Positions 1-60,302 of a stretch of 60,302 nt of DNA are shown here, in pieces. The notes beneath the pieces were generated by a model. That model was given only the letters and a program-made list of their open reading frames with translations. It was not told the origin of the DNA and ran no database searches. The stretch lies in assembly GCA_017650795.1 (NCBI GenBank), contig JAGCEE010000275.1, positions 1 to 60,302 on the forward strand, in the 5' to 3' direction. How positions within the stretch are numbered: the stretch's first letter is position 1; each line of letters opens with the position of its first letter. This DNA comes from Clostridia bacterium (GTDB taxonomy: Bacteria; Bacillota; Clostridia; Christensenellales; UBA1242). Both the position numbers and the translations under genes were made by a program.

Positions 1-151
1 CCCTATTGTCAAGCAAATTTAACCATGTTTGTACTTTTTTTTATTATTTTTATAATATAAACTTTTTTACTTTTGGTGTGGGGGATGTAGGCTATAATTA
101 AAAACAACAACACTTTAAAAAGTGTGTCAAAAAATAAACAAACAAAGTTAT

Positions 152-181
152 AAAAAAACAGAAAGGTCTTTTCTGTTTTTT
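152..181 (-). terminator. Intrinsic terminator downstream of jag (looks bidirectional)
   Basis: Hairpin ACAGAAAG-GT-CTTTTCTGT (158-176), flanked by an A-run (152-158) and a T-run (176-181). It lies about 40 nt past the jag stop. Confidence 0.6.
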
Positions 182-219
182 ACAAGTATTTTTTTTAAAG
201 TATAAGTTTTTATAAAATC

Positions 220-972
220 TTATTTAATGTTCATTCCTTTTGGGAATATGGTTAAATATCTATATGGTTCTTCACCCCTAGAAACTGTGTCTACATATTT
301 GTCATCAGCAAGTGCTGAGTGAATTATTCTTCTTTCGTTTGCAGTCATTGGCTCTAATTTTACTGGGTGATTTGTTTTTGCAACTTTTCTTGCCATACGA
401 TTTGCAAGGGCAATTAGAGTGTCCTCACGTTTTGCTCGGTAGTTGTTGCAGTCTATTCTAACCTTTTTTGCATGACGATTATTTTTTCCAACATAAACAT
501 TTGTTAAATATTGAATTGCATTTATTCCGTCGCCTCTAAATCCGATTATTTCGGATGCCCCAACAAGATTTAAGAAAACTTCATCATTATTTTCTTCCGA
601 AATAATATCTGCGCTAATTCCTGCGGTTTTTAATAAGCCATCAACAAATTCTTTTGCTTTTTCTACATCTGGCTTACTAGATACTTTTGTTTTTGATTCA
701 ATATGGTCCACAGGTGCTTCGGTATCTTCTTCTTTTGTATATATTGGTTCGGCTTGCTCTTCTTTTTCTTTTTCTTCTAAAACGGCTTTTTTAATTTTGT
801 TATATTTTTCTTCTGCTTCTTCCGAAATAGTCACCAAAACTCTTGCTTTTTTAAAAAATCCGCCCTCATCCAATATTTTAATATCAACATCTTCTCTAGA
901 TGCTCTAAGTTCTAAAAGAGCATTGTCTATTGCTTGTTCTATATTTTTTCCAATTCCTTCGCAAGATAACAT
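220..972 (-). CDS. jag: Jag/KhpB-type RNA-binding protein (Jag_N + KH + R3H)
   Basis: 250-aa ORF. C-terminal R3H-like segment (LEPMTANERRIIHSALADDKYVDTVSRGEEPYRYLTIFP). Last gene of the conserved rpmH-rnpA-yidD-yidC-jag order. Confidence 0.85.
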   Translation of the reverse strand: MLSCEGIGKNIEQAIDNALLELRASREDVDIKILDEGGFFKKARVLVTISEEAEEKYNKIKKAVLEEKEKEEQAEPIYTKEEDTEAPVDHIESKTKVSSKPDVEKAKEFVDGLLKTAGISADIISEENNDEVFLNLVGASEIIGFRGDGINAIQYLTNVYVGKNNRHAKKVRIDCNNYRAKREDTLIALANRMARKVAKTNHPVKLEPMTANERRIIHSALADDKYVDTVSRGEEPYRYLTIFPKGMNIK

Positions 973-1013
973 GTTTTATGTCCTCCTTTGCTTTTATATT
1001 TTTTGCCTATGTT

Positions 1014-2090
1014 TTAGGCTTTTTTATCTTTTTTTTGTATAAATTTATTTATTAGTGGCGCTGTTGCCATACCAAACAACTGGCTGATTACAATGTAAAG
1101 TGAAAATATTGAGTTGTTTTGAAGTGTAAAGTACACCATAATAACCGGAAGTATTATCATAAGCGCCTTGCCAGAACTCTGAGATGGGTCTGGCATATTT
1201 GGATCTGCATGTTTATTTTGAGCTGATTTTTGATTTTTCTTTTTGGTTAATATATATTGATACAAAAATGCAGTCACACCTGCAAGTATTGCCAAAACAA
1301 AAAATCCATTAACGCCAGCCTCTTGGTTTAATGCCGACATAACTGCCTCGTACTCGGCTTTAACTTTTTCCTTTTGTTCGTCGGTTAAGTTTGCTTCCCT
1401 TAATTTTGCAACATTATAATATGTGTCAAAATCTGGAATTGCCTTTTTTAATGGCGAATCGGCTATCCAAACATTTTTTACCCACAAAAACGATTCCTTT
1501 ACTTGTTCGTACTTTTCTTTAACTGCATTTGTTGCAGTTTCTTTTTGAGCATCTGTTGCTGTGGTTGATATTTCTATAATATAGTCCCCAATTTGCTCAG
1601 ACGAAAGATTTAGGTTTTGATAACCTGCCTCATCTATTCCTTCCTTGTCCATAACATATTGTTGAACATATGCATTTTGCAAATTTTCGTACTGTGTTGT
1701 AATTTTGTATGCGGCAACATTATTTAAACTTGCAAATAGGGTTATAAACACGCCAACGCTCATAATCATAACGCCAAGCATTGCAAGGCAAGAGCCCATT
1801 GGGTTAAAACCCTCTTTTCTGTAAAGTTCGCCAAGTTTTTGGTTTTGAATGGTTTTATCGGGATATTTTTTTTGAATTTCCTTCATCTTTGGTGCTAATT
1901 TTTCTTGCACTTCATTCATTTTGGTCGTGGCTCGTCTATTGTAAAAATCAATAGGAAGCGTAATTAGTTTTATGGCAACGGTTAATATGATAACTGCAAG
2001 CGCATAATTTTTGAACACCGAATTAAATGCAAAAATTATATTTTCCCAAACACCATTTGGAAAAACAGCAAGCATTGCTAAATTAGCCAT
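1014..2090 (-). CDS. yidC: YidC/Oxa1-family membrane insertase (SpoIIIJ-like) with an extended extracytoplasmic loop
   Basis: 358-aa ORF. Contains the C1 coiled-coil region (RRATTKMNEVQEKLAPKMKEIQKKYPDK...LGELYRKEGFNPMGSCL), a W-x-NVWIADSP motif and multiple TM segments. Synteny with yidD and jag. Confidence 0.9.
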   Translation of the reverse strand: MANLAMLAVFPNGVWENIIFAFNSVFKNYALAVIILTVAIKLITLPIDFYNRRATTKMNEVQEKLAPKMKEIQKKYPDKTIQNQKLGELYRKEGFNPMGSCLAMLGVMIMSVGVFITLFASLNNVAAYKITTQYENLQNAYVQQYVMDKEGIDEAGYQNLNLSSEQIGDYIIEISTTATDAQKETATNAVKEKYEQVKESFLWVKNVWIADSPLKKAIPDFDTYYNVAKLREANLTDEQKEKVKAEYEAVMSALNQEAGVNGFFVLAILAGVTAFLYQYILTKKKNQKSAQNKHADPNMPDPSQSSGKALMIILPVIMVYFTLQNNSIFSLYIVISQLFGMATAPLINKFIQKKDKKA

Positions 2091-2350
2091 CTTATATCTC
2101 CTTTAATGTTGCATGGCACAGGGTCCACCCCGCACTCATGCCTTGGATTGCACCTTAATACTCTTTTTATTGCCAAATATGTGCCCTTTATAATGCCAAA
2201 CTCGTCTATTGCCTGCAAGGCATAGTTTGAACAAGTTGGCAAATATCTGCATGTTTTTGGCAAGAGTGGCGAAATGGCAAGTTTATATATCCATATAAAT
2301 GCCTTAAACAATAGTTTAAAAGGATACTCAAAAAATTTAATTATTTTCAT
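2078..2350 (-). CDS. yidD: Membrane protein insertion efficiency factor YidD
   Basis: 90-aa ORF with the YidD signature ISPLLPKTCRYLPTCSNYALQAIDEFG. Overlaps rnpA and yidC as is usual for this operon. Confidence 0.9.
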   Translation of the reverse strand: MKIIKFFEYPFKLLFKAFIWIYKLAISPLLPKTCRYLPTCSNYALQAIDEFGIIKGTYLAIKRVLRCNPRHECGVDPVPCNIKGDIRWLI

Positions 2351-2684
2351 TTAATAGCCCTGCCTTTTTAACGGCATCTAGCATTTGAGCCTTAATATCT
2401 AATTGCTCTAAATTCTCTATACCCTCACGAGCCACAAATATATAATTATAACGTCTGTCTACTAATGTATACATCTCGTTAAATGATGCACGCATTCTTC
2501 TTTTAACTTTGTTTCTTACCACACTTTTGCCAATTTTGTTGCTTACCGAAAAGCCAACCTTAAATGGTTTGATTTTAGCTTTAATATAAGCCAAGGCAAC
2601 AAATTTTGTTTTAACATTTTCCCCATGCTTATATATATAATTAAAGTGCTTGTTTTTTTTGAGGCGATTTTCTTTTTTAATCAT
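2337..2684 (-). CDS. rnpA: Ribonuclease P protein component
   Basis: 115-aa basic ORF (KVGFSVSNKIGKSVVRNKVKRRMR) located directly downstream of rpmH. Confidence 0.9.
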   Translation of the reverse strand: MIKKENRLKKNKHFNYIYKHGENVKTKFVALAYIKAKIKPFKVGFSVSNKIGKSVVRNKVKRRMRASFNEMYTLVDRRYNYIFVAREGIENLEQLDIKAQMLDAVKKAGLLNENN

Positions 2685-2702
2685 TTACTACCTCACATAA
2701 AC

Positions 2703-2747
2703 TTGTAAATAGCCAAATAAATCAAATTGCTTAATTGCTATTTACAA
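2703..2747 (-). other. 11-bp perfect inverted repeat (hairpin) in the rpmH-rnpA spacer
   Basis: TTGTAAATAGC (2703-2713) and GCTATTTACAA (2737-2747) with a 23-nt loop, read directly from the sequence. Confidence 0.4.
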
Positions 2748-2773
2748 AACAATCAAAATTTTAAATTAAAAAA

Positions 2774-2908
2774 CTATGCAGAAAGTTTTGCTCTGCCTCT
2801 GTTTCTTCTGCGTTTAAGCACATTTCTTCCAGATTTTGTACTCATTCTTTGGCGGAAGCCGTGAACTTTGCTTCTTTGTCTTTTCTTAGGTTGATAAGTT
2901 CTTTTCAT
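2774..2908 (-). CDS. rpmH: 50S ribosomal protein L34
   Basis: Absent from the ORF track because it is under 60 aa. Manual translation of the minus strand gives [50 protein letters not shown] lies upstream of the ATG at 2908. Confidence 0.95.
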
Positions 2909-3142
2909 AGCATTTCTCCTTTTAATTAAAATTGCTTAAAAGTGGCATTAAACGACTAAACACAACTAGCCAAATTAAACTACCCAAAAGTATACCGATT
3001 TACTAAATAATTGTCAATGATTATTGTGTAAATAACGAATAATGAATAATTGAAGACGATTTAATAAATAGCGGGCAGTGAATGGTTAATTTCATTTGCA
3101 TTTATTATTTTTTTTTAATAAAATATTTACAAAGGACAAAAT

Positions 3143-3865
3143 ATGAAACAAATAACAAACGCCAGACGATTTATTGATGCATTTAATCAAATAGATTATG
3201 CAATTAGAGTGCAACACAATTTTAAACGCAGTATGGGTTTTTCCGACATGATAAGACGTGCAAGTTCTATGAACCATATTGTTAGAAAATACGAAGAAGA
3301 TTTAATAGATTTTGGAAGATTGAGAAATGCAATCATTCATGGTAGCAATAGTGACATAATTATTGCAGAGCCACACGAGGACATTGTGGAAAAAATAGAA
3401 AGCCTTGCAAAACTCATAACCACCCCACCAAAGGTTTTAGACGTTTTAAACGAAAAAGAGGTTTTTACGGTAAATTATGACATGCCGATTAAAGCCGTAA
3501 TAGAAAAAATAAGTTCCACACAATATAGTAATTTGCCAATTTATAAAAATGGCGAACTAATTGGTGTGGCAAATGGTCAAAGAATATTAGATGCCCTAGG
3601 AAAATATTTGCTTAACCACGATTCGCTAGATGATTTTATACAAAACACCACAATAGATACCATTGTAAATAGCCAAGTAAACAACAATTATTACGCAGTT
3701 TTGCCTGGTGATGTGACTATTGACAGTATTTTAGAAGAGTTTTTAAAAAATCGTAAACTGCTTGCAATAATTATCACAAAAACCGGCACAATGAACGAGC
3801 CACCACTTGCCATCATTACTTCAACCGATTATATGGAACTAAACAAAATATTAGAAAACTATTAA
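3143..3865 (+). CDS. HEPN-like (RNxxxH) N-terminal domain fused to a tandem CBS pair
   Basis: 240-aa ORF preceded by AAAGGA. The N-terminal ~95 aa is helical and carries FGRLRNAIIHG, which fits the Rx4-6H HEPN motif. The C-terminal ~140 aa shows CBS-pair-like repeats (VFTVNYDMPIKAVIEKI...NLPIYKNGELIGV and AVLPGDVTIDSILEEF...LLAIIITK). Confidence 0.55.
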   Translation: MKQITNARRFIDAFNQIDYAIRVQHNFKRSMGFSDMIRRASSMNHIVRKYEEDLIDFGRLRNAIIHGSNSDIIIAEPHEDIVEKIESLAKLITTPPKVLDVLNEKEVFTVNYDMPIKAVIEKISSTQYSNLPIYKNGELIGVANGQRILDALGKYLLNHDSLDDFIQNTTIDTIVNSQVNNNYYAVLPGDVTIDSILEEFLKNRKLLAIIITKTGTMNEPPLAIITSTDYMELNKILENY

Positions 3866-3941
3866 AATAATATTGCAATATGTTTTAATAAATGTTTATT
3901 AAAAAACAGCTTAATTAGTGGTTTATTAAAAACAATAAAAA

Positions 3942-3967
3942 ATCGAGCATGTTGCTCGATTTTTTTT
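3942..3967. terminator. Bidirectional intrinsic terminator
   Basis: ATCGAGCA-TG-TTGCTCGAT hairpin (3942-3960) followed by a T-run (3961-3967) and preceded by an A-run. It sits between two convergent genes. Confidence 0.75.
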
Positions 3968-4676
3968 AATCGTTTCGCCTTAAAAACACCAACAAAAATC
4001 TTAAAAGGTTTAGTAGCGACACAACCATGGCTGCAACATACGTTAATGCGGCAGCATTTAAAACCTCTCTTGCACCAATAACCTCAGTGTTATCTACAAT
4101 ATCCAATCTTACAAGTTCGTTTATTGCTCTTTTTGATGCATCTAATTCTACCGGCAATGTTATAAGCGAAAACAAAAACGAAAGTCCAAAAACTATTATG
4201 CCACTCCACAAAACCATCTTTCCTATTGGAGAATCAACAGCAAATCCAAGAAACAATCCCAAAAATACTATTGGCCATAGTATTGTGGACGAAATATTGC
4301 TAACCGTCACAACCACACTTCTTAATTTTGCTGGTGCATATCCCCTGCTATGCTGTATGGCATGCCCACATTCATGCGCTGCAACACCAAGAGCAGCAAT
4401 GGTTGATGAACTATATACATTATTGGATAGCGATACTCTTTTTGTTCTTGGGTTAAAATTGTCGGTTAATTCGCCGTCTATTCTCATAACCGAAACATCA
4501 TTTATTCCATTTTCGTTTAGCATTTTTAATACGGCATCTTTCCCTGTGTATCCGTTTGCCGAAATCACCTTTGAGTACTTTGAATAAGTGGTATTTACTC
4601 TTGCCTGCGCCCAAATAGCAAATATAATCCCTGGCAAAAGAATAATTCCCATTAAATAATATTCCCAATACAACAT
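3966..4676 (-). CDS. Membrane zinc metallopeptidase (YugP / Zn_peptidase_2-like)
   Basis: HExxH motif AAHECGHAIQH and C-terminal TM helices. Start refined to the ATG at 4676 (MLYWEYY...), which has AGAGGAGA 8 nt upstream. The track's upstream extension to 4706 overlaps the neighbouring gene. Confidence 0.8.
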   Translation of the reverse strand: MLYWEYYLMGIILLPGIIFAIWAQARVNTTYSKYSKVISANGYTGKDAVLKMLNENGINDVSVMRIDGELTDNFNPRTKRVSLSNNVYSSSTIAALGVAAHECGHAIQHSRGYAPAKLRSVVVTVSNISSTILWPIVFLGLFLGFAVDSPIGKMVLWSGIIVFGLSFLFSLITLPVELDASKRAINELVRLDIVDNTEVIGAREVLNAAALTYVAAMVVSLLNLLRFLLVFLRRND

Positions 4677-4678
4677 AA

Positions 4679-5377
4679 TTATCTCCTCTTTACAAGACCT
4701 GTCCACCTTAACATAATTTTTAATAAATCGGCAACATAAGTTAATTTGGCACTTTTTAAAAACTTATTAGCCATTTTTAATTCGTCATCAGAATAACTCG
4801 CATATATTCTTAAAATATTTATTGCCGTTTTTGAAGCTTCTTTTTCTACACCTATTGTGTAAAGTTTTGAAACAATGGCAATTAAAAAGCAAAGTCCGGC
4901 AAATCCAAAAAGCGAGTATGCAAAAATGTTTTGCTCTACAATTAGTAAAATTATTCCTGCAATTATTGCCGGATTAAAAAGGCTTAATGCTATTTTGCTA
5001 ATGCGTGTTAATTTGGAGCATTTTTGCATTTTTTTCATGTTATCTCTAAACTGAAAGGCATGACCAAGTTCATGAGCACATATTGCAAGCGCCGGAAAAT
5101 TGTAATTGTTTGCATATTTGCTAGAAAGCGTTAACACAAAATTGGACGACATAGAGTCGCTAAAATATTTATCACTATATTTTATTCTAATCCTTCCGCC
5201 AAATTCTATGTTGTTTAAATTATTTGCCAATTCCACGCAAGAAATACCACAAGGAAGATTGGAAAGATTTTTAAATTTTTGAAGCATCTCCTCGCCAGAA
5301 TAATTAACTATTGCAAGACCAATTATGATAAGCAACAAAAAAACTACGGCTAAAATAATTATATATTTTATTTCCAT
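4679..5377 (-). CDS. Second, divergent membrane zinc metallopeptidase paralog
   Basis: N-terminal TM segment, HExxH motif CAHELGHAFQF, and the same TM layout as the downstream paralog. Its stop lies 2 nt before the next gene's start. Confidence 0.65.
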   Translation of the reverse strand: MEIKYIIILAVVFLLLIIIGLAIVNYSGEEMLQKFKNLSNLPCGISCVELANNLNNIEFGGRIRIKYSDKYFSDSMSSNFVLTLSSKYANNYNFPALAICAHELGHAFQFRDNMKKMQKCSKLTRISKIALSLFNPAIIAGIILLIVEQNIFAYSLFGFAGLCFLIAIVSKLYTIGVEKEASKTAINILRIYASYSDDELKMANKFLKSAKLTYVADLLKIMLRWTGLVKRR

Positions 5378-5484
5378 AGTTTTATTATATCTAATTTTTT
5401 ATTTTTGTGTCAAATTAAAGTAAAAAAACAAAACAAATTATAAATAATATATTTATATAAAGTCTAGTTGTTTAATTTACTTAG

Positions 5485-6321
5485 TTATTTTGTCATAAAC
5501 AATATGCCAAGTGTATTTGGACCACAGTGGCTAGATATTGTTGCGCCTGCATTGGTTTTGTATATTTCTTTAAAGCCAGCATTTTTTAGATAATTATATG
5601 CACATTCAACAGCCTCGTCACTTGCAGTCGTGTATGTGACAAATGCAACCGATTTGTCGTTGTTAGAAAATTCTGCAAGTGTGTCTTTGCAGTATTGTCC
5701 CACACAATAATCATAGTTGCCTCTATATTTTTTGTATGGTGCCATCTTTCCATTCTTAACTAATATTTGTGGTCTTATATGAAGAAGGTTTGCTCCAAAA
5801 CAAACGAGCCCAGAACACCTTCCACCTTTTTTTAAATAATCTAATTTATTTAAAACAAAGCCGGCCTGAACCTTGCCTGTATCCTCTTTCATTTGTTCTA
5901 TAATCCTTTCTACGCTATCGCCATTATTTGCCATTTTTGATGCTTTTATTGCAAGTAGTGCAATACCCGTGCTAAGGCTTCGGCTATCTATAATATAAAC
6001 ATTTTTAAACGCCTTACTTGCCTTTACCGCATTTGCATATGCACAACTCATTTCACAAGAAAGTGAAAAATGGATTATTGCATCATGATTTTCTAATAGT
6101 TTAGAAAAATGCTCCTCGTATTGATACTGATTTACTGCACTTGTTTTTGGCAACACTTTCTTTTTTGATACGTAATCAAATATTTCATCTGGTGTAATAA
6201 CCCCATCTAATCCTATTTTGTCGCCCAAAAGAATTGTAAATGGCACAGTGTTTATGCTGTATTTGTCTAAAAGTTCTTTTGGTAAATCTATCGTACTCTC
6301 GGCAGAAATTGCTATTTTCAT
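5485..6321 (-). CDS. DegV-family fatty-acid-binding protein
   Basis: 278 aa. Carries MKIAISAESTIDLP...SAVNQYQYEE...YLKKGGR... and the C-terminal HCGPNTLGILF typical of DegV. Confidence 0.85.
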   Translation of the reverse strand: MKIAISAESTIDLPKELLDKYSINTVPFTILLGDKIGLDGVITPDEIFDYVSKKKVLPKTSAVNQYQYEEHFSKLLENHDAIIHFSLSCEMSCAYANAVKASKAFKNVYIIDSRSLSTGIALLAIKASKMANNGDSVERIIEQMKEDTGKVQAGFVLNKLDYLKKGGRCSGLVCFGANLLHIRPQILVKNGKMAPYKKYRGNYDYCVGQYCKDTLAEFSNNDKSVAFVTYTTASDEAVECAYNYLKNAGFKEIYKTNAGATISSHCGPNTLGILFMTK

Positions 6322-6442
6322 AAATACTCCTTTGCTTTTATTTACACAAATATGCTATACATATTTGCTTTTTATGACCACCTACTTTAAATGTTTGGCT
6401 CTACACCAATAAAAAACTAAAAGTGGAATGACAAAATTCGCA

Positions 6443-6457
6443 TCTACTGGCAGTAGA
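6443..6457. promoter_or_regulatory. Candidate operator palindrome upstream of the XRE regulator
   Basis: TCTACTG-G-CAGTAGA is a perfect 7+1+7 inverted repeat about 50 nt upstream of the ATG at 6508. Confidence 0.35.
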
Positions 6458-6507
6458 ATAAGCAAAAATCATTTGATAAATGTTGAATTTTTTGTTAACA
6501 TATAGTC

Positions 6508-7110
6508 ATGGAACAAAATTATGATGAATTAAAAAACCAAATTGGTAAAAATATAGCAGAATACAGAAAATTGGCAGGTATGTCGCAAATTGATTTTGCA
6601 GAAAAGTTGAATTATTCCGATAAGGCAGTAAGCAAGTGGGAACGAGGCGAATCTTTGCCAGATATTATTGTTTTAAAGCAAATAGCAGATTTGTTTGGAA
6701 TATCGGTAAATGATTTGCTTGGAGAAAAAGATACAAAAAAGAAAAGAATAGATTTAAAAAAACTGCTAAGAAACAAAATTTTTATTTTAACACTCTCTAT
6801 AGGAATTGTTTGGCTTGTGGCAACCATTGTTTGTGTATTTATTTTAATATTTAATGCTCCACAAAAACTTGCTTGGCTTCCTTTTATTTATGCCTTGCCA
6901 ATTAGTGCAATAATATCTATTGTTTTTACTAGCCTTTGGAAACATAGATTGTGGCTTTTTATTAGCCAATCTATGCTCGTTTGGACTTTGGTTTTATCTA
7001 TTTGCCTTTCGGTTGAATATAGTGGAATATGGTATATGTTTATTATTGCCATACCTCTTCAAATATTAATCATTCTTTGGAATTTAATGAAATGGAAAAA
7101 GAAAAATTAA
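6508..7110 (+). CDS. XRE-family HTH regulator fused to a 4-TM membrane domain
   Basis: N-terminal HTH_3 pattern (GKNIAEYRKLAGMSQIDFAEKLNYSDKAVSKWERGESLPDI) followed by hydrophobic helices. Confidence 0.8.
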   Translation: MEQNYDELKNQIGKNIAEYRKLAGMSQIDFAEKLNYSDKAVSKWERGESLPDIIVLKQIADLFGISVNDLLGEKDTKKKRIDLKKLLRNKIFILTLSIGIVWLVATIVCVFILIFNAPQKLAWLPFIYALPISAIISIVFTSLWKHRLWLFISQSMLVWTLVLSICLSVEYSGIWYMFIIAIPLQILIILWNLMKWKKKN

Positions 7111-7253
7111 ACACAGTGTTTAAATATGTAGAAGAAAGCACTCTCACTCACTCGTATTATTTTTGTACCTATAAAAAAATCACGCCATGTTTGTTGGTGT
7201 GATTTTTCAATATTATGTACTCATTTAATTGTTATGACTATAATTTTTGTTTT

Positions 7254-7898
7254 TTATTTTTGTCTTATTTTCTTTTTTAATCTTGCCTTAATTCCAAAAG
7301 AAACAAGCACGATTGACACCGTTGCAACAATAATACATATTGCTCCAATAGTGGTTCTAGAAATACCACCTTTTTTAATTGTGCTAGTTTTTATATAACC
7401 AACAAAAATATCTAAATTATCATCTTGATACTGAATTTTGGTATATGCTTTTAAATAATCTAGTCCGTCCAAAACTTTTATATTTTCGCCTGCTTTTAAA
7501 ATAACTTCGGTTTCTTCATAATTATCTGCCGATTTGTTATAAACCACAGCATCATCTAATAAGCTTGCATTTGTGTCCAACTGTCTTTTAGGTGAGGCGA
7601 TTTCATCTTGACAAACAAAGGACGCAAGCACGTAGCAATTTTGTTCGCCAAAAGCAACATAATAATAATCTAAATCATCATCGCCCAAAACTTTGCTTTC
7701 TTGCAAAAGTTTAAGCTTGTCGCCATATTTTGCCGTTGCAACAACTTCTGCTCCACCACTAGCATTTGCAAAATTATATAGTTCTACCGTGCCATATATT
7801 ACCCTTACATATTTTTCGCCGTCCGCCATGGCACTCATTTTTATTGGCAACACCAAAAGCATTAAACATAACGCAAAAATAAATAATAATTTTTTCAT
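7254..7898 (-). CDS. Secreted, C-terminally TM-anchored protein with two SH3b-like repeats
   Basis: Signal peptide MKKLLFIFALCLMLLVLPIKMSA. Two segments resemble bacterial SH3 (YVRVIYGTVELYN...GDKLKLL and VVYNKS...LKAGENIKVL). C-terminal TM segment plus a KKKIRQK tail. Confidence 0.5.
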   Translation of the reverse strand: MKKLLFIFALCLMLLVLPIKMSAMADGEKYVRVIYGTVELYNFANASGGAEVVATAKYGDKLKLLQESKVLGDDDLDYYYVAFGEQNCYVLASFVCQDEIASPKRQLDTNASLLDDAVVYNKSADNYEETEVILKAGENIKVLDGLDYLKAYTKIQYQDDNLDIFVGYIKTSTIKKGGISRTTIGAICIIVATVSIVLVSFGIKARLKKKIRQK

Positions 7899-8032
7899 GC
7901 TTTAATTATATATTGTTAATTTAATTTTTGCAACAAGAATTATTTAGTCAAATTAGTGTTAATTTTTTTTAAATACCTTTAAGTTATTTGTTAAATATGT
8001 CGAAATTTGTAATAATTTGTATAAAGGTACAA

Positions 8033-9637
8033 ATGAAAAATGGTTTAAAGATATTATTAGTAATAACCAGTATTGCCGTGGCTTTTGCCTTGGCTATTTT
8101 TGTTATAACAAGCAACCATCAAACAAGTGGTGGACAAAATACTGATAATGTTTTAAATGAGCAAGATATATTTGGTGAGGATGATTTGGCCGCCTCTTTA
8201 ATTACACCTCGAATAATAGCCGAGCAAGAAATAACATTAGAATTGTTAGAAACCGCAAAACTTGATTACGAAATACAAAATATACAAAACCATGATATTA
8301 TCAAAACAATATCAAATCAAAACATTTTAACAATAGATAATCAGGATATTATTCATCCACAGCAAATAGGAAGCACCATAATTACTATTAGTATAAACTG
8401 CTCACCCATGGTTGAAAAACAAATAGTTGTTAATATTATTGACTGTGTTAAAAATGTTGAATTTTTAATTACCGACATGGCAGATGTACCAGCAAGCAAC
8501 TACTATGCAAACACCGATTACAAATTACACATTATTCAAAACATGGCACCAACAATCGAGCCAGAGATTATTTGCTCCATGCAAGATTTTGCCCTTATTT
8601 CTAAAAATGACAACATCATGATTTTTAGGTTTAATCAAAACACTGCCGGCCAATTTGGTTTTACATATAATGGCAAATATATTAACAAAAGCCAAAGCTA
8701 CACAGCACTTGCTCGCCCAGAAAATATTTCGGTTTCATTTACAAACATTCAGCCAATAGATAACAAAATATATCTATATTTGATTGACAATTCATTTATA
8801 ACCCAAGCAAACACTGATGGCTTTTATAGCGCCACAACTTTTAGCATAAATAAACTTAACGAGCAAGACACTATTGCCTGTTCGGTTGCCGGAAGTAGTA
8901 TAAGTTTAAGCCAAAACACAATCTCAGCCAAAAGTTCAGGTGTGTCAGTTTTAACTTTTTCTCAAAAAATTACAAGTCAAATTACAATTACAAAACAAAT
9001 ACAAGTTTATGTTAGTGAAATTGATTTGCAAAAAGTTGTTATAAATGGAACCGAGACCTCGCCTTTTGAAAGTATTGAAAATACTATTTATTTAAAATCG
9101 GGCAAGTATTATGATTTTTCTTTTAGCAAATTGCCTATTTATGCTTCAAAAGAATTAAGTATCGATTACAATGAAAATTTAGTAAATTTTGAAAATAATA
9201 AACTAAAACTTAAAAGTGAAAATAACAGCACCATATATCTTATACATGATAACAATATCGTTTATACATTAAATTTGATTTACGAGCAAGAAACCACAAA
9301 AACAATAACTTACTCAATATCGCTTAATGAAGATAATAAACAATATTGCGATGTAATTATTAATGACAACAATAAACGCATTGAGGTTGAGATGACAGAC
9401 TTGCCAAATATTGGATATTTTGTGTTAAAAATATCTAAATATATTGATAGCGAACTTTCATTAACGCAAGATTTTAGCGCCGAGTTTAGCAGTCTGGAAG
9501 TTTGTTATTTCTCCCGCGCACAAACCATATATGATGGCAATTTATCAATAAGCGTTTTATCTAGCGGGACCTGCAACATCACAATAACCGACAATGATAC
9601 CAATGAGAGTTTTGAAATTGAAGTTAGTGTTATTTGA
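8033..9637 (+). CDS. N-terminally anchored surface protein, probably containing Ig-like (Big_2-like) domains
   Basis: Start refined to MKNGLKILLVITSIAVAFALAIFVI (AAAGG upstream). The Asn/Ile-rich beta-type sequence has a Big_2-like stretch (ITLELLETAKLDYEIQ...ILTIDNQDIIHPQQIGSTIITISI). Confidence 0.45.
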   Translation: MKNGLKILLVITSIAVAFALAIFVITSNHQTSGGQNTDNVLNEQDIFGEDDLAASLITPRIIAEQEITLELLETAKLDYEIQNIQNHDIIKTISNQNILTIDNQDIIHPQQIGSTIITISINCSPMVEKQIVVNIIDCVKNVEFLITDMADVPASNYYANTDYKLHIIQNMAPTIEPEIICSMQDFALISKNDNIMIFRFNQNTAGQFGFTYNGKYINKSQSYTALARPENISVSFTNIQPIDNKIYLYLIDNSFITQANTDGFYSATTFSINKLNEQDTIACSVAGSSISLSQNTISAKSSGVSVLTFSQKITSQITITKQIQVYVSEIDLQKVVINGTETSPFESIENTIYLKSGKYYDFSFSKLPIYASKELSIDYNENLVNFENNKLKLKSENNSTIYLIHDNNIVYTLNLIYEQETTKTITYSISLNEDNKQYCDVIINDNNKRIEVEMTDLPNIGYFVLKISKYIDSELSLTQDFSAEFSSLEVCYFSRAQTIYDGNLSISVLSSGTCNITITDNDTNESFEIEVSVI

Positions 9638-9666
9638 TTGTGATTTTGAAATATGTTTGATAAAAT

Positions 9667-10146
9667 ATGATTATGAAAAATAGCAAAATAACAATACTTG
9701 TATTGTCCGATAGCCATGGCAAAAAAGACTTTATTTTAAACCTCACAAACAACCCAAAATATGATTATGTTTTTTATCTTGGTGACGGCATAGATAGAGA
9801 TTTAGGAACCCTGATTTACGACCCAAGATTAAAATGTGTAAAAGGAAACTGCGATAATTGTTTTTCCGACTTTCCACTTGGCGAAACTGTATATTTAGAA
9901 AATTGTAAAATATTTTTAACTCATGGGCATGAGTACCAGGCAAAATATGGCAATGAACTTTTATTAAAACTTGCAATTGATAATAAATATAATATTGTGT
10001 GTTTTGGACACACCCACAAACAAGGGCATTATATTTTTAATAATATTCATTTAATTAACCCCGGAGCATTAAAAAATGGTGACTATGCTGAAATAATTAT
10101 TGATGAAAATAAAATTGATGTGATTTTTAATAAAATTTTAATATAA
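9667..10146 (+). CDS. YfcE/MJ0936-family metallophosphoesterase
   Basis: Motifs LSDSHG, GDGID, GNCD, THGH and GHTH occur in the canonical order. Confidence 0.8.
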   Translation: MIMKNSKITILVLSDSHGKKDFILNLTNNPKYDYVFYLGDGIDRDLGTLIYDPRLKCVKGNCDNCFSDFPLGETVYLENCKIFLTHGHEYQAKYGNELLLKLAIDNKYNIVCFGHTHKQGHYIFNNIHLINPGALKNGDYAEIIIDENKIDVIFNKILI

Positions 10147-10226
10147 ATAATTTTTTTCTTTTAAAAAAATAGTATTTAACCAATATTTAATTTATTTGTA
10201 TTAAAACAATATGTTTACAAAAAAAA

Positions 10227-10249
10227 CAGAGATTTTTCTCTGTTTTTTT
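10227..10249. terminator. Bidirectional intrinsic terminator
   Basis: CAGAGA-TTTTT-CTCTG hairpin with an A-run before it and a T-run (10243-10249) after it, between convergent genes. Confidence 0.65.
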
Positions 10250-10301
10250 ATTTAAAATTATGTATATTTTTAATTATTTTTTTTAATATTTTTTATTTTT
10301 A

Positions 10302-12815
10302 TTATTCTGTTCTAAGTGCTTTAACTGGGTCTTTTTTAGATGCTATTTTTGCAGGAATAAGTCCAGCCAAAAGCGTTAGCACAACAGATATAAACACCAA
10401 TGCCACTGCGTGATCTAATCTTAAAGATGCAATATTTGTTATAGCAGCGCCATCGGACAAATTCCTTATTATATTACTAATTGGGAAAGTTAAAATAAAT
10501 GTCACAACCACTCCAATTATTCCGGCAGTTAATCCTATTATAAATGTTTCCATATTAAACACTCTTGAAATATCTTTTTTCCTTGCACCAATACTTCTTA
10601 AAACTCCAATTTCTTTTGTTCTTTCTATAACCGAAGTATAAGTTATTATACCAATCATAATAGACGAAACAATTAGCGATATTCCGGCAAATGCAATAAG
10701 GACATAAGAAATAATATTAACTAATTGTCCAAGCGTATTGGTTAAAAACTCGCTAGTATCCGAATAAACAATTTTTTCGCTTTCTAGTTCTTTTGTTTCA
10801 TTATAACTATTTATCATAGATACTATACTTTCTTTTGCCGAAAAGTTTTTTGGATAAAACTTAATGTTTATTGGTATTGTGCTTATACCTATTTGTTGCA
10901 TTGCTATTTCAAAAGCATCTTCGTTTGATAAAGTATACCCATACTGTGAATACAAAAATCCGTTAATTGCGGCTACGCTTGGGTAAGCTGGAAGTATAGG
11001 CAATTCTGCGACCTCTATATCGTATGGGTCATACAACGTGTAATCGCCATTTTGTTTGTTTTGTCTTTCTTTTAATCCAATTATTGAGTTTTCACAATTT
11101 GTTTTATAATAATCTTCTAAATCACGCATATAAACAAGTCCGGATTGAAGCAGTGATGCTGTTGCGTCTTCTTTTTGTCTCAAAACCCCACAAATCTTAA
11201 TGGTATACTCTGCACTATTATATGCTAATTCAAGTTCTTCTTGCTTTGAAGTGTCAATTTTTGAAAACTGTGTTATTTCGTCTATATTTGTTGAGTTTGG
11301 AGTATAGTAATCATCATTTAATAATAGTTTATACTCCTTATTAAATACATCTTCCAAATCTAATTTTTCATAACTACCATCAACTGTTAGAGTTGTTTTA
11401 AAACCAAGGCTTTCAAGTGTTGCGTAAGACATTTTGTTTCCACCGCCAACAACAAGCAAAACCTCTTTTGTAAAAGGGTCGTCGTCATTTTTTTGTGGCA
11501 TACGACCATTTACAATTTCGTATTGCTCTAAAACATAATCCAAATTATCAAGCATTGGAAATATTGGAGTGGATACATCGGCACTTAATATGCTTGTTGA
11601 GTTCTTTCGTTTTATAAAAACATATTCGCCGTCTTTTGTTTTAGTGATAAGTTTAACAGGAACATAATAATTGTAATCAACGGTGTTTAATTTTTCTTTT
11701 CCGTTTGCCATATCATCCTGCTCAAACTGTTTTACCTTTTCCACAAACTCGCTGGTCAAATTATTATAATGACCGTATTGAACATATTTTGTTAATGGAT
11801 TGTATGGAACGATATATTCCCCAGCATCATCTTCGTTTTTATTGTTATTGCTTGTGTCCATGCTTGCAAACTTGGTCATATCCATACTTATTGCCGAAAC
11901 AGAAATAGGATAACTTCCTAGTGCATCACTTTGAAGTTTGTTTATGTAATCAGTAAAGCCATTAGAAACCGACAACACCAATGCAATTCCAATAATACCA
12001 ATGCTTCCGGCAAAACTTACAAGTATTGTCTTTAACCGTTTTGCAAAAAGATTTTTAAAAGAAAGCGAAAATGCAGTAAATAACGACATGGCAGTTCTGC
12101 GTTTGCCTTTTTCATCTTCTCTTGTTTTACTTTTCTTGTTTAGTGGCTTAGAGTCGCCTATCATTTTACCATCATGGAGTTTTATTATTCTGGTTGAATA
12201 TTTTTCTGCAAGGTCGCCATTATGTGTGACCATTATTACCAAATGCTTTTTTGATATCTTTTTCAAAATGTCCATTACTTGGACACTTGTTTCACTATCC
12301 AATGCTCCGGTTGGTTCATCTGCAAGAATTATTTCCGGATTATTAACTATTGCTCTGGCTATTGCCACCCTTTGCATCTGTCCGCCCGAAAGCTGATTTG
12401 GTCTCTTTTTGAGTTGTGATTCAAGCCCTACTTCTTTTAATGCATCTATGGCAAGTTGCCTCTTTTTTTTATTGTCTATTCCACCAATAGAAAGAGATAA
12501 CTCCACATTTTCTATAACGGTTAAATGTGGTATTAGGTTATAATTCTGAAAAACAAATCCAATGTAGTGATTTCTGTATGTATCCCAATCTCTATCCTTG
12601 TAATGTTTTGTTGATTTTCCATTTATTTTTATATCGCCACTATCGTATCTGTCTAGCCCACCCAAAATATTTAATAGAGTTGTTTTTCCGCAACCACTTT
12701 GCCCCAAAATAGCAACAAATTCATGCTCTCTAAAAGAAACCGAAATGTCACTAAGTGCATTGACTTTGGTGTCGCCAGCAACATAGGTTTTACAAATATT
12801 TTTTAACTCTATCAT
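10302..12815 (-). CDS. Fused ABC ATPase / FtsX-type permease (MacB-like) with a large extracytoplasmic domain
   Basis: 837 aa. Walker A GQSGCGKTT, signature LSGGQMQR, Walker B ILADEPTGALD. C-terminal FtsX-like TM bundle (RTKEIGVLRSIGARKKDI...). Confidence 0.85.
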   Translation of the reverse strand: MIELKNICKTYVAGDTKVNALSDISVSFREHEFVAILGQSGCGKTTLLNILGGLDRYDSGDIKINGKSTKHYKDRDWDTYRNHYIGFVFQNYNLIPHLTVIENVELSLSIGGIDNKKKRQLAIDALKEVGLESQLKKRPNQLSGGQMQRVAIARAIVNNPEIILADEPTGALDSETSVQVMDILKKISKKHLVIMVTHNGDLAEKYSTRIIKLHDGKMIGDSKPLNKKSKTREDEKGKRRTAMSLFTAFSLSFKNLFAKRLKTILVSFAGSIGIIGIALVLSVSNGFTDYINKLQSDALGSYPISVSAISMDMTKFASMDTSNNNKNEDDAGEYIVPYNPLTKYVQYGHYNNLTSEFVEKVKQFEQDDMANGKEKLNTVDYNYYVPVKLITKTKDGEYVFIKRKNSTSILSADVSTPIFPMLDNLDYVLEQYEIVNGRMPQKNDDDPFTKEVLLVVGGGNKMSYATLESLGFKTTLTVDGSYEKLDLEDVFNKEYKLLLNDDYYTPNSTNIDEITQFSKIDTSKQEELELAYNSAEYTIKICGVLRQKEDATASLLQSGLVYMRDLEDYYKTNCENSIIGLKERQNKQNGDYTLYDPYDIEVAELPILPAYPSVAAINGFLYSQYGYTLSNEDAFEIAMQQIGISTIPINIKFYPKNFSAKESIVSMINSYNETKELESEKIVYSDTSEFLTNTLGQLVNIISYVLIAFAGISLIVSSIMIGIITYTSVIERTKEIGVLRSIGARKKDISRVFNMETFIIGLTAGIIGVVVTFILTFPISNIIRNLSDGAAITNIASLRLDHAVALVFISVVLTLLAGLIPAKIASKKDPVKALRTE

Positions 12816-13034
12816 GTGTGTACCTCCATGTAAAAAGTTTAGTAATAGTTTTTATATATGATGTGGGTTCTTTATATTCTTTGTTTTACCATAAAATTTT
12901 GTTTTTTGCAATGAATAGAACACTGTTTTATAAGATTTTAGGGCGATAATTGTACAAATCAATTTTATTACGACATAAAACTATATTGCTTTAAAAAACT
13001 ATTTTTGTCATGTTTTGCGTCAATAAAAAATTCC

Positions 13035-13063
13035 TTGCTTTTTTATTAAATGTATGTTATACT
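13035..13063 (+). promoter_or_regulatory. Sigma-A-type promoter for the tRNA gene
   Basis: TTGCTT (13035-13040), a 17-nt spacer ending in TGT, then TATACT (13058-13063). It lies 30 nt upstream of the tRNA 5' end. Confidence 0.5.
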
Positions 13064-13092
13064 CCCAAAGTCAAAAGTAAAAAAAACATTTT

Positions 13093-13167
13093 GCCCTTAT
13101 GGTAAAGAGGTTAATACGTCGCCCTCTCACGGCGAAGTCGGCGGTTCGATTCCGCCTAAGGGTACCA
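13093..13167 (+). tRNA. tRNA-Glu, anticodon CUC, with encoded CCA
   Basis: Hand-folded cloverleaf. Acceptor stem GCCCTTA/TAAGGGT (G1:U72). Anticodon stem TCGCC/GGCGA with loop C-T-CTC-A-C. T arm GGCGG-TTCGATT-CCGCC, a 4-nt variable loop and a CCA end. The anticodon arm closely resembles E. coli tRNA-Glu as I recall it. Confidence 0.9.
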
Positions 13168-13171
13168 AAAA

Positions 13172-13200
13172 ATCCCAAGATTATTTCTTGGGATTTTTTT
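13172..13200. terminator. Bidirectional intrinsic terminator shared by the tRNA (+) and dnaA (-)
   Basis: ATCCCAAGA-TTATT-TCTTGGGAT forms a perfect 9-bp stem, with an A-run before it and a T-run after it. Confidence 0.8.
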
Positions 13201-13203
13201 ATT

Positions 13204-14559
13204 TTAAACAGATGTGATTTTTGATTTTAAATCATTTACTATTGACCTTGTTTTGTTGTCTTTTTTTACAAGGTCTGCTATTTTTTCTCGAGCATGAATT
13301 ATTGTGGTATAATCTCTGCCCCCAAATAGTTTGCCTATTGTGACAAGGGTTAAATCTAAAATATCATCAATTAAATATATTGCTATCATTCTTGGCTCTA
13401 CAATTTCTTTTGTTTTTTTCTTTCCGGTTATTTCTTCATATGTAATTCCAAAATATGAGCAAACATGATTTATTATGTTTTCTGGTGTGACTTGTTTTTG
13501 TTCTTTTTCTATAATGTCTTCTTTAAATGCCTCTTTTGCATCTTCTAGTGTTGCTATTCTTTTGCCCATAAGCGTTGCAAAGAAGAATACCTTAGAAAGC
13601 ATGCCCTCCATTTCTCTAATGTTAGTGAATGGCTTTTCTGCAATGAAATTCATAACATCGTCATCTAAGTAGTATTTTTCTATTAATGCTTTATTCTTAA
13701 TAATTGCAAGCCTTGTTTCAAAATCTGGTATTTGCATGTCTTGAATTAAGCCACTAGAAAACCGGCTTTTTAATCTATCTTCAACATCTATCTCTTTTGG
13801 AGGTCTGTCGGATGTAATTATTATTTGTTTGTCGTTTTGATATAAGGCATTAAATGTGTGGAAAAATTCATCGATTGTTGATTTTTTACCCTCAATAAAT
13901 TGAATATCATCAATCATAAGAACATCAACATTCCTGTAATTATCTTTAAACTCAAATATTTTAGAATCTTTTCCGTTTTCGGAAACTCTTAGTGACTCAA
14001 TGTAATCATTTACAAACTTTTCACAAGTGACATATTTTATTTTTAAGTTAGGGTTATGCTCGGCTATGTAATTACCAATTGCATGCATAAGGTGAGTTTT
14101 TCCTAGTCCAACACCACTATAAATAAATAGAGGGTTAAACCTTTTGCCAGGGTTTTCTGCAACTGTGTGTGCGGCAGCATAACAAAATTTATTACTTCCA
14201 CCAACAACAAAATTGTCGAACGTGTATTTTTCGTTAAATTGACTTTTGTCGGATGTATTAAATGTTTCGTACTTATTATCGGCACTTTTTTCTAAATATT
14301 TTTCTTTTTCTTCTTTATCTATTATTTCATAATCAACATATTCGCCAAAAACTTCATGCACACATTCTAAAAGTTGCTTAGAATGGTGATTTAAAATTTG
14401 TTGTTTTGCTGCATTGCTTGGCGAATATAAAATAAGTTTATTATCGTTTGTAAGTTCTAGTGGCTCTAATTTAGAAATCCAAACATCATAAGTAATAAAC
14501 GAAACTAAATTCTGCATTTTAAATATAACTTTTTGCCACATCTCTTGTAAATCTTGCAT
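13204..14559 (-). CDS. dnaA: Chromosomal replication initiator DnaA
   Basis: 451 aa. Walker A GGVGLGKTHL, Walker B VDVLMIDDIQF, sensor region, and C-terminal DNA-binding helix (GGRDYTTIIHAREKI). GAGGAG RBS. Confidence 0.95.
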   Translation of the reverse strand: MQDLQEMWQKVIFKMQNLVSFITYDVWISKLEPLELTNDNKLILYSPSNAAKQQILNHHSKQLLECVHEVFGEYVDYEIIDKEEKEKYLEKSADNKYETFNTSDKSQFNEKYTFDNFVVGGSNKFCYAAAHTVAENPGKRFNPLFIYSGVGLGKTHLMHAIGNYIAEHNPNLKIKYVTCEKFVNDYIESLRVSENGKDSKIFEFKDNYRNVDVLMIDDIQFIEGKKSTIDEFFHTFNALYQNDKQIIITSDRPPKEIDVEDRLKSRFSSGLIQDMQIPDFETRLAIIKNKALIEKYYLDDDVMNFIAEKPFTNIREMEGMLSKVFFFATLMGKRIATLEDAKEAFKEDIIEKEQKQVTPENIINHVCSYFGITYEEITGKKKTKEIVEPRMIAIYLIDDILDLTLVTIGKLFGGRDYTTIIHAREKIADLVKKDNKTRSIVNDLKSKITSV

Positions 14560-14569
14560 ATAAATCTCC

Positions 14570-14884
14570 TCAAATCTTATAGGTCTTATTAGAAACCCTT
14601 GTAATCATAAGTTTATCGTCATCAACTGCCACCTTGTTTTTGTGCAACATTCCACATTTTTGACACCTATAAACTATTACATATCCTTTTTTTTGATTAT
14701 ACTCCAAATCAACAGGAATAAGTAAGCCTTTGCAGTCATTTTGTCTATCGCCCGGGAGTATATCTATGTGAATTGAGCATAAACAATAAGGACAGTGGTC
14801 TCTTGACGTATAATTTAAAGCCTTAACATTTTTATTACAGTTTACACAAACAAACCCTTCATCATTTTTTGTAAACTTTTTCAT
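14570..14884 (-). CDS. RNHCP-domain zinc-ribbon protein
   Basis: 104 aa. FVCVNCNK...TSRDHCPYCLCSIH...YRCQKCG matches my memory of the RNHCP domain (here RDHCP) with Cys pairs. Its stop lies 10 nt before the dnaA start and overlaps the dnaA RBS. Confidence 0.65.
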   Translation of the reverse strand: MKKFTKNDEGFVCVNCNKNVKALNYTSRDHCPYCLCSIHIDILPGDRQNDCKGLLIPVDLEYNQKKGYVIVYRCQKCGMLHKNKVAVDDDKLMITRVSNKTYKI

Positions 14885-14891
14885 AGTTTAT

Positions 14892-14920
14892 ATTTTATCT
14901 ATAAAATATTAAAATGTCAA
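14892..14920 (-). promoter_or_regulatory. Near-consensus sigma-A promoter driving RNHCP-dnaA, possibly giving a leaderless mRNA
   Basis: On the minus strand: TTGACA (14920-14915), a 17-nt spacer, TAAAAT (14897-14892), then only 7 nt (ATAAACT) before the ATG at 14884. No Shine-Dalgarno sequence is present. Confidence 0.5.
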
Positions 14921-14945
14921 TGCAAATATCATTTATCTAATTGAC

Positions 14946-14981
14946 AAAAATATATCTTAAAAGCAAACGCCTTTAAGATAT
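14946..14981 (-). terminator. Intrinsic terminator after the giant surface-protein gene
   Basis: ATATCTTAAA (14952-14961) pairs with TTTAAGATAT (14972-14981) as a 10-bp stem. On the minus strand this is followed by TTTTT (complement of 14946-14950). Confidence 0.7.
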
Positions 14982-15006
14982 ATTTTATTTAATAACCGTA
15001 ATTTAA

Positions 15007-18000
15007 CTATCTAATCTTCATTCTTCTACGCATCAAGACAAACACGATACTACCAGATACCGCAAGTAGAGCACTAACAACAATAATAATTATTGAAATC
15101 GTATTTAATGGCTCTGCTTTTTCAACATAATAAGAATACAGTAGTTGTCCGGAAGTTGTTGCCACTTCTATGTAATATTTGCCTGTGCCGTCAATAGTTA
15201 TATTGTAAACATCTTTAAGCTCGCCGGCATCTAATTTTTCTTTTGTTATTTCCAAAGTCATATATCCCGTAATTTTTAATACACAATCCCCCGCATTATT
15301 TATTAGGTTGCTTGTGTTAAAGCTTACAGTTATGTTGCTTGTAGTGGTTTGACCATTACCAACAGATACCTCAATAGGAATATTTGGTCTATTTATCCAA
15401 ACTGTGTATGTAAATTTTTGGTTAAATTCATTATCTGTATTTATTACAAAAGTCCAATAACCAATTCCTGTTTTAATATCATTGGCATGAATATAAATAT
15501 TCTTTAAATAGTCGCCATACATTTCGCCAGAATTTATGTTTGTTAAATCGTCCTTAACGGAAACATTATTTAATAGAATATCCTCTATATAATATGTTCC
15601 GTAGCCGGTGTGAGTATAACTTATCCTGCTTTCGCTAGAAGAAAGAATTGTAAAGTAAATTGGCGCCTCATAAATACTATTTTCGCCTATTTTTGCAGTA
15701 AACCAAACTTTATATAGTCCTGGTTTTGTAAACGTGTAATCATACGTGCCATTCTTTGTATAATCTGTACACTCCTCACCATTCAACTCAACGTTTATTC
15801 TTGGTTTTCCGTCAATAGCATAATACGAAATGGTGTTTTGAGGCACTTTTATGTTTACTTCATTGTTAAATATAGAATAGTTGATTGGAATGTCGCCATT
15901 TATTTCATAAATAACACTGCTTAAATACCTTAATGTCACAAACTCGGAATCTCTATAACTTGAATTATTACCAAACAAGTGAGTATTTCCTGCTTTGTCT
16001 ACAAATCTTAAATAATATGTTCCAGATGTTTTTAAAGTAATAGAGTTTAAACCATTTACATCGCTAATAGTTGCATTTAGTGGGCTTCCCTCTAAATCGC
16101 CATAGTAAACTTCTACACCAATAGTGTTTTCTTTAATTTCACTATACTTAGACCATGCCACTTTAATTCCTGTTTCGTACTCGTCTATGGTTGTGACATA
16201 TGCCGTTGTTGTAGATAAGTTTTGTCTAATTAAATCATTGTTTTGTTGGTCTATATTGCCACCATAAACTAATAATCTCTTTAATAGGTCATCTGTTTTA
16301 TTTAATTTGGTTATTGCAACCTTATCGTATGATTTTGGAGCATTTGTTGTGCTGTTTTTGTTGGTGATTACATATATTGTTGTAAAGTATTTTGAATCTG
16401 GTTGAATTTCGTATTCACTAACCTCTAAATCAAGGTTGCTGTTTACCATAATTTTGTATTCATCATTAACAATATAGTGATTTATTATTTGATGCTCGCC
16501 GCCGTCTTTTACAAAAGTAAATGCGCTACCAGTTGCCTCAACCTCTTCAAATGTTCCGTTGCTTGTTAATTTTGCAACCGAATACTTAAAGTTTTCTGTA
16601 TTTGCAATTCTAAATGTAAATGACAAACTACATCCAAGCATAGCACCCAAATAGTTTATTGTTAGGGTGTATGTGCCATCTTCATCTAATATTAAATTTT
16701 CTCTTATTGTGACAAATGATTGGTTTGGCATTTGAATAATTATATCGTAGTCAAATTTTAATATAGATTTAATGTAGTTGATTATAACTGAATCAGGATA
16801 TGCTTTATCGCCAACTAATATTTGAAGTGCATCGCTTGATGTTTGCTTGCCAATAATATTAAGTCCTGATGGTATTTCGTTAAATATTTCAAATCTTATT
16901 TTTTCACTCTCTATGTTAAAATCTTCTTTTGGGTTGATTATTAATTCAAATAGTTTGCTTCCTCCAAGCACCTTTTTGTCTTCATTAAAGTTATATTTTA
17001 TATGAACCATTTTAATGGTCAAAATATTATAGCTAAATGAAATTATCATATCATCAATATATTTATCTGCCGTTATTGTTTTTACTTCGCCCTCTTCGTC
17101 AACTGATTGAACATAATAAGAATCATTTTGTTTAATAATATTATATTTGCGAGTTGCTACTGAGCCATCAATGTTTTCTACAATATTTAATGTTGCAGTT
17201 TTATATATTGTTGTGTCGTATTTGTATGCGATATCTTCGCTAGAATAATATATTGCACCATAATCATCAAAGCCCGAAACAACATATCCATCGCTTGTAA
17301 TAGGTTCTTTTATTATGGTTTGACCATAAATATTTATTACCGTGTATTTGTCATCAAAGTTATCTACTATATTATAGATAAAATAATCATTAACATTTAT
17401 CTTCTTGGTAATTTGAATTCTTACATATTTATAACTTCCAACATTTTTATAAGTTATATCAAGTCCCAAAATGTCTTGGCTTATTTCCATCTCTTTTGTT
17501 AAAAATTCAGCATCAAGTCCACTAATGTTTATTAGTTCGTCATTATTACCATTTATGTTTGTTAGTATTTGTAAAGACTTTGCATAAAGGTTGTTTGATG
17601 CTTCAATATTAGCAGGTATTCTAATAAGAATTCCTTCTTGCAAGCCTTCCTCTATTTGAGAAATTTTGTATATTGATAAGTTTTGATTTAATACGTGAAC
17701 GTCAAGACATAATTGACTTATTTTTGGAACCGAGTAAATGTAAAGTTGTTGGGTATTGTTATTTGATTGAAGAAGTGAAATCTCTTCCAAACTATAAGCC
17801 GTTGTGTCTTGACTAGAACTATAAGAATAGTACATTCCATATGTGTATGGTGATTTTACATATACTTTTCCGTTTACTTTAATAACACTCCAAGACAAAT
17901 CGCCAAGTTCTTGACTAAATAATTGAATTGATTTAAGTTTGAATGAGTTTTTAGAGTAAAGAGATATTGTTCCATTTGATGATGCAATATCACCATTTGT

Positions 18001-21000
18001 TATTATCTCTTCTTTTTCGCCATCACTAGAATTGGTTAGTCTTGTATAATGTACGGCATCTTTTTGTGTTGCCGATTCAGATAAAACATCTGTTAAATAA
18101 ATAGTATAAACCGTTCTATTTCCGGCATAATCTTCTTCCACTATTTCAATATATTTGTTTATATAATTTCTAAACTCAGTTATGTAATCAGATTTTTCTG
18201 GATTTGTAAACATTTCGGCAGTCATATTCCCTGAGATGTTGGCCTTAGAAATATCCGTTTCTACATCAAATCCTGCAACATATTTTGTATTAACTCCTGC
18301 CCTGTTAAACACCCTATAATATGATTTATAGTAATCAGTATTTTCGTCTGATGGCAATTTTATTAGGTCGTAGAAATTAGATATATCCACTATGTAAGCA
18401 TAGTATTTTAATAATCCACTACTCTTAGATGTATTGTACTTATTGTACTCGCCACTTATATATTCTCTTAAATCGCTTGCCCCCAAGCCTGTTGTTTGAA
18501 TTAGTGATTGAATATTATTTACCGGCGCCTCAAGGTCTACCATCAATGTGACCGTTTTTGCAAAATACTCTGGGTCGGCATAATCTTTGGCTTCACCTTT
18601 AAATTGCAATGTTAGTTTAATTTCGGTGCCATCAACAAAGCCACCAATTTCCTGCAAGTTTAAATCCAAATAATACTTGTTATTGCCAGCAGAAACAACA
18701 TTATACACACTAGTATCAACCCTGTAAGTAAAGCCATTTATTGTATATTTTATTTCGTTTGTATTTATTGTAGATAAAAACTTATTTGCCGAATCTTCCC
18801 AAGTTATTCTAACCACTTCTTTATTTGTGTAATATATCTGACTTTTTTCATATATTGCACTATTATCTTGATTTAACAAACTAAACTCTGGTTTTTCTGC
18901 AACAATTTCAAAATAATATGTAAACTTGTCGCCCGCATCATCTTTAATTTCTACGCGATATTTACCAACTTTATTAAATGCTTGAAGTGTACCAGTATTG
19001 TTTGCATTTATAAATCCATTAACTGTTTTGTTGTTTGCATTATAAATATATGTTTCTGTGTAGTTTTCAGATTTTGTTGGATAATAATATACAACTGCTC
19101 TAAGCTTGTAATAATTATAGTATCTTGAATCGTCGCCATTTCCATAATAGCGAATTATAGAGTTTTCATTTGTAGACTTAACTGCTCCGGAATCGTCTTC
19201 GCCAAGATAAGCATATTTATATTGTGGAATATAAACAGTCACAGGCAAAAAGTTTGTTGTTAAAACAGGAGTGCCCTCACTTAGTTTTGATGCATAATAA
19301 ATGTCATAGTATTGAAGGCTGTCATAAAACTCGTTTATTCCACCCGTCACTCCCAATGCAATCGAGCCACCAGTGTAATAAACCGAATTACCATATTCAT
19401 CAGAATCTGGTTCGCTTATAATTCCATTTCTATCTACAATAAAAACAAGTTTTCTTACTTTTGGGTCATTATCGATTCCATCAGAAGCATATGTTCTTAT
19501 AATTTCATATTTGCCCGAAGCCGTCCTTGTTTTATTTTGGTCGTATTGTTCTAGGTTTACACTATACTTGTATGTATTGCTTTCCCCTGCCACAACAATT
19601 CCTTTATTGTCAGAACCACTTTCGTATACTCTAATTGTAGCACTTGGCTCTAAGTTAAACGCATATGTTTTATTGGTGGCATTTTTAACAAAAGGATAAT
19701 AGTTTAAGACTATACTGTTTACAGATAATGTGCTTGAAGGATCCGTACAGTAGTTTAAATATAGGGTTTCAACATTTCCCATTGTGTATGGGGTGCTTGG
19801 TTGGTAATAGTTTACTTTTTCGCTATTAGATGAAATAACTTCTCTTTGGCTGAGCATTTTTTGTTTTCCGTCTAACTCGTAGTATAATTTCATTTTTGAG
19901 TTGTCGGTAGAAAAAGTAATTGAGTGTTGTGCCGTGCAGTTTTCCATGTAATAGTATAAGCTATCGGTTTGATATGGCGATGCAGCATTGGTTGAGGCAC
20001 AAATAGTATAAAAATCGTATTGAGATTCGTTATACTTTATATCCGCTCCCTGTCCACTAGTCGCCGAATTTTCGTATTTATAATCACCACTAAGTACTAT
20101 TCTGTTTGTTTCTGACGAGTCTTTAACCATATAAACTATATTGCTTACGCCAACTTTTAGATATATTTGTCCCTTATAATTAACCGAGTTGTTGCTATCA
20201 AAATACTCATTAAATAGCCACTCGTCCCAAGTGCTACCGCTGTAATCAATCTTAATAAGTTTGTCTTTTCCGAACAAGAGCGTTCTATCAATAGATGTAA
20301 ACTCACTTTCCGTTGCAATTTTATAATCGGTTTCGTCATTATAATTTGATGTGGTTATTATTGAGTTTGGAGTATCATCCAAAAACACTGAAAAATATCT
20401 ACCATCTCTACCCGTTTCATCGTATAAATAGAAAATATATAAACCGCCACCGGCGATAATTTCTGCGCCAGACAACAAATCTAAATCATAGGTGTTTGTG
20501 TATTCCGAAATTGGAAGATTCCCACCATTGTAAGAAATAATGTATGTAGAAGGTATAGCATATTTAGTAAATTCGGAATTGTACATCGTGTAAAGCACAT
20601 CCGAAGATAATCCCACTTCATTGCTTGTAGAATATTTTGTTGGAAAATATTTATAATCCAAGTGAGATTTTACGCCACTTTCTTTTTCTTTCCAAGAAAT
20701 TGCAAAAAGTGAATTAGTTAAAGCCGAATCAGTAGAAAGCACACCACTTTTAACATAAGAATAACCCGTTGCACTACTTAAAGTATGAATATGTAAATCT
20801 TCTATGTCGGTATCATCAATGGTAAAATATGTTGTAAATCCTTTTTTGTTTTCATTGCCATAACTAAGTTGTAGTTTATACCTTGCATTTTGATTTAAAA
20901 CAACTGTTTCGTCGTCTGGTATGATTACTCCCCTATCATAACTGCCATTAAATGCAACATCTTTATAAATGGTTAATATAGACGAAGAATCAAATATCCC

Positions 21001-22560
21001 AAGTGATGACTTAGAAATAGATATATTTTTGTAAGTATATGTGTCGGCATCTACTCTGCCATCTTCAACCAGCCCTGTTTCTGGATTTATTGTTTTTATT
21101 TCAATTTCAGGAGCATCATTTGTAATCCTAAACAAGAAATATTGAGTTTTAGTGTCATCTGGATTTGTGCTGTATTCGTTGTATGTATAAGTGAGGGAAA
21201 TAAAGTATAACCCAGCCTTGCTAAGTGGGGTTCCGGTGTATTTTTCTACCTTATACGCACTTTCTGTTTTGTCGGTAATTGTTGGCAACCCGCTTGATTC
21301 TTTAAAAGTGTTTAAGTTGTTAAAATAGCAATAATAAGAATCGTCTTGAATAATACTTGCATTTGAGATAAAATAAACAGGCGCTTGATTGGTTTTTGCT
21401 ATATGCTCTGGATTTATAATTGTGGAATTAAAAATCTTACTTATATCACCACCTATTATGCTTGTAATATCGGCAGTGTATTCTGTTCCATCTATTTCAT
21501 ATGCCTTGGTTTGATTTGTATACTTGAACTCTTTTAAGCCATTAGAATCAGTATACATTAGTTGATAACCAAACACGTAAGCAGTTTGATTTGTTTGCAT
21601 AGCAACAATTTCGTTTGTTCCATCAGAATAATACTTTGTTAATGCCTCGTAATTAGAAAATGGGCAAATTGGTGTGTACGAAATGTAATACTTACCTAAT
21701 TCTCTAAATGTGATGTATGCCTTATTTCCCGCCTCATCATCAACCACATTTATGTCCACAACATTATTTTGAGTGCTGGCTCCAAGCTCATCTAATGAAC
21801 TAATTGTTAGGCCTTTTGATGTGTATGACAAACTTGTAGATTCTGTTAGTCCTTGACTAATTCTTGAAATGTTTACATTGTAAAATCTATAGTTGTAAGA
21901 CAAGTACATCAAATTAGCATTGTCGTCATTCTTAGAATAGTTAGAAAAGAACCTTGCGCCATTCTCGGATTTTAATGTATTGTTAAACCTAATTTCAGAT
22001 TTGTTGTAATCGGAATTTCTTAAAACATAGATTGATCTTGAATAATCAAAATGTGTTAAACTATCGTCCACATTTTCATAATTAAAAGAAAAATCAAAAG
22101 TGTACTTTCCGTATGCAAACTCATTTTCATCAACCAAGGCAGGATTTATTCTTAAAGTAAAAAACACACCTTCGTTTTCAGACACTTGCATTCCGTGGTT
22201 AATAAGTTGTGCCGTGGCACTATTACCTGTTAAATCATAAGTATCACCATTTACTTTAATTCGTACAACAAGGTTAGACAATCTGTTAACGTGAGAACCA
22301 AACCCAAGCGAAACAGTCACAGCATTAGCCCCTCTGTTTACAAAATATACAGCATTGTTATTTTCGTAAGGGTTTTTTGTTAATTCGTGGTCATCAGCAT
22401 ATTCATTGCCCACATAAGAAGTTAAATAAGCATCAAAAAAATCATCTGGGCTAATAGCAACATCTGCCCTTGAATTTTTGGCATCAAATAATATGCTTGT
22501 GGTTATAAGCATCAAAAAAGTGACTAAAGCAAATGATAGTATTTTGTTAAAAATTTTCAT
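15007..22560 (-). CDS. Giant (~2517 aa) secreted, C-terminally TM-anchored surface protein of unknown function
   Basis: Uninterrupted ORF. Probable start at the ATG at 22560 (MKIFNKILSFALVTFLMLITTSILF, AAAGGTG upstream). The track's start at 22569 is GTG. Signal-peptide-like N-terminus, Asn/Tyr/Thr/Ser-rich beta-type composition, C-terminal TM segment (IIIIVVSALLAVSGSIVFVL) plus an RRRMKIR tail. No LPXTG motif seen. Confidence 0.8.
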   Translation of the reverse strand: MKIFNKILSFALVTFLMLITTSILFDAKNSRADVAISPDDFFDAYLTSYVGNEYADDHELTKNPYENNNAVYFVNRGANAVTVSLGFGSHVNRLSNLVVRIKVNGDTYDLTGNSATAQLINHGMQVSENEGVFFTLRINPALVDENEFAYGKYTFDFSFNYENVDDSLTHFDYSRSIYVLRNSDYNKSEIRFNNTLKSENGARFFSNYSKNDDNANLMYLSYNYRFYNVNISRISQGLTESTSLSYTSKGLTISSLDELGASTQNNVVDINVVDDEAGNKAYITFRELGKYYISYTPICPFSNYEALTKYYSDGTNEIVAMQTNQTAYVFGYQLMYTDSNGLKEFKYTNQTKAYEIDGTEYTADITSIIGGDISKIFNSTIINPEHIAKTNQAPVYFISNASIIQDDSYYCYFNNLNTFKESSGLPTITDKTESAYKVEKYTGTPLSKAGLYFISLTYTYNEYSTNPDDTKTQYFLFRITNDAPEIEIKTINPETGLVEDGRVDADTYTYKNISISKSSLGIFDSSSILTIYKDVAFNGSYDRGVIIPDDETVVLNQNARYKLQLSYGNENKKGFTTYFTIDDTDIEDLHIHTLSSATGYSYVKSGVLSTDSALTNSLFAISWKEKESGVKSHLDYKYFPTKYSTSNEVGLSSDVLYTMYNSEFTKYAIPSTYIISYNGGNLPISEYTNTYDLDLLSGAEIIAGGGLYIFYLYDETGRDGRYFSVFLDDTPNSIITTSNYNDETDYKIATESEFTSIDRTLLFGKDKLIKIDYSGSTWDEWLFNEYFDSNNSVNYKGQIYLKVGVSNIVYMVKDSSETNRIVLSGDYKYENSATSGQGADIKYNESQYDFYTICASTNAASPYQTDSLYYYMENCTAQHSITFSTDNSKMKLYYELDGKQKMLSQREVISSNSEKVNYYQPSTPYTMGNVETLYLNYCTDPSSTLSVNSIVLNYYPFVKNATNKTYAFNLEPSATIRVYESGSDNKGIVVAGESNTYKYSVNLEQYDQNKTRTASGKYEIIRTYASDGIDNDPKVRKLVFIVDRNGIISEPDSDEYGNSVYYTGGSIALGVTGGINEFYDSLQYYDIYYASKLSEGTPVLTTNFLPVTVYIPQYKYAYLGEDDSGAVKSTNENSIIRYYGNGDDSRYYNYYKLRAVVYYYPTKSENYTETYIYNANNKTVNGFINANNTGTLQAFNKVGKYRVEIKDDAGDKFTYYFEIVAEKPEFSLLNQDNSAIYEKSQIYYTNKEVVRITWEDSANKFLSTINTNEIKYTINGFTYRVDTSVYNVVSAGNNKYYLDLNLQEIGGFVDGTEIKLTLQFKGEAKDYADPEYFAKTVTLMVDLEAPVNNIQSLIQTTGLGASDLREYISGEYNKYNTSKSSGLLKYYAYIVDISNFYDLIKLPSDENTDYYKSYYRVFNRAGVNTKYVAGFDVETDISKANISGNMTAEMFTNPEKSDYITEFRNYINKYIEIVEEDYAGNRTVYTIYLTDVLSESATQKDAVHYTRLTNSSDGEKEEIITNGDIASSNGTISLYSKNSFKLKSIQLFSQELGDLSWSVIKVNGKVYVKSPYTYGMYYSYSSSQDTTAYSLEEISLLQSNNNTQQLYIYSVPKISQLCLDVHVLNQNLSIYKISQIEEGLQEGILIRIPANIEASNNLYAKSLQILTNINGNNDELINISGLDAEFLTKEMEISQDILGLDITYKNVGSYKYVRIQITKKINVNDYFIYNIVDNFDDKYTVINIYGQTIIKEPITSDGYVVSGFDDYGAIYYSSEDIAYKYDTTIYKTATLNIVENIDGSVATRKYNIIKQNDSYYVQSVDEEGEVKTITADKYIDDMIISFSYNILTIKMVHIKYNFNEDKKVLGGSKLFELIINPKEDFNIESEKIRFEIFNEIPSGLNIIGKQTSSDALQILVGDKAYPDSVIINYIKSILKFDYDIIIQMPNQSFVTIRENLILDEDGTYTLTINYLGAMLGCSLSFTFRIANTENFKYSVAKLTSNGTFEEVEATGSAFTFVKDGGEHQIINHYIVNDEYKIMVNSNLDLEVSEYEIQPDSKYFTTIYVITNKNSTTNAPKSYDKVAITKLNKTDDLLKRLLVYGGNIDQQNNDLIRQNLSTTTAYVTTIDEYETGIKVAWSKYSEIKENTIGVEVYYGDLEGSPLNATISDVNGLNSITLKTSGTYYLRFVDKAGNTHLFGNNSSYRDSEFVTLRYLSSVIYEINGDIPINYSIFNNEVNIKVPQNTISYYAIDGKPRINVELNGEECTDYTKNGTYDYTFTKPGLYKVWFTAKIGENSIYEAPIYFTILSSSESRISYTHTGYGTYYIEDILLNNVSVKDDLTNINSGEMYGDYLKNIYIHANDIKTGIGYWTFVINTDNEFNQKFTYTVWINRPNIPIEVSVGNGQTTTSNITVSFNTSNLINNAGDCVLKITGYMTLEITKEKLDAGELKDVYNITIDGTGKYYIEVATTSGQLLYSYYVEKAEPLNTISIIIIVVSALLAVSGSIVFVLMRRRMKIR

Positions 22561-22866
22561 AAAATACACCTTTAATTATCTAATAGTATTCATGTTAATT
22601 GTAGCACAAAAAAAATCCTTTTACAAATGTATTATTTATATTTTATAAATAATTATTATATAAACGGCATACTTTTATGATTGTGATTGCCAATAATTTA
22701 TTGTTTATTTTGTAAAAAGATAATAAATAAAAATAATTAAAATTGTGATAAAAATAATCAAAAATAAAAAATTTTAATTAAAAACAACATTATTTGCCCT
22801 GTTTTTTATTAAAATTATATGAGTTTTTTATTTTTTGTTAAGAACAATCTTAAATGCCACAAGCAT

Positions 22867-22900
22867 AAAAAATGCTAAAAGTTTATTTTTAGCATTTTTT
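22867..22900. terminator. Bidirectional intrinsic terminator between the T4CP gene and the giant gene
   Basis: AAAAAATGCTAAAA-GTTTA-TTTTTAGCATTTTTT is a long palindromic hairpin with flanking A/T runs, immediately after the stop at 22906. Confidence 0.75.
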
Positions 22901-22905
22901 AATTA

Positions 22906-24894
22906 TTAAAAGTCAAAATCAAATGGATTTGCTGAGGTTTTTAATACTTTTCTATTTCTTTCGGCAACGTCATATCTTATGGCATTTTCATCAAAGAATT
23001 TTGCAGGAACATATGCATCTTCGGCTTTTTCTTTGCTAAATACCGGCACTTTAAACCATTGTGTCATTTTTGTTTTTATTGCTGGTTTGCCATATATTTT
23101 AACTATGTTTACATCGTAAGGAAGCTGTCCTAATTCATATGGCTCAATAAGTGGCCTTGTGACATTTTGCGTGTTTGTTGTTCTGTTTGCATCGCTATCT
23201 TTTTTATCCGAACGACTAACCGATGTATTGTTGATTTTAAGGGTGACATCACCACACATTTTGGAGAATTCTTCTCTTGTTTTTTGGTCTTCTGTTCCAA
23301 TAAATATTTGAATATTGCAGTTGCCCTTTATTGTATCTGCAACTTCTTTGGTGTATTTGTTATCAAGCTGGCTATAAGATTGAATTGCAACTTCAAAGAA
23401 AATTCTTCTCGACCTTGCAACCGTTATCATACTATCAAATTTTGGTATTTTAGGAAGGTTCGCAAACTCATCCAAAATAAAGTATACCGGTTTTTTAAGT
23501 TTTAAACCTGGCGAGTTGGATGCAATTTCTATTAGTTTTTTGTAAATTTGAGAAATACACATTGTTGCAATACAGTGTCTGCTTTCTTTCTCATCTGGAA
23601 CTTTAATAAACAGAACTGTTGGTTGGTCTATAAAGTCGTCAAAAGATATGTCTGTTGCACTTGTTGCGTAGCATACGCCCATGTCTTGGAATATTGCAAT
23701 TTTTGGTTGCATAACACCAAGGAACGATCTGGTTGTGTTTGGCGCATTGTTTACAACTGTGGTTGCAAGTGCTTTAACCTTAGAAAGCACATCTCTACCT
23801 TCGATATATTTTTTTAGTGTTCCCATCATGTTGTCTGGGTCGCTATCTCTTGTTGTACAAATTTTTGAAACATTATAAAAATTAAACTTTTCTCTTGTCA
23901 TTCCAAGTTCTGGATTTTGCGAGTCCTCCAACATGGCAAGCATCATACTATAAACAAAATCTTGTGCACCTTGTTCCCAAGAGGTATCCGTCTTGCTTTC
24001 TATTGGCAGGATTGTTGCTGCTATTTCTCTTAATTCGTTTTCGGCTTCATTTATAAGCGTTTGAGATTTTGATGCCAATTCTGTTTCTAGTGTTGTCCTG
24101 TCTGGGTAAGCAATTTTATTAAATCCATACCATTCCTCGCCATAACTATCACATATTTTTTTATATCCTAATTCGGTTGGATTTGCATTCTTATAAACCT
24201 TTACTTCTTTGTGCAAATTATGTGCTTTATTATATTGCATAAATGCATTGTCCATTGGATTCCATCTAGAAGATGAGTATGGATTACGTAAGTCTAAAAC
24301 TATAATTCTATAACCTTCTTTTCTTAATTGAACCGAGTGGTTGTTGTATAGTTCGCCCTTTGGGTCGGTAATAACCATACATGGTTTTTCGGCACTATGT
24401 GCATAGCACCTTATTGCTGGCTCCAAAACGAATGTGGTTTTACCAGAACCGGTAGTACCAATAATAAGTGCGTGCATTTCTGGATACATATTTACTCTTA
24501 ATTGTCCGCCGGTGTAAAGTGTAGAAATGAGAGTACCCGTCTTTTTTAGTTTTGGAAGATTTTTAAATGTTGTTGGCATAAATGTTGGATTGGTTGCAAG
24601 TTCATTTTCTGTAATAAATCTTGCATTGTAGTGCTGTTCCATCTTATCGCCACCCTGTGTGGTTCCTTCAAAATCTTGCGATTCTTTAAAGTAAGTTTTT
24701 CCACCCAAAAATGTCATTAAGGCAATTAAAATACCTGCACATAAACCAATAATAGCATATGTTGATGTAAAATTATCAGTAAATGACAATCCATCACTTT
24801 TTTTGGTTACAAATGTCACCACAACGCCCGCAACATAACAAACAGCAATCCAGATTAGTGCGCCTTTTATTTTTCCTTTATAGTCTTTATTCAT
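22906..24894 (-). CDS. VirD4/TraG/TraD-family type IV coupling protein (T4CP)-like ATPase
   Basis: 662 aa. Two N-terminal TM helices, Walker A IIGTTGSGKTT, Walker B-like VYFILDEFANLPKIP, then SRRIFFEVAIQSYSQLDNKY, the typical T4CP arrangement. AGGGGA RBS. Confidence 0.8.
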   Translation of the reverse strand: MNKDYKGKIKGALIWIAVCYVAGVVVTFVTKKSDGLSFTDNFTSTYAIIGLCAGILIALMTFLGGKTYFKESQDFEGTTQGGDKMEQHYNARFITENELATNPTFMPTTFKNLPKLKKTGTLISTLYTGGQLRVNMYPEMHALIIGTTGSGKTTFVLEPAIRCYAHSAEKPCMVITDPKGELYNNHSVQLRKEGYRIIVLDLRNPYSSSRWNPMDNAFMQYNKAHNLHKEVKVYKNANPTELGYKKICDSYGEEWYGFNKIAYPDRTTLETELASKSQTLINEAENELREIAATILPIESKTDTSWEQGAQDFVYSMMLAMLEDSQNPELGMTREKFNFYNVSKICTTRDSDPDNMMGTLKKYIEGRDVLSKVKALATTVVNNAPNTTRSFLGVMQPKIAIFQDMGVCYATSATDISFDDFIDQPTVLFIKVPDEKESRHCIATMCISQIYKKLIEIASNSPGLKLKKPVYFILDEFANLPKIPKFDSMITVARSRRIFFEVAIQSYSQLDNKYTKEVADTIKGNCNIQIFIGTEDQKTREEFSKMCGDVTLKINNTSVSRSDKKDSDANRTTNTQNVTRPLIEPYELGQLPYDVNIVKIYGKPAIKTKMTQWFKVPVFSKEKAEDAYVPAKFFDENAIRYDVAERNRKVLKTSANPFDFDF

Positions 24895-25039
24895 TTAATT
24901 CCCCTTACACAACTTAAAATATATTTCACATTAAATAATATATCATTAAAAAAATCATGTCAAACAATTTGTATGGTCTTTAAATCTGATGATATATAAA
25001 AATACGTCTATTGTGCCGTTTAAAATTTTTTGTAATCTG

Positions 25040-25068
25040 TTGATTTAACAACTATTTTTTGTTATACT
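25040..25068 (+). promoter_or_regulatory. Sigma-A-type promoter for leuS
   Basis: TTGATT (25040-25045), a 17-nt spacer ending in TGT (extended -10), then TATACT (25063-25068). Confidence 0.5.
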
Positions 25069-25125
25069 TGCTTATCATAAAATGAAAAATTATTATTTTT
25101 TTTAAATATTTTGGAGGCATGTTTT

Positions 25126-27534
25126 ATGTATAATTTTAAAGAAATAGAAGAAAAATGGCAAAAAAAGTGGGAAAATGACCCAAGACTACAAGCGGTGGAT
25201 TTTCACCCAACCAAGCCAAAATACTATGTACTTTACGAATTTTTTAATGTTAGTGGAAATTTGCATATGGGCCATTTAAAAGGCACCATCCCTGCCGATG
25301 CTCTTGCAAGGTTTAAAAGATTTCAGGGCTACAACGTTTTATTCCCTATTGGTGGAGATGCATTTGGACTTCCTGCGGAAAATGCAGCAATCAAGCATGG
25401 CACCGACCCTCACGAATTTGTAGAAAAAGGATTTAAAAATATTACAGACCAATCTAAAAAATTAGGGCTTTCGTTTGATTGGTCAAGAACTTTTTGTACA
25501 AGTGATGAAGATTATTATAAATGGACACAGTGGATTTTCTTACAATTATTCAACCACGGAAAAGCATACAAACAAAACGGTACAGTTAATTTTTGTACAC
25601 ATTGCCAAACAGTGCTTTCAAACGAAGATAGTCAGGGCGGAAAATGCGATAGATGTGGCAACGATGTAATCCAAGTAAACCGTAGTGTTTGGTTTTTAAA
25701 AATGAAAGAATATGCCGAAAAACTTCTCGAAAATGTTGACCGAATAAATATGGCAGAAAACCTAAAAGAAATTCAGCGAAATTGGATTGGAAAAAGTGAA
25801 GGCGTACAATTAAAACTAGATTTGGTTGATGAAAATGGAAATAAATTAGATAATGTAGAAATATACACAACTTGTATTGAGACCGTTTATGGAATAACAT
25901 TTATTGCATTAGCACCAGAAAATAGTTTGATAGAAAAATTACAAAAAAATATAAAAAATATGCCAGAAATTCTTGAATATCAAGAAAAAACCAAATTAAA
26001 AAGCGAATTTGACCGAATTAGTCAAGTTAAAGACAAAACCGGTTGTGTGCTAGATGGCATATATGCAATCAATCCTTTAAATAATAAAAAGGTCCCTGTA
26101 TATATTGCAGACTTTGTATTAAATACCTACGGGACGGGTGCCGTAATGGCAGTTCCTTGCCACGACCAAAGAGATTATGATTTTGCAAAAAAATACAATA
26201 TTCCATTCATTCAAGTTATTAGTGGCGATTGCTCTAATAATGCCGTAGAAAAAGATGTATACTTAAATGGCGACTATACAATGCTCAACTCCGAGGAGTT
26301 CACTGGACTACCCGTTAAAGAGGCAAAGGCAAAAATAGCCGACAAGGTCGAAGCACTTGGCTACGGCAAAAGACAAGTTAATTACCGAATACAAGATTGG
26401 TCATTTAATCGTCAAAGATATTGGGGCGAACCAATACCAATAGTATTCTGCGAAAAGTGTGGCACAGTTGCAATAGACGAAAAAGACTTGCCATTACTTC
26501 TTCCAAAAACCAAAGACTACCTGCCTAATGCAAATGGCGATTCACCTCTTTCTAAAATAGATAGCTTTGTTAATTGCAAATGTCCAAAATGTGGTGGGAT
26601 GGCAAAAAGAGAAACCGACATTATGCCAAACTGGGCTGGTTCTAGTTGGTATTGGTTAAGATATATCGACCCACATAACGACAAAGCGCTTGCCGATATG
26701 GAAAAATTAAAATATTGGGGAAGCGTAGACTGCTATACTGGTGGTGTAGAACACATTTCAAGACACGTTATTTATGCATATTTTTGGCAAAACTTCTTGT
26801 ATGAGATTGGCGCAGTTCCTTCAAGAGACCCATTTGCAAGAAAAATGGGTAGTGGGCTAATACTTGATGACGAAGGCAAAAAAATGTCAAAGAGTTCAAA
26901 AAATGGTGTTTCTCCACTAGAAGTAATAGATAAATATGGTGCCGACACGGCAAGAATGCATGTTCATTTCTTGGCAGGATACGAAGATAACAGCATTTGG
27001 ACATATAAAGGCATAGACGGAATTGTAAATTTCTTAGATAAAGTATGGAATTTACAAGACATTGTAAAAGATGGCGGTGTTTCAAAAGAGCATGAAGTTG
27101 AATTAAACCAACTTATTAAAAAATCTATATACGATTATGACAATTTAAAACTTAACACCTGCATATCTGCTTGTATGATATTTGTTAAAAAGATTAAAGA
27201 AGATGGTTTTATTACAAAAGAAGAACTTAGAAAATTCTTGGTTGTTTTAAACCCACTCGCACCACATATTACAAGCGAAATGTTTGAAAGAGTATTTGGC
27301 ACCGACATACTAGATGAAAAATACCCAGAATTTGACCCAAATAAACTAGAAAAAACAGAGTTTGAACTGCCGGTTCAAGTAAATGGCAAAATGAAAGGTA
27401 CAATCACAATTTCAAAAGATATGCCACAAAATCAAATTGAAGAAATGGCTATAACAAATAAAGGCATAGAAAAAGACAAAATCAAAAAAGTAATATATAT
27501 TCCAAACAAAATTATTAACTTTATTGTTATGTAA
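25126..27534 (+). CDS. leuS: Leucyl-tRNA synthetase
   Basis: HIGH-type motif NLHMGHLKG, KMSKS motif, zinc-binding Cys clusters and a CP1 editing insertion. Start refined to the ATG at 25126 (GGAGG at 25113-25117); the track start at 25111 is TTG. Confidence 0.95.
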   Translation: MYNFKEIEEKWQKKWENDPRLQAVDFHPTKPKYYVLYEFFNVSGNLHMGHLKGTIPADALARFKRFQGYNVLFPIGGDAFGLPAENAAIKHGTDPHEFVEKGFKNITDQSKKLGLSFDWSRTFCTSDEDYYKWTQWIFLQLFNHGKAYKQNGTVNFCTHCQTVLSNEDSQGGKCDRCGNDVIQVNRSVWFLKMKEYAEKLLENVDRINMAENLKEIQRNWIGKSEGVQLKLDLVDENGNKLDNVEIYTTCIETVYGITFIALAPENSLIEKLQKNIKNMPEILEYQEKTKLKSEFDRISQVKDKTGCVLDGIYAINPLNNKKVPVYIADFVLNTYGTGAVMAVPCHDQRDYDFAKKYNIPFIQVISGDCSNNAVEKDVYLNGDYTMLNSEEFTGLPVKEAKAKIADKVEALGYGKRQVNYRIQDWSFNRQRYWGEPIPIVFCEKCGTVAIDEKDLPLLLPKTKDYLPNANGDSPLSKIDSFVNCKCPKCGGMAKRETDIMPNWAGSSWYWLRYIDPHNDKALADMEKLKYWGSVDCYTGGVEHISRHVIYAYFWQNFLYEIGAVPSRDPFARKMGSGLILDDEGKKMSKSSKNGVSPLEVIDKYGADTARMHVHFLAGYEDNSIWTYKGIDGIVNFLDKVWNLQDIVKDGGVSKEHEVELNQLIKKSIYDYDNLKLNTCISACMIFVKKIKEDGFITKEELRKFLVVLNPLAPHITSEMFERVFGTDILDEKYPEFDPNKLEKTEFELPVQVNGKMKGTITISKDMPQNQIEEMAITNKGIEKDKIKKVIYIPNKIINFIVM

Positions 27535-27549
27535 AAAAGATTTAAAAAA

Positions 27550-27575
27550 AGAAGGTTTTTAAACCTTCTTTTTTT
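27550..27575 (+). terminator. Intrinsic terminator after leuS
   Basis: AGAAGGTTT-TT-AAACCTTCT hairpin followed by a T-run. Confidence 0.8.
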
Positions 27576-27619
27576 ATTGAATCTAACAAGACACTAAACA
27601 AAGCGAGTATGTTATTTAA

Positions 27620-28264
27620 CTATACTGTTAAACTATCGCTGTTTTTCTGATTTTTATTTGCATGATACTTAACTAAAAGTTGCCACAAAAAGTCTTGAAA
27701 ATCTTTATTATCAAGCATATCATATAGCTTGTGGTTATACTCCTCTCTTACTGTTAGCAAAATTCTTTCTGGGCTTTTTATTATATTGTCTAAAAATAAA
27801 TTTATTACATTGTTTTCCGAAAATGCATCGCTTTCTTTATTAAAAATGTTTTTAAGTAGCACATATTTTTTTGCATCATTTTTGCTATAAACGATTAAAC
27901 TATATTCGTAAACCTTTTTTCCAATTTTGCTGTTTAAAACATCTTTATTATTATCGCCTGATTTTATGTATGAAAAATTATTACCAATAGTTGTTTCATC
28001 TGTTTTTTCATACGTTATATAAAAATCTGTTTCTTTTTGTTTAAAGAACACATTTATTGCATCTATAAATCTTTTTACAGGAATATCAAAAAAATTTACA
28101 CCTTTTACTATCTCGGCGCTAATTTGTGAATATTTATCTAACAAATTTTTTTGCCATGCAGTAAAATTTGGATTTCTGTATTGTTCCATTATTTTATATG
28201 ATTTTAATGCTTTTTTTATTTCAAAACACTTTTCTGTTAAATCTCTTAATTTTTTTACATCCAT
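27620..28264 (-). CDS. Hypothetical protein (214 aa)
   Basis: ORF with GGAG upstream of the ATG at 28264 (MDVKKLRDLTEK...). No motif I can recognise. Confidence 0.55.
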   Translation of the reverse strand: MDVKKLRDLTEKCFEIKKALKSYKIMEQYRNPNFTAWQKNLLDKYSQISAEIVKGVNFFDIPVKRFIDAINVFFKQKETDFYITYEKTDETTIGNNFSYIKSGDNNKDVLNSKIGKKVYEYSLIVYSKNDAKKYVLLKNIFNKESDAFSENNVINLFLDNIIKSPERILLTVREEYNHKLYDMLDNKDFQDFLWQLLVKYHANKNQKNSDSLTV

Positions 28265-28472
28265 TTTTTTGCTCCAAATAATTATATAAATTATGGCTTT
28301 TATTATAACATAATGCACAATTTTGTCAACGATATTTTATTTATTCTAAATTATAAACAAATATAAAAAAATAATTGATAAATAAAATTAATTTTTTGAT
28401 TGTTTTTTTCTTATTCTACATAATTTGACAAATATGTATAATATAATGTATACTATGGAAGAGGTTTTAAAT

Positions 28473-29333
28473 ATGGCAAAAATAAAAATAATAACCGATT
28501 CAAATTCCGGCATTTCACAAGATGAAGCAACAAAGCTTGGCATCTTTGTTATCCCTATGCCATTCACAATAGATGGCGAAGAATACTTAGAAGATATTTC
28601 AATAACAAATGACAAGTTTTATGAATTTTTGAATAATGATGCCGATGTTAAAACATCTCAACCATCAAGGTTTTATTTAGAAGAATTATTTGATAACCTT
28701 TTAACCGATAATGATGAAATAGTTTACATACCAATGAGCAGTGGTTTAAGTGGCACTTGTGAAAATGCCACTGCCCTTGCCCAAAACTATAACGGCAAAG
28801 TTTTTGTTGTAAACAATACAAGAATTTCCGTCACTCAAAAGCACAGTGTTTTGGAGGCTATTGAACTTGCAAATTCTGGCAAAAGCGGATTAGAAATAAA
28901 AAATATATTAGAAGAAAAAGCAAATCATCAATCTATTTACATAATGCTTGGCACATTAAAATACTTAAAAAAAGGTGGCAGAATTTCTGGCACAGCAGCA
29001 GCTCTTGGAAGCCTATTAAAAATTAAACCAATTTTATATTCAAACGGCGGAAAGTTTGATAAGTTTGCAATAGCCATAAACACCATGCAAGCAAAAAAGA
29101 AGATGATAGATAAGGTAAAACAAGAACTATCCGAAAGGTTTTTAGACGACACAAAAAATGGGCAAATAACAATAAGTGTTGCTCATACGCAAAATTATAA
29201 TGAAGCTTTAAAATTTAAAGAAGAAATAATTAAAGAATTCCCAAATATAAAATTTGAATTTACTGATAGCTTGTCATTAAGTGTAGCATGCCATATTGGT
29301 CCTGGTGCACTTGCCATAGCGGTATGCGAATAA
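28473..29333 (+). CDS. DegV-family fatty-acid-binding protein (second copy)
   Basis: MAKIKIITDSNSGISQDEA...TSQPS...YLKKGGRISG...CHIGPGALAIAV. Start refined to the ATG at 28473, which has GGAAGAGG upstream. Confidence 0.85.
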   Translation: MAKIKIITDSNSGISQDEATKLGIFVIPMPFTIDGEEYLEDISITNDKFYEFLNNDADVKTSQPSRFYLEELFDNLLTDNDEIVYIPMSSGLSGTCENATALAQNYNGKVFVVNNTRISVTQKHSVLEAIELANSGKSGLEIKNILEEKANHQSIYIMLGTLKYLKKGGRISGTAAALGSLLKIKPILYSNGGKFDKFAIAINTMQAKKKMIDKVKQELSERFLDDTKNGQITISVAHTQNYNEALKFKEEIIKEFPNIKFEFTDSLSLSVACHIGPGALAIAVCE

Positions 29334-29340
29334 TAAAAAA

Positions 29341-29368
29341 TAGTGTTATTAAAAACACTATTTTTTTT
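29341..29368 (+). terminator. Intrinsic terminator after degV-2
   Basis: TAGTGTT-ATTAAA-AACACTA hairpin followed by T8. Confidence 0.7.
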
Positions 29369-29404
29369 AGGCACGCAAGAATGATGTTTATTTATAAACA
29401 TTTT

Positions 29405-30016
29405 TTATTTTAATGCTTTTTCTAATTTCTTTTTTGTCCTTGATATTGCATTGTCTATGCTTTTTGTACTTTGATTTAATCTGCCTGCAATTTCGGAATA
29501 ACTAAGACCATTTAAGTATAGCTTAAACACTTCTTTTTCTTTTGCCGACAAATTTTCTTCTATAAATTTTGAAATTTCTTTTTCTCGCTCATTTGCAAGC
29601 AATGCATCTTCTGGTTCTAATTCTGTTGATGGAATATATATATATAAATCGTCGTCATCATTATTGGTGTCGTCTTTTTTTATTGCTCCTTGACTTGTTA
29701 GAGAATAACTATCATTTATTATTCTGTTTTTTAATCTGTTCGCAATTTTTACAGCAGATTGTACTGCTCTGTTTATGCAAAGAGTGGCAAAAGTTTTAAA
29801 ACTCGCCCCTTGATTTTTTTGATAATTTCTACATGCACTATAAAGCCCTATCATTGCCTCTTGTAGCAAATCCTCACTTTCGGCACCAATTAAAAAATAA
29901 CTTCTGGCAATTTTGCTTGCAAGCGCCTTGTATTTTGCTATTAAAAAATCTAGCGCCTGTTCGTCACCACCTTTGTATAAATCTAAAATTTCTTCATCTT
30001 TTAAATCTTTGTACAT
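29405..30016 (-). CDS. sigH: RNA polymerase sigma factor SigH (sporulation/stationary-phase sigma-H)
   Basis: Colinear with B. subtilis SigH as I recall it (ARSYFLIGAESEDLLQEAMIGLY..., SFKTFATLCINR, LYLNGLSYSEIAGRLNQSTKSIDNAISRTKKKLEK). Conserved mrnC-rlmB-sigH gene order. Confidence 0.8.
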   Translation of the reverse strand: MYKDLKDEEILDLYKGGDEQALDFLIAKYKALASKIARSYFLIGAESEDLLQEAMIGLYSACRNYQKNQGASFKTFATLCINRAVQSAVKIANRLKNRIINDSYSLTSQGAIKKDDTNNDDDDLYIYIPSTELEPEDALLANEREKEISKFIEENLSAKEKEVFKLYLNGLSYSEIAGRLNQSTKSIDNAISRTKKKLEKALK

Positions 30017-30736
30017 TTATCCTCTTTGTCTAACAACTTCGTACATTGCAATCGCCCCAGCAACACTTGCATTAAGCGAATTGATTTTTCCGTTTAGTTT
30101 AATAGATATTATGCCATCGCATTTTTCTTTTGTTAGTCTGCTAACACCATTTCCTTCACTTCCAACAACAATGGCAATAGCTCCTTTTAGGTTAGTTTTA
30201 GTTATTTCCTCGCCACCAACTTCTAGACAATAAATCCAAATGTTTTGTTTTTTTAATATTTCTATTGTGTTGTTAATATTTGCAACCCTTGCAATCATCA
30301 TATTGCTAACAGCACCTGCACTTGTTTTTACCACAGTATCATTTACTGGCGTGGCTCTATGCTCTGGAATTATAATACCATGAACACCGGCACATTCAGC
30401 AGTTCTAATTAGCGCACCAAAATTATGGGGGTCTTCTATTTTATCAAGTATCAAAATAAAAGGGTCTTCATTTTTATTTTTTGCCAAATTTAAGATGTCC
30501 TCAACCTCGGCATATTTATAGTCGGTCACCTCACAAATAAAACCTTGGTGACGGTTTGTTGTTTTTTTGTCAAGTACATCTCTTGCAACAAAATCTATTC
30601 TTATGCCTTTTGATTTTGCAAGTTTAATTATTTCGTTGCTTGTGCTATCAGTCAAATTGTTTTGTATTAGCAATTTGTGTATTGTTGCTCCACTTTTTAA
30701 TGCTTCCCAAACAGAGTTTTTTCCTTCTATTAACAT
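30017..30736 (-). CDS. rlmB: TrmH/SpoU-family 23S rRNA 2'-O-methyltransferase (RlmB-like)
   Basis: SpoU motifs (LDKIEDPHNFGALIRTAECAGVHGIIIP, IAIVVGSEGNGVS, SLNASVAGAIAMYE). Synteny with mrnC. Confidence 0.8.
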   Translation of the reverse strand: MLIEGKNSVWEALKSGATIHKLLIQNNLTDSTSNEIIKLAKSKGIRIDFVARDVLDKKTTNRHQGFICEVTDYKYAEVEDILNLAKNKNEDPFILILDKIEDPHNFGALIRTAECAGVHGIIIPEHRATPVNDTVVKTSAGAVSNMMIARVANINNTIEILKKQNIWIYCLEVGGEEITKTNLKGAIAIVVGSEGNGVSRLTKEKCDGIISIKLNGKINSLNASVAGAIAMYEVVRQRG

Positions 30737-30740
30737 ACTT

Positions 30741-31151
30741 TTATTCCTCTATATTTAATATCTCGTTTATTCTATCATAATTTCCAAGCAAATACAAGTA
30801 TCCTAAAACTGCTTCAAAACAGGTGGCTTTTTTATATGTTGCTTCGTCAGTGTTTTTGCTTGTGTGATGTATCTTGCTGTTGCGTGTTCGCCTTACAACC
30901 TCTTTTTCTTGTTCGGTTAGAATAGGAAAAATAGCATCAAACTGCTTTGCTTGCGCATTTGCATTACAAAAACTAGAACTCATTTTATGATAATCTTTAA
31001 CCAACAAAATGTTTTCTTTTATAACCATATCTCTAACATATATGGTGTGTAAACCATCTCCAATAAATGCCAATGCAATGGGCGAAATTTCCAATAATTG
31101 TTTTTCGGTTATGTTTGGTTTAAATATGTCTTGTAGGTTTTTTATTTGCAT
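30741..31151 (-). CDS. mrnC: Mini-ribonuclease III
   Basis: 136 aa. LAFIGDGLHTIYVRD and the ATCFEAVLGYLYL motif. Lies upstream of rlmB, as in Bacillus. Confidence 0.85.
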   Translation of the reverse strand: MQIKNLQDIFKPNITEKQLLEISPIALAFIGDGLHTIYVRDMVIKENILLVKDYHKMSSSFCNANAQAKQFDAIFPILTEQEKEVVRRTRNSKIHHTSKNTDEATYKKATCFEAVLGYLYLLGNYDRINEILNIEE

Positions 31152-31234
31152 AATTTTTTCCTTTTTATAAATTTATATGAATAAAAATAAATCACTTATA
31201 TTCTTACATTTACTTTATAGTGCATATTTTCGTT

Positions 31235-31402
31235 TTATCAACATTAGTTAAGTACGAATTTAAAGGGAATGAGGACAATTTTGCCAAGTTATCCACATTT
31301 CCACATTTTTATTTTTATACATCGATATAAATATTTATTGATTTTTATGATTTTTGTACAATAATGTGGACAGTGTTGATAAGTTATCCACATTTCCACA
31401 TT
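31235..31402. promoter_or_regulatory. DnaA-box cluster 1 (candidate oriC or DnaA-regulated region)
   Basis: Perfect TTATCCACA at 31289-31297 and 31384-31392. One-mismatch TTATCAACA at 31235-31243 and, on the reverse strand, at 31374-31382. CTGTCCACA on the reverse strand at 31365-31373. Both perfect boxes sit inside a 22-bp direct repeat AAGTTATCCACATTTCCACATT (31286-31307 and 31381-31402). An almost pure A/T stretch (31306-31356) lies between the repeats. Confidence 0.6.
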
Positions 31403-31539
31403 GTTTTTTGTGGTTTTTTACAAAATGGTATTTTATTAGCTCTGCCATCACAATATGTTGTGGTTGTTGTCTATATTTGCTTATTTTTGTCGCAAAATAT
31501 TATGTTTTTATACACAAACGATTGTTCATAAAAGCAAAA

Positions 31540-32241
31540 CTAAACTATTGGTTTTAATCTTGGAAGATTTTTTCCCCTAGGGTATTTTGTTGAGGTTTGT
31601 TTTACCTTTTTTATGATTATGTTTGCCCTCTCGCCGTCTATTTCGGCAATAATTGATTTTTGTATTTCTTGCAAAGTTCCACCCAAAAGTTCTATTGCAT
31701 TTTTTGCAACTTCCAATTCTTCATTATACGCAGAGCCTTTCATTGCAATAAAAACTCCTCCTAATTTTACAAAAGGCATACAATATTCACACAAAGTATT
31801 TAATCCTGCAACAGCTCTTGCAATAGCAACATCAAAAGACTCTCTATTTTTTAAAGCAAAATCCTCTGCCCTCTCGTGATAAGCCACAATATTTTCTAAA
31901 CCTAAACTTTGCACAGTGTTGTTTAAAAAATTAACCCTTTTATTTAGTGCATCTATCATTGTTATTTTTAAGTCTGGCCTAATTATTTTTAAAACAACAG
32001 ATGGAAATCCTGCCCCAGCACCAATGTCTATAACGGTAGCATTTTTGCTTATTAGTTTAGCTGGCAAAGCACAATCAAGTATGTGCTTTATCGCAAAGTC
32101 ATTAACCTTTGTTATTGCCGTTAAATTAAACTTTTTATTTTCTTCTACAACTATTTCATAAAACCCTTCTAATTGTTCTAACATTTGCTCGCTATAATCT
32201 ATTTTATATTTATCAAATAGTTCTTTTAATAATTGTTTCAT
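31540..32241 (-). CDS. rsmG: 16S rRNA m7G527 methyltransferase RsmG (GidB)
   Basis: SAM motif VIDIGAGAGFPSVVLKI and an ARAVA motif. Immediately downstream of mnmG. Confidence 0.9.
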   Translation of the reverse strand: MKQLLKELFDKYKIDYSEQMLEQLEGFYEIVVEENKKFNLTAITKVNDFAIKHILDCALPAKLISKNATVIDIGAGAGFPSVVLKIIRPDLKITMIDALNKRVNFLNNTVQSLGLENIVAYHERAEDFALKNRESFDVAIARAVAGLNTLCEYCMPFVKLGGVFIAMKGSAYNEELEVAKNAIELLGGTLQEIQKSIIAEIDGERANIIIKKVKQTSTKYPRGKNLPRLKPIV

Positions 32242-32249
32242 AACATTTC

Positions 32250-34109
32250 CTACTTATCTAATGACTTTAAATATATAATTAAAACAGATATGTCAGCTGG
32301 GCTAACACCCGATATTCTTGATGCTTGCCCAACATTTAGTGGTCTAATTTTGTTTAGTTTTTCACGAGCTTCTATTCTTAATCCCTTTAATTGCATAAAA
32401 TCTATATCTGTTGGTATTATAATGTTTTCTTGTTTTAACATTTTTTCTATATCTTCGTTTTGTTGCGAAATATACCCCTCGTACTTAATTTCTGTATTAA
32501 CATATTCAAGAGTTCTTTTATCAAAGCCATAAAAAATATTGTATATTTTGTTTATGTCAAAAATATCTATATTGCTTCTTTTTAATGCTTTTCTTACCGT
32601 CATGCTTTGGCTTGGCTCGGTTTCACCCTTTTGTTTAAATAACTGTTTTAATGTTTCATCATTTTTTAGTTTTTTATCCAATAGTCCACAAGCTTTTTTA
32701 ACTTGCTTTTGTTTTTTTAGATATTCTTTATATCGCTTATCGCTTACAAGCCCAACCCTTCTTCCAATTTCCGTTAATCTTACATCGGCATTATCTTGGC
32801 GAAGAACGAGCCTATATTCTGCCCTAGATGTCATCATTCTATATGGCTCATTTGTGCCTTTTGTCACAAGGTCATCAATAAGCACACCAATATATGCGTC
32901 ATTTCTTTTTAATACTAATTCTTCTTTTCCTTCTAGTTTTAAAGAAGCATTTATTCCGGCAATTATTCCTTGTGCAGCCGCCTCCTCGTATCCACTTGTG
33001 CCATTTACTTGACCAGCAAAATACAAACCAGAAACAAGTTTGCTTTCTAGTGTTGGTTTTAATTCGGTTGAATCTATTGCATCGTATTCTATGGCATAGG
33101 CATCACGCATAATCTGCGCATTTTCTAGCCCTAAAATACTTGGATATAACTGCTTTTGAACATCTACCGGAAGCGAAGTGGAAACACCTTGAACATAATA
33201 CTCCCTTGTTCCCATACCTTCTGGTTCTATAAATATTTGGTGTCTGTCTTTATCGGCAAATCTAACAATTTTTGTTTCTATACTAGGGCAATACCTTGGC
33301 CCTGTTGAAGATATTTCGCCATTAAACATTGGCGCTCTGTTTAAATTATCTAAAATTATTTTATGTGTGTTTGCATTTGTATAGGTCAAATAACATGATG
33401 TGACATTTTTTGGAGTCTTTTTGCTCAAAAAACTAAAACTCTGTATATCTTCATCGCCTTTTTGTTCTTCCATTTCGGCAAAGTTTATAGTCCTGCCATT
33501 TATTCTTGCAGGAGTTCCTGTTTTAAATCTTAGAATTGTATGCCCAAAGTTTGCTATTGACTCGGTTAAATTTTCTGCCCTCGAAAAACCATTTGGACCA
33601 ACATTTTTGCTGTATTCTCCAATTATTATTCTACTTTTTAAATATACTCCAGTTGCAACTATCACTGCACTTGAATAATATGTTTCGCCCTGCTGTGTAA
33701 TTACACCAACAATCTTATTGTTGTCGGACAAAATCTCTTTTACTTCGGCTTGTTTTATATATACATTTTCTTCGTTTTCTAAAACAAACTTCATTCTTTC
33801 GTGATACTTTTGCTTATCCACCTGCGCTCTTAGACTTTGAACCGCTGGTCCTTTGCCAGAATTAAGCATTCTTATTTGTATACTTGTTGCATCAGTATTT
33901 ACTCCCATTTCGCCACCAAGAGCATCAATTTCGCAAACAAGATGACCCTTGGCTGTTCCCCCAACGGACGGATTGCATGCCAAAAAAGCGATTGCATCTA
34001 GGGATATTGTTAGTAATAAAACTTTATGTCCCTTTCTTGCAAGCGCTAGTGTTGCCTCACAGCCGGCATGACCGGCACCAATTACTATTGCATCAAATAA
34101 GTTTTCCAT
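32250..34109 (-). CDS. mnmG: tRNA uridine-5-carboxymethylaminomethyl modification enzyme MnmG (GidA)
   Basis: FAD motif [20 protein letters not shown], and a C-terminal [17 protein letters not shown]. Start refined to the ATG at 34109, which has GGAGAAG upstream. Confidence 0.95.
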
Positions 34110-34188
34110 CACTTCTCCAAAAATAACAAGTGAGAGTATAACACAAATCAAAAAGATTTTTCAATACATTTGTTTATTGTTTTTTAAT

Positions 34189-35688
34189 TTAAAACAGTGG
34201 TTTTTCCATATCACTAGGTATATTTAACCCCAATAATTTGAGTACGGTTGGCGCAATATTCGCAAGTTTGCCATCTTTTATTAGTTTTGCTTTTTTATTT
34301 TTTTCACTACACAGATAAACCGGAACCGGATTGGTTGTGTGTGCTGTGTGTGGCTCGCCATTTGGCAAAATCATTTCTTCGGCATTACCATGGTCGGCAG
34401 TAATAATACAATCACCACCAGCCATAAGACAGGCAAGCGCTATCGCATATGCACATTTATCAACAGCCTCCACTCCTTTTATTGCAGCATCTAAATTGCC
34501 CGTGTGCCCTATCATATCGGCATTGGAAAGATTAACCAAAATAAAATCATATTTTTTTTCTGTTATTGCCCTTAACACCTCGTCGGTAATTTCATAAGCC
34601 CTCATTTTTGGAGTGCTAGCAAAACTTAATACATTTTCACTTTCTATTAGCTTTCGGTCTTCGTTTTTGTTTGGCTCCTCTATGCCACCATTAAAAAAGA
34701 ATGTCACATGAGCATATTTGGTTGTTTCGGAAATATGAAATTGCTTTAAACCTGCCTTAGATATTATTGCCGAAAGATTGTTGTCAATTTTTTCTGGCAA
34801 AAATGCCACATTTACGTTTTTAAAAGTTGAATCATATTCGGTAAAAGTTGTAAACAATAAGTCTTTATATTCTTTTGTTTTAAACTCTTTAAATGACTTA
34901 CTTGTAAAAGCTTCCGTAAGCTCTCTTGCTCTATCGGTTCTAAAATTGTAGTAGATTACAGAATCGCCGTCACCTACTGGTTTAAACCCATCTAATATTG
35001 TAGGTTCTATAAACTCATCATAAACTTTATTGCCATAACTATCAGCGAATGCATCATCTATTGTTTGCTTTTTTTGTGCATCGCCAAAAGCAAGCATATC
35101 GTATGCCTTTTTTACCCTGTCGTATCTTTTTTCTCTATCCATGGCATAAACCCTGCCACAGATTGATGCAACTTTTGCCTTGTCTTTTGCGTAATCTACA
35201 ATCTCATTTACAAAGCCACTTCCAGAAGTTATTGGTGTATCACGACCATCTGTAAACATATGGAGCATTATGTTTTTTGCTCCCATACCACTAGCCATAT
35301 CTATAAGTGCTTTTAAATGATTTGTGTGCGAATGAACGCCCCCATTTGAACAAAGCCCCATAATATGGAGTGTGCTGTTATTGTTTATGGCATGGTTAAC
35401 TGCATCTTTTAATGCACTATTTTTAAAAAAAGAGCCATCTTTTATTGCATTGTCTATTCTTAATAGGTCTTGGTACACTATTCTTCCTGCGCCAAGGTTT
35501 AAATGACCAACTTCACTATTTCCCATTTGCCCTGCGGACAAGCCAACATATTCTCCACTTGCCTGTATTTCGGTATAAGGAAATAATTTTTTTAATTTAT
35601 TCATATTTGGCATTCCTTGCAATTTAACTGCATTGCCAATTTTTGACTTTCTTATTCCAAGTCCGTCCATAATAACCAAAGTGACCAT
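34189..35688 (-). CDS. gpmI: 2,3-bisphosphoglycerate-independent phosphoglycerate mutase
   Basis: VTLVIMDGLG, NSEVGHLNLGAGR, DGRDT and ITADHGNAE motifs. Start refined to the ATG at 35688, which has GGAGAA upstream. Confidence 0.95.
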   Translation of the reverse strand: MVTLVIMDGLGIRKSKIGNAVKLQGMPNMNKLKKLFPYTEIQASGEYVGLSAGQMGNSEVGHLNLGAGRIVYQDLLRIDNAIKDGSFFKNSALKDAVNHAINNNSTLHIMGLCSNGGVHSHTNHLKALIDMASGMGAKNIMLHMFTDGRDTPITSGSGFVNEIVDYAKDKAKVASICGRVYAMDREKRYDRVKKAYDMLAFGDAQKKQTIDDAFADSYGNKVYDEFIEPTILDGFKPVGDGDSVIYYNFRTDRARELTEAFTSKSFKEFKTKEYKDLLFTTFTEYDSTFKNVNVAFLPEKIDNNLSAIISKAGLKQFHISETTKYAHVTFFFNGGIEEPNKNEDRKLIESENVLSFASTPKMRAYEITDEVLRAITEKKYDFILVNLSNADMIGHTGNLDAAIKGVEAVDKCAYAIALACLMAGGDCIITADHGNAEEMILPNGEPHTAHTTNPVPVYLCSEKNKKAKLIKDGKLANIAPTVLKLLGLNIPSDMEKPLF

Positions 35689-35751
35689 ATATTCTCCGTG
35701 ATTTAATTTTAACACATATTTTTATTATTATAAAGTTTTTTATAAAAGTGC

Positions 35752-35783
35752 AAAAAAAAAGACTGTACTAAAATATACAATCT
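35752..35783 (-). terminator. Intrinsic terminator downstream of dnaN
   Basis: 8-bp hairpin (35760-35767 with 35776-35783). Its single C:A mismatch on the plus strand becomes a G-U wobble on the minus strand. On the minus strand it is followed by U9 (complement of A-run 35752-35760). Confidence 0.65.
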
Positions 35784-35805
35784 TTTTTATTGTTAAATTA
35801 TCGGA

Positions 35806-35900
35806 AGTTGTCGTCAAGCGACACGAAGTGGCATTTGACAACAACTGAAGTTTATTCAATCTTTGATGCCTTGATTTATCAAGGAATTGCGTTGGCAATT
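35806..35900 (-). other. Array of three stem-loops in the dnaN 3' region (unclassified structured RNA or 3' UTR)
   Basis: 12-bp stem 35806-35817 with 35835-35846; its one C:A mismatch on plus becomes G-U on minus. 6-bp stem plus tetraloop at 35869-35884 (CCTTGA-TTTA-TCAAGG). 6-bp stem plus tetraloop at 35885-35900 (AATTGC-GTTG-GCAATT). By eye this region is locally more G+C-rich than its surroundings. Confidence 0.4.
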
Positions 35901-35941
35901 TGATTTGCGAGAAAATCGATGCAAAGCAACATCACATATAA

Positions 35942-37045
35942 TTATATTATTCTAACAGGTAAAATCAAGTACAAATACTCGCTACTATCTGTTGCGGGAA
36001 CAACCACGCATGGATTTGAAGGACTATTAAATTTGATTTTTACAAAATCGTCAGTAATTGTTCTAAATGCTTCCATAAAGTATCTTGCATTAAATGCAAT
36101 AAATATGTCTTTGCCCTCAATAGAAATGCTTATGTTTTCTTTAATATTACCAATTTCGGAATTAGAAGTTAAAAGCAATGTATTTTCTTTTATGTCAAAC
36201 TTAACAAGATTGTTTTGACCAACCTTAGACAAAAGTGATGCTCTATCTAATGCATCTAGTAGCTGCGTTCTATTTATTGTAATTTCTGTTGAAAACTCAT
36301 TTGCTATTATTTGCTTATAATTTAAGAAATCACCTTCCAAAATTCTAGTTGTCACTTTGGTATCGCCAATATCTATCATTAAATATTTTTTGTCTACATA
36401 AACATTAACAATCTCATCGCTATCGCCTAAAAGTTTTGATATCTCGCTAAGCGACCTTGCAGGAATAATAACTCCACCATTTATTGTGGAACTAAGTATT
36501 GGTTCGGTCACAAGTGCCAATCTATATCCATCTAATGCTACTGCTTTTACTGTGTTTTGACCAATTTCAAATAATGCTCCTTTAAGTATTGGCCTTGAAT
36601 CATCAACAGCAACCGAGAATATACTTTTGTTTATTAAATTCTTTAAATTTTCGCTTGTTATTGAGAACACATTTGTTCCGTTTACATTGTTAAAACTTGG
36701 ATATTCATCACTTACAAAGCACTGAATAAAACTTTCGGAATCTATATATTTTATTTTAAGTTGATTTTTGTCACTTAATTCTAATTCTATTTTTTCGTTA
36801 GATAATTTTTTAATAAACTCAGAAAAGAACCTTCCTGGTATAACAACTTCGCCCTCAATTTTTACATCGGCTTTAATTTTCTTTTCTATGGATAAATCTA
36901 AATCTGTTGCACTTAAAGTTAATGTGTCTTCCCTTGCCACAATTTTAATTCCTTCCAAAATTGGATTTGTGGTTTTGTTTGGGATTGCTTTGCTAACTTT
37001 TATGACTGCATCGGATAAATCTAAACCTTCACAAATTACTTGCAT
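35942..37045 (-). CDS. dnaN: DNA polymerase III beta sliding clamp
   Basis: Three-domain clamp pattern (MQVICEGLDLSDAVIKVSKAIPNKTTNPILEGIKI..., DGYRLA, ...YLILPVRI). Start refined to the ATG at 37045, which has AAAGGAAG upstream. The track's 46-codon N-terminal extension is not supported. Confidence 0.9.
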   Translation of the reverse strand: MQVICEGLDLSDAVIKVSKAIPNKTTNPILEGIKIVAREDTLTLSATDLDLSIEKKIKADVKIEGEVVIPGRFFSEFIKKLSNEKIELELSDKNQLKIKYIDSESFIQCFVSDEYPSFNNVNGTNVFSITSENLKNLINKSIFSVAVDDSRPILKGALFEIGQNTVKAVALDGYRLALVTEPILSSTINGGVIIPARSLSEISKLLGDSDEIVNVYVDKKYLMIDIGDTKVTTRILEGDFLNYKQIIANEFSTEITINRTQLLDALDRASLLSKVGQNNLVKFDIKENTLLLTSNSEIGNIKENISISIEGKDIFIAFNARYFMEAFRTITDDFVKIKFNSPSNPCVVVPATDSSEYLYLILPVRII

Positions 37046-37177
37046 ATTTTTTCTTCCTTTTAACAGAATAATTGTACCATAATTTATAATAATTTGCAAG
37101 TAGATTGATAATTTTTTAACACTATTATAAGTTGTCATATGTTTGTGTTTTATAATTAAGTATGATAAAATATACCT

Positions 37178-40100
37178 ATGCAAAAATTAAAGGTTTTGGT
37201 TGGAAATAATACATATGGTTTGGTTAGGCGCGCCATAGATTTTATGGGCGAGCATGTATCCGACTTAAACACAGAAAATATTGTAATTGTTCCAGATAGG
37301 CTTAGTTTAATTACGGAAAACCTTATTTTTGACGAACTAAATATTGATGTTTATTTTAATGTTAGCGTAATGGGTATTTCAAAGTTTTCAAAACTTATTA
37401 TAAACGATGCAGGCTTAGAAAACTTAGAATGTTCTAATTTGTCTTCAAAGCTTCTTGTACTTAAAGCAATACAAAATGTTTGCAACAACTTTAAATGCTT
37501 TTCTAAAAATTATACACTCGGCTTTGTTGATGAAATATATGCAAAAATAGAACAAATTAAATCTAGTGGGGCAAAAATAGAAGAATTATCTGACCCAAAC
37601 GCTAGCGATGGAACAAAATTAAAATTTGAAGACATTTCAAGTATATATAATGAATACGAAAGATTACGGGCAGGACTACTTGATAGTGGAGCAATAATAG
37701 ATTTATTTAATTCAATATCATCTTCGTCAGATTATTTAAAAAAATGTAATGTGTTTTTTGTTGGTTTTGACTCAATGACACATCAAGGAATTAGCATTGT
37801 TAAAAACGTGTGCAAAAATGCTCATAGTTGTTTTGTTTGTGTTGTTGAACCAAACGGGCAACAAAATGAAAGAATTTACGACAGAAGTTTTTTTAGTTCC
37901 ATTTTGGCACTAAAAGATGATGGAATAGACCTTGATATAAAATATATAAATGAGCCTCTAAAAAATGTTGATGCAGATTTTGCTTTAAACAATATTTTTT
38001 CAAGAGATAATCAAGCCCAAAGTCATGGATACTTTCAAATAAACAAAGCACTTGGTTTTATGGACGAAATAGACTGTTGCATTAAAAGTATTAACTACAA
38101 TTTAAAAACAAAAGATATAACATTTAAAGACATTGCTATCTGCGCACCAAAAGAATATCATGAAGCACTAAAAAGCAAACTTTCTATGATTGGGGTTGAT
38201 GCTTTTTTAGATGAAAAAGTGCCACTTTTAAATTTTGAGCCAATAAAACTAATTTTGGCATACTTAAATTATGAACTAAGTTCGGTTGGCGAAAACTACT
38301 TAAAAGTAATATTAAATGATATGTGCGAGCAAGATGAAAACACAAAACATAATTTGGTTAATCTTATTGCTCAATACAAATCAATAGATACAATTTTAAA
38401 GTACGAACAAAACATAGATGAAAAACTAAAAGATGAGTTAAAAAATTTTGAATTTTTAAAAATAGAAAAAGATAAAAAAGAAATATCATATTTTATAGAA
38501 AATACAAAAAAAATAATAGAAAAATATAATTTAATTAAAAAAATAGATGATTTTTGTGAAAAAATGCAAAAATTAAATAATATTTCACTAGAAAAACAAT
38601 ACAGGCAAATTGCACAGAAACTGCAAGATATTTTAGACGAAATAAATACCGTATTAAATAACTTACCAATTTCGCTTGATGAATATATTGAACTTTTAAC
38701 AAAGGCATTTTCTGAATGTGAAATTATCGGAGTGCCTAGTGGAGTAAATCAAATACAAGTTTCGGATTACAAAAGCTTTTTTAATAATGTTAAATATATG
38801 TATGTGCTTGGTTTAAATGAAGGAATGTGCCCAGATGTTTTAATGGACAATGGTCTTATTTCCGACACCGAAATATTAAGCAAATCAATAGTAGCAAAAC
38901 TAGAACCAACCACAAAAATTATTAACAAAAGAAACAGATTTAAACTTTTAGAGGTGATACTATGTGCAGCCGAAAAGTGCTATTTATACTATCATGGTTT
39001 TGGTGCCGATGGAAAAAATGCACTTCCAAACGACTTTATTACCGAACTTGAATATTTGTTTAACCTAGACGAAATATCCACCCTTTCGCTTACTTCGTTT
39101 ACCGAAAAAATTGATGTAAATAAAATAATGTACAATGCAGTAAACATTTATAATGCAAACCTACTTGCAAACCAAAATAATAAGCAAGCACAAAATGAGT
39201 ATTTAAAAAAAGTGCTTGTAGATAACAATAAAAAGTTTGTATACGAGCCAAAGTTAAATGTTGCTTGTGATTTTAACGAGTTGTTTTTTGGTTCTAAAAA
39301 GGCAAATGTTTCACTAATAGAGAGTTATAACAAATGCCCAAAGATTGCTTTTTTAGATAAAGGTCTTAAACTAAAAAAACAAAAAGGCGCCCAAATAGAA
39401 CCTAATATTTTTGGAAGTTTTATTCATGAAGTTGGTGAACTATTTGTAAAACAAAATATAACAAACCTTGGCAATATATCGGCTTTGGAAGTTAAAAAAA
39501 ATGTTGTGAACATTGTAAACATTATTAAACAAAAGCCAGAGTTTTACTCTATAACCCTAGAAGATAATAAGTTTTTGTTTGATATGTTATTAAATGAATG
39601 TATAAGATTTTGTAGTTTTTTAAACTACGAGCAAAGCAAAAGTAAGTTTAAACCAAAATACACCGAAAAATACTTTGGCTCTTATGACGGATTTAAACCA
39701 ATAGAAATTGAAGTCGATGGTGAAAAATATCTTGTTTCGGGAATTGTTGATAGAATTGACGTGTGTGAGGATAAGTTTAGAATTATAGATTACAAAACCG
39801 GTAGCACAAATAATGATAATTCTAGCGGTAAAGAACAGTTGTTTTATGGAAATAAAATCCAGTTGTTTATTTATGCCAAAGCAATAAAAGATAATTTAAA
39901 CAAAACGCTGTTTGGTGCTTTTTACTTGCCTATTTCTAACAAGCATCAAAAAAAAGGCGAGCTTAGTTATCATTTAAGTGGTTTTTTTGAAGATAACTTA
40001 GTTGATGTTTTTAATTGCGACCTAGACTTAAATATAGAAAATAAAAAATCTAACATTTTAAATATAGAATTAAAAAAGCCAGATAGATCTGGCACAGTAG

Positions 40101-40360
40101 AGTTAAAGAAAAAAGATAATATTTTATCACATAACGAATTAGAGGCATATTTGGATTATGCTTTAAAGATTATGGCAATAAGCATTAAAAATTTAAAAAA
40201 TGGAATGGTTAATCCATCGCCAATAAAAGATGCTTGTGGTGGCTGTATGTTTAGTGATATTTGTGAAAAGACTGGAAATGAACAGATTATCCGTGATAAA
40301 AAATATGATATTAAAACCTTAAATATATCGGAGATAGTAAATGTCAAAAAATCTGACTAA
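37178..40360 (+). CDS. addB: Helicase-nuclease AddAB, subunit B (AddB/RexB-type)
   Basis: 1060 aa. C-terminal RecB-type nuclease motif (GIVDRIDV...FRIIDYKTG) flanked by Cys residues (CPKIAF...; CGGCMFSDIC) typical of the AddB Fe-S cluster. Overlaps addA by 20 nt. Confidence 0.8.
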   Translation: MQKLKVLVGNNTYGLVRRAIDFMGEHVSDLNTENIVIVPDRLSLITENLIFDELNIDVYFNVSVMGISKFSKLIINDAGLENLECSNLSSKLLVLKAIQNVCNNFKCFSKNYTLGFVDEIYAKIEQIKSSGAKIEELSDPNASDGTKLKFEDISSIYNEYERLRAGLLDSGAIIDLFNSISSSSDYLKKCNVFFVGFDSMTHQGISIVKNVCKNAHSCFVCVVEPNGQQNERIYDRSFFSSILALKDDGIDLDIKYINEPLKNVDADFALNNIFSRDNQAQSHGYFQINKALGFMDEIDCCIKSINYNLKTKDITFKDIAICAPKEYHEALKSKLSMIGVDAFLDEKVPLLNFEPIKLILAYLNYELSSVGENYLKVILNDMCEQDENTKHNLVNLIAQYKSIDTILKYEQNIDEKLKDELKNFEFLKIEKDKKEISYFIENTKKIIEKYNLIKKIDDFCEKMQKLNNISLEKQYRQIAQKLQDILDEINTVLNNLPISLDEYIELLTKAFSECEIIGVPSGVNQIQVSDYKSFFNNVKYMYVLGLNEGMCPDVLMDNGLISDTEILSKSIVAKLEPTTKIINKRNRFKLLEVILCAAEKCYLYYHGFGADGKNALPNDFITELEYLFNLDEISTLSLTSFTEKIDVNKIMYNAVNIYNANLLANQNNKQAQNEYLKKVLVDNNKKFVYEPKLNVACDFNELFFGSKKANVSLIESYNKCPKIAFLDKGLKLKKQKGAQIEPNIFGSFIHEVGELFVKQNITNLGNISALEVKKNVVNIVNIIKQKPEFYSITLEDNKFLFDMLLNECIRFCSFLNYEQSKSKFKPKYTEKYFGSYDGFKPIEIEVDGEKYLVSGIVDRIDVCEDKFRIIDYKTGSTNNDNSSGKEQLFYGNKIQLFIYAKAIKDNLNKTLFGAFYLPISNKHQKKGELSYHLSGFFEDNLVDVFNCDLDLNIENKKSNILNIELKKPDRSGTVELKKKDNILSHNELEAYLDYALKIMAISIKNLKNGMVNPSPIKDACGGCMFSDICEKTGNEQIIRDKKYDIKTLNISEIVNVKKSD

Positions 40361-43300
40361 TGGTAAAAAAGACAAGGAAATAAAAATAAAGGAACAAGAC
40401 GACATAATGGCTTGCAATAAAAGCCTTATTGTTTCTGCGTCTGCCGGAAGTGGTAAAACAACAATCATGATTAAAAAAATCTTTGAGTATCTTAAAAGTG
40501 GCGATTGCAATGCCGAACAACTTCTTGTTTTAACCTACACTAATTTGGCAGCCGCAGAAATGAAAAAGAAGTTAATAAACAAATTAAAAGAAAACCTACA
40601 AGAGAACCCTTCTTTAATAGAGCAAATAGAACAAATACCAACTTCCGATATTTCCACTTTTGATAGTTTTTGCCAAAGGCTTGTTAAAAAATATTTTTAT
40701 GTTATTGGCATAGACCCATCATTTAATATTTTATCCGGCGAAAAAGAAGAACTGTTTAAAAATATTGCAATAGATAATGCCATTGCTTTAACTAAAAAAG
40801 AAAATCCAAAAGATTACGAAGTTTTAACAAACAATCTAACCGGAAACCGCAAAGAGGAGAATATAAAAAATGTTATTTTTAAAATTCATTCTTACATTAT
40901 ATCTTTAATTAATATTGACGAGTTTTTTAAAAAAACAGAAAAATTATATAAAAAAGAAGAAAAAATTGCAGAAAATTATTTAAAATCTTACTATAACGAC
41001 ATTTTTATTCAAATTAAGAATCAATTATTAGATTTAATTGAAGATGCAAAAAACTTAGATTTTTTGTCTTATGTTGAGTACATAAATAATTTATTATCAA
41101 TCGCAGAAAACTCAATTTTATCAGATGGCTTAACAAAAATGATTTCTCTTTACGATGGAATTAACTATGGAAGATTGGATAAAGACGACAAAGATATAAA
41201 CCTTTTTTGGAAAAAAATAGAATCAGTAAAAACAAAACTAAAAAAGACAATAGATGATATTAAAAAACTTGGAAATGCCGATGAAATATCTAACACATAT
41301 TTAGAATGTGAATCTCTTTGCCATGCAATTATTGTTTTAGAAAAAACTTTTATAAAGCAATATGAAATTTTAAAAAAGTCAAAAAACTATTACGACTTTA
41401 ATGACATAGAAAGAATGACCATTAAACTTTTAGAAGACAAAAAAATAAACGAGCAAATTAAAAATTCTTATAAACATATTTTTGTTGATGAGTTCCAAGA
41501 TGCCAATGCTATTCAAGAAAAAATCATATTTTTGTTGGATAATAATAATTTGTTTTTTGTGGGTGATACAAAACAATCAATCTATGCATTCAGACAATCT
41601 GACCCAGATATATTTTTAAATATACAAGAAAACTTTAAAACAAGACAAGATGCCGAATCGCTTCCACTTAACTGTAATTTTAGAACAAACAAAAATATCT
41701 TATATTTTGCAAACAGAATATTTAGTGTTTTAATGACAAAAAACACTTCGGGTGTAGATTATAAAAAAGATGCACAATTTGACCCAAAAGCCACTTTTGA
41801 AGATTTGAATAACGAGGTGTGCGTTTCACTTAATTTATTAAATGTAAAAAAGAAAGATGAACCAATTATTGCTACCGAAGTTTATGATTTAACCAAAAAT
41901 CAAAATTCAGATTCAAATAACTTAAACACTAAAAATCAATGCATATTTATTTGTGACCAAATCACTCACCTTCTTGGGCAAGACATATATGATAATGCCG
42001 AGGAAAAAATAAGAAAAATAAATTTAAGTGACATAACAATACTTTTATTAAAAAGTGGACATTTTGTTGATGAGTTAATAAATACATTTGATGAGTATGG
42101 TATAAGTTATAATGCCGATATGGGCGAAAATATTGATAACGAGTATGATAACAGAGTTTTGTTTGGAGCATTAAAGCTTTCTTTAAATATTAAAGATGAC
42201 TACACTTTATACAAAGTATTACATTCTAAACTATTTGACTTTACCGACACGGAACTTGGAAATATTAAACTTTGTAGCAACAAAGAATATTTTTACGAAG
42301 CCCTAGAAGACTACAAATCAAAACAAGATGAGCTTTCCAAAAAAATTGAAAACTTTTATAAAGTAATAGACGATTTACATTTTAATTGCAAATATAATGG
42401 TATATATTTTGCTTTAAACAAACTCTTAGAAAATACAAATTATCTTTTAAAAATTGATGAAAATTACACCGACCGCAAAAACAAAATATACCAATATATT
42501 TATAGTTTTATGAATAGCCAATACAATAACGATTTAATTGAGTATATTACGTATAAAAACATTTCAAAAAAACAAGACAAAATAAAAATAGATAATGGCA
42601 GTAATAATTCAATCAAAATATGCACAATGCATTCATCAAAGGGGTTAGAGTATCCTATTGTTATACTTCCAAACCTAGATAGTGACTATACAAAAAATAT
42701 GGAAGAAAGAGAAATAAAAATAAACAAGCAACTAGGTATTGGAGTAAAGGCATACAATAACAAAGATAGAACTATTACAAATGGTATATTTTACGAAGCA
42801 TGTAATATAAATAACAAAAACATAGAACAAAGTGAAAAAATAAGACTGCTTTATGTTGCAATAACAAGGGCAAAAAATAAACTTATTCTAATTGGAAACA
42901 ATCAAGAAAACTACAAAAAATTTGAGTCAGATTATGAAATAATGTCACAAAACAATTTTTTAAGTATGATTGTAAACTCATTAGATAAAAGCATAATAGA
43001 TAAAATAAACAATAATGAGTTTGGAAACTATAATTTATTTAATAACCCAAGATTAAAACTAAACATTATTGATAAAATTGTTATCACAAGTTCAAAAACA
43101 GATGAGAGTAAAATTTATAATATAGATAATCAAAACTTAATCATAGATTTTTTAAGTAAAGATTTATCAAAAAATAAAATAGAACTAGCATTAAAAAACT
43201 CAGTATCCGGATTTGCATTTGATAATTCAAGCATAAATTTAGCACCTAAAAATCTTACAATTTATGAACATTTGCTTGAAACCTCATCACAACTTGGAAC

Positions 43301-43769
43301 CCTATATCATAAAGTTTTGGAAGATGTTAATTTTAATGACATAAACTCGGTTAATGATGTTTCATTGTTTTTGGATTGTAATTTAAGTGATGAAGAAAAA
43401 GAACTATTTAAAGATATATCAATAGATAATGTTTATAAAAATATAAGTATATTAAAAGACGAGTGTAAAACTTCCAAGAATATTTTAAAAGAACAAAAAT
43501 TTGTTATGAAAGTAAAACATAGCGATTTGGTAGACGGCGGTTATGATGATAAAATATTGGTGCAAGGCATTATAGATTTGGTGGCTGTGTTTAATGACAA
43601 AATTGTGCTAATAGATTATAAACTAACCCATAAACCAAACGATGCTATAATTTCAAAGTATAAAAAACAGTTATCAATATACAAACTTGCACTTTCTAAA
43701 AATTTTAAAAACATTCCAATTTATTGTAAAATATTAAACCTTTACAAAAATGAACTGATAGATATTTAA
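40341..43769 (+). CDS. addA: Helicase-nuclease AddAB, subunit A (UvrD-like helicase plus RecB nuclease)
   Basis: Walker A SASAGSGKTT, DEFQDANAIQ, FFVGDTKQSIYAFR, MHSSKGLEYP and LLYVAITRAKN motifs. C-terminal nuclease segment GIIDLV...LIDYKL. Confidence 0.85.
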   Translation: MSKNLTNGKKDKEIKIKEQDDIMACNKSLIVSASAGSGKTTIMIKKIFEYLKSGDCNAEQLLVLTYTNLAAAEMKKKLINKLKENLQENPSLIEQIEQIPTSDISTFDSFCQRLVKKYFYVIGIDPSFNILSGEKEELFKNIAIDNAIALTKKENPKDYEVLTNNLTGNRKEENIKNVIFKIHSYIISLINIDEFFKKTEKLYKKEEKIAENYLKSYYNDIFIQIKNQLLDLIEDAKNLDFLSYVEYINNLLSIAENSILSDGLTKMISLYDGINYGRLDKDDKDINLFWKKIESVKTKLKKTIDDIKKLGNADEISNTYLECESLCHAIIVLEKTFIKQYEILKKSKNYYDFNDIERMTIKLLEDKKINEQIKNSYKHIFVDEFQDANAIQEKIIFLLDNNNLFFVGDTKQSIYAFRQSDPDIFLNIQENFKTRQDAESLPLNCNFRTNKNILYFANRIFSVLMTKNTSGVDYKKDAQFDPKATFEDLNNEVCVSLNLLNVKKKDEPIIATEVYDLTKNQNSDSNNLNTKNQCIFICDQITHLLGQDIYDNAEEKIRKINLSDITILLLKSGHFVDELINTFDEYGISYNADMGENIDNEYDNRVLFGALKLSLNIKDDYTLYKVLHSKLFDFTDTELGNIKLCSNKEYFYEALEDYKSKQDELSKKIENFYKVIDDLHFNCKYNGIYFALNKLLENTNYLLKIDENYTDRKNKIYQYIYSFMNSQYNNDLIEYITYKNISKKQDKIKIDNGSNNSIKICTMHSSKGLEYPIVILPNLDSDYTKNMEEREIKINKQLGIGVKAYNNKDRTITNGIFYEACNINNKNIEQSEKIRLLYVAITRAKNKLILIGNNQENYKKFESDYEIMSQNNFLSMIVNSLDKSIIDKINNNEFGNYNLFNNPRLKLNIIDKIVITSSKTDESKIYNIDNQNLIIDFLSKDLSKNKIELALKNSVSGFAFDNSSINLAPKNLTIYEHLLETSSQLGTLYHKVLEDVNFNDINSVNDVSLFLDCNLSDEEKELFKDISIDNVYKNISILKDECKTSKNILKEQKFVMKVKHSDLVDGGYDDKILVQGIIDLVAVFNDKIVLIDYKLTHKPNDAIISKYKKQLSIYKLALSKNFKNIPIYCKILNLYKNELIDI

Positions 43770-43801
43770 TGTGTAAATTTATACCATATATGTATAAAAG
43801 T

Positions 43802-44015
43802 TTACCCACATTTATGTTAATTTGTGGATAAACTTTTTTTGTTAAAAAATTGTAAAGAATAATAGTTTTAAATAAATCTATATATTGTGATTTTAAAACA
43901 AAAAATACTAAATATTCTGTCAAATAAAATACTTAAATTTTTTGCAAAAAACTTGTCAAAATTTATCCACACTAAAAATATAAAAATGTTAATAACTTTG
44001 GCATAGTTATCAACA
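43802..44015. promoter_or_regulatory. DnaA-box cluster 2 (candidate oriC half or DnaA-binding region)
   Basis: Perfect TTATCCACA at 43963-43971 and, on the reverse strand, at 43823-43831. TTACCCACA at 43802-43810 faces the reverse-strand box across 12 bp. TTATCAACA at 44007-44015. All lie within a 406-nt AT-rich noncoding gap. Confidence 0.55.
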
Positions 44016-44175
44016 TTATTTTTTAGGTAAAAACAACAATATATAAATAGAATAGTTGATATTTAAACAATATATTGTGTTAATCAAAAATCAATTAACA
44101 TTTAAACATTCTTTATTATTATTAAGAACAATAAATAATAATATAATAAATATAAAGAGGGGGTTTTAAAAAATT

Positions 44176-44517
44176 TTATAATACAACTATTGTCATTCCG
44201 CTATTACAATTATTTAAATCTTCACCATCGTAATCGTTTTTAAGATTAAGTAGTAAATTAAAACACTTTGGATTGTCTAAATTCCAATCCTCGCCAAATA
44301 TATAATCTTTTATTATCTTTTGTTTTTTTAAAGAAAAAAGTCTTTCTCTAACACTTTTGCATATAATACCGCCCACACCAGAACTACCATAGCCATGTAT
44401 AAATTTTATTGCCTTAACTCCACTTATTTTTGCTACTTCTATTTCTAGTTCCATATTACAAAGTGCCACATCAACAGGTGGCATATTATCTTTTAAGTTT
44501 ATAGTTATTAAATCCAT
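44176..44517 (-). CDS. Small Smr-like domain protein (tentative)
   Basis: IKFIHGYGSSGVGGIICKSVRERL resembles the Smr HGxG core. The start was moved to the ATG at 44517 because the track's TTG start at 44553 lies inside the SRP RNA terminator T-run. No clear RBS. Confidence 0.4.
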   Translation of the reverse strand: MDLITINLKDNMPPVDVALCNMELEIEVAKISGVKAIKFIHGYGSSGVGGIICKSVRERLFSLKKQKIIKDYIFGEDWNLDNPKCFNLLLNLKNDYDGEDLNNCNSGMTIVVL

Positions 44518-44559
44518 GTTTTTTATTATAGTACCTAATGGTATTAAAGTCAAAAAAAA

Positions 44560-44829
44560 CCGTGCCGAAGAATTCGAACAAAATCGGACGATTATACTCG
44601 CAAGTCAAAATACTCCATCAAAGCTACCTTAAATCACACGGCTACTTTACTTAATGTTGCTACCGTCAGGTCCTCACATGGTTCGTAAAGTTATCGTTAA
44701 ATAAGACCTTGATTTCAACGTACCTGCCAAGAAAATATAAAAGCTTATTTACCCTCAGTTCTTCCGTCAGCCTCGCATATAGTAGATTTCGAGTTAAAAG
44801 GAACTACTACCTCCCCACCTAGCACGGTA
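44560..44829 (-). ncRNA. ffs: Signal recognition particle RNA, long (Bacillus-type, Alu-domain-containing) form
   Basis: The minus strand reads CCGTGCTAGGTGGGGAGGTAGTAG... at the 5' end, ...GAACCATGTGAGGACCTGACGGTAGCAACATTAAGT... in domain IV, and ...CTTCGGCACGG at the 3' end pairing with the 5' end. This is colinear with B. subtilis scRNA as I recall it, at about 270 nt. It has its own promoter and terminator. Confidence 0.85.
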
Positions 44830-44834
44830 GTATG

Positions 44835-44863
44835 ATTATAAATTAAAGTAGGCAAAAAATCAA
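44835..44863 (-). promoter_or_regulatory. Sigma-A promoter of the SRP RNA gene
   Basis: On the minus strand: TTGATT (44863-44858), a 17-nt spacer, then TATAAT (44840-44835). The predicted transcription start falls on the RNA 5' end near 44829. Confidence 0.65.
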
Positions 44864-44917
44864 GAGAAAAAAATCAATTTATTTTGTTTATTTAGTTTTA
44901 TTTGGTATGATTATATC

Positions 44918-45640
44918 ATGCAAAGATTAGATGTTTTTTTATATGAAAATGGGTATTTTGAAACAAGAGAAAAAGCAAAAGAAGCAATTTTAGACAGTAT
45001 TATTAGTGTAAATGGAAAGGTTATTACAAAACCATCAATAATGGTAGATGAACACTGCGATATTAAAATTGTAGGTCAAACATTAAAATATGTTTCTAGG
45101 GCAGGCTTAAAGTTAGAGGGAGCAAAGGAGTATTGGAACATAGATTTTAATAACAAAATTGTTTTAGATGTTGGCGCTTCTACCGGTGGCTTTACCGATT
45201 TTGCTTTGCAAAATGGTGCAAAAAAAGTTTTTGCAGTTGATGTTGGCTCAAATCAATTACACAAAAAACTACTATTAGATTATAGAGTTATAAATTTAGA
45301 AAAAACAGATTTTAGAAACTTGCAACTAAATGAAAACATAGATATTGCAGTTTGTGATTGCTCGTTTATTTCACTTAAATTGTTATTGCCAAAATTTAAT
45401 GAATTATTAAAGACAAATAATCAACTTGTTGTGTTAATTAAACCACAATTTGAATGTGGAAAAGAAATTGCTTTTAAGTATAAAGGAGTTATAAAAGATA
45501 GTAAACTTCAAGACAGTATAAAGTTTGATATTGTTAAAGAATTTGAAAAAAGTAGCTTTAAAAATATTGGTATAATAAATTCACCAATCTTAGGTACAAA
45601 AGGAAATAAAGAGTTCTTGGCTTATTTTATTAAAATGTAA
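44918..45640 (+). CDS. tlyA: TlyA-family rRNA 2'-O-methyltransferase (S4 + FtsJ domains)
   Basis: RLDVFLYENGYFETREKAKEAI (S4 domain). VLDVGASTGGFTDFALQNGAKKVFAVDVG (SAM-binding motif). Confidence 0.85.
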   Translation: MQRLDVFLYENGYFETREKAKEAILDSIISVNGKVITKPSIMVDEHCDIKIVGQTLKYVSRAGLKLEGAKEYWNIDFNNKIVLDVGASTGGFTDFALQNGAKKVFAVDVGSNQLHKKLLLDYRVINLEKTDFRNLQLNENIDIAVCDCSFISLKLLLPKFNELLKTNNQLVVLIKPQFECGKEIAFKYKGVIKDSKLQDSIKFDIVKEFEKSSFKNIGIINSPILGTKGNKEFLAYFIKM

Positions 45641-45750
45641 TTATAAACACGACCTGTAATATATTTCAAATGTAAATAAGTTATTTAATAAACAATAAAA
45701 AACACTCTAACAATTATGTTAAAGTGTTTTTTGTTTTAAGGTTTTAAAGA

Positions 45751-46458
45751 TTACTTTTCTGCACCTTTTTCTGCCTTGGCCTTGCATTTTGCATCAACAA
45801 AAGTTTTCCATTCACGAGAAAGTTTAGTTAATACTTTTGATTCATTTTTTCTTGGAACATGAATGCAAATAACATCAGGTGTAATACCACATTGATATGT
45901 GCAGTAAGAATCTATGTAGCCACTTAATTCATCAAGTTTCTTTTCGTGAGATTTTTTAAATAAATTATTTATGATTGAATTTGGTTTAACTTGATTAATT
46001 GTTTTGTTAATATTTCTTTGAGAGTAGCAAAATTCTCTTAAGAATTCTTTTGCTGCTGCTATGCACTCATCTTTTTTAAAACCACCTACATAATTAAAGT
46101 TTTCTTCATTAAGATATAGGCCAGCAGTTTGATGTTCGTTTGCTCCTAAAATTTCTTTTCCAAAATAACCAGCATGTGCATCTTTTCTTGCTTGAAGTGC
46201 AGTATCAACTCCTGCAATAAAATCGATGCCTAATTTAATTTCTTTAATTCTTTTTTCGTCTCTAAGATGTATTATTGGATTACCAGCAAATACATCTTCA
46301 TCTAAAATATCAAAAGAATAGTTAAATAAAGTTATACCACTATTTGTATCTTTAAGAAACGTTCTTAAATCGTTGTAAGTCACTTTTTTCTTACACTTTT
46401 CTCTTTTTTCTGTTTCTTCATTATCATAGTCAACATATCTATAAGGTCTTATTTTCAT
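45751..46458 (-). CDS. Hypothetical protein (235 aa)
   Basis: Strong RBS GGGAGGA 7 nt upstream of the ATG at 46458 (MKIRPYRYVDYD...). No recognisable motif. Confidence 0.6.
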   Translation of the reverse strand: MKIRPYRYVDYDNEETEKREKCKKKVTYNDLRTFLKDTNSGITLFNYSFDILDEDVFAGNPIIHLRDEKRIKEIKLGIDFIAGVDTALQARKDAHAGYFGKEILGANEHQTAGLYLNEENFNYVGGFKKDECIAAAKEFLREFCYSQRNINKTINQVKPNSIINNLFKKSHEKKLDELSGYIDSYCTYQCGITPDVICIHVPRKNESKVLTKLSREWKTFVDAKCKAKAEKGAEK

Positions 46459-46626
46459 TTTTTTTCCTCCCGCCCTCATACTAACATAAAAATCCCTTAT
46501 TGTCAATACTGATTTTTTAGCCTTAATATTAGGATTATAAACGCAAAAATAATATTTATACTTAGTTATTTAATAAAAAAATAACAGGAAATATTTATTT
46601 ATTTTGCCTATTATTTTTCTATTTCT

Positions 46627-49600
46627 TTAATTATTATTTTTATCAACTAGCACTACCGAACCTTCGCCGAGTAGCCCAACTAATTCATTTATTAGTAAAT
46701 TATTAGGGTTTACTTTTTTATTTACTTTAAATGCTTTATTTGTGCTTGTGCATTTACATATTACAGGACATTCACCACTATACACACTTAATATTAACAT
46801 TGCCTTATTATAGATTGTTTTATCATTTGTATCAAATTTAATATATAGCGTTTTATCTGTATTATTTTCGGTATTAACCTGCTCATCTTTATCATGCCAT
46901 ACAGAAATTCCATCAACCGTCACAATAGGAGTTTCGCCATCTCTAAGACTTAGTTTTCCTCTTACCGTAATCATACCATCTTCTTCAATATTATCTTTGT
47001 ATTTTTGATATATTGCAGGAAATAACATTAAGTCAATATTACCATACAAATCTTCTATAGTTATTATTGCCATTTCTTTATTTGAGTTTCTGGTATAAAC
47101 CTTTTTTATTGCACTAATAATTCCGCCACAAACCACACTCATTCCATCTGTAATGTTAGAAGAATATGTGGCATTAGAGTTTTCATCATCATCTTCATAT
47201 ACATATTCAGAGTTTTCATTATCTTCTTCACTTACAAGCATATCAGAGGTTAAATTGTAATCTTTGTAATTATCTATATAATCGTCTAGTGGATGGCCAG
47301 ATAAATAGATACCAAGCACATCTTTTTCATATTTTAGTTTTGTTTTTTTATTGTACTCTTTAATGTCTGGAATTTTAATTTCGTCAAATTTTGCTATTGA
47401 GTTATTTTCATCAGAACCAAATACATCAAAAATAGAAACTTGTCCATTTCGGCTATTGTCTTTTTCTTTGCTAACTCTATCTATCATAACATCATAAATT
47501 GCCATTAGCGCACTTCTTGGATGCCCAAAGCAATCAAAAGCACCACCAAGTATTAGAGAGTCTAAACATTTTTTGTTTAATATTGATGATTCAGAACGAC
47601 TAATAAAATCATAAAAAGATTTATATTCGCCATTTTTTTCTCTTTCGTTAATTATTAAATCAATTACCGAAATTCCCACACCTTTTATTGCACTAAGACC
47701 ATATCTAATTCCACCATTTTCGGTATGGAAATATGTTTTTGAGTGGTTAATATCTGGTGGGAAAATATTAAACTTTTCTTGTTTTGCAAAAGCTATGTAA
47801 TGTTTAATTTCGTCACTTTTTGTTATTCTATTATTTAAAATAGAAGTTATTAACTCTAATTCATGGTAGCATCTAAGATATGCAGTTTGGAACGATAAAT
47901 AAGCATAAGCAGCAGCATGTGATTTATTAAAGGCGTAAGAAGCAAATGCTTCCATTTGACCAAAGACATCTTCGGCAACTTCTTTTGGTATTCCTTTTTT
48001 TATGGCACCAGGAATAGATTTTTTACCTTCAGGGTCTTCCCAACCATTGATAAATTTTTCTTTTTCGTATGCCATTTTATCTTTTTTCTTTTTGCCCATT
48101 ATACGTCTAACATTATCTGCTTGCCCTAGGTTATATCCACCCATGGCTTGACATATCTGCATAACTTGCTCTTGGTAAACTATTACACCATAAGTGACAT
48201 TAAGTATTGGCTCTAAGCATGGGTCTGCATATTTAACTAAACTAGGGTCGTGTTTATTTGCTACATATTTTGGAATATATGCCATTGGACCAGGACGATA
48301 CATTGCAACACCAGCAATAATATCTTCAAGGCAGTCTGGCTTTAATTCTTTCATAAACTTTTTAAAACCACCACTTTCTAGTTGGAACACTGCATCTGTT
48401 TTTCCTTCGCCAAGCATCTTATATGTTTCGGGGTCATTGTAGTTCATATCTTTGCTATAAAAGTCAATATCTATACCTTTATTTTCTTTAACATATTGAA
48501 GAGCCTTGTTAATATCGGTCAATGTTCTTAATCCCAAAAAGTCCATTTTTAATAAGCCTAATTGCTCTAATTCTACCATTGAATACTGCGTTGATATTTC
48601 ATCACCATTACGAGTAAGTGGCACAAATGTATCTACCGGTGCTGGAGCAATTAAAATTCCGCAGGCATGAGTAGAAATATTTCTTGGCATGCCTTCTAGC
48701 TTACAAGCAACATCAAACACGTGCTTTAATTGCATGTCTTCGTCGTATAATTTTCTAAGTTCTGGAATAATATATTTTTCATTTTCTGGTTTACCGGTTA
48801 AACCAAAATAGTATTTTAAAACTGGTGGTTTTTTTATTCCTTCGGGCAATTTTGTTGGTATCATTTTACTTATTTTGTCAGCAGTAGAATAAGGGACTTT
48901 TAAAACCCTCGCCACATCTCTTATTGCATTTTTTGCCGCCATTGTTCCAAATGTGCCAATGTATGCAACATTTTCGGGAGTGTATTTTTGTTTAACATAT
49001 TCTATTATATCTTCACGGTGTTCATCATCAAAATCAACATCAAAGTCGGGCATGGATACCCTTTCTTTATGAATAAATCTTTCAAACAGTAAATCGTATT
49101 TTAATGGGTCTACAAGAGTAATAGAAATTGCATAAGCAACAATACTTCCTGCGCCAGAGCCTCTACCCGGACCAACAGATATTCCATGAGTTCGTGCATA
49201 ATGCACATAATCCCAAACAACCAAAAAGTATTCAACAAAGCCTTGTTCATGAATTAAACTAAGTTCTTTTTCTGCTCTGTCCTTTATTTCTTGGGTTATT
49301 TCTCCATATTTTTGTTTTAAGCCATCGTAGGTTATTTTTCGCAAAAACTCATAGTTATCCATTCCGTCTGGTGCATGATAAACCGGTATATGATTTTCCG
49401 ATGCTGGCAAAACATATTTTTTATCTACGCCGTTTATTTCTCCATGCCCTTTGCTTCTAATAACAACATCACACTTGTCGGCAATTTCATTTGTAATGTC
49501 TAGCGCATCTTCGTATCCTGGTAGTGCCTCTAACATTTCGTCATAGGTTTTATAGTAAAATTCTTCTGTATCAAATTTTAATCTGTTCGGGTCATCTATT

Positions 49601-50277
49601 GTTTTTTGCATTTGTAAACACATCAAAATATCTTGTGCTTCGGCATCTTCTTTGTGCAAATAATGACAGTCGTTTGTTGCAACAAGTTTTATGCCGGTTT
49701 CTTTGCTCATTTTATCTAGCGCATTTAATACTTTTAATTGTTCTGGAATTCCATGATTTTGTATTTCTAAATAAAAGTCGCCTTCATCAAACATATCACG
49801 CATTTTTAAAGCGAGTTGTTTTGCATCTTCGTATCGTTCTTCTAAAATTAGTTGTGGTATATGACCAGCAAGACACGCCGACAAACAAATAAGCCCTTTG
49901 CTGTGTTCTGCAAGGCACTTGTAGTCTATGCGAGGTTTGTAATAATAACCCTCTTTTGCTGCTATTCCAGAAAGTTTAAGCAAATTTTGATAACCATCAT
50001 TATTTTTTGCAAGTAAAATAATATGGCCAATATCTGGTTTTCCGGACTTGTTAAAACGGTCATGAGCAATGTAAAACTCACAACCTATTATTGGTTTTAT
50101 TCCAGCTTTTAAACATTCTGAATATAGCTTTAAAGCGCCATACATATTGCCATGGTCTGTAATTGCAACTGCCTTCCAACCACGATTTACTGTTTCGGCA
50201 ACAAGTTGGTCTATTTTTGTGGCTCCATCTAAAAGGCTATATTCTGTATGAAGATGTAAATGGACAAATGGCTTCAT
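46627..50277 (-). CDS. dnaE: DNA polymerase III alpha subunit (DnaE-type)
   Basis: 1216 aa. N-terminal PHP domain (FVHLHLHTEYSLLDG), the polymerase core (PDFDVDF, GLLKMDFLGL) and a C-terminal OB region. Confidence 0.9.
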   Translation of the reverse strand: MKPFVHLHLHTEYSLLDGATKIDQLVAETVNRGWKAVAITDHGNMYGALKLYSECLKAGIKPIIGCEFYIAHDRFNKSGKPDIGHIILLAKNNDGYQNLLKLSGIAAKEGYYYKPRIDYKCLAEHSKGLICLSACLAGHIPQLILEERYEDAKQLALKMRDMFDEGDFYLEIQNHGIPEQLKVLNALDKMSKETGIKLVATNDCHYLHKEDAEAQDILMCLQMQKTIDDPNRLKFDTEEFYYKTYDEMLEALPGYEDALDITNEIADKCDVVIRSKGHGEINGVDKKYVLPASENHIPVYHAPDGMDNYEFLRKITYDGLKQKYGEITQEIKDRAEKELSLIHEQGFVEYFLVVWDYVHYARTHGISVGPGRGSGAGSIVAYAISITLVDPLKYDLLFERFIHKERVSMPDFDVDFDDEHREDIIEYVKQKYTPENVAYIGTFGTMAAKNAIRDVARVLKVPYSTADKISKMIPTKLPEGIKKPPVLKYYFGLTGKPENEKYIIPELRKLYDEDMQLKHVFDVACKLEGMPRNISTHACGILIAPAPVDTFVPLTRNGDEISTQYSMVELEQLGLLKMDFLGLRTLTDINKALQYVKENKGIDIDFYSKDMNYNDPETYKMLGEGKTDAVFQLESGGFKKFMKELKPDCLEDIIAGVAMYRPGPMAYIPKYVANKHDPSLVKYADPCLEPILNVTYGVIVYQEQVMQICQAMGGYNLGQADNVRRIMGKKKKDKMAYEKEKFINGWEDPEGKKSIPGAIKKGIPKEVAEDVFGQMEAFASYAFNKSHAAAYAYLSFQTAYLRCYHELELITSILNNRITKSDEIKHYIAFAKQEKFNIFPPDINHSKTYFHTENGGIRYGLSAIKGVGISVIDLIINEREKNGEYKSFYDFISRSESSILNKKCLDSLILGGAFDCFGHPRSALMAIYDVMIDRVSKEKDNSRNGQVSIFDVFGSDENNSIAKFDEIKIPDIKEYNKKTKLKYEKDVLGIYLSGHPLDDYIDNYKDYNLTSDMLVSEEDNENSEYVYEDDDENSNATYSSNITDGMSVVCGGIISAIKKVYTRNSNKEMAIITIEDLYGNIDLMLFPAIYQKYKDNIEEDGMITVRGKLSLRDGETPIVTVDGISVWHDKDEQVNTENNTDKTLYIKFDTNDKTIYNKAMLILSVYSGECPVICKCTSTNKAFKVNKKVNPNNLLINELVGLLGEGSVVLVDKNNN

Positions 50278-50278
50278 A

Positions 50279-51238
50279 TTATTTTTCCTTTAATTTTTCT
50301 GCTATTTTTATTATTTTGTTAAACTTGTGGTTTAAAGCACTTTTAGTCATTGGAAACTTGCTTAGTTTTAATAATTGTTCCAAACTTTCTTCGCCGTTTG
50401 CTAATCTAAGTAGTGCAACCTGCTGTAAATCTTCTGGTAGAGAATTTAAACCAATTTCTTTATCAATAATATTTATGGCATCTAATTGTTTAAAACTAGC
50501 ATTTAGTGTTTTTGTATAATTAGAGGTAAAACAATTATTTTGTCTATTTATTTTGTTTCTCATTTGCCTTGTTATTATTTCATTTTGAAGTTTTAAAACG
50601 GCATCACTTGCACCCATAAGTGCAAGCGAATTACTAACAGCCTCGGCATCTTTAATGTATAGCACAAATATGCTTTTTCGTTGGGTTAGTTTTGCTAGTA
50701 TTTCAAATTCTGCAAGAATATCCATAACTGTTCTAAGTAATAAGTAGTTTTGATTTCCTAATTCTAAATGATAGCCGGTTGTTGTACGAGTTGTATTTTC
50801 TAATTTTATACTGCTTGTTCCACAACCTATAAACACCCCACTAACAAATGCCCCAAGGTTTTGTTCGTTTATAAGTTTATTATTATCAATATCATTTAAT
50901 TCTAATGTTTCATTTTTGTAATATAAAACATTTGTGTCCAGCAATATTTTTTGCGCCAACGAATTTTCTATTGTTATATCGTAATACTGCATACTGCTTA
51001 TTTTATATGTTGGCTCGCACTTAATATTTGAGCTACCATATAGTTTTAAGCAAATGCTATTTAAGTATTTTTCTAAAAAAGTTAAATCAGTAATAATATG
51101 AAAATTATTTACAACATTATCGTTTACTTCAAATTCGGCAGAAGAATAAAAGAGACCACACAAAAACGCCAAGCATTGCTTGTCGCTTTTAAATCCATTT
51201 TCTAAAATTTCTAATTTTATTTCTTTTGAAAAACTCAT
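50279..51238 (-). CDS. whiA: Sporulation/cell-division regulator WhiA
   Basis: 319 aa with a LAGLIDADG-like middle region and a C-terminal HTH (VALLRLANGEESLEQLLKLSKFPMTKSALNHKFNKIIKIAE). Confidence 0.9.
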   Translation of the reverse strand: MSFSKEIKLEILENGFKSDKQCLAFLCGLFYSSAEFEVNDNVVNNFHIITDLTFLEKYLNSICLKLYGSSNIKCEPTYKISSMQYYDITIENSLAQKILLDTNVLYYKNETLELNDIDNNKLINEQNLGAFVSGVFIGCGTSSIKLENTTRTTTGYHLELGNQNYLLLRTVMDILAEFEILAKLTQRKSIFVLYIKDAEAVSNSLALMGASDAVLKLQNEIITRQMRNKINRQNNCFTSNYTKTLNASFKQLDAINIIDKEIGLNSLPEDLQQVALLRLANGEESLEQLLKLSKFPMTKSALNHKFNKIIKIAEKLKEK

Positions 51239-51329
51239 ATTCTTCCTTTGATTTGTTTATAGCTATTTAACTTGTTTATATTTGCATAAACTTTTACTTG
51301 TGGTAGCAATTATAATTTAAACCATAACT

Positions 51330-52070
51330 TTATTTTAATTTTTTAAAATTTGGTCTTTTGTCTAAATTAACTATATTTTTATCAGGTATGTGGTATTTTA
51401 AAACATATTTCATTCCATACCTAACATCGCCGATTAACTCTGGTCTATGTGCATCACTATTTAAAATAAAATCTGTGTCATATTTCATTAGCGATTCCAT
51501 ATCTTTGTTTGTAAAAGATATTCTTTTGCCATTTAACTCTATAAAAACACCTTTTTGTTTTGCAAGGCGGGCAACCTCTTCAACATTAACCGGCATGCCA
51601 ACGCCAAGGTGTGTGATAATGTTTATTGGCTGGGTTTCTATTGCCTTTAATACACAAATAGTATTTTTTTCTATTTGTCTTTTTGTATACCATTTAAGAT
51701 TGTTTGGTAAAAACAATTTAAAAAAGTCTTTTTTTGTATCTGCTTTTGCCATTTTATGATAGCCAACATTTACTATATTTAAAAAATCTAAATCACTTTC
51801 GATTATTCCTGTGTTGCCTTCAAGAGATGTAAGATTTTCTTCTATGCCAAGTAATATATTTACACCTGTTGCGCTTTTTGCTTTTTCTATATCTAATTTA
51901 ACACTTTCTATTTGGCTACGTTTTACACCATATAGTTTGTGAGTAAAACCATGGTCTGTAATTGCAAATTCTTTAAGACCCTTGTTTTTTGCCACAATGG
52001 CATTATCTAATATGCTTCCCTTGCCATCGCTATATGTGCTGTGTGTATGATAATCGCCATAAATAATCAT
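51330..52070 (-). CDS. PHP-domain metal-dependent phosphoesterase (histidinol-phosphatase-like)
   Basis: YGDYHTHSTYSDG, AITDHG and a C-terminal NSDAH motif. Confidence 0.7.
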   Translation of the reverse strand: MIIYGDYHTHSTYSDGKGSILDNAIVAKNKGLKEFAITDHGFTHKLYGVKRSQIESVKLDIEKAKSATGVNILLGIEENLTSLEGNTGIIESDLDFLNIVNVGYHKMAKADTKKDFFKLFLPNNLKWYTKRQIEKNTICVLKAIETQPINIITHLGVGMPVNVEEVARLAKQKGVFIELNGKRISFTNKDMESLMKYDTDFILNSDAHRPELIGDVRYGMKYVLKYHIPDKNIVNLDKRPNFKKLK

Positions 52071-52099
52071 ATTTGCTTCCTTTTATACTTTGTAAATCG

Positions 52100-52987
52100 T
52101 TAAATAAATATTACTTCTTCGTTTAAAATAATGCCTTGTTTTTTTGCCATGTTTTTTGCCAAATCAATAAGACTATGCATATCTTCGCTAGATGCATTTT
52201 TAACGTTTACATTAACAAAAAAATTTGCATGTTTGGTGCTTATTTGCACCCCACCTAATTTAACACCTTTTAAACCCAATTTGTCAATTGTTTTACCCGC
52301 ACTGCCCTCCACTGTTTTAAAAAAAATGCTTCCACAACTCGGCATGTCGTATGGCTGACATTGTTTTCTTTTAAGCATATATTGCTCTTGGTTTGTTTTT
52401 ATAACCTTGTTATCTTGTTTATAAAGAGAAAGTGTGGTTTTAATAACCACCATATTGCTATTTTTAAGTATTGATGTTCTATAACCATAATTAAGATTTT
52501 TTACCAAAAACATTTTATATTTTCCACTGGTAGTAAGGACTAAAACATTTTTTACAAACTGCGATATATCGTGCTCAAAAGCGCCTGCATTCATTATTGT
52601 TGCTCCACCCATGCTACCAGGTATTCCATAACTCCATTCTAATCCGCCAAGCCCATGTTTTTGTAGTTGCGTGTTTAAAGAAAAAAGCCCAAGTCCGCAA
52701 TAAACGCAAACCTGGTTTTGTTTTATATATAGTTTATTTATTCTTTTGGTGCAAACAAGAACAAAATCTCTAATGCCATCATTAAAAATGACATTTGTTC
52801 CATTGCCAATTATATAATATTGTTTTTTAATTTGGTTTAATACAAACAGTAGTTTTTTTAGTTGTTTCGCACTATTTGGATAGCATACATATCTTCCAAT
52901 TCCACCTATTTTTATTGAACATAAACTTTTTAAGTTTACATTGCATTTTGTTTGGCATGTTTTTTTTAAAAGGCTATATAAATTCAT
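52100..52987 (-). CDS. murB: UDP-N-acetylenolpyruvoylglucosamine reductase
   Basis: FAD-binding region (IKIGGIGRY...IIGNGTNVIF), GIPGSMGGA, and the catalytic SCGSIFFK segment. Confidence 0.85.
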   Translation of the reverse strand: MNLYSLLKKTCQTKCNVNLKSLCSIKIGGIGRYVCYPNSAKQLKKLLFVLNQIKKQYYIIGNGTNVIFNDGIRDFVLVCTKRINKLYIKQNQVCVYCGLGLFSLNTQLQKHGLGGLEWSYGIPGSMGGATIMNAGAFEHDISQFVKNVLVLTTSGKYKMFLVKNLNYGYRTSILKNSNMVVIKTTLSLYKQDNKVIKTNQEQYMLKRKQCQPYDMPSCGSIFFKTVEGSAGKTIDKLGLKGVKLGGVQISTKHANFFVNVNVKNASSEDMHSLIDLAKNMAKKQGIILNEEVIFI

Positions 52988-53043
52988 ATTGTTTTATATG
53001 AAAAACATTCCATTTTAGCAACATAAATATATATAAATTTTTA

Positions 53044-53807
53044 TTAAGCGCCCTCCAAAATCATCTTGTCAGCAACAAGCGCAATAAACTCGCCATTTGT
53101 TGGCTTTTCATTGCTAGTGTACACCTTTAAACCAAAAATTGAGTTTATGTTTTCTATTTTACCTCTATTCCATGCGACCTCTATGGCGTGGCGAATTGCA
53201 CGTTCAACCTTGCTTGCAGATGTTTCAAATTTTTCTGCTATGGCAGGGTAAAGTTTTTTTGTTATAGAATTTATTATTTCGGGCGTATCGATTGCCATTT
53301 TAATTGCTTCCCTTAAAAATTGATAACCTTTAATATGGGCAGGTATTCCAACGGTAATAAAAATATTTGATATCTTTTCATCTATTGCTCGCACTTTCAT
53401 TCTGTCATCTTTTACATCTTGAATTGTTGGTGCCATATTATTTATGTCTGTAATTCTGCTTACAATCACGTCAACAGAACAAGGCTTATTTATATAAAAA
53501 CTTGCTCCCATAGATAATGCTTTTGTGACAAACCCCTCATGCGACAATGCAGATGCAACCACAATTTTTGGACATTTGTTTCCAAGCGAATTTTTTAGTT
53601 TTTCAATAAGCACAAAACCGTCCATAGATGGCAATACAATATCAAGTAGTAGTACATCTGGGCAAAGCGTAGTCACTTCCCTTAATGCAATCTCTCCATT
53701 GTTGTGCTTCCTACAAGTTCTATTTTGTCGTTTGTTAATAATGTTTTTTTTAACATATCATTTAGTTCGGTATTATCTGCTACATATAATTTTATTTTTG
53801 ATTCCAT
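53044..53807 (-). pseudogene. spo0A: spo0A with an internal frameshift (receiver domain split across two frames)
   Basis: One frame (53807-53682, RBS AGAGGAGAA) encodes MESKIKLYVADNTELNDMLKKTLLTNDKIELVGSTTMERLH*. The second frame encodes ...NNGEIALREVTTLCPDVLLLDIVLPSMDGF... and continues through the Spo0A effector domain (GVPAHIKGYQFLREAI, SKVERAIRHAIEVAW) to 53044. Joining them requires one additional nucleotide near 53698-53706. Confidence 0.8.
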
Positions 53808-54062
53808 ATTTTTTTCTCCTCTTTAAAAACAAAAGTATCATAGCATCTTATCACTTAATTTACTAGCAAAAAAAATATCAAAAAACCGCAAAAAATAAGA
53901 AAAATACACATTTTGTGCCGAATTTTTTCTATTTTATACCCATTTTTTCCAATTTTATACCTTTTTTAGAATATCTTTCAAATCTTGTGAGTAAAAAAAT
54001 AACAAAGTCGAAAACAATAAATTATTTCACAAAATAAAAAAATAAAGCATATAACAAAAATA

Positions 54063-54491
54063 ATGAATAATGAATATAATGATTATTTAATATTGTCACC
54101 GTCCAAAATGGAAGAGGTCGCAAAAAGGTATAATGAAGAAATAAGAAAGAACAGAGCGGAAGAAAATTGTGAATGTAAAATTACCAACGGCGAGTTTTAT
54201 GATGCTTGTGCTCAACTTATTCATACCCTTTTAATATTAAAAAAGTATCTATTACGCAAACGAAAAAAAGATTTAAGAATTGATGCAATAAAAGATGCAA
54301 TAGATATGCTTATGGATATCGATGAGCATATTGATAGAAAAAAAATAAAAATGGTAAAGAATTATAATGAGGCAGTTAGGATTTGTTTTAGCTGTCTTTC
54401 ACTAATGCTAGATATTTCAACAAAAGAGGAAAATAATAAAACAACAAAAATGCTAACACAAATATTTAAATGTTTGATTGTTTTATTGTAG
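54063..54491 (+). CDS. Hypothetical helical protein (142 aa)
   Basis: ORF only; Lys/Glu-rich and predicted helical. No recognisable motif. Confidence 0.5.
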   Translation: MNNEYNDYLILSPSKMEEVAKRYNEEIRKNRAEENCECKITNGEFYDACAQLIHTLLILKKYLLRKRKKDLRIDAIKDAIDMLMDIDEHIDRKKIKMVKNYNEAVRICFSCLSLMLDISTKEENNKTTKMLTQIFKCLIVLL

Positions 54492-54584
54492 GTTGATTGC
54501 TTTAATAAAAAAAACACTCTTGACATTTACCGATATAAAAAGTAAACTAATATCAGTAAAATACAAAAGGAGATTAAATGACAT

Positions 54585-55058
54585 ATGGAACCAGAACTAG
54601 TAGATTTTGCAGAGCAACCTCAGGAAGTTTATGATAATTTTTATCTTATGTTTTATGATACATTTTTATATTCAAAAGAAAAATATGATGATTTTATAAA
54701 CAAGTTTAATTCACTCCTTGCAAAATATCAAAATAATCCCGATAAGTACGCATTGGTTATTTTGGATTTATCTAGCTTTTTTAAGCAAAGATGTACAAAA
54801 GAAATAGAACGTGAAACTATGCCTGCTTTAATTGATATTTTAAAATATGTTTATACATTGTACAATAAAGATAAAAATATATTTATGAAATGCATAACAT
54901 GTGGTAAAAGAAACTTTTTAAACTACATGAATTTATTAGTAGATCTTAAATGCAGCGAAAACGAGGCCGAAACTTTATCTATAAAAGAAAAAATCAAAAA
55001 AGTAGAACAAGAAATGGCGAATTTTAGAGCCATTGCTTTAAAAGGAAAAATCCAATAA
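54585..55058 (+). CDS. Hypothetical protein (157 aa) with a CxxC pair
   Basis: ORF followed by a strong terminator. AAAGGAGA lies 12 nt upstream. An 18-codon ORF starting at 54578 in another frame sits closer to that RBS. Confidence 0.5.
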   Translation: MEPELVDFAEQPQEVYDNFYLMFYDTFLYSKEKYDDFINKFNSLLAKYQNNPDKYALVILDLSSFFKQRCTKEIERETMPALIDILKYVYTLYNKDKNIFMKCITCGKRNFLNYMNLLVDLKCSENEAETLSIKEKIKKVEQEMANFRAIALKGKIQ

Positions 55059-55072
55059 TTTTTCAAAGTATT

Positions 55073-55110
55073 AAAACTCCGATTGTTAATCAATCGGGGT
55101 TTTATTTTTT
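55073..55110 (+). terminator. Intrinsic terminator
   Basis: 13-bp stem AAAACTCCGATTG-TTAAT-CAATCGGGGTTTT followed by ATTTTTT. Confidence 0.8.
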
Positions 55111-55226
55111 GCTTTTGACAATGTGTTAAATTATGTGTTTTTGTTTAATATATACACCATAAATTTTTATAGTTATTTGACACCACAATGGCTGTTATGA
55201 TAATATTTTTATTATAAGGAGAGGCA

Positions 55227-56336
55227 ATGGCATACAAGGCACTTTACAGAAAATATAGACCAAAAACATTTGATGATGTTGTGGGCCAAGAGCATATTAC
55301 AACAACACTAAAACACCAAGTCATGACAGGCAACATTGGCCATGCCTATCTTTTTACAGGCAGTCGTGGAACCGGAAAAACTAGCACTGCAAAAATATTT
55401 GCAAAGGCGGTTAATTGTCCAAATTTGGTTAATGGTGAACCATGTAATAATTGCGATATTTGCAAAAGTGTTGATGATGGAAGTAGTGTCGATGTTTTAG
55501 AAATGGATGCCGCTTCAAACAATAGAGTAGACGAAATTAGAGATATAAGAGAAAAGGTTAAATTTTTGCCGGTTGGTGGAAAATATAAAGTATATATTAT
55601 AGATGAAGTTCATATGCTTACCGACCAAGCATTTAATGCACTACTTAAAACACTAGAAGAGCCACCAGAACATGTTATATTTATTTTAGCAACAACCGAG
55701 GCGCATAAACTTCCAGCGACAATACTCTCTCGTTGCATGCGTTTTGATTTTAGGTTAATTGATGTTCCAACGCTTTCAAAACTAATTGGAAACATATTTG
55801 ATAAAGAACAAATAAAATATACAAACGAGGCACTTCGTCTTATTGCACTGGCTGGCGAAGGGAGTTGCCGAGATACAATATCTATTGCAGATTGTGTCGC
55901 ATCATTTAGTCAAAACGATATAACGGTAGAAAGTGCCATGAGGGTTTTGGGTGCAAGCGATACCGAGGTGTTTGTTAAATTATATGATGCCATTGGTAAA
56001 AAGAATATTAAAGACGCTTTTGAAATTTTGCAAAATACATTTGATAGTGGTAAAAACTTAACGGTTTTTGCAAAGAACTGCACGCTTCATGCAAGAAACT
56101 TGCTTGTTATGAAAAATTGTCCCGATAGCGAGGAGATGTCGTCTCTTACTCAAAAAACACAAGACTTATTAAAAACACAAGCAAAAAGTTTTGAAAATAG
56201 CGACCTTATGGAATATATGAAAATCTTTTCGTCAATAGAGGCAGAAATAAAATATGCCCTATCGCCTAAAACTTTAATAGAAACGGCAGTTATAACTGCA
56301 ATAACCAAAGACGATAGTCAAAAAAAAACTAAATAA
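55227..56336 (+). CDS. dnaX: DNA polymerase III subunit gamma/tau, domains I-III only (short product in the zero frame)
   Basis: Walker A GSRGTGKTS, Zn module CNNCDIC, DEVHML, SRC motif (LSRCMRF). RBS AAGGAGAGG. The ORF ends 6 nt after an A9 run (56320-56328). Confidence 0.9.
   Translation: MAYKALYRKYRPKTFDDVVGQEHITTTLKHQVMTGNIGHAYLFTGSRGTGKTSTAKIFAKAVNCPNLVNGEPCNNCDICKSVDDGSSVDVLEMDAASNNRVDEIRDIREKVKFLPVGGKYKVYIIDEVHMLTDQAFNALLKTLEEPPEHVIFILATTEAHKLPATILSRCMRFDFRLIDVPTLSKLIGNIFDKEQIKYTNEALRLIALAGEGSCRDTISIADCVASFSQNDITVESAMRVLGASDTEVFVKLYDAIGKKNIKDAFEILQNTFDSGKNLTVFAKNCTLHARNLLVMKNCPDSEEMSSLTQKTQDLLKTQAKSFENSDLMEYMKIFSSIEAEIKYALSPKTLIETAVITAITKDDSQKKTK
56320..56328 (+). repeat. A9 homopolymer at the dnaX frame junction
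   Basis: Counted directly from the sequence: C-AAAAAAAAA-CT. Confidence 0.9.
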
Positions 56337-56361
56337 TATAAAAAGGGTAAACAATTTAGTT

Positions 56362-56715
56362 GTGACAAACACCAATAATAGTCAAAATATTGCAAAACAA
56401 TCGCCAAGGGATATTTGGGGTAAAGTAATAATATATTTAAGAGAGCATCATGCAGTTGCCCTTCATATAGCCTGTGGCGACATTACAGATGTTGATTTTA
56501 TAGACGATAAGTTTATAATTAGGACGGCGGAAGATTTTATATATCAACTATTAGAAAATGAAGATAATAAAAAAGAATTATATTCTGCATTTAATAGTCT
56601 TGGCATAAAAGATATAGAGATTATTAAAAAAGAAAAAACATTTACAAAAGCTCAAATTGATTTAAAAATATTAAGAGAAAAATTTGGGGATTTGTTAGAA
56701 ATAGAAGGAGAATAA
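56362..56715 (+). CDS. ORF resembling the C-terminal domain of full-length DnaX (tau), in the +1 frame relative to dnaX
   Basis: The frame is open from 56305, through the A9 run. DIWGKVIIYLREHHAVALHIACGD...FIIRTAEDF...ELYSAFNSLGIKDIEII resembles my recollection of the Firmicute DnaX C-terminus. The GTG start has only a weak, distant AGGG. Confidence 0.45.
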   Translation: MTNTNNSQNIAKQSPRDIWGKVIIYLREHHAVALHIACGDITDVDFIDDKFIIRTAEDFIYQLLENEDNKKELYSAFNSLGIKDIEIIKKEKTFTKAQIDLKILREKFGDLLEIEGE

Positions 56716-56716
56716 T

Positions 56717-57049
56717 ATGAACGGATATAGAGGTGGTTTTGGCGGTGGTTTTGGTGGCGCAAATTTGCAAAACCTAATGCGTCAAGCGCAAAAAATGCAA
56801 GAGGATATGCAAAAGAGCAAAGAGGAAATAGAGAATACTGATTTTACTGCAAGCGTTGGTGGAGGAATGGTTAGTGTTGTTATTGGCGGAAATCGACGAG
56901 TAAAAAGAATAGACATAAAACCAGAAGTTGTTGACCCTGATGATATAGAAATGTTAACCGACTTAATTTCTGCCGGCGTAAATGATGCACTTGCTCAAAT
57001 AGAACAAGCCGAAAAAGACAAACTTCCTCAAATGCCGGCGGGGTTTTAA
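56717..57049 (+). CDS. ybaB: Nucleoid-associated protein YbaB/EbfC
   Basis: 110 aa. QAQKMQEDMQK...ASVGGGMVSVVIGGNRRVKRIDIKPEVVDPDD. Conserved dnaX-ybaB-recR order. Confidence 0.9.
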   Translation: MNGYRGGFGGGFGGANLQNLMRQAQKMQEDMQKSKEEIENTDFTASVGGGMVSVVIGGNRRVKRIDIKPEVVDPDDIEMLTDLISAGVNDALAQIEQAEKDKLPQMPAGF

Positions 57050-57052
57050 TAT

Positions 57053-57643
57053 ATGTCAAAATTAGAAAGTTTAGAGCGATTGGTAAATGCATTTAGGTCG
57101 CTTCCGGGTGTAGGTTATAAAACTGCCCAAAGATACGCATACAGCATATTAGCAAAACCAGAAGAAGAAGTAAAAGCATTTTCGGATGCCATGCAAGATG
57201 CAAAACATTTAATTAAGTTTTGTGAAGAATGTGGGAATTTTAGCGAAACAAAAATTTGTGAAAACTGCATGAAAAATTCTGCCGAAGTAATATGCGTTGT
57301 TGCAGAGCCAAAAGATGCAATTATAATGGAAAAACTAAAAAACTTTAATGGTGCGTTGCATGTTCTGCACGGTTGTATTAACCCACTTGAGCATAAATCT
57401 CCAAATGATATTAGAATAAAAGAATTAGTTGCCCGAGTGCAAAAACATAAGACCAAAGAAGTTATTATGGCAACCAATCCAGATGTTGCTGGCGATACCA
57501 CTGCCTATTATATTGCAGAATTATTAAGGCCTCTTGGCGTAAAAGTGACAAGAATTGCTCAGGGTGTTTCTATGGGCACAGATCTTGAATTTGCCGATGA
57601 GGTGACATTAAATAGAGCATTGGAATTAAGAAATGATTTATAA
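57053..57643 (+). CDS. recR: Recombination protein RecR
   Basis: LPGVGYKTAQRYAY (HhH motif), a Cys4 zinc finger (CEECGN...CENC) and a Toprim region (VCVVAEPKD). Confidence 0.95.
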   Translation: MSKLESLERLVNAFRSLPGVGYKTAQRYAYSILAKPEEEVKAFSDAMQDAKHLIKFCEECGNFSETKICENCMKNSAEVICVVAEPKDAIIMEKLKNFNGALHVLHGCINPLEHKSPNDIRIKELVARVQKHKTKEVIMATNPDVAGDTTAYYIAELLRPLGVKVTRIAQGVSMGTDLEFADEVTLNRALELRNDL

Positions 57644-57713
57644 TGAATTTAAAAAAAATAATTACTTCAAAATAGTATTAAATTAAAATTTAAAAAAATA
57701 ATAAAATATGAAA

Positions 57714-57750
57714 AAATAAGGCTTTTTAAATTATTTTAGGCCTTATTTTT
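57714..57750. terminator. Bidirectional terminator between recR and spoIIE
   Basis: AAATAAGGC (57714-57722) pairs with GCCTTATTT (57740-57748). A/T runs flank the hairpin on both sides. Confidence 0.55.
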
Positions 57751-57855
57751 ATTTATAATTTTTTAAAAATATTTTTTATAAAAAAATATTAGCATTGGCT
57801 TTTTAATAAAAACAAAATGGTTTGTATTCAATAATATTTTTTTTGGTGCAAAATA

Positions 57856-60156
57856 TTATTTTTCAAACACTTTTACAACAATAACACTCATATCATCTTT
57901 TGCAACGTTATTAGAGAGCTCTAATGCCTTATTTATTATTTCATCGGCAACAGCTTTTGGTGTTGTTGCGGTTATGTTATTTATAAAATCCGACAAATAT
58001 TCTAGTGAAGGAAAACTATCTGTAATCCCATCTGTCATAATAATAATCTTATCGCCACTACTTAAATAGTTTTGACTGATTTTGCTTTCTGCATTTTGGA
58101 CAATGCCAAGAGGAAGCGAACTTAAATTTACAACTTCTATTGTTTCTTTATGTTTAATAAAGCTTTCTGGCGCACCCATTTTTATAAAATCAGCAAGACC
58201 GCTATTTGTGTCAACTACACAAAGGTCTAATGCACTAAACACATCGTCTTTTCCAATACTTAGTAATTTGTTTACACTAGATAATATTATTTCCCTATCA
58301 AAACCAGCTTTAAAAAAATTTTCAATAAGTCCAATTGCGGTTGAACTCGTCTTTTCTGCAAGAAGTCCACTCCCCATTCCGTCGCACAAAGCAAAAAGGT
58401 ATTTGCCACCTTTAATTTTTATTATCGAATAGCAATCGCCACTTTTGTAAGAGCCTGTTTTTGTTTTTGTTGATACAGCAAAGACAACATCATATTTTGG
58501 AGCCGTTTTTAGTGTTAATAAATCCCAACCTGCACGAGAACTAGCACTTTCGGAAATTACCTCCATTTTTTGATTACATATTTTACTAATTACTTTAACT
58601 ATTCCCCCTCGTTTGCTATCACTTGATCTAACACAAATTGTGACCGACTTTGTATTATCGGCATCATCAAAAACAAGAGCATCCGAGCAAATAATATTGT
58701 TGTAAGTAAGTTCGTCTAAAATCTTTTTTTCTTTTCCTTGCTCAAATTTAACCCCATATGCAACCTCTTGTGATAAATCATGCATTATCTCACTAACTCC
58801 CAAAAATTGTTCTGCCAAAAGAACCCTACTGGCATCAATATTATTAACTAGTCCTGCATAGTTTTTATATTGGTCTACCAAATCGTTTGTTGTGCTTAAT
58901 ATTCCGTTTAATCGTTCACACTTTCCGGCAAAATTGCTAGGAATATCCAAAAGTGTAATCCTGCCTTTATTAAAACCAATTTCAATTATGTTTTTTAATG
59001 AATTGTTTGTGTCTAGGGCTTGAAAATTATGACATTTATTAAATGCAACACAGTTTTTACAATTCTTTAATCGCAGTTCATTCAAAGCCATTTTTTTGGC
59101 ATTGTTTTGGTTTATTCCACTACTTATCATTCCCCTATACACTCTGTTCATTTCACTAAAAACATCAGAGAGTTCATTTAACCTAAACTTCAACATCTCT
59201 CGATTGCGATTTATTACACTTTGTTGTGTCATGCAAGATAAGGTGCTTGTAAAGTCGGTTCCTATTTTATCTAATACTTTGCATGGTATTAAAATATAAA
59301 TAAGGCTAGCCACAATAACCGGGATTACAGAAAAAACCGAAAGGTTTTCTGGATACATTAAATACAAACTTACGGCGCAATCAACGGCAATTATAGAAAT
59401 AATAGATATGTATTTATATTTTGTTTTAAATACACATAGCGATAATCCATAAATAACAAAAAGTGATAAAAATTCCGGGCTGTTTGTCGCAAGCAAACTA
59501 CCCATGCCAAAAGAAAGAGAAACAAGCAAAATTGTTGTAAAGTTTGTGGTATATGAAAGTAATAAAAGCACTAGCACGCCAACAAACTTTATTAAGCTAA
59601 TTTCAAAAAAAACTATTTGGCTAAGGCCTGTTGCGATTGCAGTTGCAAACAAAAAGGCGCAGATTATTTCCAAAACGGTAAACCTTCCACATATTCCTCT
59701 AACACAAAATGCTTCAAATATTTTTATGCATGCCAGCATAAATAATAGTTCCAACACAAATTCGGCGATGCTTGCATAAAGATTATAATTTAAATAGTAT
59801 GTTTGAATAAATACCATTGGCAAATTATAAATAAAGGCATATACGAATAAATGGATATATCTTAATGGTTTTTTAATTTTGTAATGTATAAAATATATAA
59901 AGGCAAATAATGTACACATTATTGTGTTTCCAAGTAGTAAATATGGTGAAAAATTACACAAATAAGAAGCCAATAAAAATGATAAACCAAGCCCAACAAT
60001 ATTTTGATTACACCAAACTAATGCAAAAAATATTCCAATAGAAAATGGGAAAACAATGCCACCAATGTTTGCTAAAAATGACACATAAAAAAGTACAAAA
60101 AAAATAGTAAATTTAAAAACAATATTTAGTTTATTTTTTCTAGATAAAAAATTCAT
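57856..60156 (-). CDS. spoIIE: Stage II sporulation protein E (polytopic membrane PP2C phosphatase)
   Basis: 766 aa with about 10 N-terminal TM helices, a central regulatory region and a C-terminal PP2C/SpoIIE domain (SGDCYS...CDGMGSG...IIMTDGITD...DDMSVIVVKV). Confidence 0.85.
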   Translation of the reverse strand: MNFLSRKNKLNIVFKFTIFFVLFYVSFLANIGGIVFPFSIGIFFALVWCNQNIVGLGLSFLLASYLCNFSPYLLLGNTIMCTLFAFIYFIHYKIKKPLRYIHLFVYAFIYNLPMVFIQTYYLNYNLYASIAEFVLELLFMLACIKIFEAFCVRGICGRFTVLEIICAFLFATAIATGLSQIVFFEISLIKFVGVLVLLLLSYTTNFTTILLVSLSFGMGSLLATNSPEFLSLFVIYGLSLCVFKTKYKYISIISIIAVDCAVSLYLMYPENLSVFSVIPVIVASLIYILIPCKVLDKIGTDFTSTLSCMTQQSVINRNREMLKFRLNELSDVFSEMNRVYRGMISSGINQNNAKKMALNELRLKNCKNCVAFNKCHNFQALDTNNSLKNIIEIGFNKGRITLLDIPSNFAGKCERLNGILSTTNDLVDQYKNYAGLVNNIDASRVLLAEQFLGVSEIMHDLSQEVAYGVKFEQGKEKKILDELTYNNIICSDALVFDDADNTKSVTICVRSSDSKRGGIVKVISKICNQKMEVISESASSRAGWDLLTLKTAPKYDVVFAVSTKTKTGSYKSGDCYSIIKIKGGKYLFALCDGMGSGLLAEKTSSTAIGLIENFFKAGFDREIILSSVNKLLSIGKDDVFSALDLCVVDTNSGLADFIKMGAPESFIKHKETIEVVNLSSLPLGIVQNAESKISQNYLSSGDKIIIMTDGITDSFPSLEYLSDFINNITATTPKAVADEIINKALELSNNVAKDDMSVIVVKVFEK

Positions 60157-60215
60157 AAAACAACCCTTATGTATTGTTTTATAATTTTAATTTATTCTTA
60201 AAAAATAAATAAAAA

Positions 60216-60244
60216 AGAAATGTGAATATTTTTGTCACATTTCT
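60216..60244 (-). terminator. Intrinsic terminator of the gene entering from the right edge of the window
   Basis: Perfect 10-bp stem AGAAATGTGA/TCACATTTCT. On the minus strand it is followed by a T-run (complement of 60211-60216). Confidence 0.7.
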
Positions 60245-60263
60245 TCTAATTTAAAAGAAAAGA

Positions 60264-60302
60264 TTATTTTTTTTCTGCAAGCAAATCCCTAATTTGTTTT
60301 AA
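60264..60302 (-). CDS. 3' end of an unidentified gene, truncated by the window edge
   Basis: The minus frame reads ...LKQIRDLLAEKK* and is followed directly by the terminator. Too short to identify. Confidence 0.3.
   Translation of the reverse strand, partial: LKQIRDLLAEKK

Follow-up and report, generated by a model that had tools for sequence, protein, structure and literature searches.

The window analysed here is the whole 60,302-nucleotide stretch of a contig from a member of the Clostridia. Between mrnC and rsmG it contains a dense group of DnaA boxes, referred to below as cluster A, which lies next to neither dnaA nor dnaN. The question raised by this locus is whether cluster A is the origin of replication, as the initial annotation had implied, or a DnaA-binding site of another kind.

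Organisation of the DnaA-box cluster

Cluster A lies in a 388-nt gap (31152–31539) between mrnC and rsmG, both on the minus strand. The boxes, the 22-bp repeats and the A/T stretch listed for this gap in the initial annotation are all present at the positions it gave (Table 1). Each 22-mer belongs to a longer, imperfect direct repeat of 47 nt, of which it is the core and whose two units are 85% identical and spaced by 95 nt. Both composite sites, each made up of a perfect box and an overlapping weak box, face the same way; the 95 bp between them correspond to about 9 helical turns, placing them on the same face of the helix. The 16-nt core of the 20-mer is a perfect tandem duplication of the octamer TCCACATT. 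In total, 2 perfect, 3 one-mismatch and several weaker boxes were found inside 300 nt.

The number of boxes was compared with chance expectation. Four perfect boxes were observed in the window where 0.57 were expected, a number reached in none of 100 shuffles, and the 20-mer AAGTTATCCACATTTCCACA occurred twice where 0.00 occurrences were expected. Throughout the 1.65-Mb, 336-contig assembly just two DnaA-box clusters were detected, cluster A and a second one at 43802–44015 (cluster B). The claim that cluster A is the densest in the window is correct, but only narrowly so, with a box score of 7 against 6 for the cluster at 43.8 kb.

The A+T content of the gap (76%) is ordinary here, as intergenic gaps span 62% to 90%. 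A search of the gap against Rfam gave no RNA family at the gathering threshold or at E-values up to 1, and no Spo0A boxes (TGNCGAA) were found in the gap of either cluster. The spacer between the composite sites contains blocks conserved in the genus, TTTATACAT... and TTTTTATGCAAAA (in relatives). A motif resembling the near-palindrome CACAATATGTTGTG, namely ACAATATATTGTG, is present in the 43.8-kb cluster and in origin regions of relatives. The near-palindrome, ACAATAT(A/G)TTGTG, accompanies both box clusters (31449–31462; 44067–44079) as well as origin-type regions of relatives (G005:C6 23828; G006:C12 1640; L023 of G013, about 6805–6820), and it may be the site of a second protein.

Table 1. 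Genes and DnaA-box features of the window
Feature	Position	Strand	Remarks
jag-yidC-rnpA	0.2–2.7 kb		
RNHCP gene and dnaA	13.2–14.9 kb	−	dnaA at 13204–14559
2520-aa gene and type IV secretion coupling protein gene	15–25 kb		
sigH-rlmB-mrnC	29.4–31.2 kb	−	
sigH	29405–30016	−	
rlmB	30017–30736	−	
mrnC	30741–31151	−	mini-RNase-III, 136 aa; Pfam Ribonuclease_3
Cluster A	31.2–31.5 kb		
One-mismatch box TTATCAACA	31235–31243; 31374–31382	+; −	
Repeat unit 1	31268–31314	+	47 nt; inverted weak box, then composite site
Inverted weak box TTGTCCTCA	31270–31278	−	in repeat unit 1
22-mer AAGTTATCCACATTTCCACATT	31286–31307; 31381–31402	+	identical copies, one perfect box in each
Composite site AAGTTATCCACATTTCCACA (20-mer), unit 1	31286–31305	+	perfect box and overlapping weak box
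Perfect box TTATCCACA	31289–31297; 31384–31392	+; +	
Overlapping degenerate (weak) box ATTTCCACA	31297–31305; 31392–31400		one per 22-mer
Spacer between composite sites	31306–31356		51 nt, 88% A+T; genus-conserved blocks
Repeat unit 2	31363–31409	+	47 nt; inverted CTGTCCACA and TTATCAACA, then composite site 31381–31400
Two-mismatch box CTGTCCACA	31365–31373	−	
Genus-conserved block	31430–31475		contains near-palindrome CACAATATGTTGTG at 31449–31462
One-mismatch box TTATACACA	31508–31516	+	close to rsmG 3′ end; not in the initial annotation
rsmG-mnmG-gpmI-dnaN	31.5–37.2 kb	−	
addB-addA	37.2–43.8 kb	+	
Cluster B	43770–44175 (43.8–44.2 kb)	+	gap between addA and a 125-aa ORF (orf125) beside SRP RNA gene
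Inverted box pair in cluster B	43802–43810; 43823–43831	+; −	1 mismatch; perfect
TTATCCACA in cluster B	43963–43971		
TTATCAACA in cluster B	44007–44015		
Palindrome in cluster B	44067–44079		
Degenerate tandem box CAATTAACATTTAAACA in cluster B	44092–44108		
(TTA)4 in cluster B	44113–44124		followed by A/T-rich tract
Relic ribosome-binding-site-like AAAGAGGGGG	44154–44163		abuts orf125 stop codon
orf125, SRP RNA, tlyA, dnaE, whiA, murB, spo0A, dnaX-ybaB-recR, spoIIE	past 44.2 kb		

Gene neighbourhood

The contig is a scrambled origin neighbourhood (Table 1). Directly downstream of cluster A is the tightly packed mrnC-rlmB-sigH operon (29405..31151, minus strand). The dnaA gene is 16.7 kb from cluster A, in agreement with the 17 kb previously given, and no DnaA box was found on either side of it in the window. 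Independent metagenome assemblies from other studies span the region from sigH to gpmI and the region addA-cluster B-orf125; because they reproduce the local order, the gene order is not an assembly chimera.

The arrangement of dnaA and dnaN varies in the family, as seen by comparing loci L022 (G005:C6), L033 (G020:C5), L034 (G022:C1) and L023 (G013:C26): G013 has the two genes in the classical tandem order and G005 has them convergent; in G020 and G022 they diverge, and here they are separated by 21 kb. The adjacency of the RNHCP gene and dnaA is common to the window and G005. Logan contigs of two independent runs (X1 and X5) break at 35826, in the gpmI-dnaN gap (35716–35941), where X1 also has a 143-nt 'goes back' joint; a repeat or a hairpin may thus be present in the gap near 35826. 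The assembly, at 1.65 Mb in 336 contigs, is bigger than those of relatives (0.9–1.4 Mb).

Strand composition and the position of the origin

Raw GC skew falls almost throughout the window and tracks gene strand, and was therefore uninformative. Because it is dominated by coding-strand bias, we used the GC skew of third codon positions (GC3 skew), calculated per gene with gene strand factored out, a method devised for this analysis and applied to an assembly in 336 contigs. Giant genes (over 6 kb) were left out because their coding-strand GC3 skew is strongly negative whatever their strand. Such giant ORFs (2500 to about 8300 codons) have a coding-strand GC3 skew of about −0.22 on either strand or replichore and distort skew analysis; they were seen at 15007–22569 in the window, at 25–50 kb in G005:C23, at about 15–30 kb in G006:C7 and at 46288–53868 in G009:C1. 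On the other contigs of the genome, plus- and minus-strand genes differed bimodally in GC3 skew (mean |D| 0.26), and an expectation-maximisation fit gave values of +0.066 for leading-strand and −0.138 for lagging-strand genes.

Summed gene by gene, the GC3 log-likelihood drops across the window from 25 kb to 44.5 kb and climbs from 44.9 kb to its end, giving a V shape. GC3 skew makes the minus strand leading for genes between 25 and 43.8 kb, to the left and right of cluster A alike; to the right of 44.9 kb the plus strand is leading in 13 of 14 genes. The best origin-type switch was placed at 44553–44918 (3-log-unit range 43769–45751), with a gain reached in 8 of 2000 permutations, and cluster B (43770–44175) falls inside the switch interval. 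When the switch was placed at 31 kb, the fit was worse than with no switch. Only about 62% of coding bases are on the skew-inferred leading strand, a weak bias for a Firmicute-type genome, and gene orientation is therefore a weak guide to the origin here; 70% of genes are on the minus strand both left and right of 44 kb. With cluster B as the origin, dnaE and the genes around it would face the replication fork head-on.

One block departs from its surroundings. The dnaA gene, the giant gene and the type IV secretion coupling-protein gene (13204–24894) are on the minus strand yet have GC3 skew of the lagging type, and the short RNHCP gene that separates the first two of these genes leans slightly the other way. 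This suggests that the block arose by recent inversion or transposition, or is of foreign origin.

Relatives gave a similar picture. On G005:C23, a contig of 113 kb, cluster A is at 89 kb, and on G006:C7, of 65 kb, it is at 46 kb; along both contigs the signal is monotonic, with the minus strand leading and no switch inside the contig. In each of the 10 same-genus genomes, dnaA and cluster A are on different contigs. Switches were found instead at 25–26 kb in G005:C6, about 1 kb from the homologue of cluster B (23.6–23.9 kb) and about 3–5 kb from dnaA, and at 59–71 kb in G009:C1, around dnaA; in either contig none of 2000 permutations reached the gain. A DnaA-box-rich gap in G009 (45.6–46.3 kb) lies apart from its 59–71 kb switch. 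The genes flanking cluster A in G005, G006 and G009 are essentially all on one strand, over at least 10 kb in each direction.

An 858-kb contig from another genus of the family (G020) allowed skew to be taken from the whole contig. Its cumulative GC-skew minimum is at about 740 kb, at the divergent dnaN/dnaA pair, and the sign change of AT skew and the switch in gene orientation are also at about 740 kb. Among oligonucleotide orientation markers, GAAGAAG and CTTCTTC were usable in this genome and AAGGAGG was too rare. The twin module corresponding to cluster A, at 625.3 kb, is 117 kb from the skew minimum on a steadily falling slope. The implied reading of cluster A as an origin is thus contradicted by a strand-composition switch that lies elsewhere, at 44.5–44.9 kb here and on the dnaA-bearing contig in relatives.

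The cluster at 43.8 kb

Part of the noncoding sequence of cluster B matches the dnaA-dnaN intergenic region of G013, and longer matches were found in two box-rich gaps near dnaA, one lying 4.7 kb upstream of the gene in G005 and the other 1.8 kb downstream of it in G006. The G013 region consists of TTATTCACA-TTTCAACA-G-(TTA TTA TTA CTA TTA ATA CTA TTT), an A/T tract and the dnaN ribosome-binding site. With a tandem box, a spacer and DnaA-trio-like repeats, it therefore fits the definition of a basal unwinding system, or BUS (PMC8287927). In the window the unwinding-proximal tandem box of cluster B is degenerate (CAATTAACA, 4 mismatches).

Its position at the GC3-skew switch and its homology to the dnaA-dnaN origin of relatives make cluster B the probable true oriC, with addA and orf125 as its present neighbours in place of dnaA and dnaN. 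We read it as the ancestral dnaA-dnaN origin, which would have lost both neighbours. This likely origin is 12.5 kb to the right of cluster A. In relatives the two clusters are on different contigs, at least about 47 kb apart in G005, and they do not therefore form a compact two-part origin.

Conservation of cluster A

The noncoding region of cluster A was matched in 10 of 10 same-genus genomes. When nine same-genus loci were aligned with the window, both 20-mers were invariant, save for one substitution in one copy, and the DNA around them diverged, apart from a few conserved blocks and the near-palindrome. A 17-mer pair is identical in G023, G052, G064 and G020 and has one or two changes in G013, G085 and G048, and the DnaA proteins of G013, G020 and G023 are just 52–60% identical to that of the window. 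The spacing of the pair is 95–96 bp in genera g1, g43 and g55, 94 bp in g14, 105–106 bp in g4 and g39, and 81 bp in g11. In six of the seven genera measured it is thus 94–96 or 105–106 bp, mostly 9 or 10 helical turns, the two classes differing by one turn. The sequence between the composite sites is not conserved across genera, and is not A/T-rich in G020 and G023.

The composite unit of a strong and an overlapping weak box is also present in the origin-type regions of G013 and G022, which points to DnaA rather than another protein as its ligand. The part of the initial interpretation that treated cluster A as a genuine, selected DnaA-box cluster was therefore borne out; the part that made it an origin, with the A/T stretch as unwinding element, was not.

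Linkage to the mrnC-rlmB-sigH operon

The order mrnC-rlmB-sigH is kept across the family. Box clusters were found 70–300 nt upstream of mrnC in genera g1, g4, g43, g55, g39, g35 and g71, and in g14 and g9 boxes are present 1.3–2 kb upstream of mrnC, past an inserted tRNA-synthetase gene (mrnC(-aaRS)-rlmB-sigH); the count of genera with this link is inflated by shared ancestry. The chance expectation is about 0.2 boxes per 500 nt. On the far side of the array the adjacent gene varies, being rsmG, prfB or a membrane protein gene, and in all of these genera the linkage of boxes to the operon was kept through rearrangements of that flank. Relative to mrnC, the boxes are oriented consistently in six of eight genera.

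Boxes within 1.5 kb of mrnC were absent in about 18 of the 28 genera sampled, and the twin module of G020 precedes an ABC-transporter-like operon, not mrnC. The operon link is therefore limited to one clade. In another genome (G014; L029, G014:C7, 6500–6640), five direct DnaA boxes are upstream of rpsL-rpsG-fusA-tuf, not mrnC.

A candidate mrnC promoter on the minus strand consists of a −35-like TTGATA (31241–31236), 16 nt and TATAAA (31219–31214); it is weak, matching the consensus at 9 of 12 positions. The one-mismatch box at 31235–31243 overlaps the candidate −35 element, and this box is not kept in G009. Near-consensus promoters predicted just upstream of mrnC in two other genera have their spacer occupied by a perfect box: TTGACA-atttTGTGGATAAtggt-TATACT in G052 and TTGACA-tgtTGTGGATAAaatgg-TAAAAT in G048. 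A box between the −35 and −10 elements is the classical geometry for repression.

Function of cluster A

On the observed sequence, conservation, phasing, operon linkage and position off the strand-composition switch, we take cluster A to be a secondary DnaA-binding array outside the origin, which would serve as an operator and/or a titration site (probability about 0.7). Given such an array, the odds that it has a transcriptional role at the mrnC-rlmB-sigH promoter appear about even, and this role would be its most likely single function. The comparative evidence leans towards the fallback of the initial annotation, a transcriptional DnaA operator.

In the mechanism that we infer, DnaA, presumably in the ATP form, would fill the two strong sites of cluster A and then spread cooperatively to the weak neighbouring boxes, and one bridged or looped DnaA complex would form over the spacer. 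This complex would modulate, and most likely repress, the operon promoter. Since the array is 12.5 kb from the likely origin, its replication would follow shortly on initiation, and a further role as a local DnaA sink, like the DnaA-box clusters of B. subtilis and E. coli datA, is conceivable. More tentatively, and against the odds as we judge them, DnaA might directly gate the operon, whose last gene encodes the early sporulation sigma factor SigH, by binding a phase-locked pair of tandem boxes of the origin type. Sporulation entry and 23S rRNA maturation (Mini-III, RlmB) would thereby be wired to the state of replication initiation in a clade of small-genome gut Clostridia that presumably lacks the Bacillus sda checkpoint.

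It is unlikely that cluster A is purely a DnaA sink or inactivation site of the datA or B. subtilis type, which would delay re-initiation and have no role in transcription, its place before mrnC being historical. The internal architecture and phasing of the twin module are kept where neighbouring genes differ, as in G020; its conserved spacer blocks and phased sites suggest a specific higher-order complex; and in this genome it is only 12.5 kb from the likely origin, as would suit a sink, since the B. subtilis clusters beyond oriC curb initiation and are most effective close to it (PMC3245932). However, the array remained beside mrnC while its other flank was rearranged several times, boxes are located inside the core promoter in two genera, and the array is not especially close to the origin in relatives, being 117 kb away in G020 and on another contig than the switch in G005 and G009. 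A sink and an operator can, moreover, coexist.

Far less probable still is that cluster A is the chromosomal origin, or the working half of a two-part origin, with 31306–31356 as its unwinding element. It has the top DnaA-box score in the assembly, it is the sole cluster of perfect boxes in G005 and G009, its spacer is 88% A+T, and dnaA in the window is without flanking boxes. Five or six T-centred triplets follow each composite site and formally fit the loose box-spacer-trio pattern of a BUS (PMC8287927). These triplets, however, are plain T-runs with zero preferred trios, and a BUS scan gave many matches elsewhere, being non-specific in A/T-rich DNA. Where the same module occurs in other genera, its spacer shows neither A/T richness nor trio-like triplets. 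Strand composition and gene orientation argue against an origin here: there is no switch at cluster A in this genome, G005 or G006, the switch being at cluster B or on the dnaA contig; genes are co-oriented across cluster A; and the skew minimum of G020 is 117 kb off the module. The idea that cluster A is the orphaned upstream half of an old two-part origin beside rsmG was rejected, because in G013 a classical rsmG-dnaA-dnaN origin coexists with a separate module upstream of mrnC.

Equally improbable is that the 20-mer is the site of another protein recognising the tandem octamer TCCACATT-TCCACATT, with an incidental DnaA-box match, or a decaying relic of an old origin half: the perfect duplication of the 16-nt core and the conserved palindrome alongside would suit another protein, but conservation spans the full TTATCCACA, including the TTA outside the octamer, each copy is accompanied by inverted consensus boxes, bona fide dnaA-dnaN origin regions contain the composite as well, beside DnaA-trio-like repeats, and a relic would not remain invariant across genera.

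A secondary array outside the origin would have consequences for origin prediction. Box density alone would be misleading in this lineage, as the richest and best-conserved cluster is not, on this reading, the origin, and neither dnaA nor dnaN any longer adjoins the likely origin. A compact, phase-locked, predicted DnaA-binding module kept across genera before a sigH-bearing operon makes cluster A a candidate link from replication initiation to both sporulation and the maturation of ribosomes in uncultured Clostridia.

Comparison with known DnaA-box systems

In B. subtilis, DnaA acting at such clusters activates sda and represses ywlC, yydA and dnaA. There are six DnaA-box clusters outside oriC in this organism, intergenic and mostly origin-proximal, which jointly restrain initiation; some regulate the adjacent gene, and in different species clusters precede different genes (PMC3245932). 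Cluster A resembles them in being intergenic, in having consensus boxes, and in lying outside the probable origin and upstream of a specific operon; in this genome it is 12.5 kb from that likely origin. It differs from the six in its neighbour, the mrnC-rlmB-sigH operon, and from B. subtilis clusters in its rigid twin-composite form with a spacing of 9 or 10 helical turns and in that the array can be more than 100 kb from the origin in relatives (G020).

The datA locus of E. coli also has a few high-affinity boxes (predicted ones in cluster A) in a fixed geometry away from oriC, and a higher-order DnaA complex is plausible for cluster A. E. coli datA is a locus of DnaA titration and DnaA-ATP hydrolysis; it requires an IHF site and does not serve as part of a promoter.

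The BUS of Firmicute oriC comprises tandem DnaA boxes, a spacer, DnaA-trios and an A/T-rich tract (PMC8287927). Cluster A uses the tandem strong-plus-weak unit of the family's dnaA-dnaN origin (in G013, TTATTCACATTTCAACA followed by the triplet series TTA TTA TTA CTA TTA ATA CTA TTT). Unlike a BUS origin, it is off the strand-composition switch, without convincing trios and without dnaA or dnaN as a neighbour, and its A/T spacer is not kept outside the genus; the 43.8-kb cluster fits the BUS description instead.

By analogy, cluster A may also be compared with the sda promoter of B. subtilis, where boxes are likewise upstream of a gene controlling sporulation entry. The sda gene of B. subtilis is a DnaA-activated sporulation checkpoint. 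It encodes a kinase inhibitor, whereas the target here would be an operon ending in the early sporulation sigma factor SigH. Among the twelve papers listed by a full-text literature search, none deals with DnaA boxes and also mentions sigH. Judged from its sequence, what is distinctive in cluster A relative to known clusters is the rigid, phase-locked twin-composite architecture together with its predicted target operon.

Follow-up and report, generated by a model that had tools for sequence, protein, structure and literature searches.

Analysis of the window, the whole 60,302-nt stretch of DNA studied here, showed that its gene for the sporulation regulator Spo0A is not one uninterrupted ORF. 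One A is missing from the region encoding the receiver domain, and comparison with sibling assemblies of the same species indicates that the deletion is specific to this record and is not a trait of the organism. We attribute it to an assembly or consensus error or to a minority allele rather than to a fixed mutation, with a probability of roughly 0.6, as judged from assembled contigs rather than from reads. The gene and its landmarks are as follows.

53044 to 53807, minus strand: spo0A of this record, 764 nt in two frames; the gene is 765 nt in all sibling assemblies.
53816 to 53822, minus strand: Shine-Dalgarno sequence AGAGGAG of spo0A, intact, with its GGAG core at 53819-53816, 8 nt before the ATG at 53807.
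53682 to 53807, minus strand: N-terminal ORF of 41 aa, from the ATG at 53807 to the TAA at 53684-53682.
53702 to 53703, minus strand: deletion site, the AA left of the sibling AAA (GCAC-AA-CAATGG here, GCAC-AAA-CAATGG in the siblings).
53744 to 53751, minus strand: A8 run spanning codons 19-22 (TTA AAA AAA ACA), with a formal A-AAA-AAA at 53751-53745; it is not the frameshift site.
53044 to 53676, minus strand: C-terminal ORF of 210 aa in the -1 frame, with GTG at 53676 as its first start codon and its stop at 53044.

The Shine-Dalgarno sequence, which is kept in the conspecific contigs L001 and L002, and the ATG open a 41-aa ORF that translates to MESKIKLYVADNTELNDMLKKTLLTNDKIELVGSTTMERLH. 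Its residues 1-35 form the beta1-alpha1-beta2 segment of the Spo0A receiver and are identical to the database protein P0121; its final six residues, TMERLH, are out of frame. The -1 frame translates as ...NNGEIALREVTTLCPDVLLLDIVLPSMDG... and ...RKHNNGEIALREVTTLCPDVLLLDIVLPSMDG... as far as the stop at 53044. The 210-aa ORF in this frame contains the phospho-acceptor Asp in LLLDIVLP, the conserved Lys in YINKP, and the complete Spo0A_C DNA-binding domain. Against Pfam, this piece matches Spo0A_C (1.2e-40) and Response_reg at profile positions 43-110 only, and on its own it scores 229.1 bits on TIGR02875. These results bear out an earlier sequence-only reading, which had described a spo0A frameshifted within its receiver domain and one base short, with a ribosome-binding site and the ATG at 53807 opening about 35 receiver residues before a TAA at 53682-53684, and with the phospho-acceptor Asp and the whole DNA-binding domain in the offset frame. 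It had also placed the break at about 53698-53706. Indeed, DNA alignment with conspecific contigs puts a single gap in the run at 53702-53703.

Adding one A at this position (GCACAAC to GCACAAAC, 53702-53703, after GGAAGCACA) rejoins the two frames into a 254-aa protein that reads ...VGSTNNGEIAL... across the junction. On the TIGR02875 equivalog (cutoff 200), the repaired protein reaches 256.7 bits, with aligned positions 2-258 of 262, and it covers profile positions 3-110 of 111 of Response_reg (65 bits) and 1-103 of 104 of Spo0A_C (E 1.5e-40). Residue for residue, it is P0121 (254 aa), which is found on seven to eight contigs of other metagenome assemblies. The C-terminal domain matches the Spo0A structures of B. 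subtilis and G. stearothermophilus with E 5e-39, and the receiver matches 9PHZ with E 3.5e-18. Equivalog model and domain architecture both identify the gene as a true Spo0A ortholog. Both domains, D56, and the conserved Lys are common to this protein and the Spo0A of Bacillus and Clostridium (TIGR02875; PDB 1LQ1, 1FC3, 9PHZ, and 1DZ3/1QMP). The gene differs from a typical spo0A in the 1-nt deletion that interrupts it in this record. Further, relative to B. subtilis Spo0A, the acidic DD of the receiver is reduced to one Asp, with VAD-N against VADDN (a one-residue gap). The VAD-N codons lie at 53772-53780 of the window, and P0001-P0005 and 37 of 80 related species share the motif; most relatives have a single Asp in place of the pair, and a DD acidic pair at that receiver position is present in only about 5 of the 80.

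The window is a replication-origin region that includes jag-yidC-yidD-rnpA (220-2684), dnaA (13204-14559), mnmG/rsmG (31540-34151), dnaN (35942-37183), addBA, tlyA, dnaE, whiA, murB, spo0A, dnaX-ybaB-recR, and spoIIE. In Bacillus and Clostridium, the usual neighborhood of spo0A is spoIVB-recN. Here, spo0A instead adjoins murB; its flanks are murB-whiA-dnaE and dnaX-ybaB-recR-spoIIE, and dnaA is about 40 kb away. A SigH-like gene (29405-30016, 203 aa) matches the SigH models from end to end, as does spoIIE (57856-60156, 766 aa) the TIGR02865 model, but their scores of 173-175 bits and 384.6 bits, respectively, fall short of the cutoffs (490.8 for TIGR02865). The view that sigH and spoIIE look intact was upheld, as both are uninterrupted and match their models over the full length, though with scores below cutoff. 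Upstream of spo0A (53860-54030, minus strand), we noticed two 0A-box-like sequences, TTCGACT near 53991-53997 and TTCGGCA, the reverse complement of TGCCGAA, near 53914-53921. These putative 0A boxes, picked out by eye, would fit autoregulation by Spo0A. A direct repeat, GGTATAAAAT, also occurs twice in the upstream region, near 53930-53960.

Several other loci in the window drew attention. On the plus strand, dnaX (55227-56336) is short, at 369 aa, and ends after domain III; a 117-aa ORF without a family match (56362-56715, plus strand) follows in another frame, between dnaX and ybaB-recR. The same dnaX and 117-aa calls are made in all sibling contigs, indicating that they are not an error of this record. 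A 2520-aa ORF without a Pfam domain (15007-22569, minus strand) adjoins a gene for a VirD4/TraG-type coupling protein (22906-24894, minus strand; T4SS-DNA_transf, TrwB_AAD_bind, and TraG-D_C). Both lie between dnaA and leuS and are unchanged in the sibling contig. Exact database look-ups of the 2520-aa ORF and of an 837-aa ORF returned no match, in the case of the former because the sibling gene call uses a different start codon and is 2517 aa long. The ORFs at 3966-4706 and 4679-5377 (both minus strand) were considered as a possible split gene and rejected as such, being tandem full-length Zn_peptidase_2 paralogs (278 and 94 bits).

We compared the window with nine overlapping conspecific contigs of 98-100% identity, eight of which cover spo0A. 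Identity to the window is 99.1% for L001, 98.1% for L002, and 99.88-99.99% for L083-L088. L089, L090, and L091 cover other parts of the window and are 99.99-100% identical to it, L089 and L091 being taken from elsewhere on the L083 and L084 contigs. All eight sibling contigs that cover the gene have AAA and an intact spo0A, reading GCACAAACAATGG where the window reads GCACAACAATGG. The sequence-only reading had looked to an alignment with relatives to find the missing base, and the siblings do show one A lost from AAA. The run belongs to codons ACA AAC (Thr35 Asn36), which become ACA AC, leaving codons 1-35 out of frame with the remaining 219. A single ORF of about 250 aa restored by one extra base, which the same reading had looked for in resequencing, is in effect what independent assemblies of the same strain provide (contigs 99.98-100% identical).

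The description of the break as not a homopolymer is true only in a loose sense, as the siblings have ACAAAC against ACAAC in the window, a short homopolymer. Similarly, the statement that no slippery heptamer is present holds at the junction but not for the formal A-AAA-AAA in the A8 run 45 nt upstream. Position 53744, at the edge of that run, is a strain SNP: L001 and L002 have T, which makes residue 22 Ser instead of Thr. The deletion site, with three A's in the siblings and two in the window, lacks the long simple repeat of a phase-variable locus, which typically has at least 7 units.

Compared codon by codon with L001, the repaired gene shows 14 synonymous changes and 1 nonsynonymous change; with L002, the counts are 7 and 1, respectively. 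Only synonymous changes separate it from L083 and L088, and no codon differs from L084, L085, or L086. Beyond the species, spo0A is full-length, stop-free, and in a single frame in all 80 related species examined (GTDB representative genomes, L003-L082). These relatives are uncultured gut Clostridia, several of them labelled Christensenella or Christensenellaceae, and the nearest is 74% identical in Spo0A protein sequence, so that the window's own species is absent from this collection. The best 120 protein matches are 242-293 aa long and have both domains, except for one of 215 aa. By these sequence comparisons, spo0A in the species is an intact 254-aa gene under strong purifying selection, with no sign of decay. 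The organism is an uncultured gut Clostridia species of about 30% GC, probably from a ruminant gut.

The related orthologs also differ at the phospho-acceptor site. Glu replaces the phospho-acceptor Asp in 33 of the 80 (for example, VLLECILP), namely, L008-L017, L019, L020, L024-L026, L028, L033, and others among loci L003-L082, and the conserved Lys is kept. The site compared is Asp56 of the repaired window protein (codon at about 53640), and the window protein itself keeps Asp. The relatives with Glu at this position are uncultured gut Clostridia whose Spo0A proteins are 55-67% identical. The substitution pattern suggests a clade with a phosphorylation-independent (Asp-less) Spo0A. A quick literature search for aspartate-less Spo0A gave nothing specific, only a general paper on ALR domains. 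This Glu-for-Asp pattern could be of more interest than the spo0A frameshift itself.

Across about 56.6 kb of the window that could be set against near-identical assemblies (L083, L084, L085, L089, L090, and L091), the spo0A deletion is the sole indel. The window differs from ERZ28019258 contig k141_2001742 (60,294 bp; L083 and L089) by four substitutions and this deletion over 45.6 kb, and from SAMN15830193 scaffold_12 (219,988 bp; L090) at none of 10,962 nt. Wherever more than one sibling covers a substitution (for example, 53248, 53284, and 57693 in L083), the change is private to the other contig; at 28982, covered by the L083/L089 contig alone, the difference is not assignable to either side. 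In these alignments, which span roughly 56.6 kb, the window reads much like the consensus sequence of a near-clonal group; the spo0A deletion is the only change that is clearly private to it. A generally indel-noisy assembly of the long-read type was considered and rejected, because comparison with independent assemblies over about 56.6 kb gave zero further indels. The window contains no other split genes.

The deletion allele was also sought elsewhere. Exact look-ups of the 210-aa product, the 41-aa product, and six alternative-start versions returned only the window's own record. The 210-aa product is P0122 in NCBI nr, is found only on this 60,302-bp contig, and clusters with the intact 254-aa proteins; exact look-up of the 41-aa product gave no database record. 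A scan of JGI metagenomes with a pattern fitting both alleles matched neither of them and so is uninformative on this point.

One sibling bears closely on the cause of the lesion. ERZ28653711 scaffold_167 (L085; sample SAMN15830178) is 60,303 bp long, exactly one more than the window, begins right at the window's end at 60302, and carries an intact spo0A. For this pair, one common end and the total size are established; together with the sample naming, they suggest that the reads behind L085 and the window were the same or very similar. L085 has a private nonsense change of its own, TAT to TAA in dnaE codon 13 (L085:10063-10065, corresponding to window position 50239), and its dnaE gene call is shortened to 1172 aa from 1216 aa. 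The product carries PHP and Pol III alpha domains, and dnaE is essential in Firmicutes. An assembly error or a minority variant is the probable source of this nonsense change; the change would hardly be viable as the dominant genotype, indicating that gene-breaking single-base singletons do occur in these contigs. Such singletons appear in short-read metagenome contigs of this kind at about one per few tens of kilobases, a frequency that is about enough to account for the spo0A lesion.

In co-assemblies of near-clonal populations, assemblers follow minority paths. Three to four of the intact near-clonal copies come from samples named XIEF21-1_SAMN158301xx. This naming points to a 2021 study by Xie et al. 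of ruminant gut metagenomes, whose authors assembled short reads with MEGAHIT and IDBA-UD and also co-assembled data from several animals (PMC8199421). The case for tying the window to that study is circumstantial and consists of size, common end, and sample naming.

This record has lost one A from the AAA in codon 36. Our preferred reading is that the dominant organism most likely has a normal, intact spo0A and that the loss reflects either an assembly or consensus error or a minority allele that the assembler followed. We favor it because the deletion is a singleton against seven to eight intact near-clonal copies, because L085, of window size plus one and with the same end, has spo0A intact, and because the private dnaE nonsense change in L085 illustrates how noisy such contigs are. 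Galperin et al. reported that conserved sporulation genes show isolated frameshifts at one or two per genome, often with a full-size gene in conspecific strains, and put them down to sequencing error or strain-level loss (PMC3533761; bioRxiv 10.1101/2022.02.25.481979). As in those 2012 and 2022 cases, one core sporulation gene is hit here and other strains have it at full size. The Galperin cases were isolate genomes, whereas the window is apparently a metagenome-derived contig whose near-clonal siblings pin the lesion to one base in one record. The lesion is of a familiar type, the isolated frameshift in a single genome record, and its site, context, and comparative pattern are not unusual. 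Assembly error and recent inactivation had both been offered as explanations by the sequence-only reading, and both survive, but only as events private to this record.

The second of these, a genuine and very recent null, is possible but less likely than the first. The dominant strain in the sampled animal would carry the 1-nt deletion and be unable to initiate sporulation; on this tentative reading, an otherwise sporulation-competent species would have given rise to an asporogenous form within a host or herd. Short-read (Illumina de Bruijn) assemblers rarely make deletions in 3-base runs. The contig is not noisy overall, and a sole indel in 56.6 kb fits a genuine variant as well as a rare error. 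Further, spo0A is dispensable for growth, making a null viable, unlike the dnaE nonsense change. The copy in the window is without secondary lesions and otherwise matches L084, L085, and L086 at every codon, which gives it the look of a very young null allele. Sporulation is also described as easily lost in two published accounts (PMC3533761; PMC11914059), and individual genomes with a single frameshift in a sporulation gene are on record (PMC3533761; bioRxiv 10.1101/2022.02.25.481979). Against a real null, the allele is seen once versus seven to eight intact near-clonal copies, three or four of them from the same study's samples. The window is otherwise free of private changes, like a clone consensus, and L085, with the same end and one more nucleotide, has the intact base.

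If the deletion were real, translation could stop at the TAA at 53684-53682 and reinitiate at the GTG at 53676, giving a useful 210-aa Spo0A with a crippled receiver that is perhaps phosphorylation-independent. A truncated protein from this GTG had also been proposed by the sequence-only reading; we consider it very unlikely. Only 5 nt separate the stop codon from the GTG on the mRNA, and the DNA-binding domain of the product would be complete (Spo0A_C 1-103 of 104). In B. subtilis, neither the isolated Spo0A C-terminal domain nor the sad67 form, a receiver deletion, needs phosphorylation to be active. By analogy, these forms may serve as a precedent, since in them, as in the 210-aa product, part of the receiver is missing and the whole DNA-binding domain is kept. 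However, sad67-type alleles were engineered or selected, are in frame, and use the native start, whereas the 210-aa product would need reinitiation at a weak GTG. This codon has no well-spaced Shine-Dalgarno sequence, as an AGGG ends 2-3 nt before it and a GGAGAG lies 15 nt upstream. The product would have about two thirds of the receiver fold, without beta1-alpha1-beta2, and would likely be misfolded or degraded. In addition, the allele that encodes it is a singleton with no sign of selection. A real deletion combined with production of a phosphorylation-independent 210-aa Spo0A would amount to a natural analogue of sad67 or Spo0A-C in a gut strain, an outcome that we rate as slightly less probable still.

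Decay at the level of the lineage, in which the species or clade would be asporogenous and spo0A an eroding pseudogene, is highly improbable. It could draw on the scores of SpoIIE, SigH, and AddA, which fall below curated equivalog cutoffs in a divergent lineage, and on the acidic pocket with one Asp instead of two. However, the synonymous-to-nonsynonymous counts of conspecific spo0A (14 to 1 for L001 and 7 to 1 for L002) and the full-length ORFs in all eight siblings covering the gene and all 80 related species argue against erosion. The window copy is also without a second lesion, and the lesion it has is not common to related strains or species. The suggestion of an asporogenous lineage is thus refuted by the eight intact conspecific contigs, the 80 intact related species, and the purifying selection on the gene.

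Programmed recoding, in which -1 ribosomal frameshifting or transcriptional slippage would rejoin the frames into full-length Spo0A, is the least probable reading and is excluded because siblings and orthologs encode spo0A in one frame. As in the programmed -1 frameshifting of dnaX and IS3-family transposases, there are two overlapping frames with the downstream frame at -1 relative to the upstream frame, and the A8 run with its formal A-AAA-AAA lies upstream at 53751-53744. In contrast to those systems, the stretch from codon 35 to the stop (ACA ACA ATG GAG AGA TTG CAT TAA) is without a slippery heptamer, and the two-frame layout is found in none of the eight siblings covering spo0A and none of the 80 related species, including contigs 99.98-99.99% identical across the spo0A region; the two-frame orthologs that the sequence-only reading had named as a sign of recoding do not exist in this set. 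Slippage at the A8 run as compensation for the deletion was likewise rejected, as a shift there would swap the conserved TLLTNDKIELVGST of residues 22-35 (the end of alpha1 plus beta2) for NIINKRQNRTCRKH.

Frameshifts of this kind are already known, and the one described here carries little weight for biology and some for curation. The N-terminally truncated 210-aa "Spo0A" in NCBI nr (P0122) is an annotation consequence of the frameshift, and software that predicts sporulation from genomes would rate this one as spo0A-defective. For a species with a normal spo0A, the record supports no inference on loss of sporulation, on recoding, or on a new form of the regulator. If the deletion is both real and dominant, it would represent a small, clean case of a newborn asporogenous variant in a near-clonal gut population that extends across several animals.

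Follow-up and report, generated by a model that had tools for sequence, protein, structure and literature searches.

A two-ORF dnaX with a conserved poly-A tract at the gamma/tau boundary in gut Clostridia, and its probable recoding into tau

The dnaX gene in a 60,302-nucleotide stretch of DNA from a Clostridia bacterium (the whole stretch is referred to here as the window, and all positions are counted within it) ends shortly past a run of nine adenines, and another open reading frame, ORF2, continues from the same run in a different frame. This raises the question of whether the gene has been split by an assembly error, whether two independent genes lie side by side, or whether a single gene provides both gamma and tau through a change of frame at the run. 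The features of the locus are as follows.

55227..56336, + strand: dnaX ORF1, 369 aa, ending ...DDSQKKTK*, domains I-III only and gamma-like (ORF list, PRK05563, TIGR02397, Pfam).
56305..56336, + strand: overlap of 32 nt in which the dnaX and ORF2 frames are both open, holding the tract (bounded by TAA 56302-56304 and TAA 56334-56336).
56320..56328, + strand: A9 slippery tract, the proposed recoding site (from sequence; conserved at the same junction in loci L001-L027, A10 in relatives).
56329..56400, + strand: variable linker (LNNIKRVNNLVVTNTNNSQNIAKQ) in the ORF2 frame, with translation proposed solely within the fusion (frame open from the tract).
56362..56715, + strand: mechanical call of ORF2 from its GTG, 117 aa, which carries the label "hypothetical protein" under MBO7527929.1 (ORF list, database annotation; no Shine-Dalgarno-like motif 4-12 nt upstream).
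56401..56715, + strand: putative conserved tau C-terminal domain (SPRDIWGKVIIYLREHHAVALHIACGDITDV...; alignment A1, BLASTP, A1 profile, AF2 model).
56717..57049, + strand: ybaB/ebfC, part of the operon context (Pfam YbaB_DNA_bd, E=2e-30), with a strong AAGGAG Shine-Dalgarno motif, unlike ORF2.
57053..57643, + strand: recR, likewise operon context (Pfam RecR_HhH, Toprim_4, RecR_C).

The reading frames at the junction are those described in the initial annotation of this DNA. The zero frame reads the tract, nine A's after a C, as CAA AAA AAA ACT and stops at TAA 56334-56336, 6 nt beyond it. The +1 frame is closed by TAA 56302-56304, is open from 56305, reads PKTIVKKKLNNIKRVNNLVV... and runs without a stop into the ORF at 56362..56715. 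The assignment of the 369-residue product to domains I-III is likewise borne out by the domain models. ORF1 scores above the curated cut-offs of both NCBIfam models: PRK05563 gives 534.7 bits (cut-off 400 bits) over positions 1-362 of its 567, and TIGR02397 (dnaX_nterm) gives 449.5 bits (cut-off 250 bits). ORF1 also has Pfam matches to DNA_pol3_delta2, DNAX_ATPase_lid and DNA_pol3_gamma3. A conceptual fusion of ORF1 and ORF2 is 495 aa long if the tract is A8 and 496 aa long if it is A11, whereas A10, one A more than is present in the window, still yields gamma by conceptual translation (...QKKN*).

The window contains 35 homopolymers of at least 8 nt, and the dnaX A9 is the only one at which one long frame ends and another opens. 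It is also the only homopolymer of at least 9 nt inside a long ORF; the other 9-runs (A9 at 35752 and T9 at 3108) lie outside long ORFs. At a GC content of 31%, at which AAA is the preferred lysine codon, two A9 runs are observed and about two are expected by chance, so the statistical significance of the A9 tract by itself was rejected as an argument.

Judged from homology, ORF2 is the C-terminal domain of full-length DnaX (tau), a resemblance that had initially been read from its sequence pattern. BLASTP aligns ORF2 with the C-terminal 103 residues of P0049, an in-frame DnaX, at 38% identity (E=1e-23) and with the C-terminal end of a full-length DnaX (P0160) at 33% identity (E=2e-11). The A1 family profile matches the C-termini of DnaX proteins 488-552 aa long (residues 427-521/537, 397-506/507, 431-530/538, 378-483/488 and 443-552/552), where profile-matched long proteins were counted as DnaX if they scored above the NCBIfam cut-off. 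Scans of ORF2 alone and of its +1-frame extension against Pfam (including DNA_pol3_tau_5) and NCBIfam gave only sub-threshold noise (SigE, VP39), and a PDB sequence search with the family profile returned nothing relevant. PRK05563 aligns with residues 2-379 only of the conceptual 496-aa fusion and leaves the divergent C-terminus (model ~380-567) unmatched. The AF2 model of the domain has a pLDDT of 84. None of the PDB matches that Foldseek listed for this model is significant, and no TM exceeds 0.5: DnaA domain I has E=0.017, 5fku_E has E=0.076 and 2aya has E=0.2. PDB 2AYA and 5FKU chain E were the comparison set for E. coli tau domain V (Pfam DNA_pol3_tau_5), and their presence in the list does not count as evidence. 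The domain would presumably bind the polymerase, as judged from other DnaX proteins.

Comparison of related dnaX loci, which had been proposed as a check, found the A-run and the two-frame layout conserved in every related two-ORF locus examined. These loci come from independent projects and assemblers and span ~40-98% ORF2 identity; a scan of metagenome contigs contributed just 2 further loci. In 27 loci, the tract lies at the same junction as A10 or A9, and once as A7 (L020). The ORF2 frame opens 2-15 nt ahead of the tract, and the zero-frame stop comes 1-10 nt behind it. The two frames overlap by 16-37 nt in the relatives, whose zero frame reads ...AAA AAA AAC and stops immediately or within 3 codons. 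Apart from L027, every relative, the conspecific strains with A10 among them, has ORF2 in the -1 frame, and no in-frame tract length was found among the ~25 related two-ORF loci. The sister locus L016 has its tract (A10) in frame, with immediate stops in both other frames. DnaX forms with an in-frame A8 (L028) and forms that have no tract also occur. On the protein side, all 31 close homologues of ORF2 are stand-alone proteins of 79-140 aa, as are 140 of the 149 representative clusters, and at least 25 stand-alone clusters begin with ..KKKLI[DN].., the translation of the tract in the ORF2 frame; the motif is kept in distant clusters. No conserved RNA structure that could act as a frameshift stimulator or slippage-promoting hairpin was found by the tract (RNAalifold, 11 junctions, consensus energy -0.82 kcal/mol, no helix 3' of the tract). 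A Shine-Dalgarno-like GGTGAGGGG lies just 5' of the tract in many close relatives. It is confined to one subgroup, and the window, L012, L015 and L021 do not have it.

ORF2 lacks initiation signals of its own, and its linker is under coding constraint in the ORF2 frame. The GTG at 56362, already suspected of lacking a convincing Shine-Dalgarno sequence, has no such motif at 4-12 nt, the nearest GGG being 14 nt away, and among related loci only 4 of ~60 candidate ORF2 starts carry an SD-like motif. In six loci (L006, L008, L010, L011, L013 and L019), no possible start codon (ATG, GTG or TTG) occurs from the tract to the domain. The linker varies from 15 to 125 codons in relatives, always in frame, and its length differences are whole codons. 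Between L002 and L003, linker substitutions fall 4/7/16 on the three ORF2 codon positions, almost all of them upstream of the first start codon, which is at codon 33 of 39. From the start-less loci, the near absence of SD motifs and the third-position bias in the linker, it follows that tau must be made as a fusion.

These observations bear directly on the two simplest readings of the locus. It is very improbable that ORF2 is an independent gene, i.e. a free C-terminal domain protein with its own start or made by termination-reinitiation, beside which the A tract would be incidental lysine codons. Gene callers and NCBI do annotate a separate hypothetical protein, an ATG stands right before the conserved domain in some relatives (MSPRT...), weak SD-like motifs occur at L007 and L009, and the lysine codon preference of such AT-rich DNA would favour an incidental run. 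However, such a gene fits poorly with the six start-codon-free loci and the want of a conserved SD, with the many gene calls that begin inside the domain for lack of a start codon (MREHH..., MACGD...), with an ORF2 frame whose opening always lies a short way ahead of the tract and whose third-position bias precedes any start, and with the KKKLI[DN] motif kept in the ORF2 frame in distant clusters; a free C-terminal domain would presumably also be unable to tether the polymerase to the clamp loader. Still less credible, to the point of being nearly discounted, is that the whole split is a homopolymer assembly error hiding one ordinary in-frame dnaX with A8 or A11. Homopolymers are error-prone and a single base would restore one ORF of 495-496 aa, but ~25 related loci from independent projects and assemblers are all out of frame, and the stand-alone ORF2 proteins make up nearly all representative clusters. 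The trivial alternative of a homopolymer error that the initial annotation had allowed for thus fails for the split itself and bears only on the choice between A9 and A10 in the window.

The layout is best explained as a two-ORF dnaX in which tau probably arises from slippage at the conserved poly-A tract. Standard decoding stops a few codons past the tract and would give a 369-aa clamp-loader subunit that is gamma-like and comprises domains I-III, while the linker and the tau C-terminal domain sit in the other frame, which opens just before the tract. Tau (~495 aa) would then come only from messages or ribosomes that change frame there. RNA-polymerase slippage (transcriptional realignment) on the 9-10 A's would be the most likely route, with -1 ribosomal frameshifting as its main rival; slippage would create a mixed mRNA population and hence gamma and tau from one gene. 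The tract of the lineage (A10, or A9 in the other phase) is one A short of the fusion, and one added A would give tau. With the A9 of the window, tau would need two added A's or one lost A unless the true tract is A10, and since the commonest expected slippage product (+1 A) gives gamma, tau output would be low unless the tract really is A10. We infer both that slippage takes place at transcription and how efficient it is. A second, full-length dnaX may lie elsewhere in the genome, beyond the 60-kb window. Phase variation through an on/off switch in the DNA was also rejected: none of the two-ORF loci has an in-frame allele, and tau should be essential.

Whether polymerase or ribosome changes the frame is the closer question. 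The same layout could be served by a programmed -1 ribosomal frameshift at the 3' end of the tract, where the site would be A_AAA_AAA or A_AAA_AAC, aided by the adjacent zero-frame stop and without any role for RNA polymerase, a reading we regard as unlikely though well short of implausible. The tract of the relatives always ends as A AAA AAC, also a classical -1 heptamer, and a stop or near-stop comes next; ORF2 is in the -1 frame throughout the relatives apart from L027. L020 keeps this heptamer in phase with only A7, a length at which polymerase slippage should be weak. The SD-like GGTGAGGGG lies 5' of the tract in many close relatives, and reversed dnaX cases are possibly ribosomal (Atkins et al., 2016; PMC5009743). 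A caution on slippage also comes from AT-rich genomes, which may have polymerases resistant to slippage on A9 (Baranov et al., 2005; PMC1088944). Against a ribosomal shift stand the absence of a conserved downstream stem-loop, the four loci without the SD-like motif (the window, L012, L015 and L021), and a tract held at 9-10 A's although a -1 shift needs only 7. Moreover, the A9 contraction variants (the window and L027) have ORF2 in the +1 frame, out of reach of a -1 shift, and L016, whose A10 is in frame and whose two alternative frames both meet stops, as in Thermus thermophilus, shows the arrangement that slippage predicts.

The length of the tract in this particular strain is a separate matter. 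The +1 geometry of the window is atypical, being peculiar to its strain and one other contig, L027. The initial proposal that one A fewer, two A's more or a +1 shift would give a ~495-aa fusion stands as to product length and as to the tract being a conserved recoding site, but its +1 geometry does not extend to the lineage, in which the rule is one extra A or a -1 shift. The window A9 is a one-base contraction, either a real strain variant or a homopolymer miscall. There is close to an even chance, but slightly short of it, that A9 is a consensus error or minor variant, that the true tract is A10 of the ordinary -1 two-ORF type, and that the "+1 frame" is a one-base artefact. Four conspecific contigs (L012, L024, L025 and L026; 97-98.6% DNA identity) have A10 with otherwise identical flanks, and A10 is found in all other close relatives. 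The second isolated A9 contraction, L027, lies 65 nt from a contig end beside sister loci with A10, and both sequencing and PCR are known to be biased towards contraction errors in long homopolymers. On the other hand, the exact 369-aa product of the A9 allele occurs on 6 contigs (NCBI, ENA and Logan assemblies), and L023 is 100% identical to the window over 2.5 kb, so that A9 is reproducible across assemblers, possibly from the same reads. The source metagenome corresponds to the MAG with MBO7527928.1 and to ENA ERZ28019258. No other window homopolymer of at least 8 nt breaks an ORF, and general homopolymer-error contamination of the assembly was rejected on that ground. A miscall would touch tract length only and is compatible with tau production by slippage. 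Tentatively, and with less confidence than a miscall, it can be suggested that A9 and A10 are both real, that tau of a large gut Clostridia clade is made only via RNA-polymerase slippage, and that heritable tract length acts as a dial on the tau:gamma ratio. If so, one-base changes of the tract (A9, A10, or in-frame A10 as in L016) would tune tau:gamma both evolutionarily and at the population level, and some strains, such as that of the window, would rely on +2 or -1 products of slippage, which are rarer.

If the proposed slippage mechanism holds, these bacteria would owe the connection of clamp loader to polymerase, which is essential, wholly to non-standard decoding. Both polarities occur in one protein family, in the two-ORF form and in the Thermus-like L016, an illustration of how a single base can swap which subunit is recoded. 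For annotation, well over a hundred "hypothetical protein" clusters are in fact the tau C-terminus, and dnaX is called "gamma/tau" though its DNA frame encodes the short form only. A pipeline rule that follows dnaX through an A9-10 tract to an ORF before ybaB would correct this.

In E. coli, dnaX uses a -1 programmed ribosomal frameshift at A_AAA_AAG, stimulated by an SD-like element on the 5' side and a stem-loop on the 3' side, and the shifted product is gamma. The Clostridia locus concerns the same gene, the same domain III/IV boundary and a slippery site of lysine codons, with a -1 direction in the relatives. It differs in having no A_AAA_AAG and no conserved 3' stem-loop or SD-like element, and the shifted product would be tau. 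A heptamer of the E. coli type (X_XXY_YYZ) in zero-frame phase is present in the relatives (A_AAA_AAA, A_AAA_AAC), whereas in the window the -1 frame is closed. In Thermus thermophilus, dnaX has been described as slipping on a sense-strand A9 at the gamma/tau boundary to give mixed mRNA (Larsen et al., 2000, as recounted in PMC1088944 and PMC5009743). A sense-strand A run of at least ~9 at the gamma/tau boundary is shared (A9 in the window, A10 in relatives), and mixed mRNA from one gene is only proposed here. In Thermus the DNA frame gives tau and the slipped frame gamma; here the DNA frame gives gamma and the slipped frame would give tau. L016, with standard decoding to tau, has the exact Thermus design. 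In dnaX of the endosymbiont Blochmannia, a poly-A frameshift has been described, with tau proposed to be restored by transcriptional slippage (PMC3017870). The extra one-base contraction of the window could be a similar tolerated lesion. However, the Blochmannia lesions are lineage-specific erosion in the tau-only region, whereas the present tract lies exactly at the gamma/tau boundary, and its conservation out of frame at that boundary across >100 sequence clusters argues for selection rather than decay.

The closest counterpart is a two-ORF dnaX that needs recoding for tau, with inverted polarity (Antonov et al., 2013; NAR 41:6514, PMC3711429; reviewed in Atkins et al., 2016; PMC5009743). 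The inverted polarity with respect to E. coli and Thermus pointed out initially is thus correct, in that standard decoding gives the short form, but it had already been published. Nine of the published two-ORF cases have A10 and others A9, A8 or A7; transcriptional realignment was predicted for them, and the genes are not annotated as recoded (PMC3711429). The named cases belong to Chlorobi, Bacteroidetes (Flavobacterium, Cytophaga, Capnocytophaga) and Verrucomicrobia (Coraliomargarita), with no Firmicute or Clostridia among the listed genera (PMC3711429, PMC5009743). The relatives of the window match this type feature for feature, with a gamma ORF1 that stops right after poly-A and a tau-specific ORF2 in the -1 frame. 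The window has an ORF1 ending just after a tract whose length falls within the A7-10 range, a tau-specific ORF2 and a layout conserved in 27 loci, but its ORF2 is in the +1 frame, off by exactly one A. The nucleotides after the tract also differ, being C-TAA or C-GAA in the Clostridia lineage and G-C... in the 2013 cases, as does the host lineage, here a large clade of uncultured gut Clostridia. The locus adds no new category; it brings the two-ORF dnaX type predicted in 2013 into the Firmicutes/Clostridia.

In the window, the clamp-loader gene dnaX is split at a poly-A tract between its zero frame as encoded (ORF1), which yields the short gamma product (domains I-III), and a downstream open reading frame in another frame (ORF2), which encodes the C-terminal domain of the full-length product, tau.

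Features of the dnaX junction and other annotated features in the window
55227-56336, + strand: dnaX (ORF1), 369 aa, C-terminal end ...TKDDSQKKTK and stop
56302-56304, + strand: TAA closing the +1 frame, which is open from 56305
56320-56328, + strand: A9 tract, nine A's in the sequence
56334-56336, + strand: zero-frame stop TAA, the end of ORF1
56362-56715, + strand: ORF2 as mechanically called, GTG start, 117 aa
57856-60156, - strand: SpoIIE, 766 aa, Pfam SpoIIE_N and SpoIIE phosphatase domains, downstream of recR
44560-44827, - strand: bacterial large SRP RNA, Rfam, above gathering threshold, 98.9 bits
13093-13164, + strand: one tRNA, Rfam, above gathering threshold

Across the tract the +1 frame reads ...VKKKLNNIKRVNNLVV and continues stop-free into ORF 56362-56715. 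These coordinates and frames bear out what the initial annotation had stated of the split gene, its A9, the stops and the open +1 frame. ORF1 matches model positions 1-362 of 567 of PRK05563 (534.7 bits) as well as TIGR02397 and Pfam DNA_pol3_delta2, DNAX_ATPase_lid and DNA_pol3_gamma3; its coverage of the DnaX model is limited to the N-terminal two thirds. Removal of one A would restore a single ORF of 495 aa, and addition of two A's one of 496 aa. The window is AT-rich (31% GC) and holds two A9 runs where about two are expected, so an A9 by itself means little. Among 35 homopolymers of at least 8 nt, the dnaX tract alone marks the end of one long frame and the opening of another, and it is the sole run of at least 9 within a long ORF. 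The remaining homopolymers of 9 (A9 at 35752-35760, T9 at 3108-3116) are in no long ORF of either strand, which fits a tendency of coding sequence other than dnaX to avoid such runs.

The gene order dnaX, ybaB, recR is canonical, with spoIIE downstream on the opposite strand; the presence of SpoIIE indicates that the organism is probably a spore-former. Two + strand ORFs lie directly 5' of dnaX (54063-54491, 142 aa; 54585-55058, 157 aa), neither with a Pfam match, and the second is followed by a terminator-like hairpin and T-run (~55078-55110) that precede the dnaX promoter region. No further known RNA families were found in the window at the Rfam gathering threshold.

ORF2 is not recognised by curated family libraries and is annotated as hypothetical in databases. 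Homology search returned 31 relatives, all 31 stand-alone proteins of 79-140 aa, with the strongly conserved core SPRxIWGKVIIYLREHHAVALHIACGDITDV...FEIIKKEK...LIIE. A profile of this family gave 200 matches in 1.84 billion representative proteins, and among the 150 matches listed, 140 of the 149 new clusters are stand-alone proteins, and in eight the match falls at the extreme C-terminus of a long protein. The long proteins P0112 (residues 427-521 of 537), P0160 (residues 397-506 of 507), P0174, P0175 and P0180 score as DnaX above the NCBIfam cut-off; P0049, P0124 and P0153 are fragments whose best NCBIfam match is likewise DnaX. A ninth long match, of 1,334 aa, is matched in nine internal stretches. 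By BLASTP, the window's ORF2 aligns with the ends of P0049 (38% identity, 103 residues, E=1e-23) and P0160 (33% identity, 112 residues, E=2e-11). Together with the profile matches, these alignments identify ORF2, on sequence grounds, as the C-terminal domain of the lineage's tau, as initially suggested from its sequence pattern. Its AlphaFold model is confident (pLDDT 84), and the PDB matches of this model are non-significant (DnaA domain I, E=0.017; E. coli tau C-terminal chains, E=0.08-0.2). From its position in the protein, the domain may be equivalent to E. coli domain V and hence polymerase-binding.

The junction was compared across 27 related loci (L handles) gathered from genome and metagenome assemblies.

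Tract length and frame in related dnaX loci
A10, ORF2 in -1 frame: L001-L009, L012-L014, L017-L019, L024-L026; ...CAA AAA AAA AAC, then a stop or 1-3 codons and a stop
A9, ORF2 in -1 frame: L010, L011, L015, L021, L022; ...xxA AAA AAA AAC TAA/TGA
A7, ORF2 in -1 frame: L020 (L020:690-715, ENA ERZ28653917 scaffold_125005); CAA CAA AAA AAC TAA
A9 contraction, ORF2 in +1 frame: window (= L023), L027
A10 in frame, single ORF: L016

In all two-ORF loci that retain the junction, dnaX stops just 3' of the tract, the ORF2 frame opens 2-15 nt 5' of it, and the overlap of the frames is confined to 16-37 nt that in every case surround the tract. One added A or a -1 shift would fuse the frames in all two-ORF loci except the contraction variants. 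Immediately 5' of the tract the encoded protein differs greatly between loci (ITAVSEVGEGQKKN, LECASFDPLKKN, TAMLGFDVKKN, ISCIMESEKKN, AITKDDSQKK), and within this variable region the tract is the nucleotide feature that is best conserved. At least 25 gene calls in distant stand-alone clusters start ..KKKLI[DN].., the translation of the tract in the ORF2 frame. An in-frame tract length was found in no two-ORF locus among the 27 collected, so the split cannot be explained by an ordinary gene whose homopolymer was repeatedly miscalled.

ORF2 as an independent gene is contradicted by missing starts, rare Shine-Dalgarno (SD)-like motifs and coding constraint on the linker, the ORF2-frame stretch between tract and conserved domain. 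No ATG, GTG or TTG occurs in this stretch in L006, L008, L010, L011, L013 or L019. SD-like motifs at 4-12 nt precede only 4 of ~60 candidate starts in other loci and, as was noted at the outset, are absent before the window's GTG (56362); AAGGAG-type sites precede dnaX and ybaB in the window. Many database ORF2 calls begin within the domain (MREHH..., MACGD...) because a start codon is missing. Such fragments, 52-98 aa long, number in the dozens among database "proteins" (MREH..., MACGD...; P0035, P0037, P0052, P0099, P0102 and others) and are gene-caller artefacts of an ORF without its own start codon. The linkers of L002 and L003 differ at 27 positions, distributed 4/7/16 by codon position in the ORF2 frame, and both reach their first ATG at codon 33 of 39; changes in the first post-tract codons are all synonymous (CTA/TTA, TAC/TAT, ATA/ATT). 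The linker is thus constrained as coding sequence in the ORF2 frame before any start codon is reached. Linkers range from 15 to 125 codons with the frame intact throughout. Judged from these sequence features, tau must be made as a trans-frame fusion.

The frame is probably changed by transcriptional slippage on the A tract, which would join the ORF1 and ORF2 frames to give tau. A -1 ribosomal frameshift is an unlikely alternative, although A_AAA_AAC with a stop after it is in phase without exception and GGTGAGGGG lies immediately 5' of the tract in one subgroup. The sole case favouring the ribosome over the polymerase is L020, which retains the two-ORF layout and the A_AAA_AAC heptamer although its tract is reduced to A7. 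Slippage is favoured because a tract length of 9-10 A's is maintained, well beyond the requirement of a ribosomal heptamer, because neither conserved RNA structure (consensus -0.82 kcal/mol) nor an SD-like element common to all subgroups was found at the junction, and because a -1 ribosomal shift cannot reach the +1-frame variants. It is also favoured by L016:600-660 (JGI Ga0172381_10094173; P0049), which shares its protein family with the two-ORF genes and has the design of Thermus thermophilus dnaX, for which slippage has been demonstrated (PMC1088944). There the tract is in frame (GTC-A10-TAACTGA) and standard decoding gives tau, while the alternative frames stop at once (A9, AAA TAA; A11, AAT AAC TGA). 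L028:1410-1440 (ENA ERZ16268224 scaffold_5360; P0112, 537 aa) has an in-frame A8 (GCC-A8-TATTTCAGTTGA) in a full-length DnaX at the same site, the domain III/IV boundary; one added A would bring a stop 4 codons on, and this gene may thus also make gamma by slippage. Slippage and ribosomal frameshifting combined are possible.

The length of the window's own tract is a separate matter. All four conspecific contigs (L012, L024-L026; 97-98.6% DNA identity) have A10 with identical flanks (gatagtc-A10-ctaaataa), a dnaX product of 368 aa (..QKKN and stop) and ORF2 in the -1 frame; the window has one A fewer, and this puts its ORF2 into +1. The A9 product is present on six contigs (NCBI, ENA, Logan), which may share the same source reads, and L023 matches the window at 100% identity. 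A second isolated contraction to A9 with ORF2 in the +1 frame occurs in L027:40-100 (ENA ERZ28614956 scaffold_356), whose sister loci of the same species (L002, L014) have A10; its gene call begins at a GTG upstream of the tract, and its contig begins only 65 nt upstream of the tract. At A9, the addition of one A, expected to be the commonest slippage outcome, would again yield gamma, and tau requires +2 or -1. A consensus error and a real allele are roughly equally likely for the window's A9. The recoding proposed in the initial annotation thus stands as to the site and the nature of ORF2, and the A-run with two frames is indeed kept in all two-ORF relatives retaining the junction, but the +1 geometry is either an error or a strain-specific trait. 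Assembly error, its trivial alternative, fails for the split itself and holds about even for the A9 length.

Two-ORF dnaX is a known type, for which the Clostridia case is a new phylum. Antonov et al. (PMC3711429) describe this arrangement of neighbouring ORFs, with a -1 frameshift already present in the DNA, for 17 genes in 12 genera, and predict transcriptional realignment; their Suppl. Fig. S3 gives A10 in nine (Chlorobium, Pelodictyon, Prosthecochloris, Flavobacterium, Cytophaga, Capnocytophaga, Coraliomargarita). The inverted polarity noted in the initial annotation was already published, and is repeated in Atkins et al. 2016 (PMC5009743). No Firmicute or Clostridia two-ORF dnaX was found among published named genera or in searchable literature; the window's lineage comprises uncultured gut and rumen Clostridia MAGs. 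Blochmannia dnaX, as described in PMC3017870, is a degenerative analogue. Added interest lies in two points: the occurrence of both polarities within one family, and a tract length that differs by one base.
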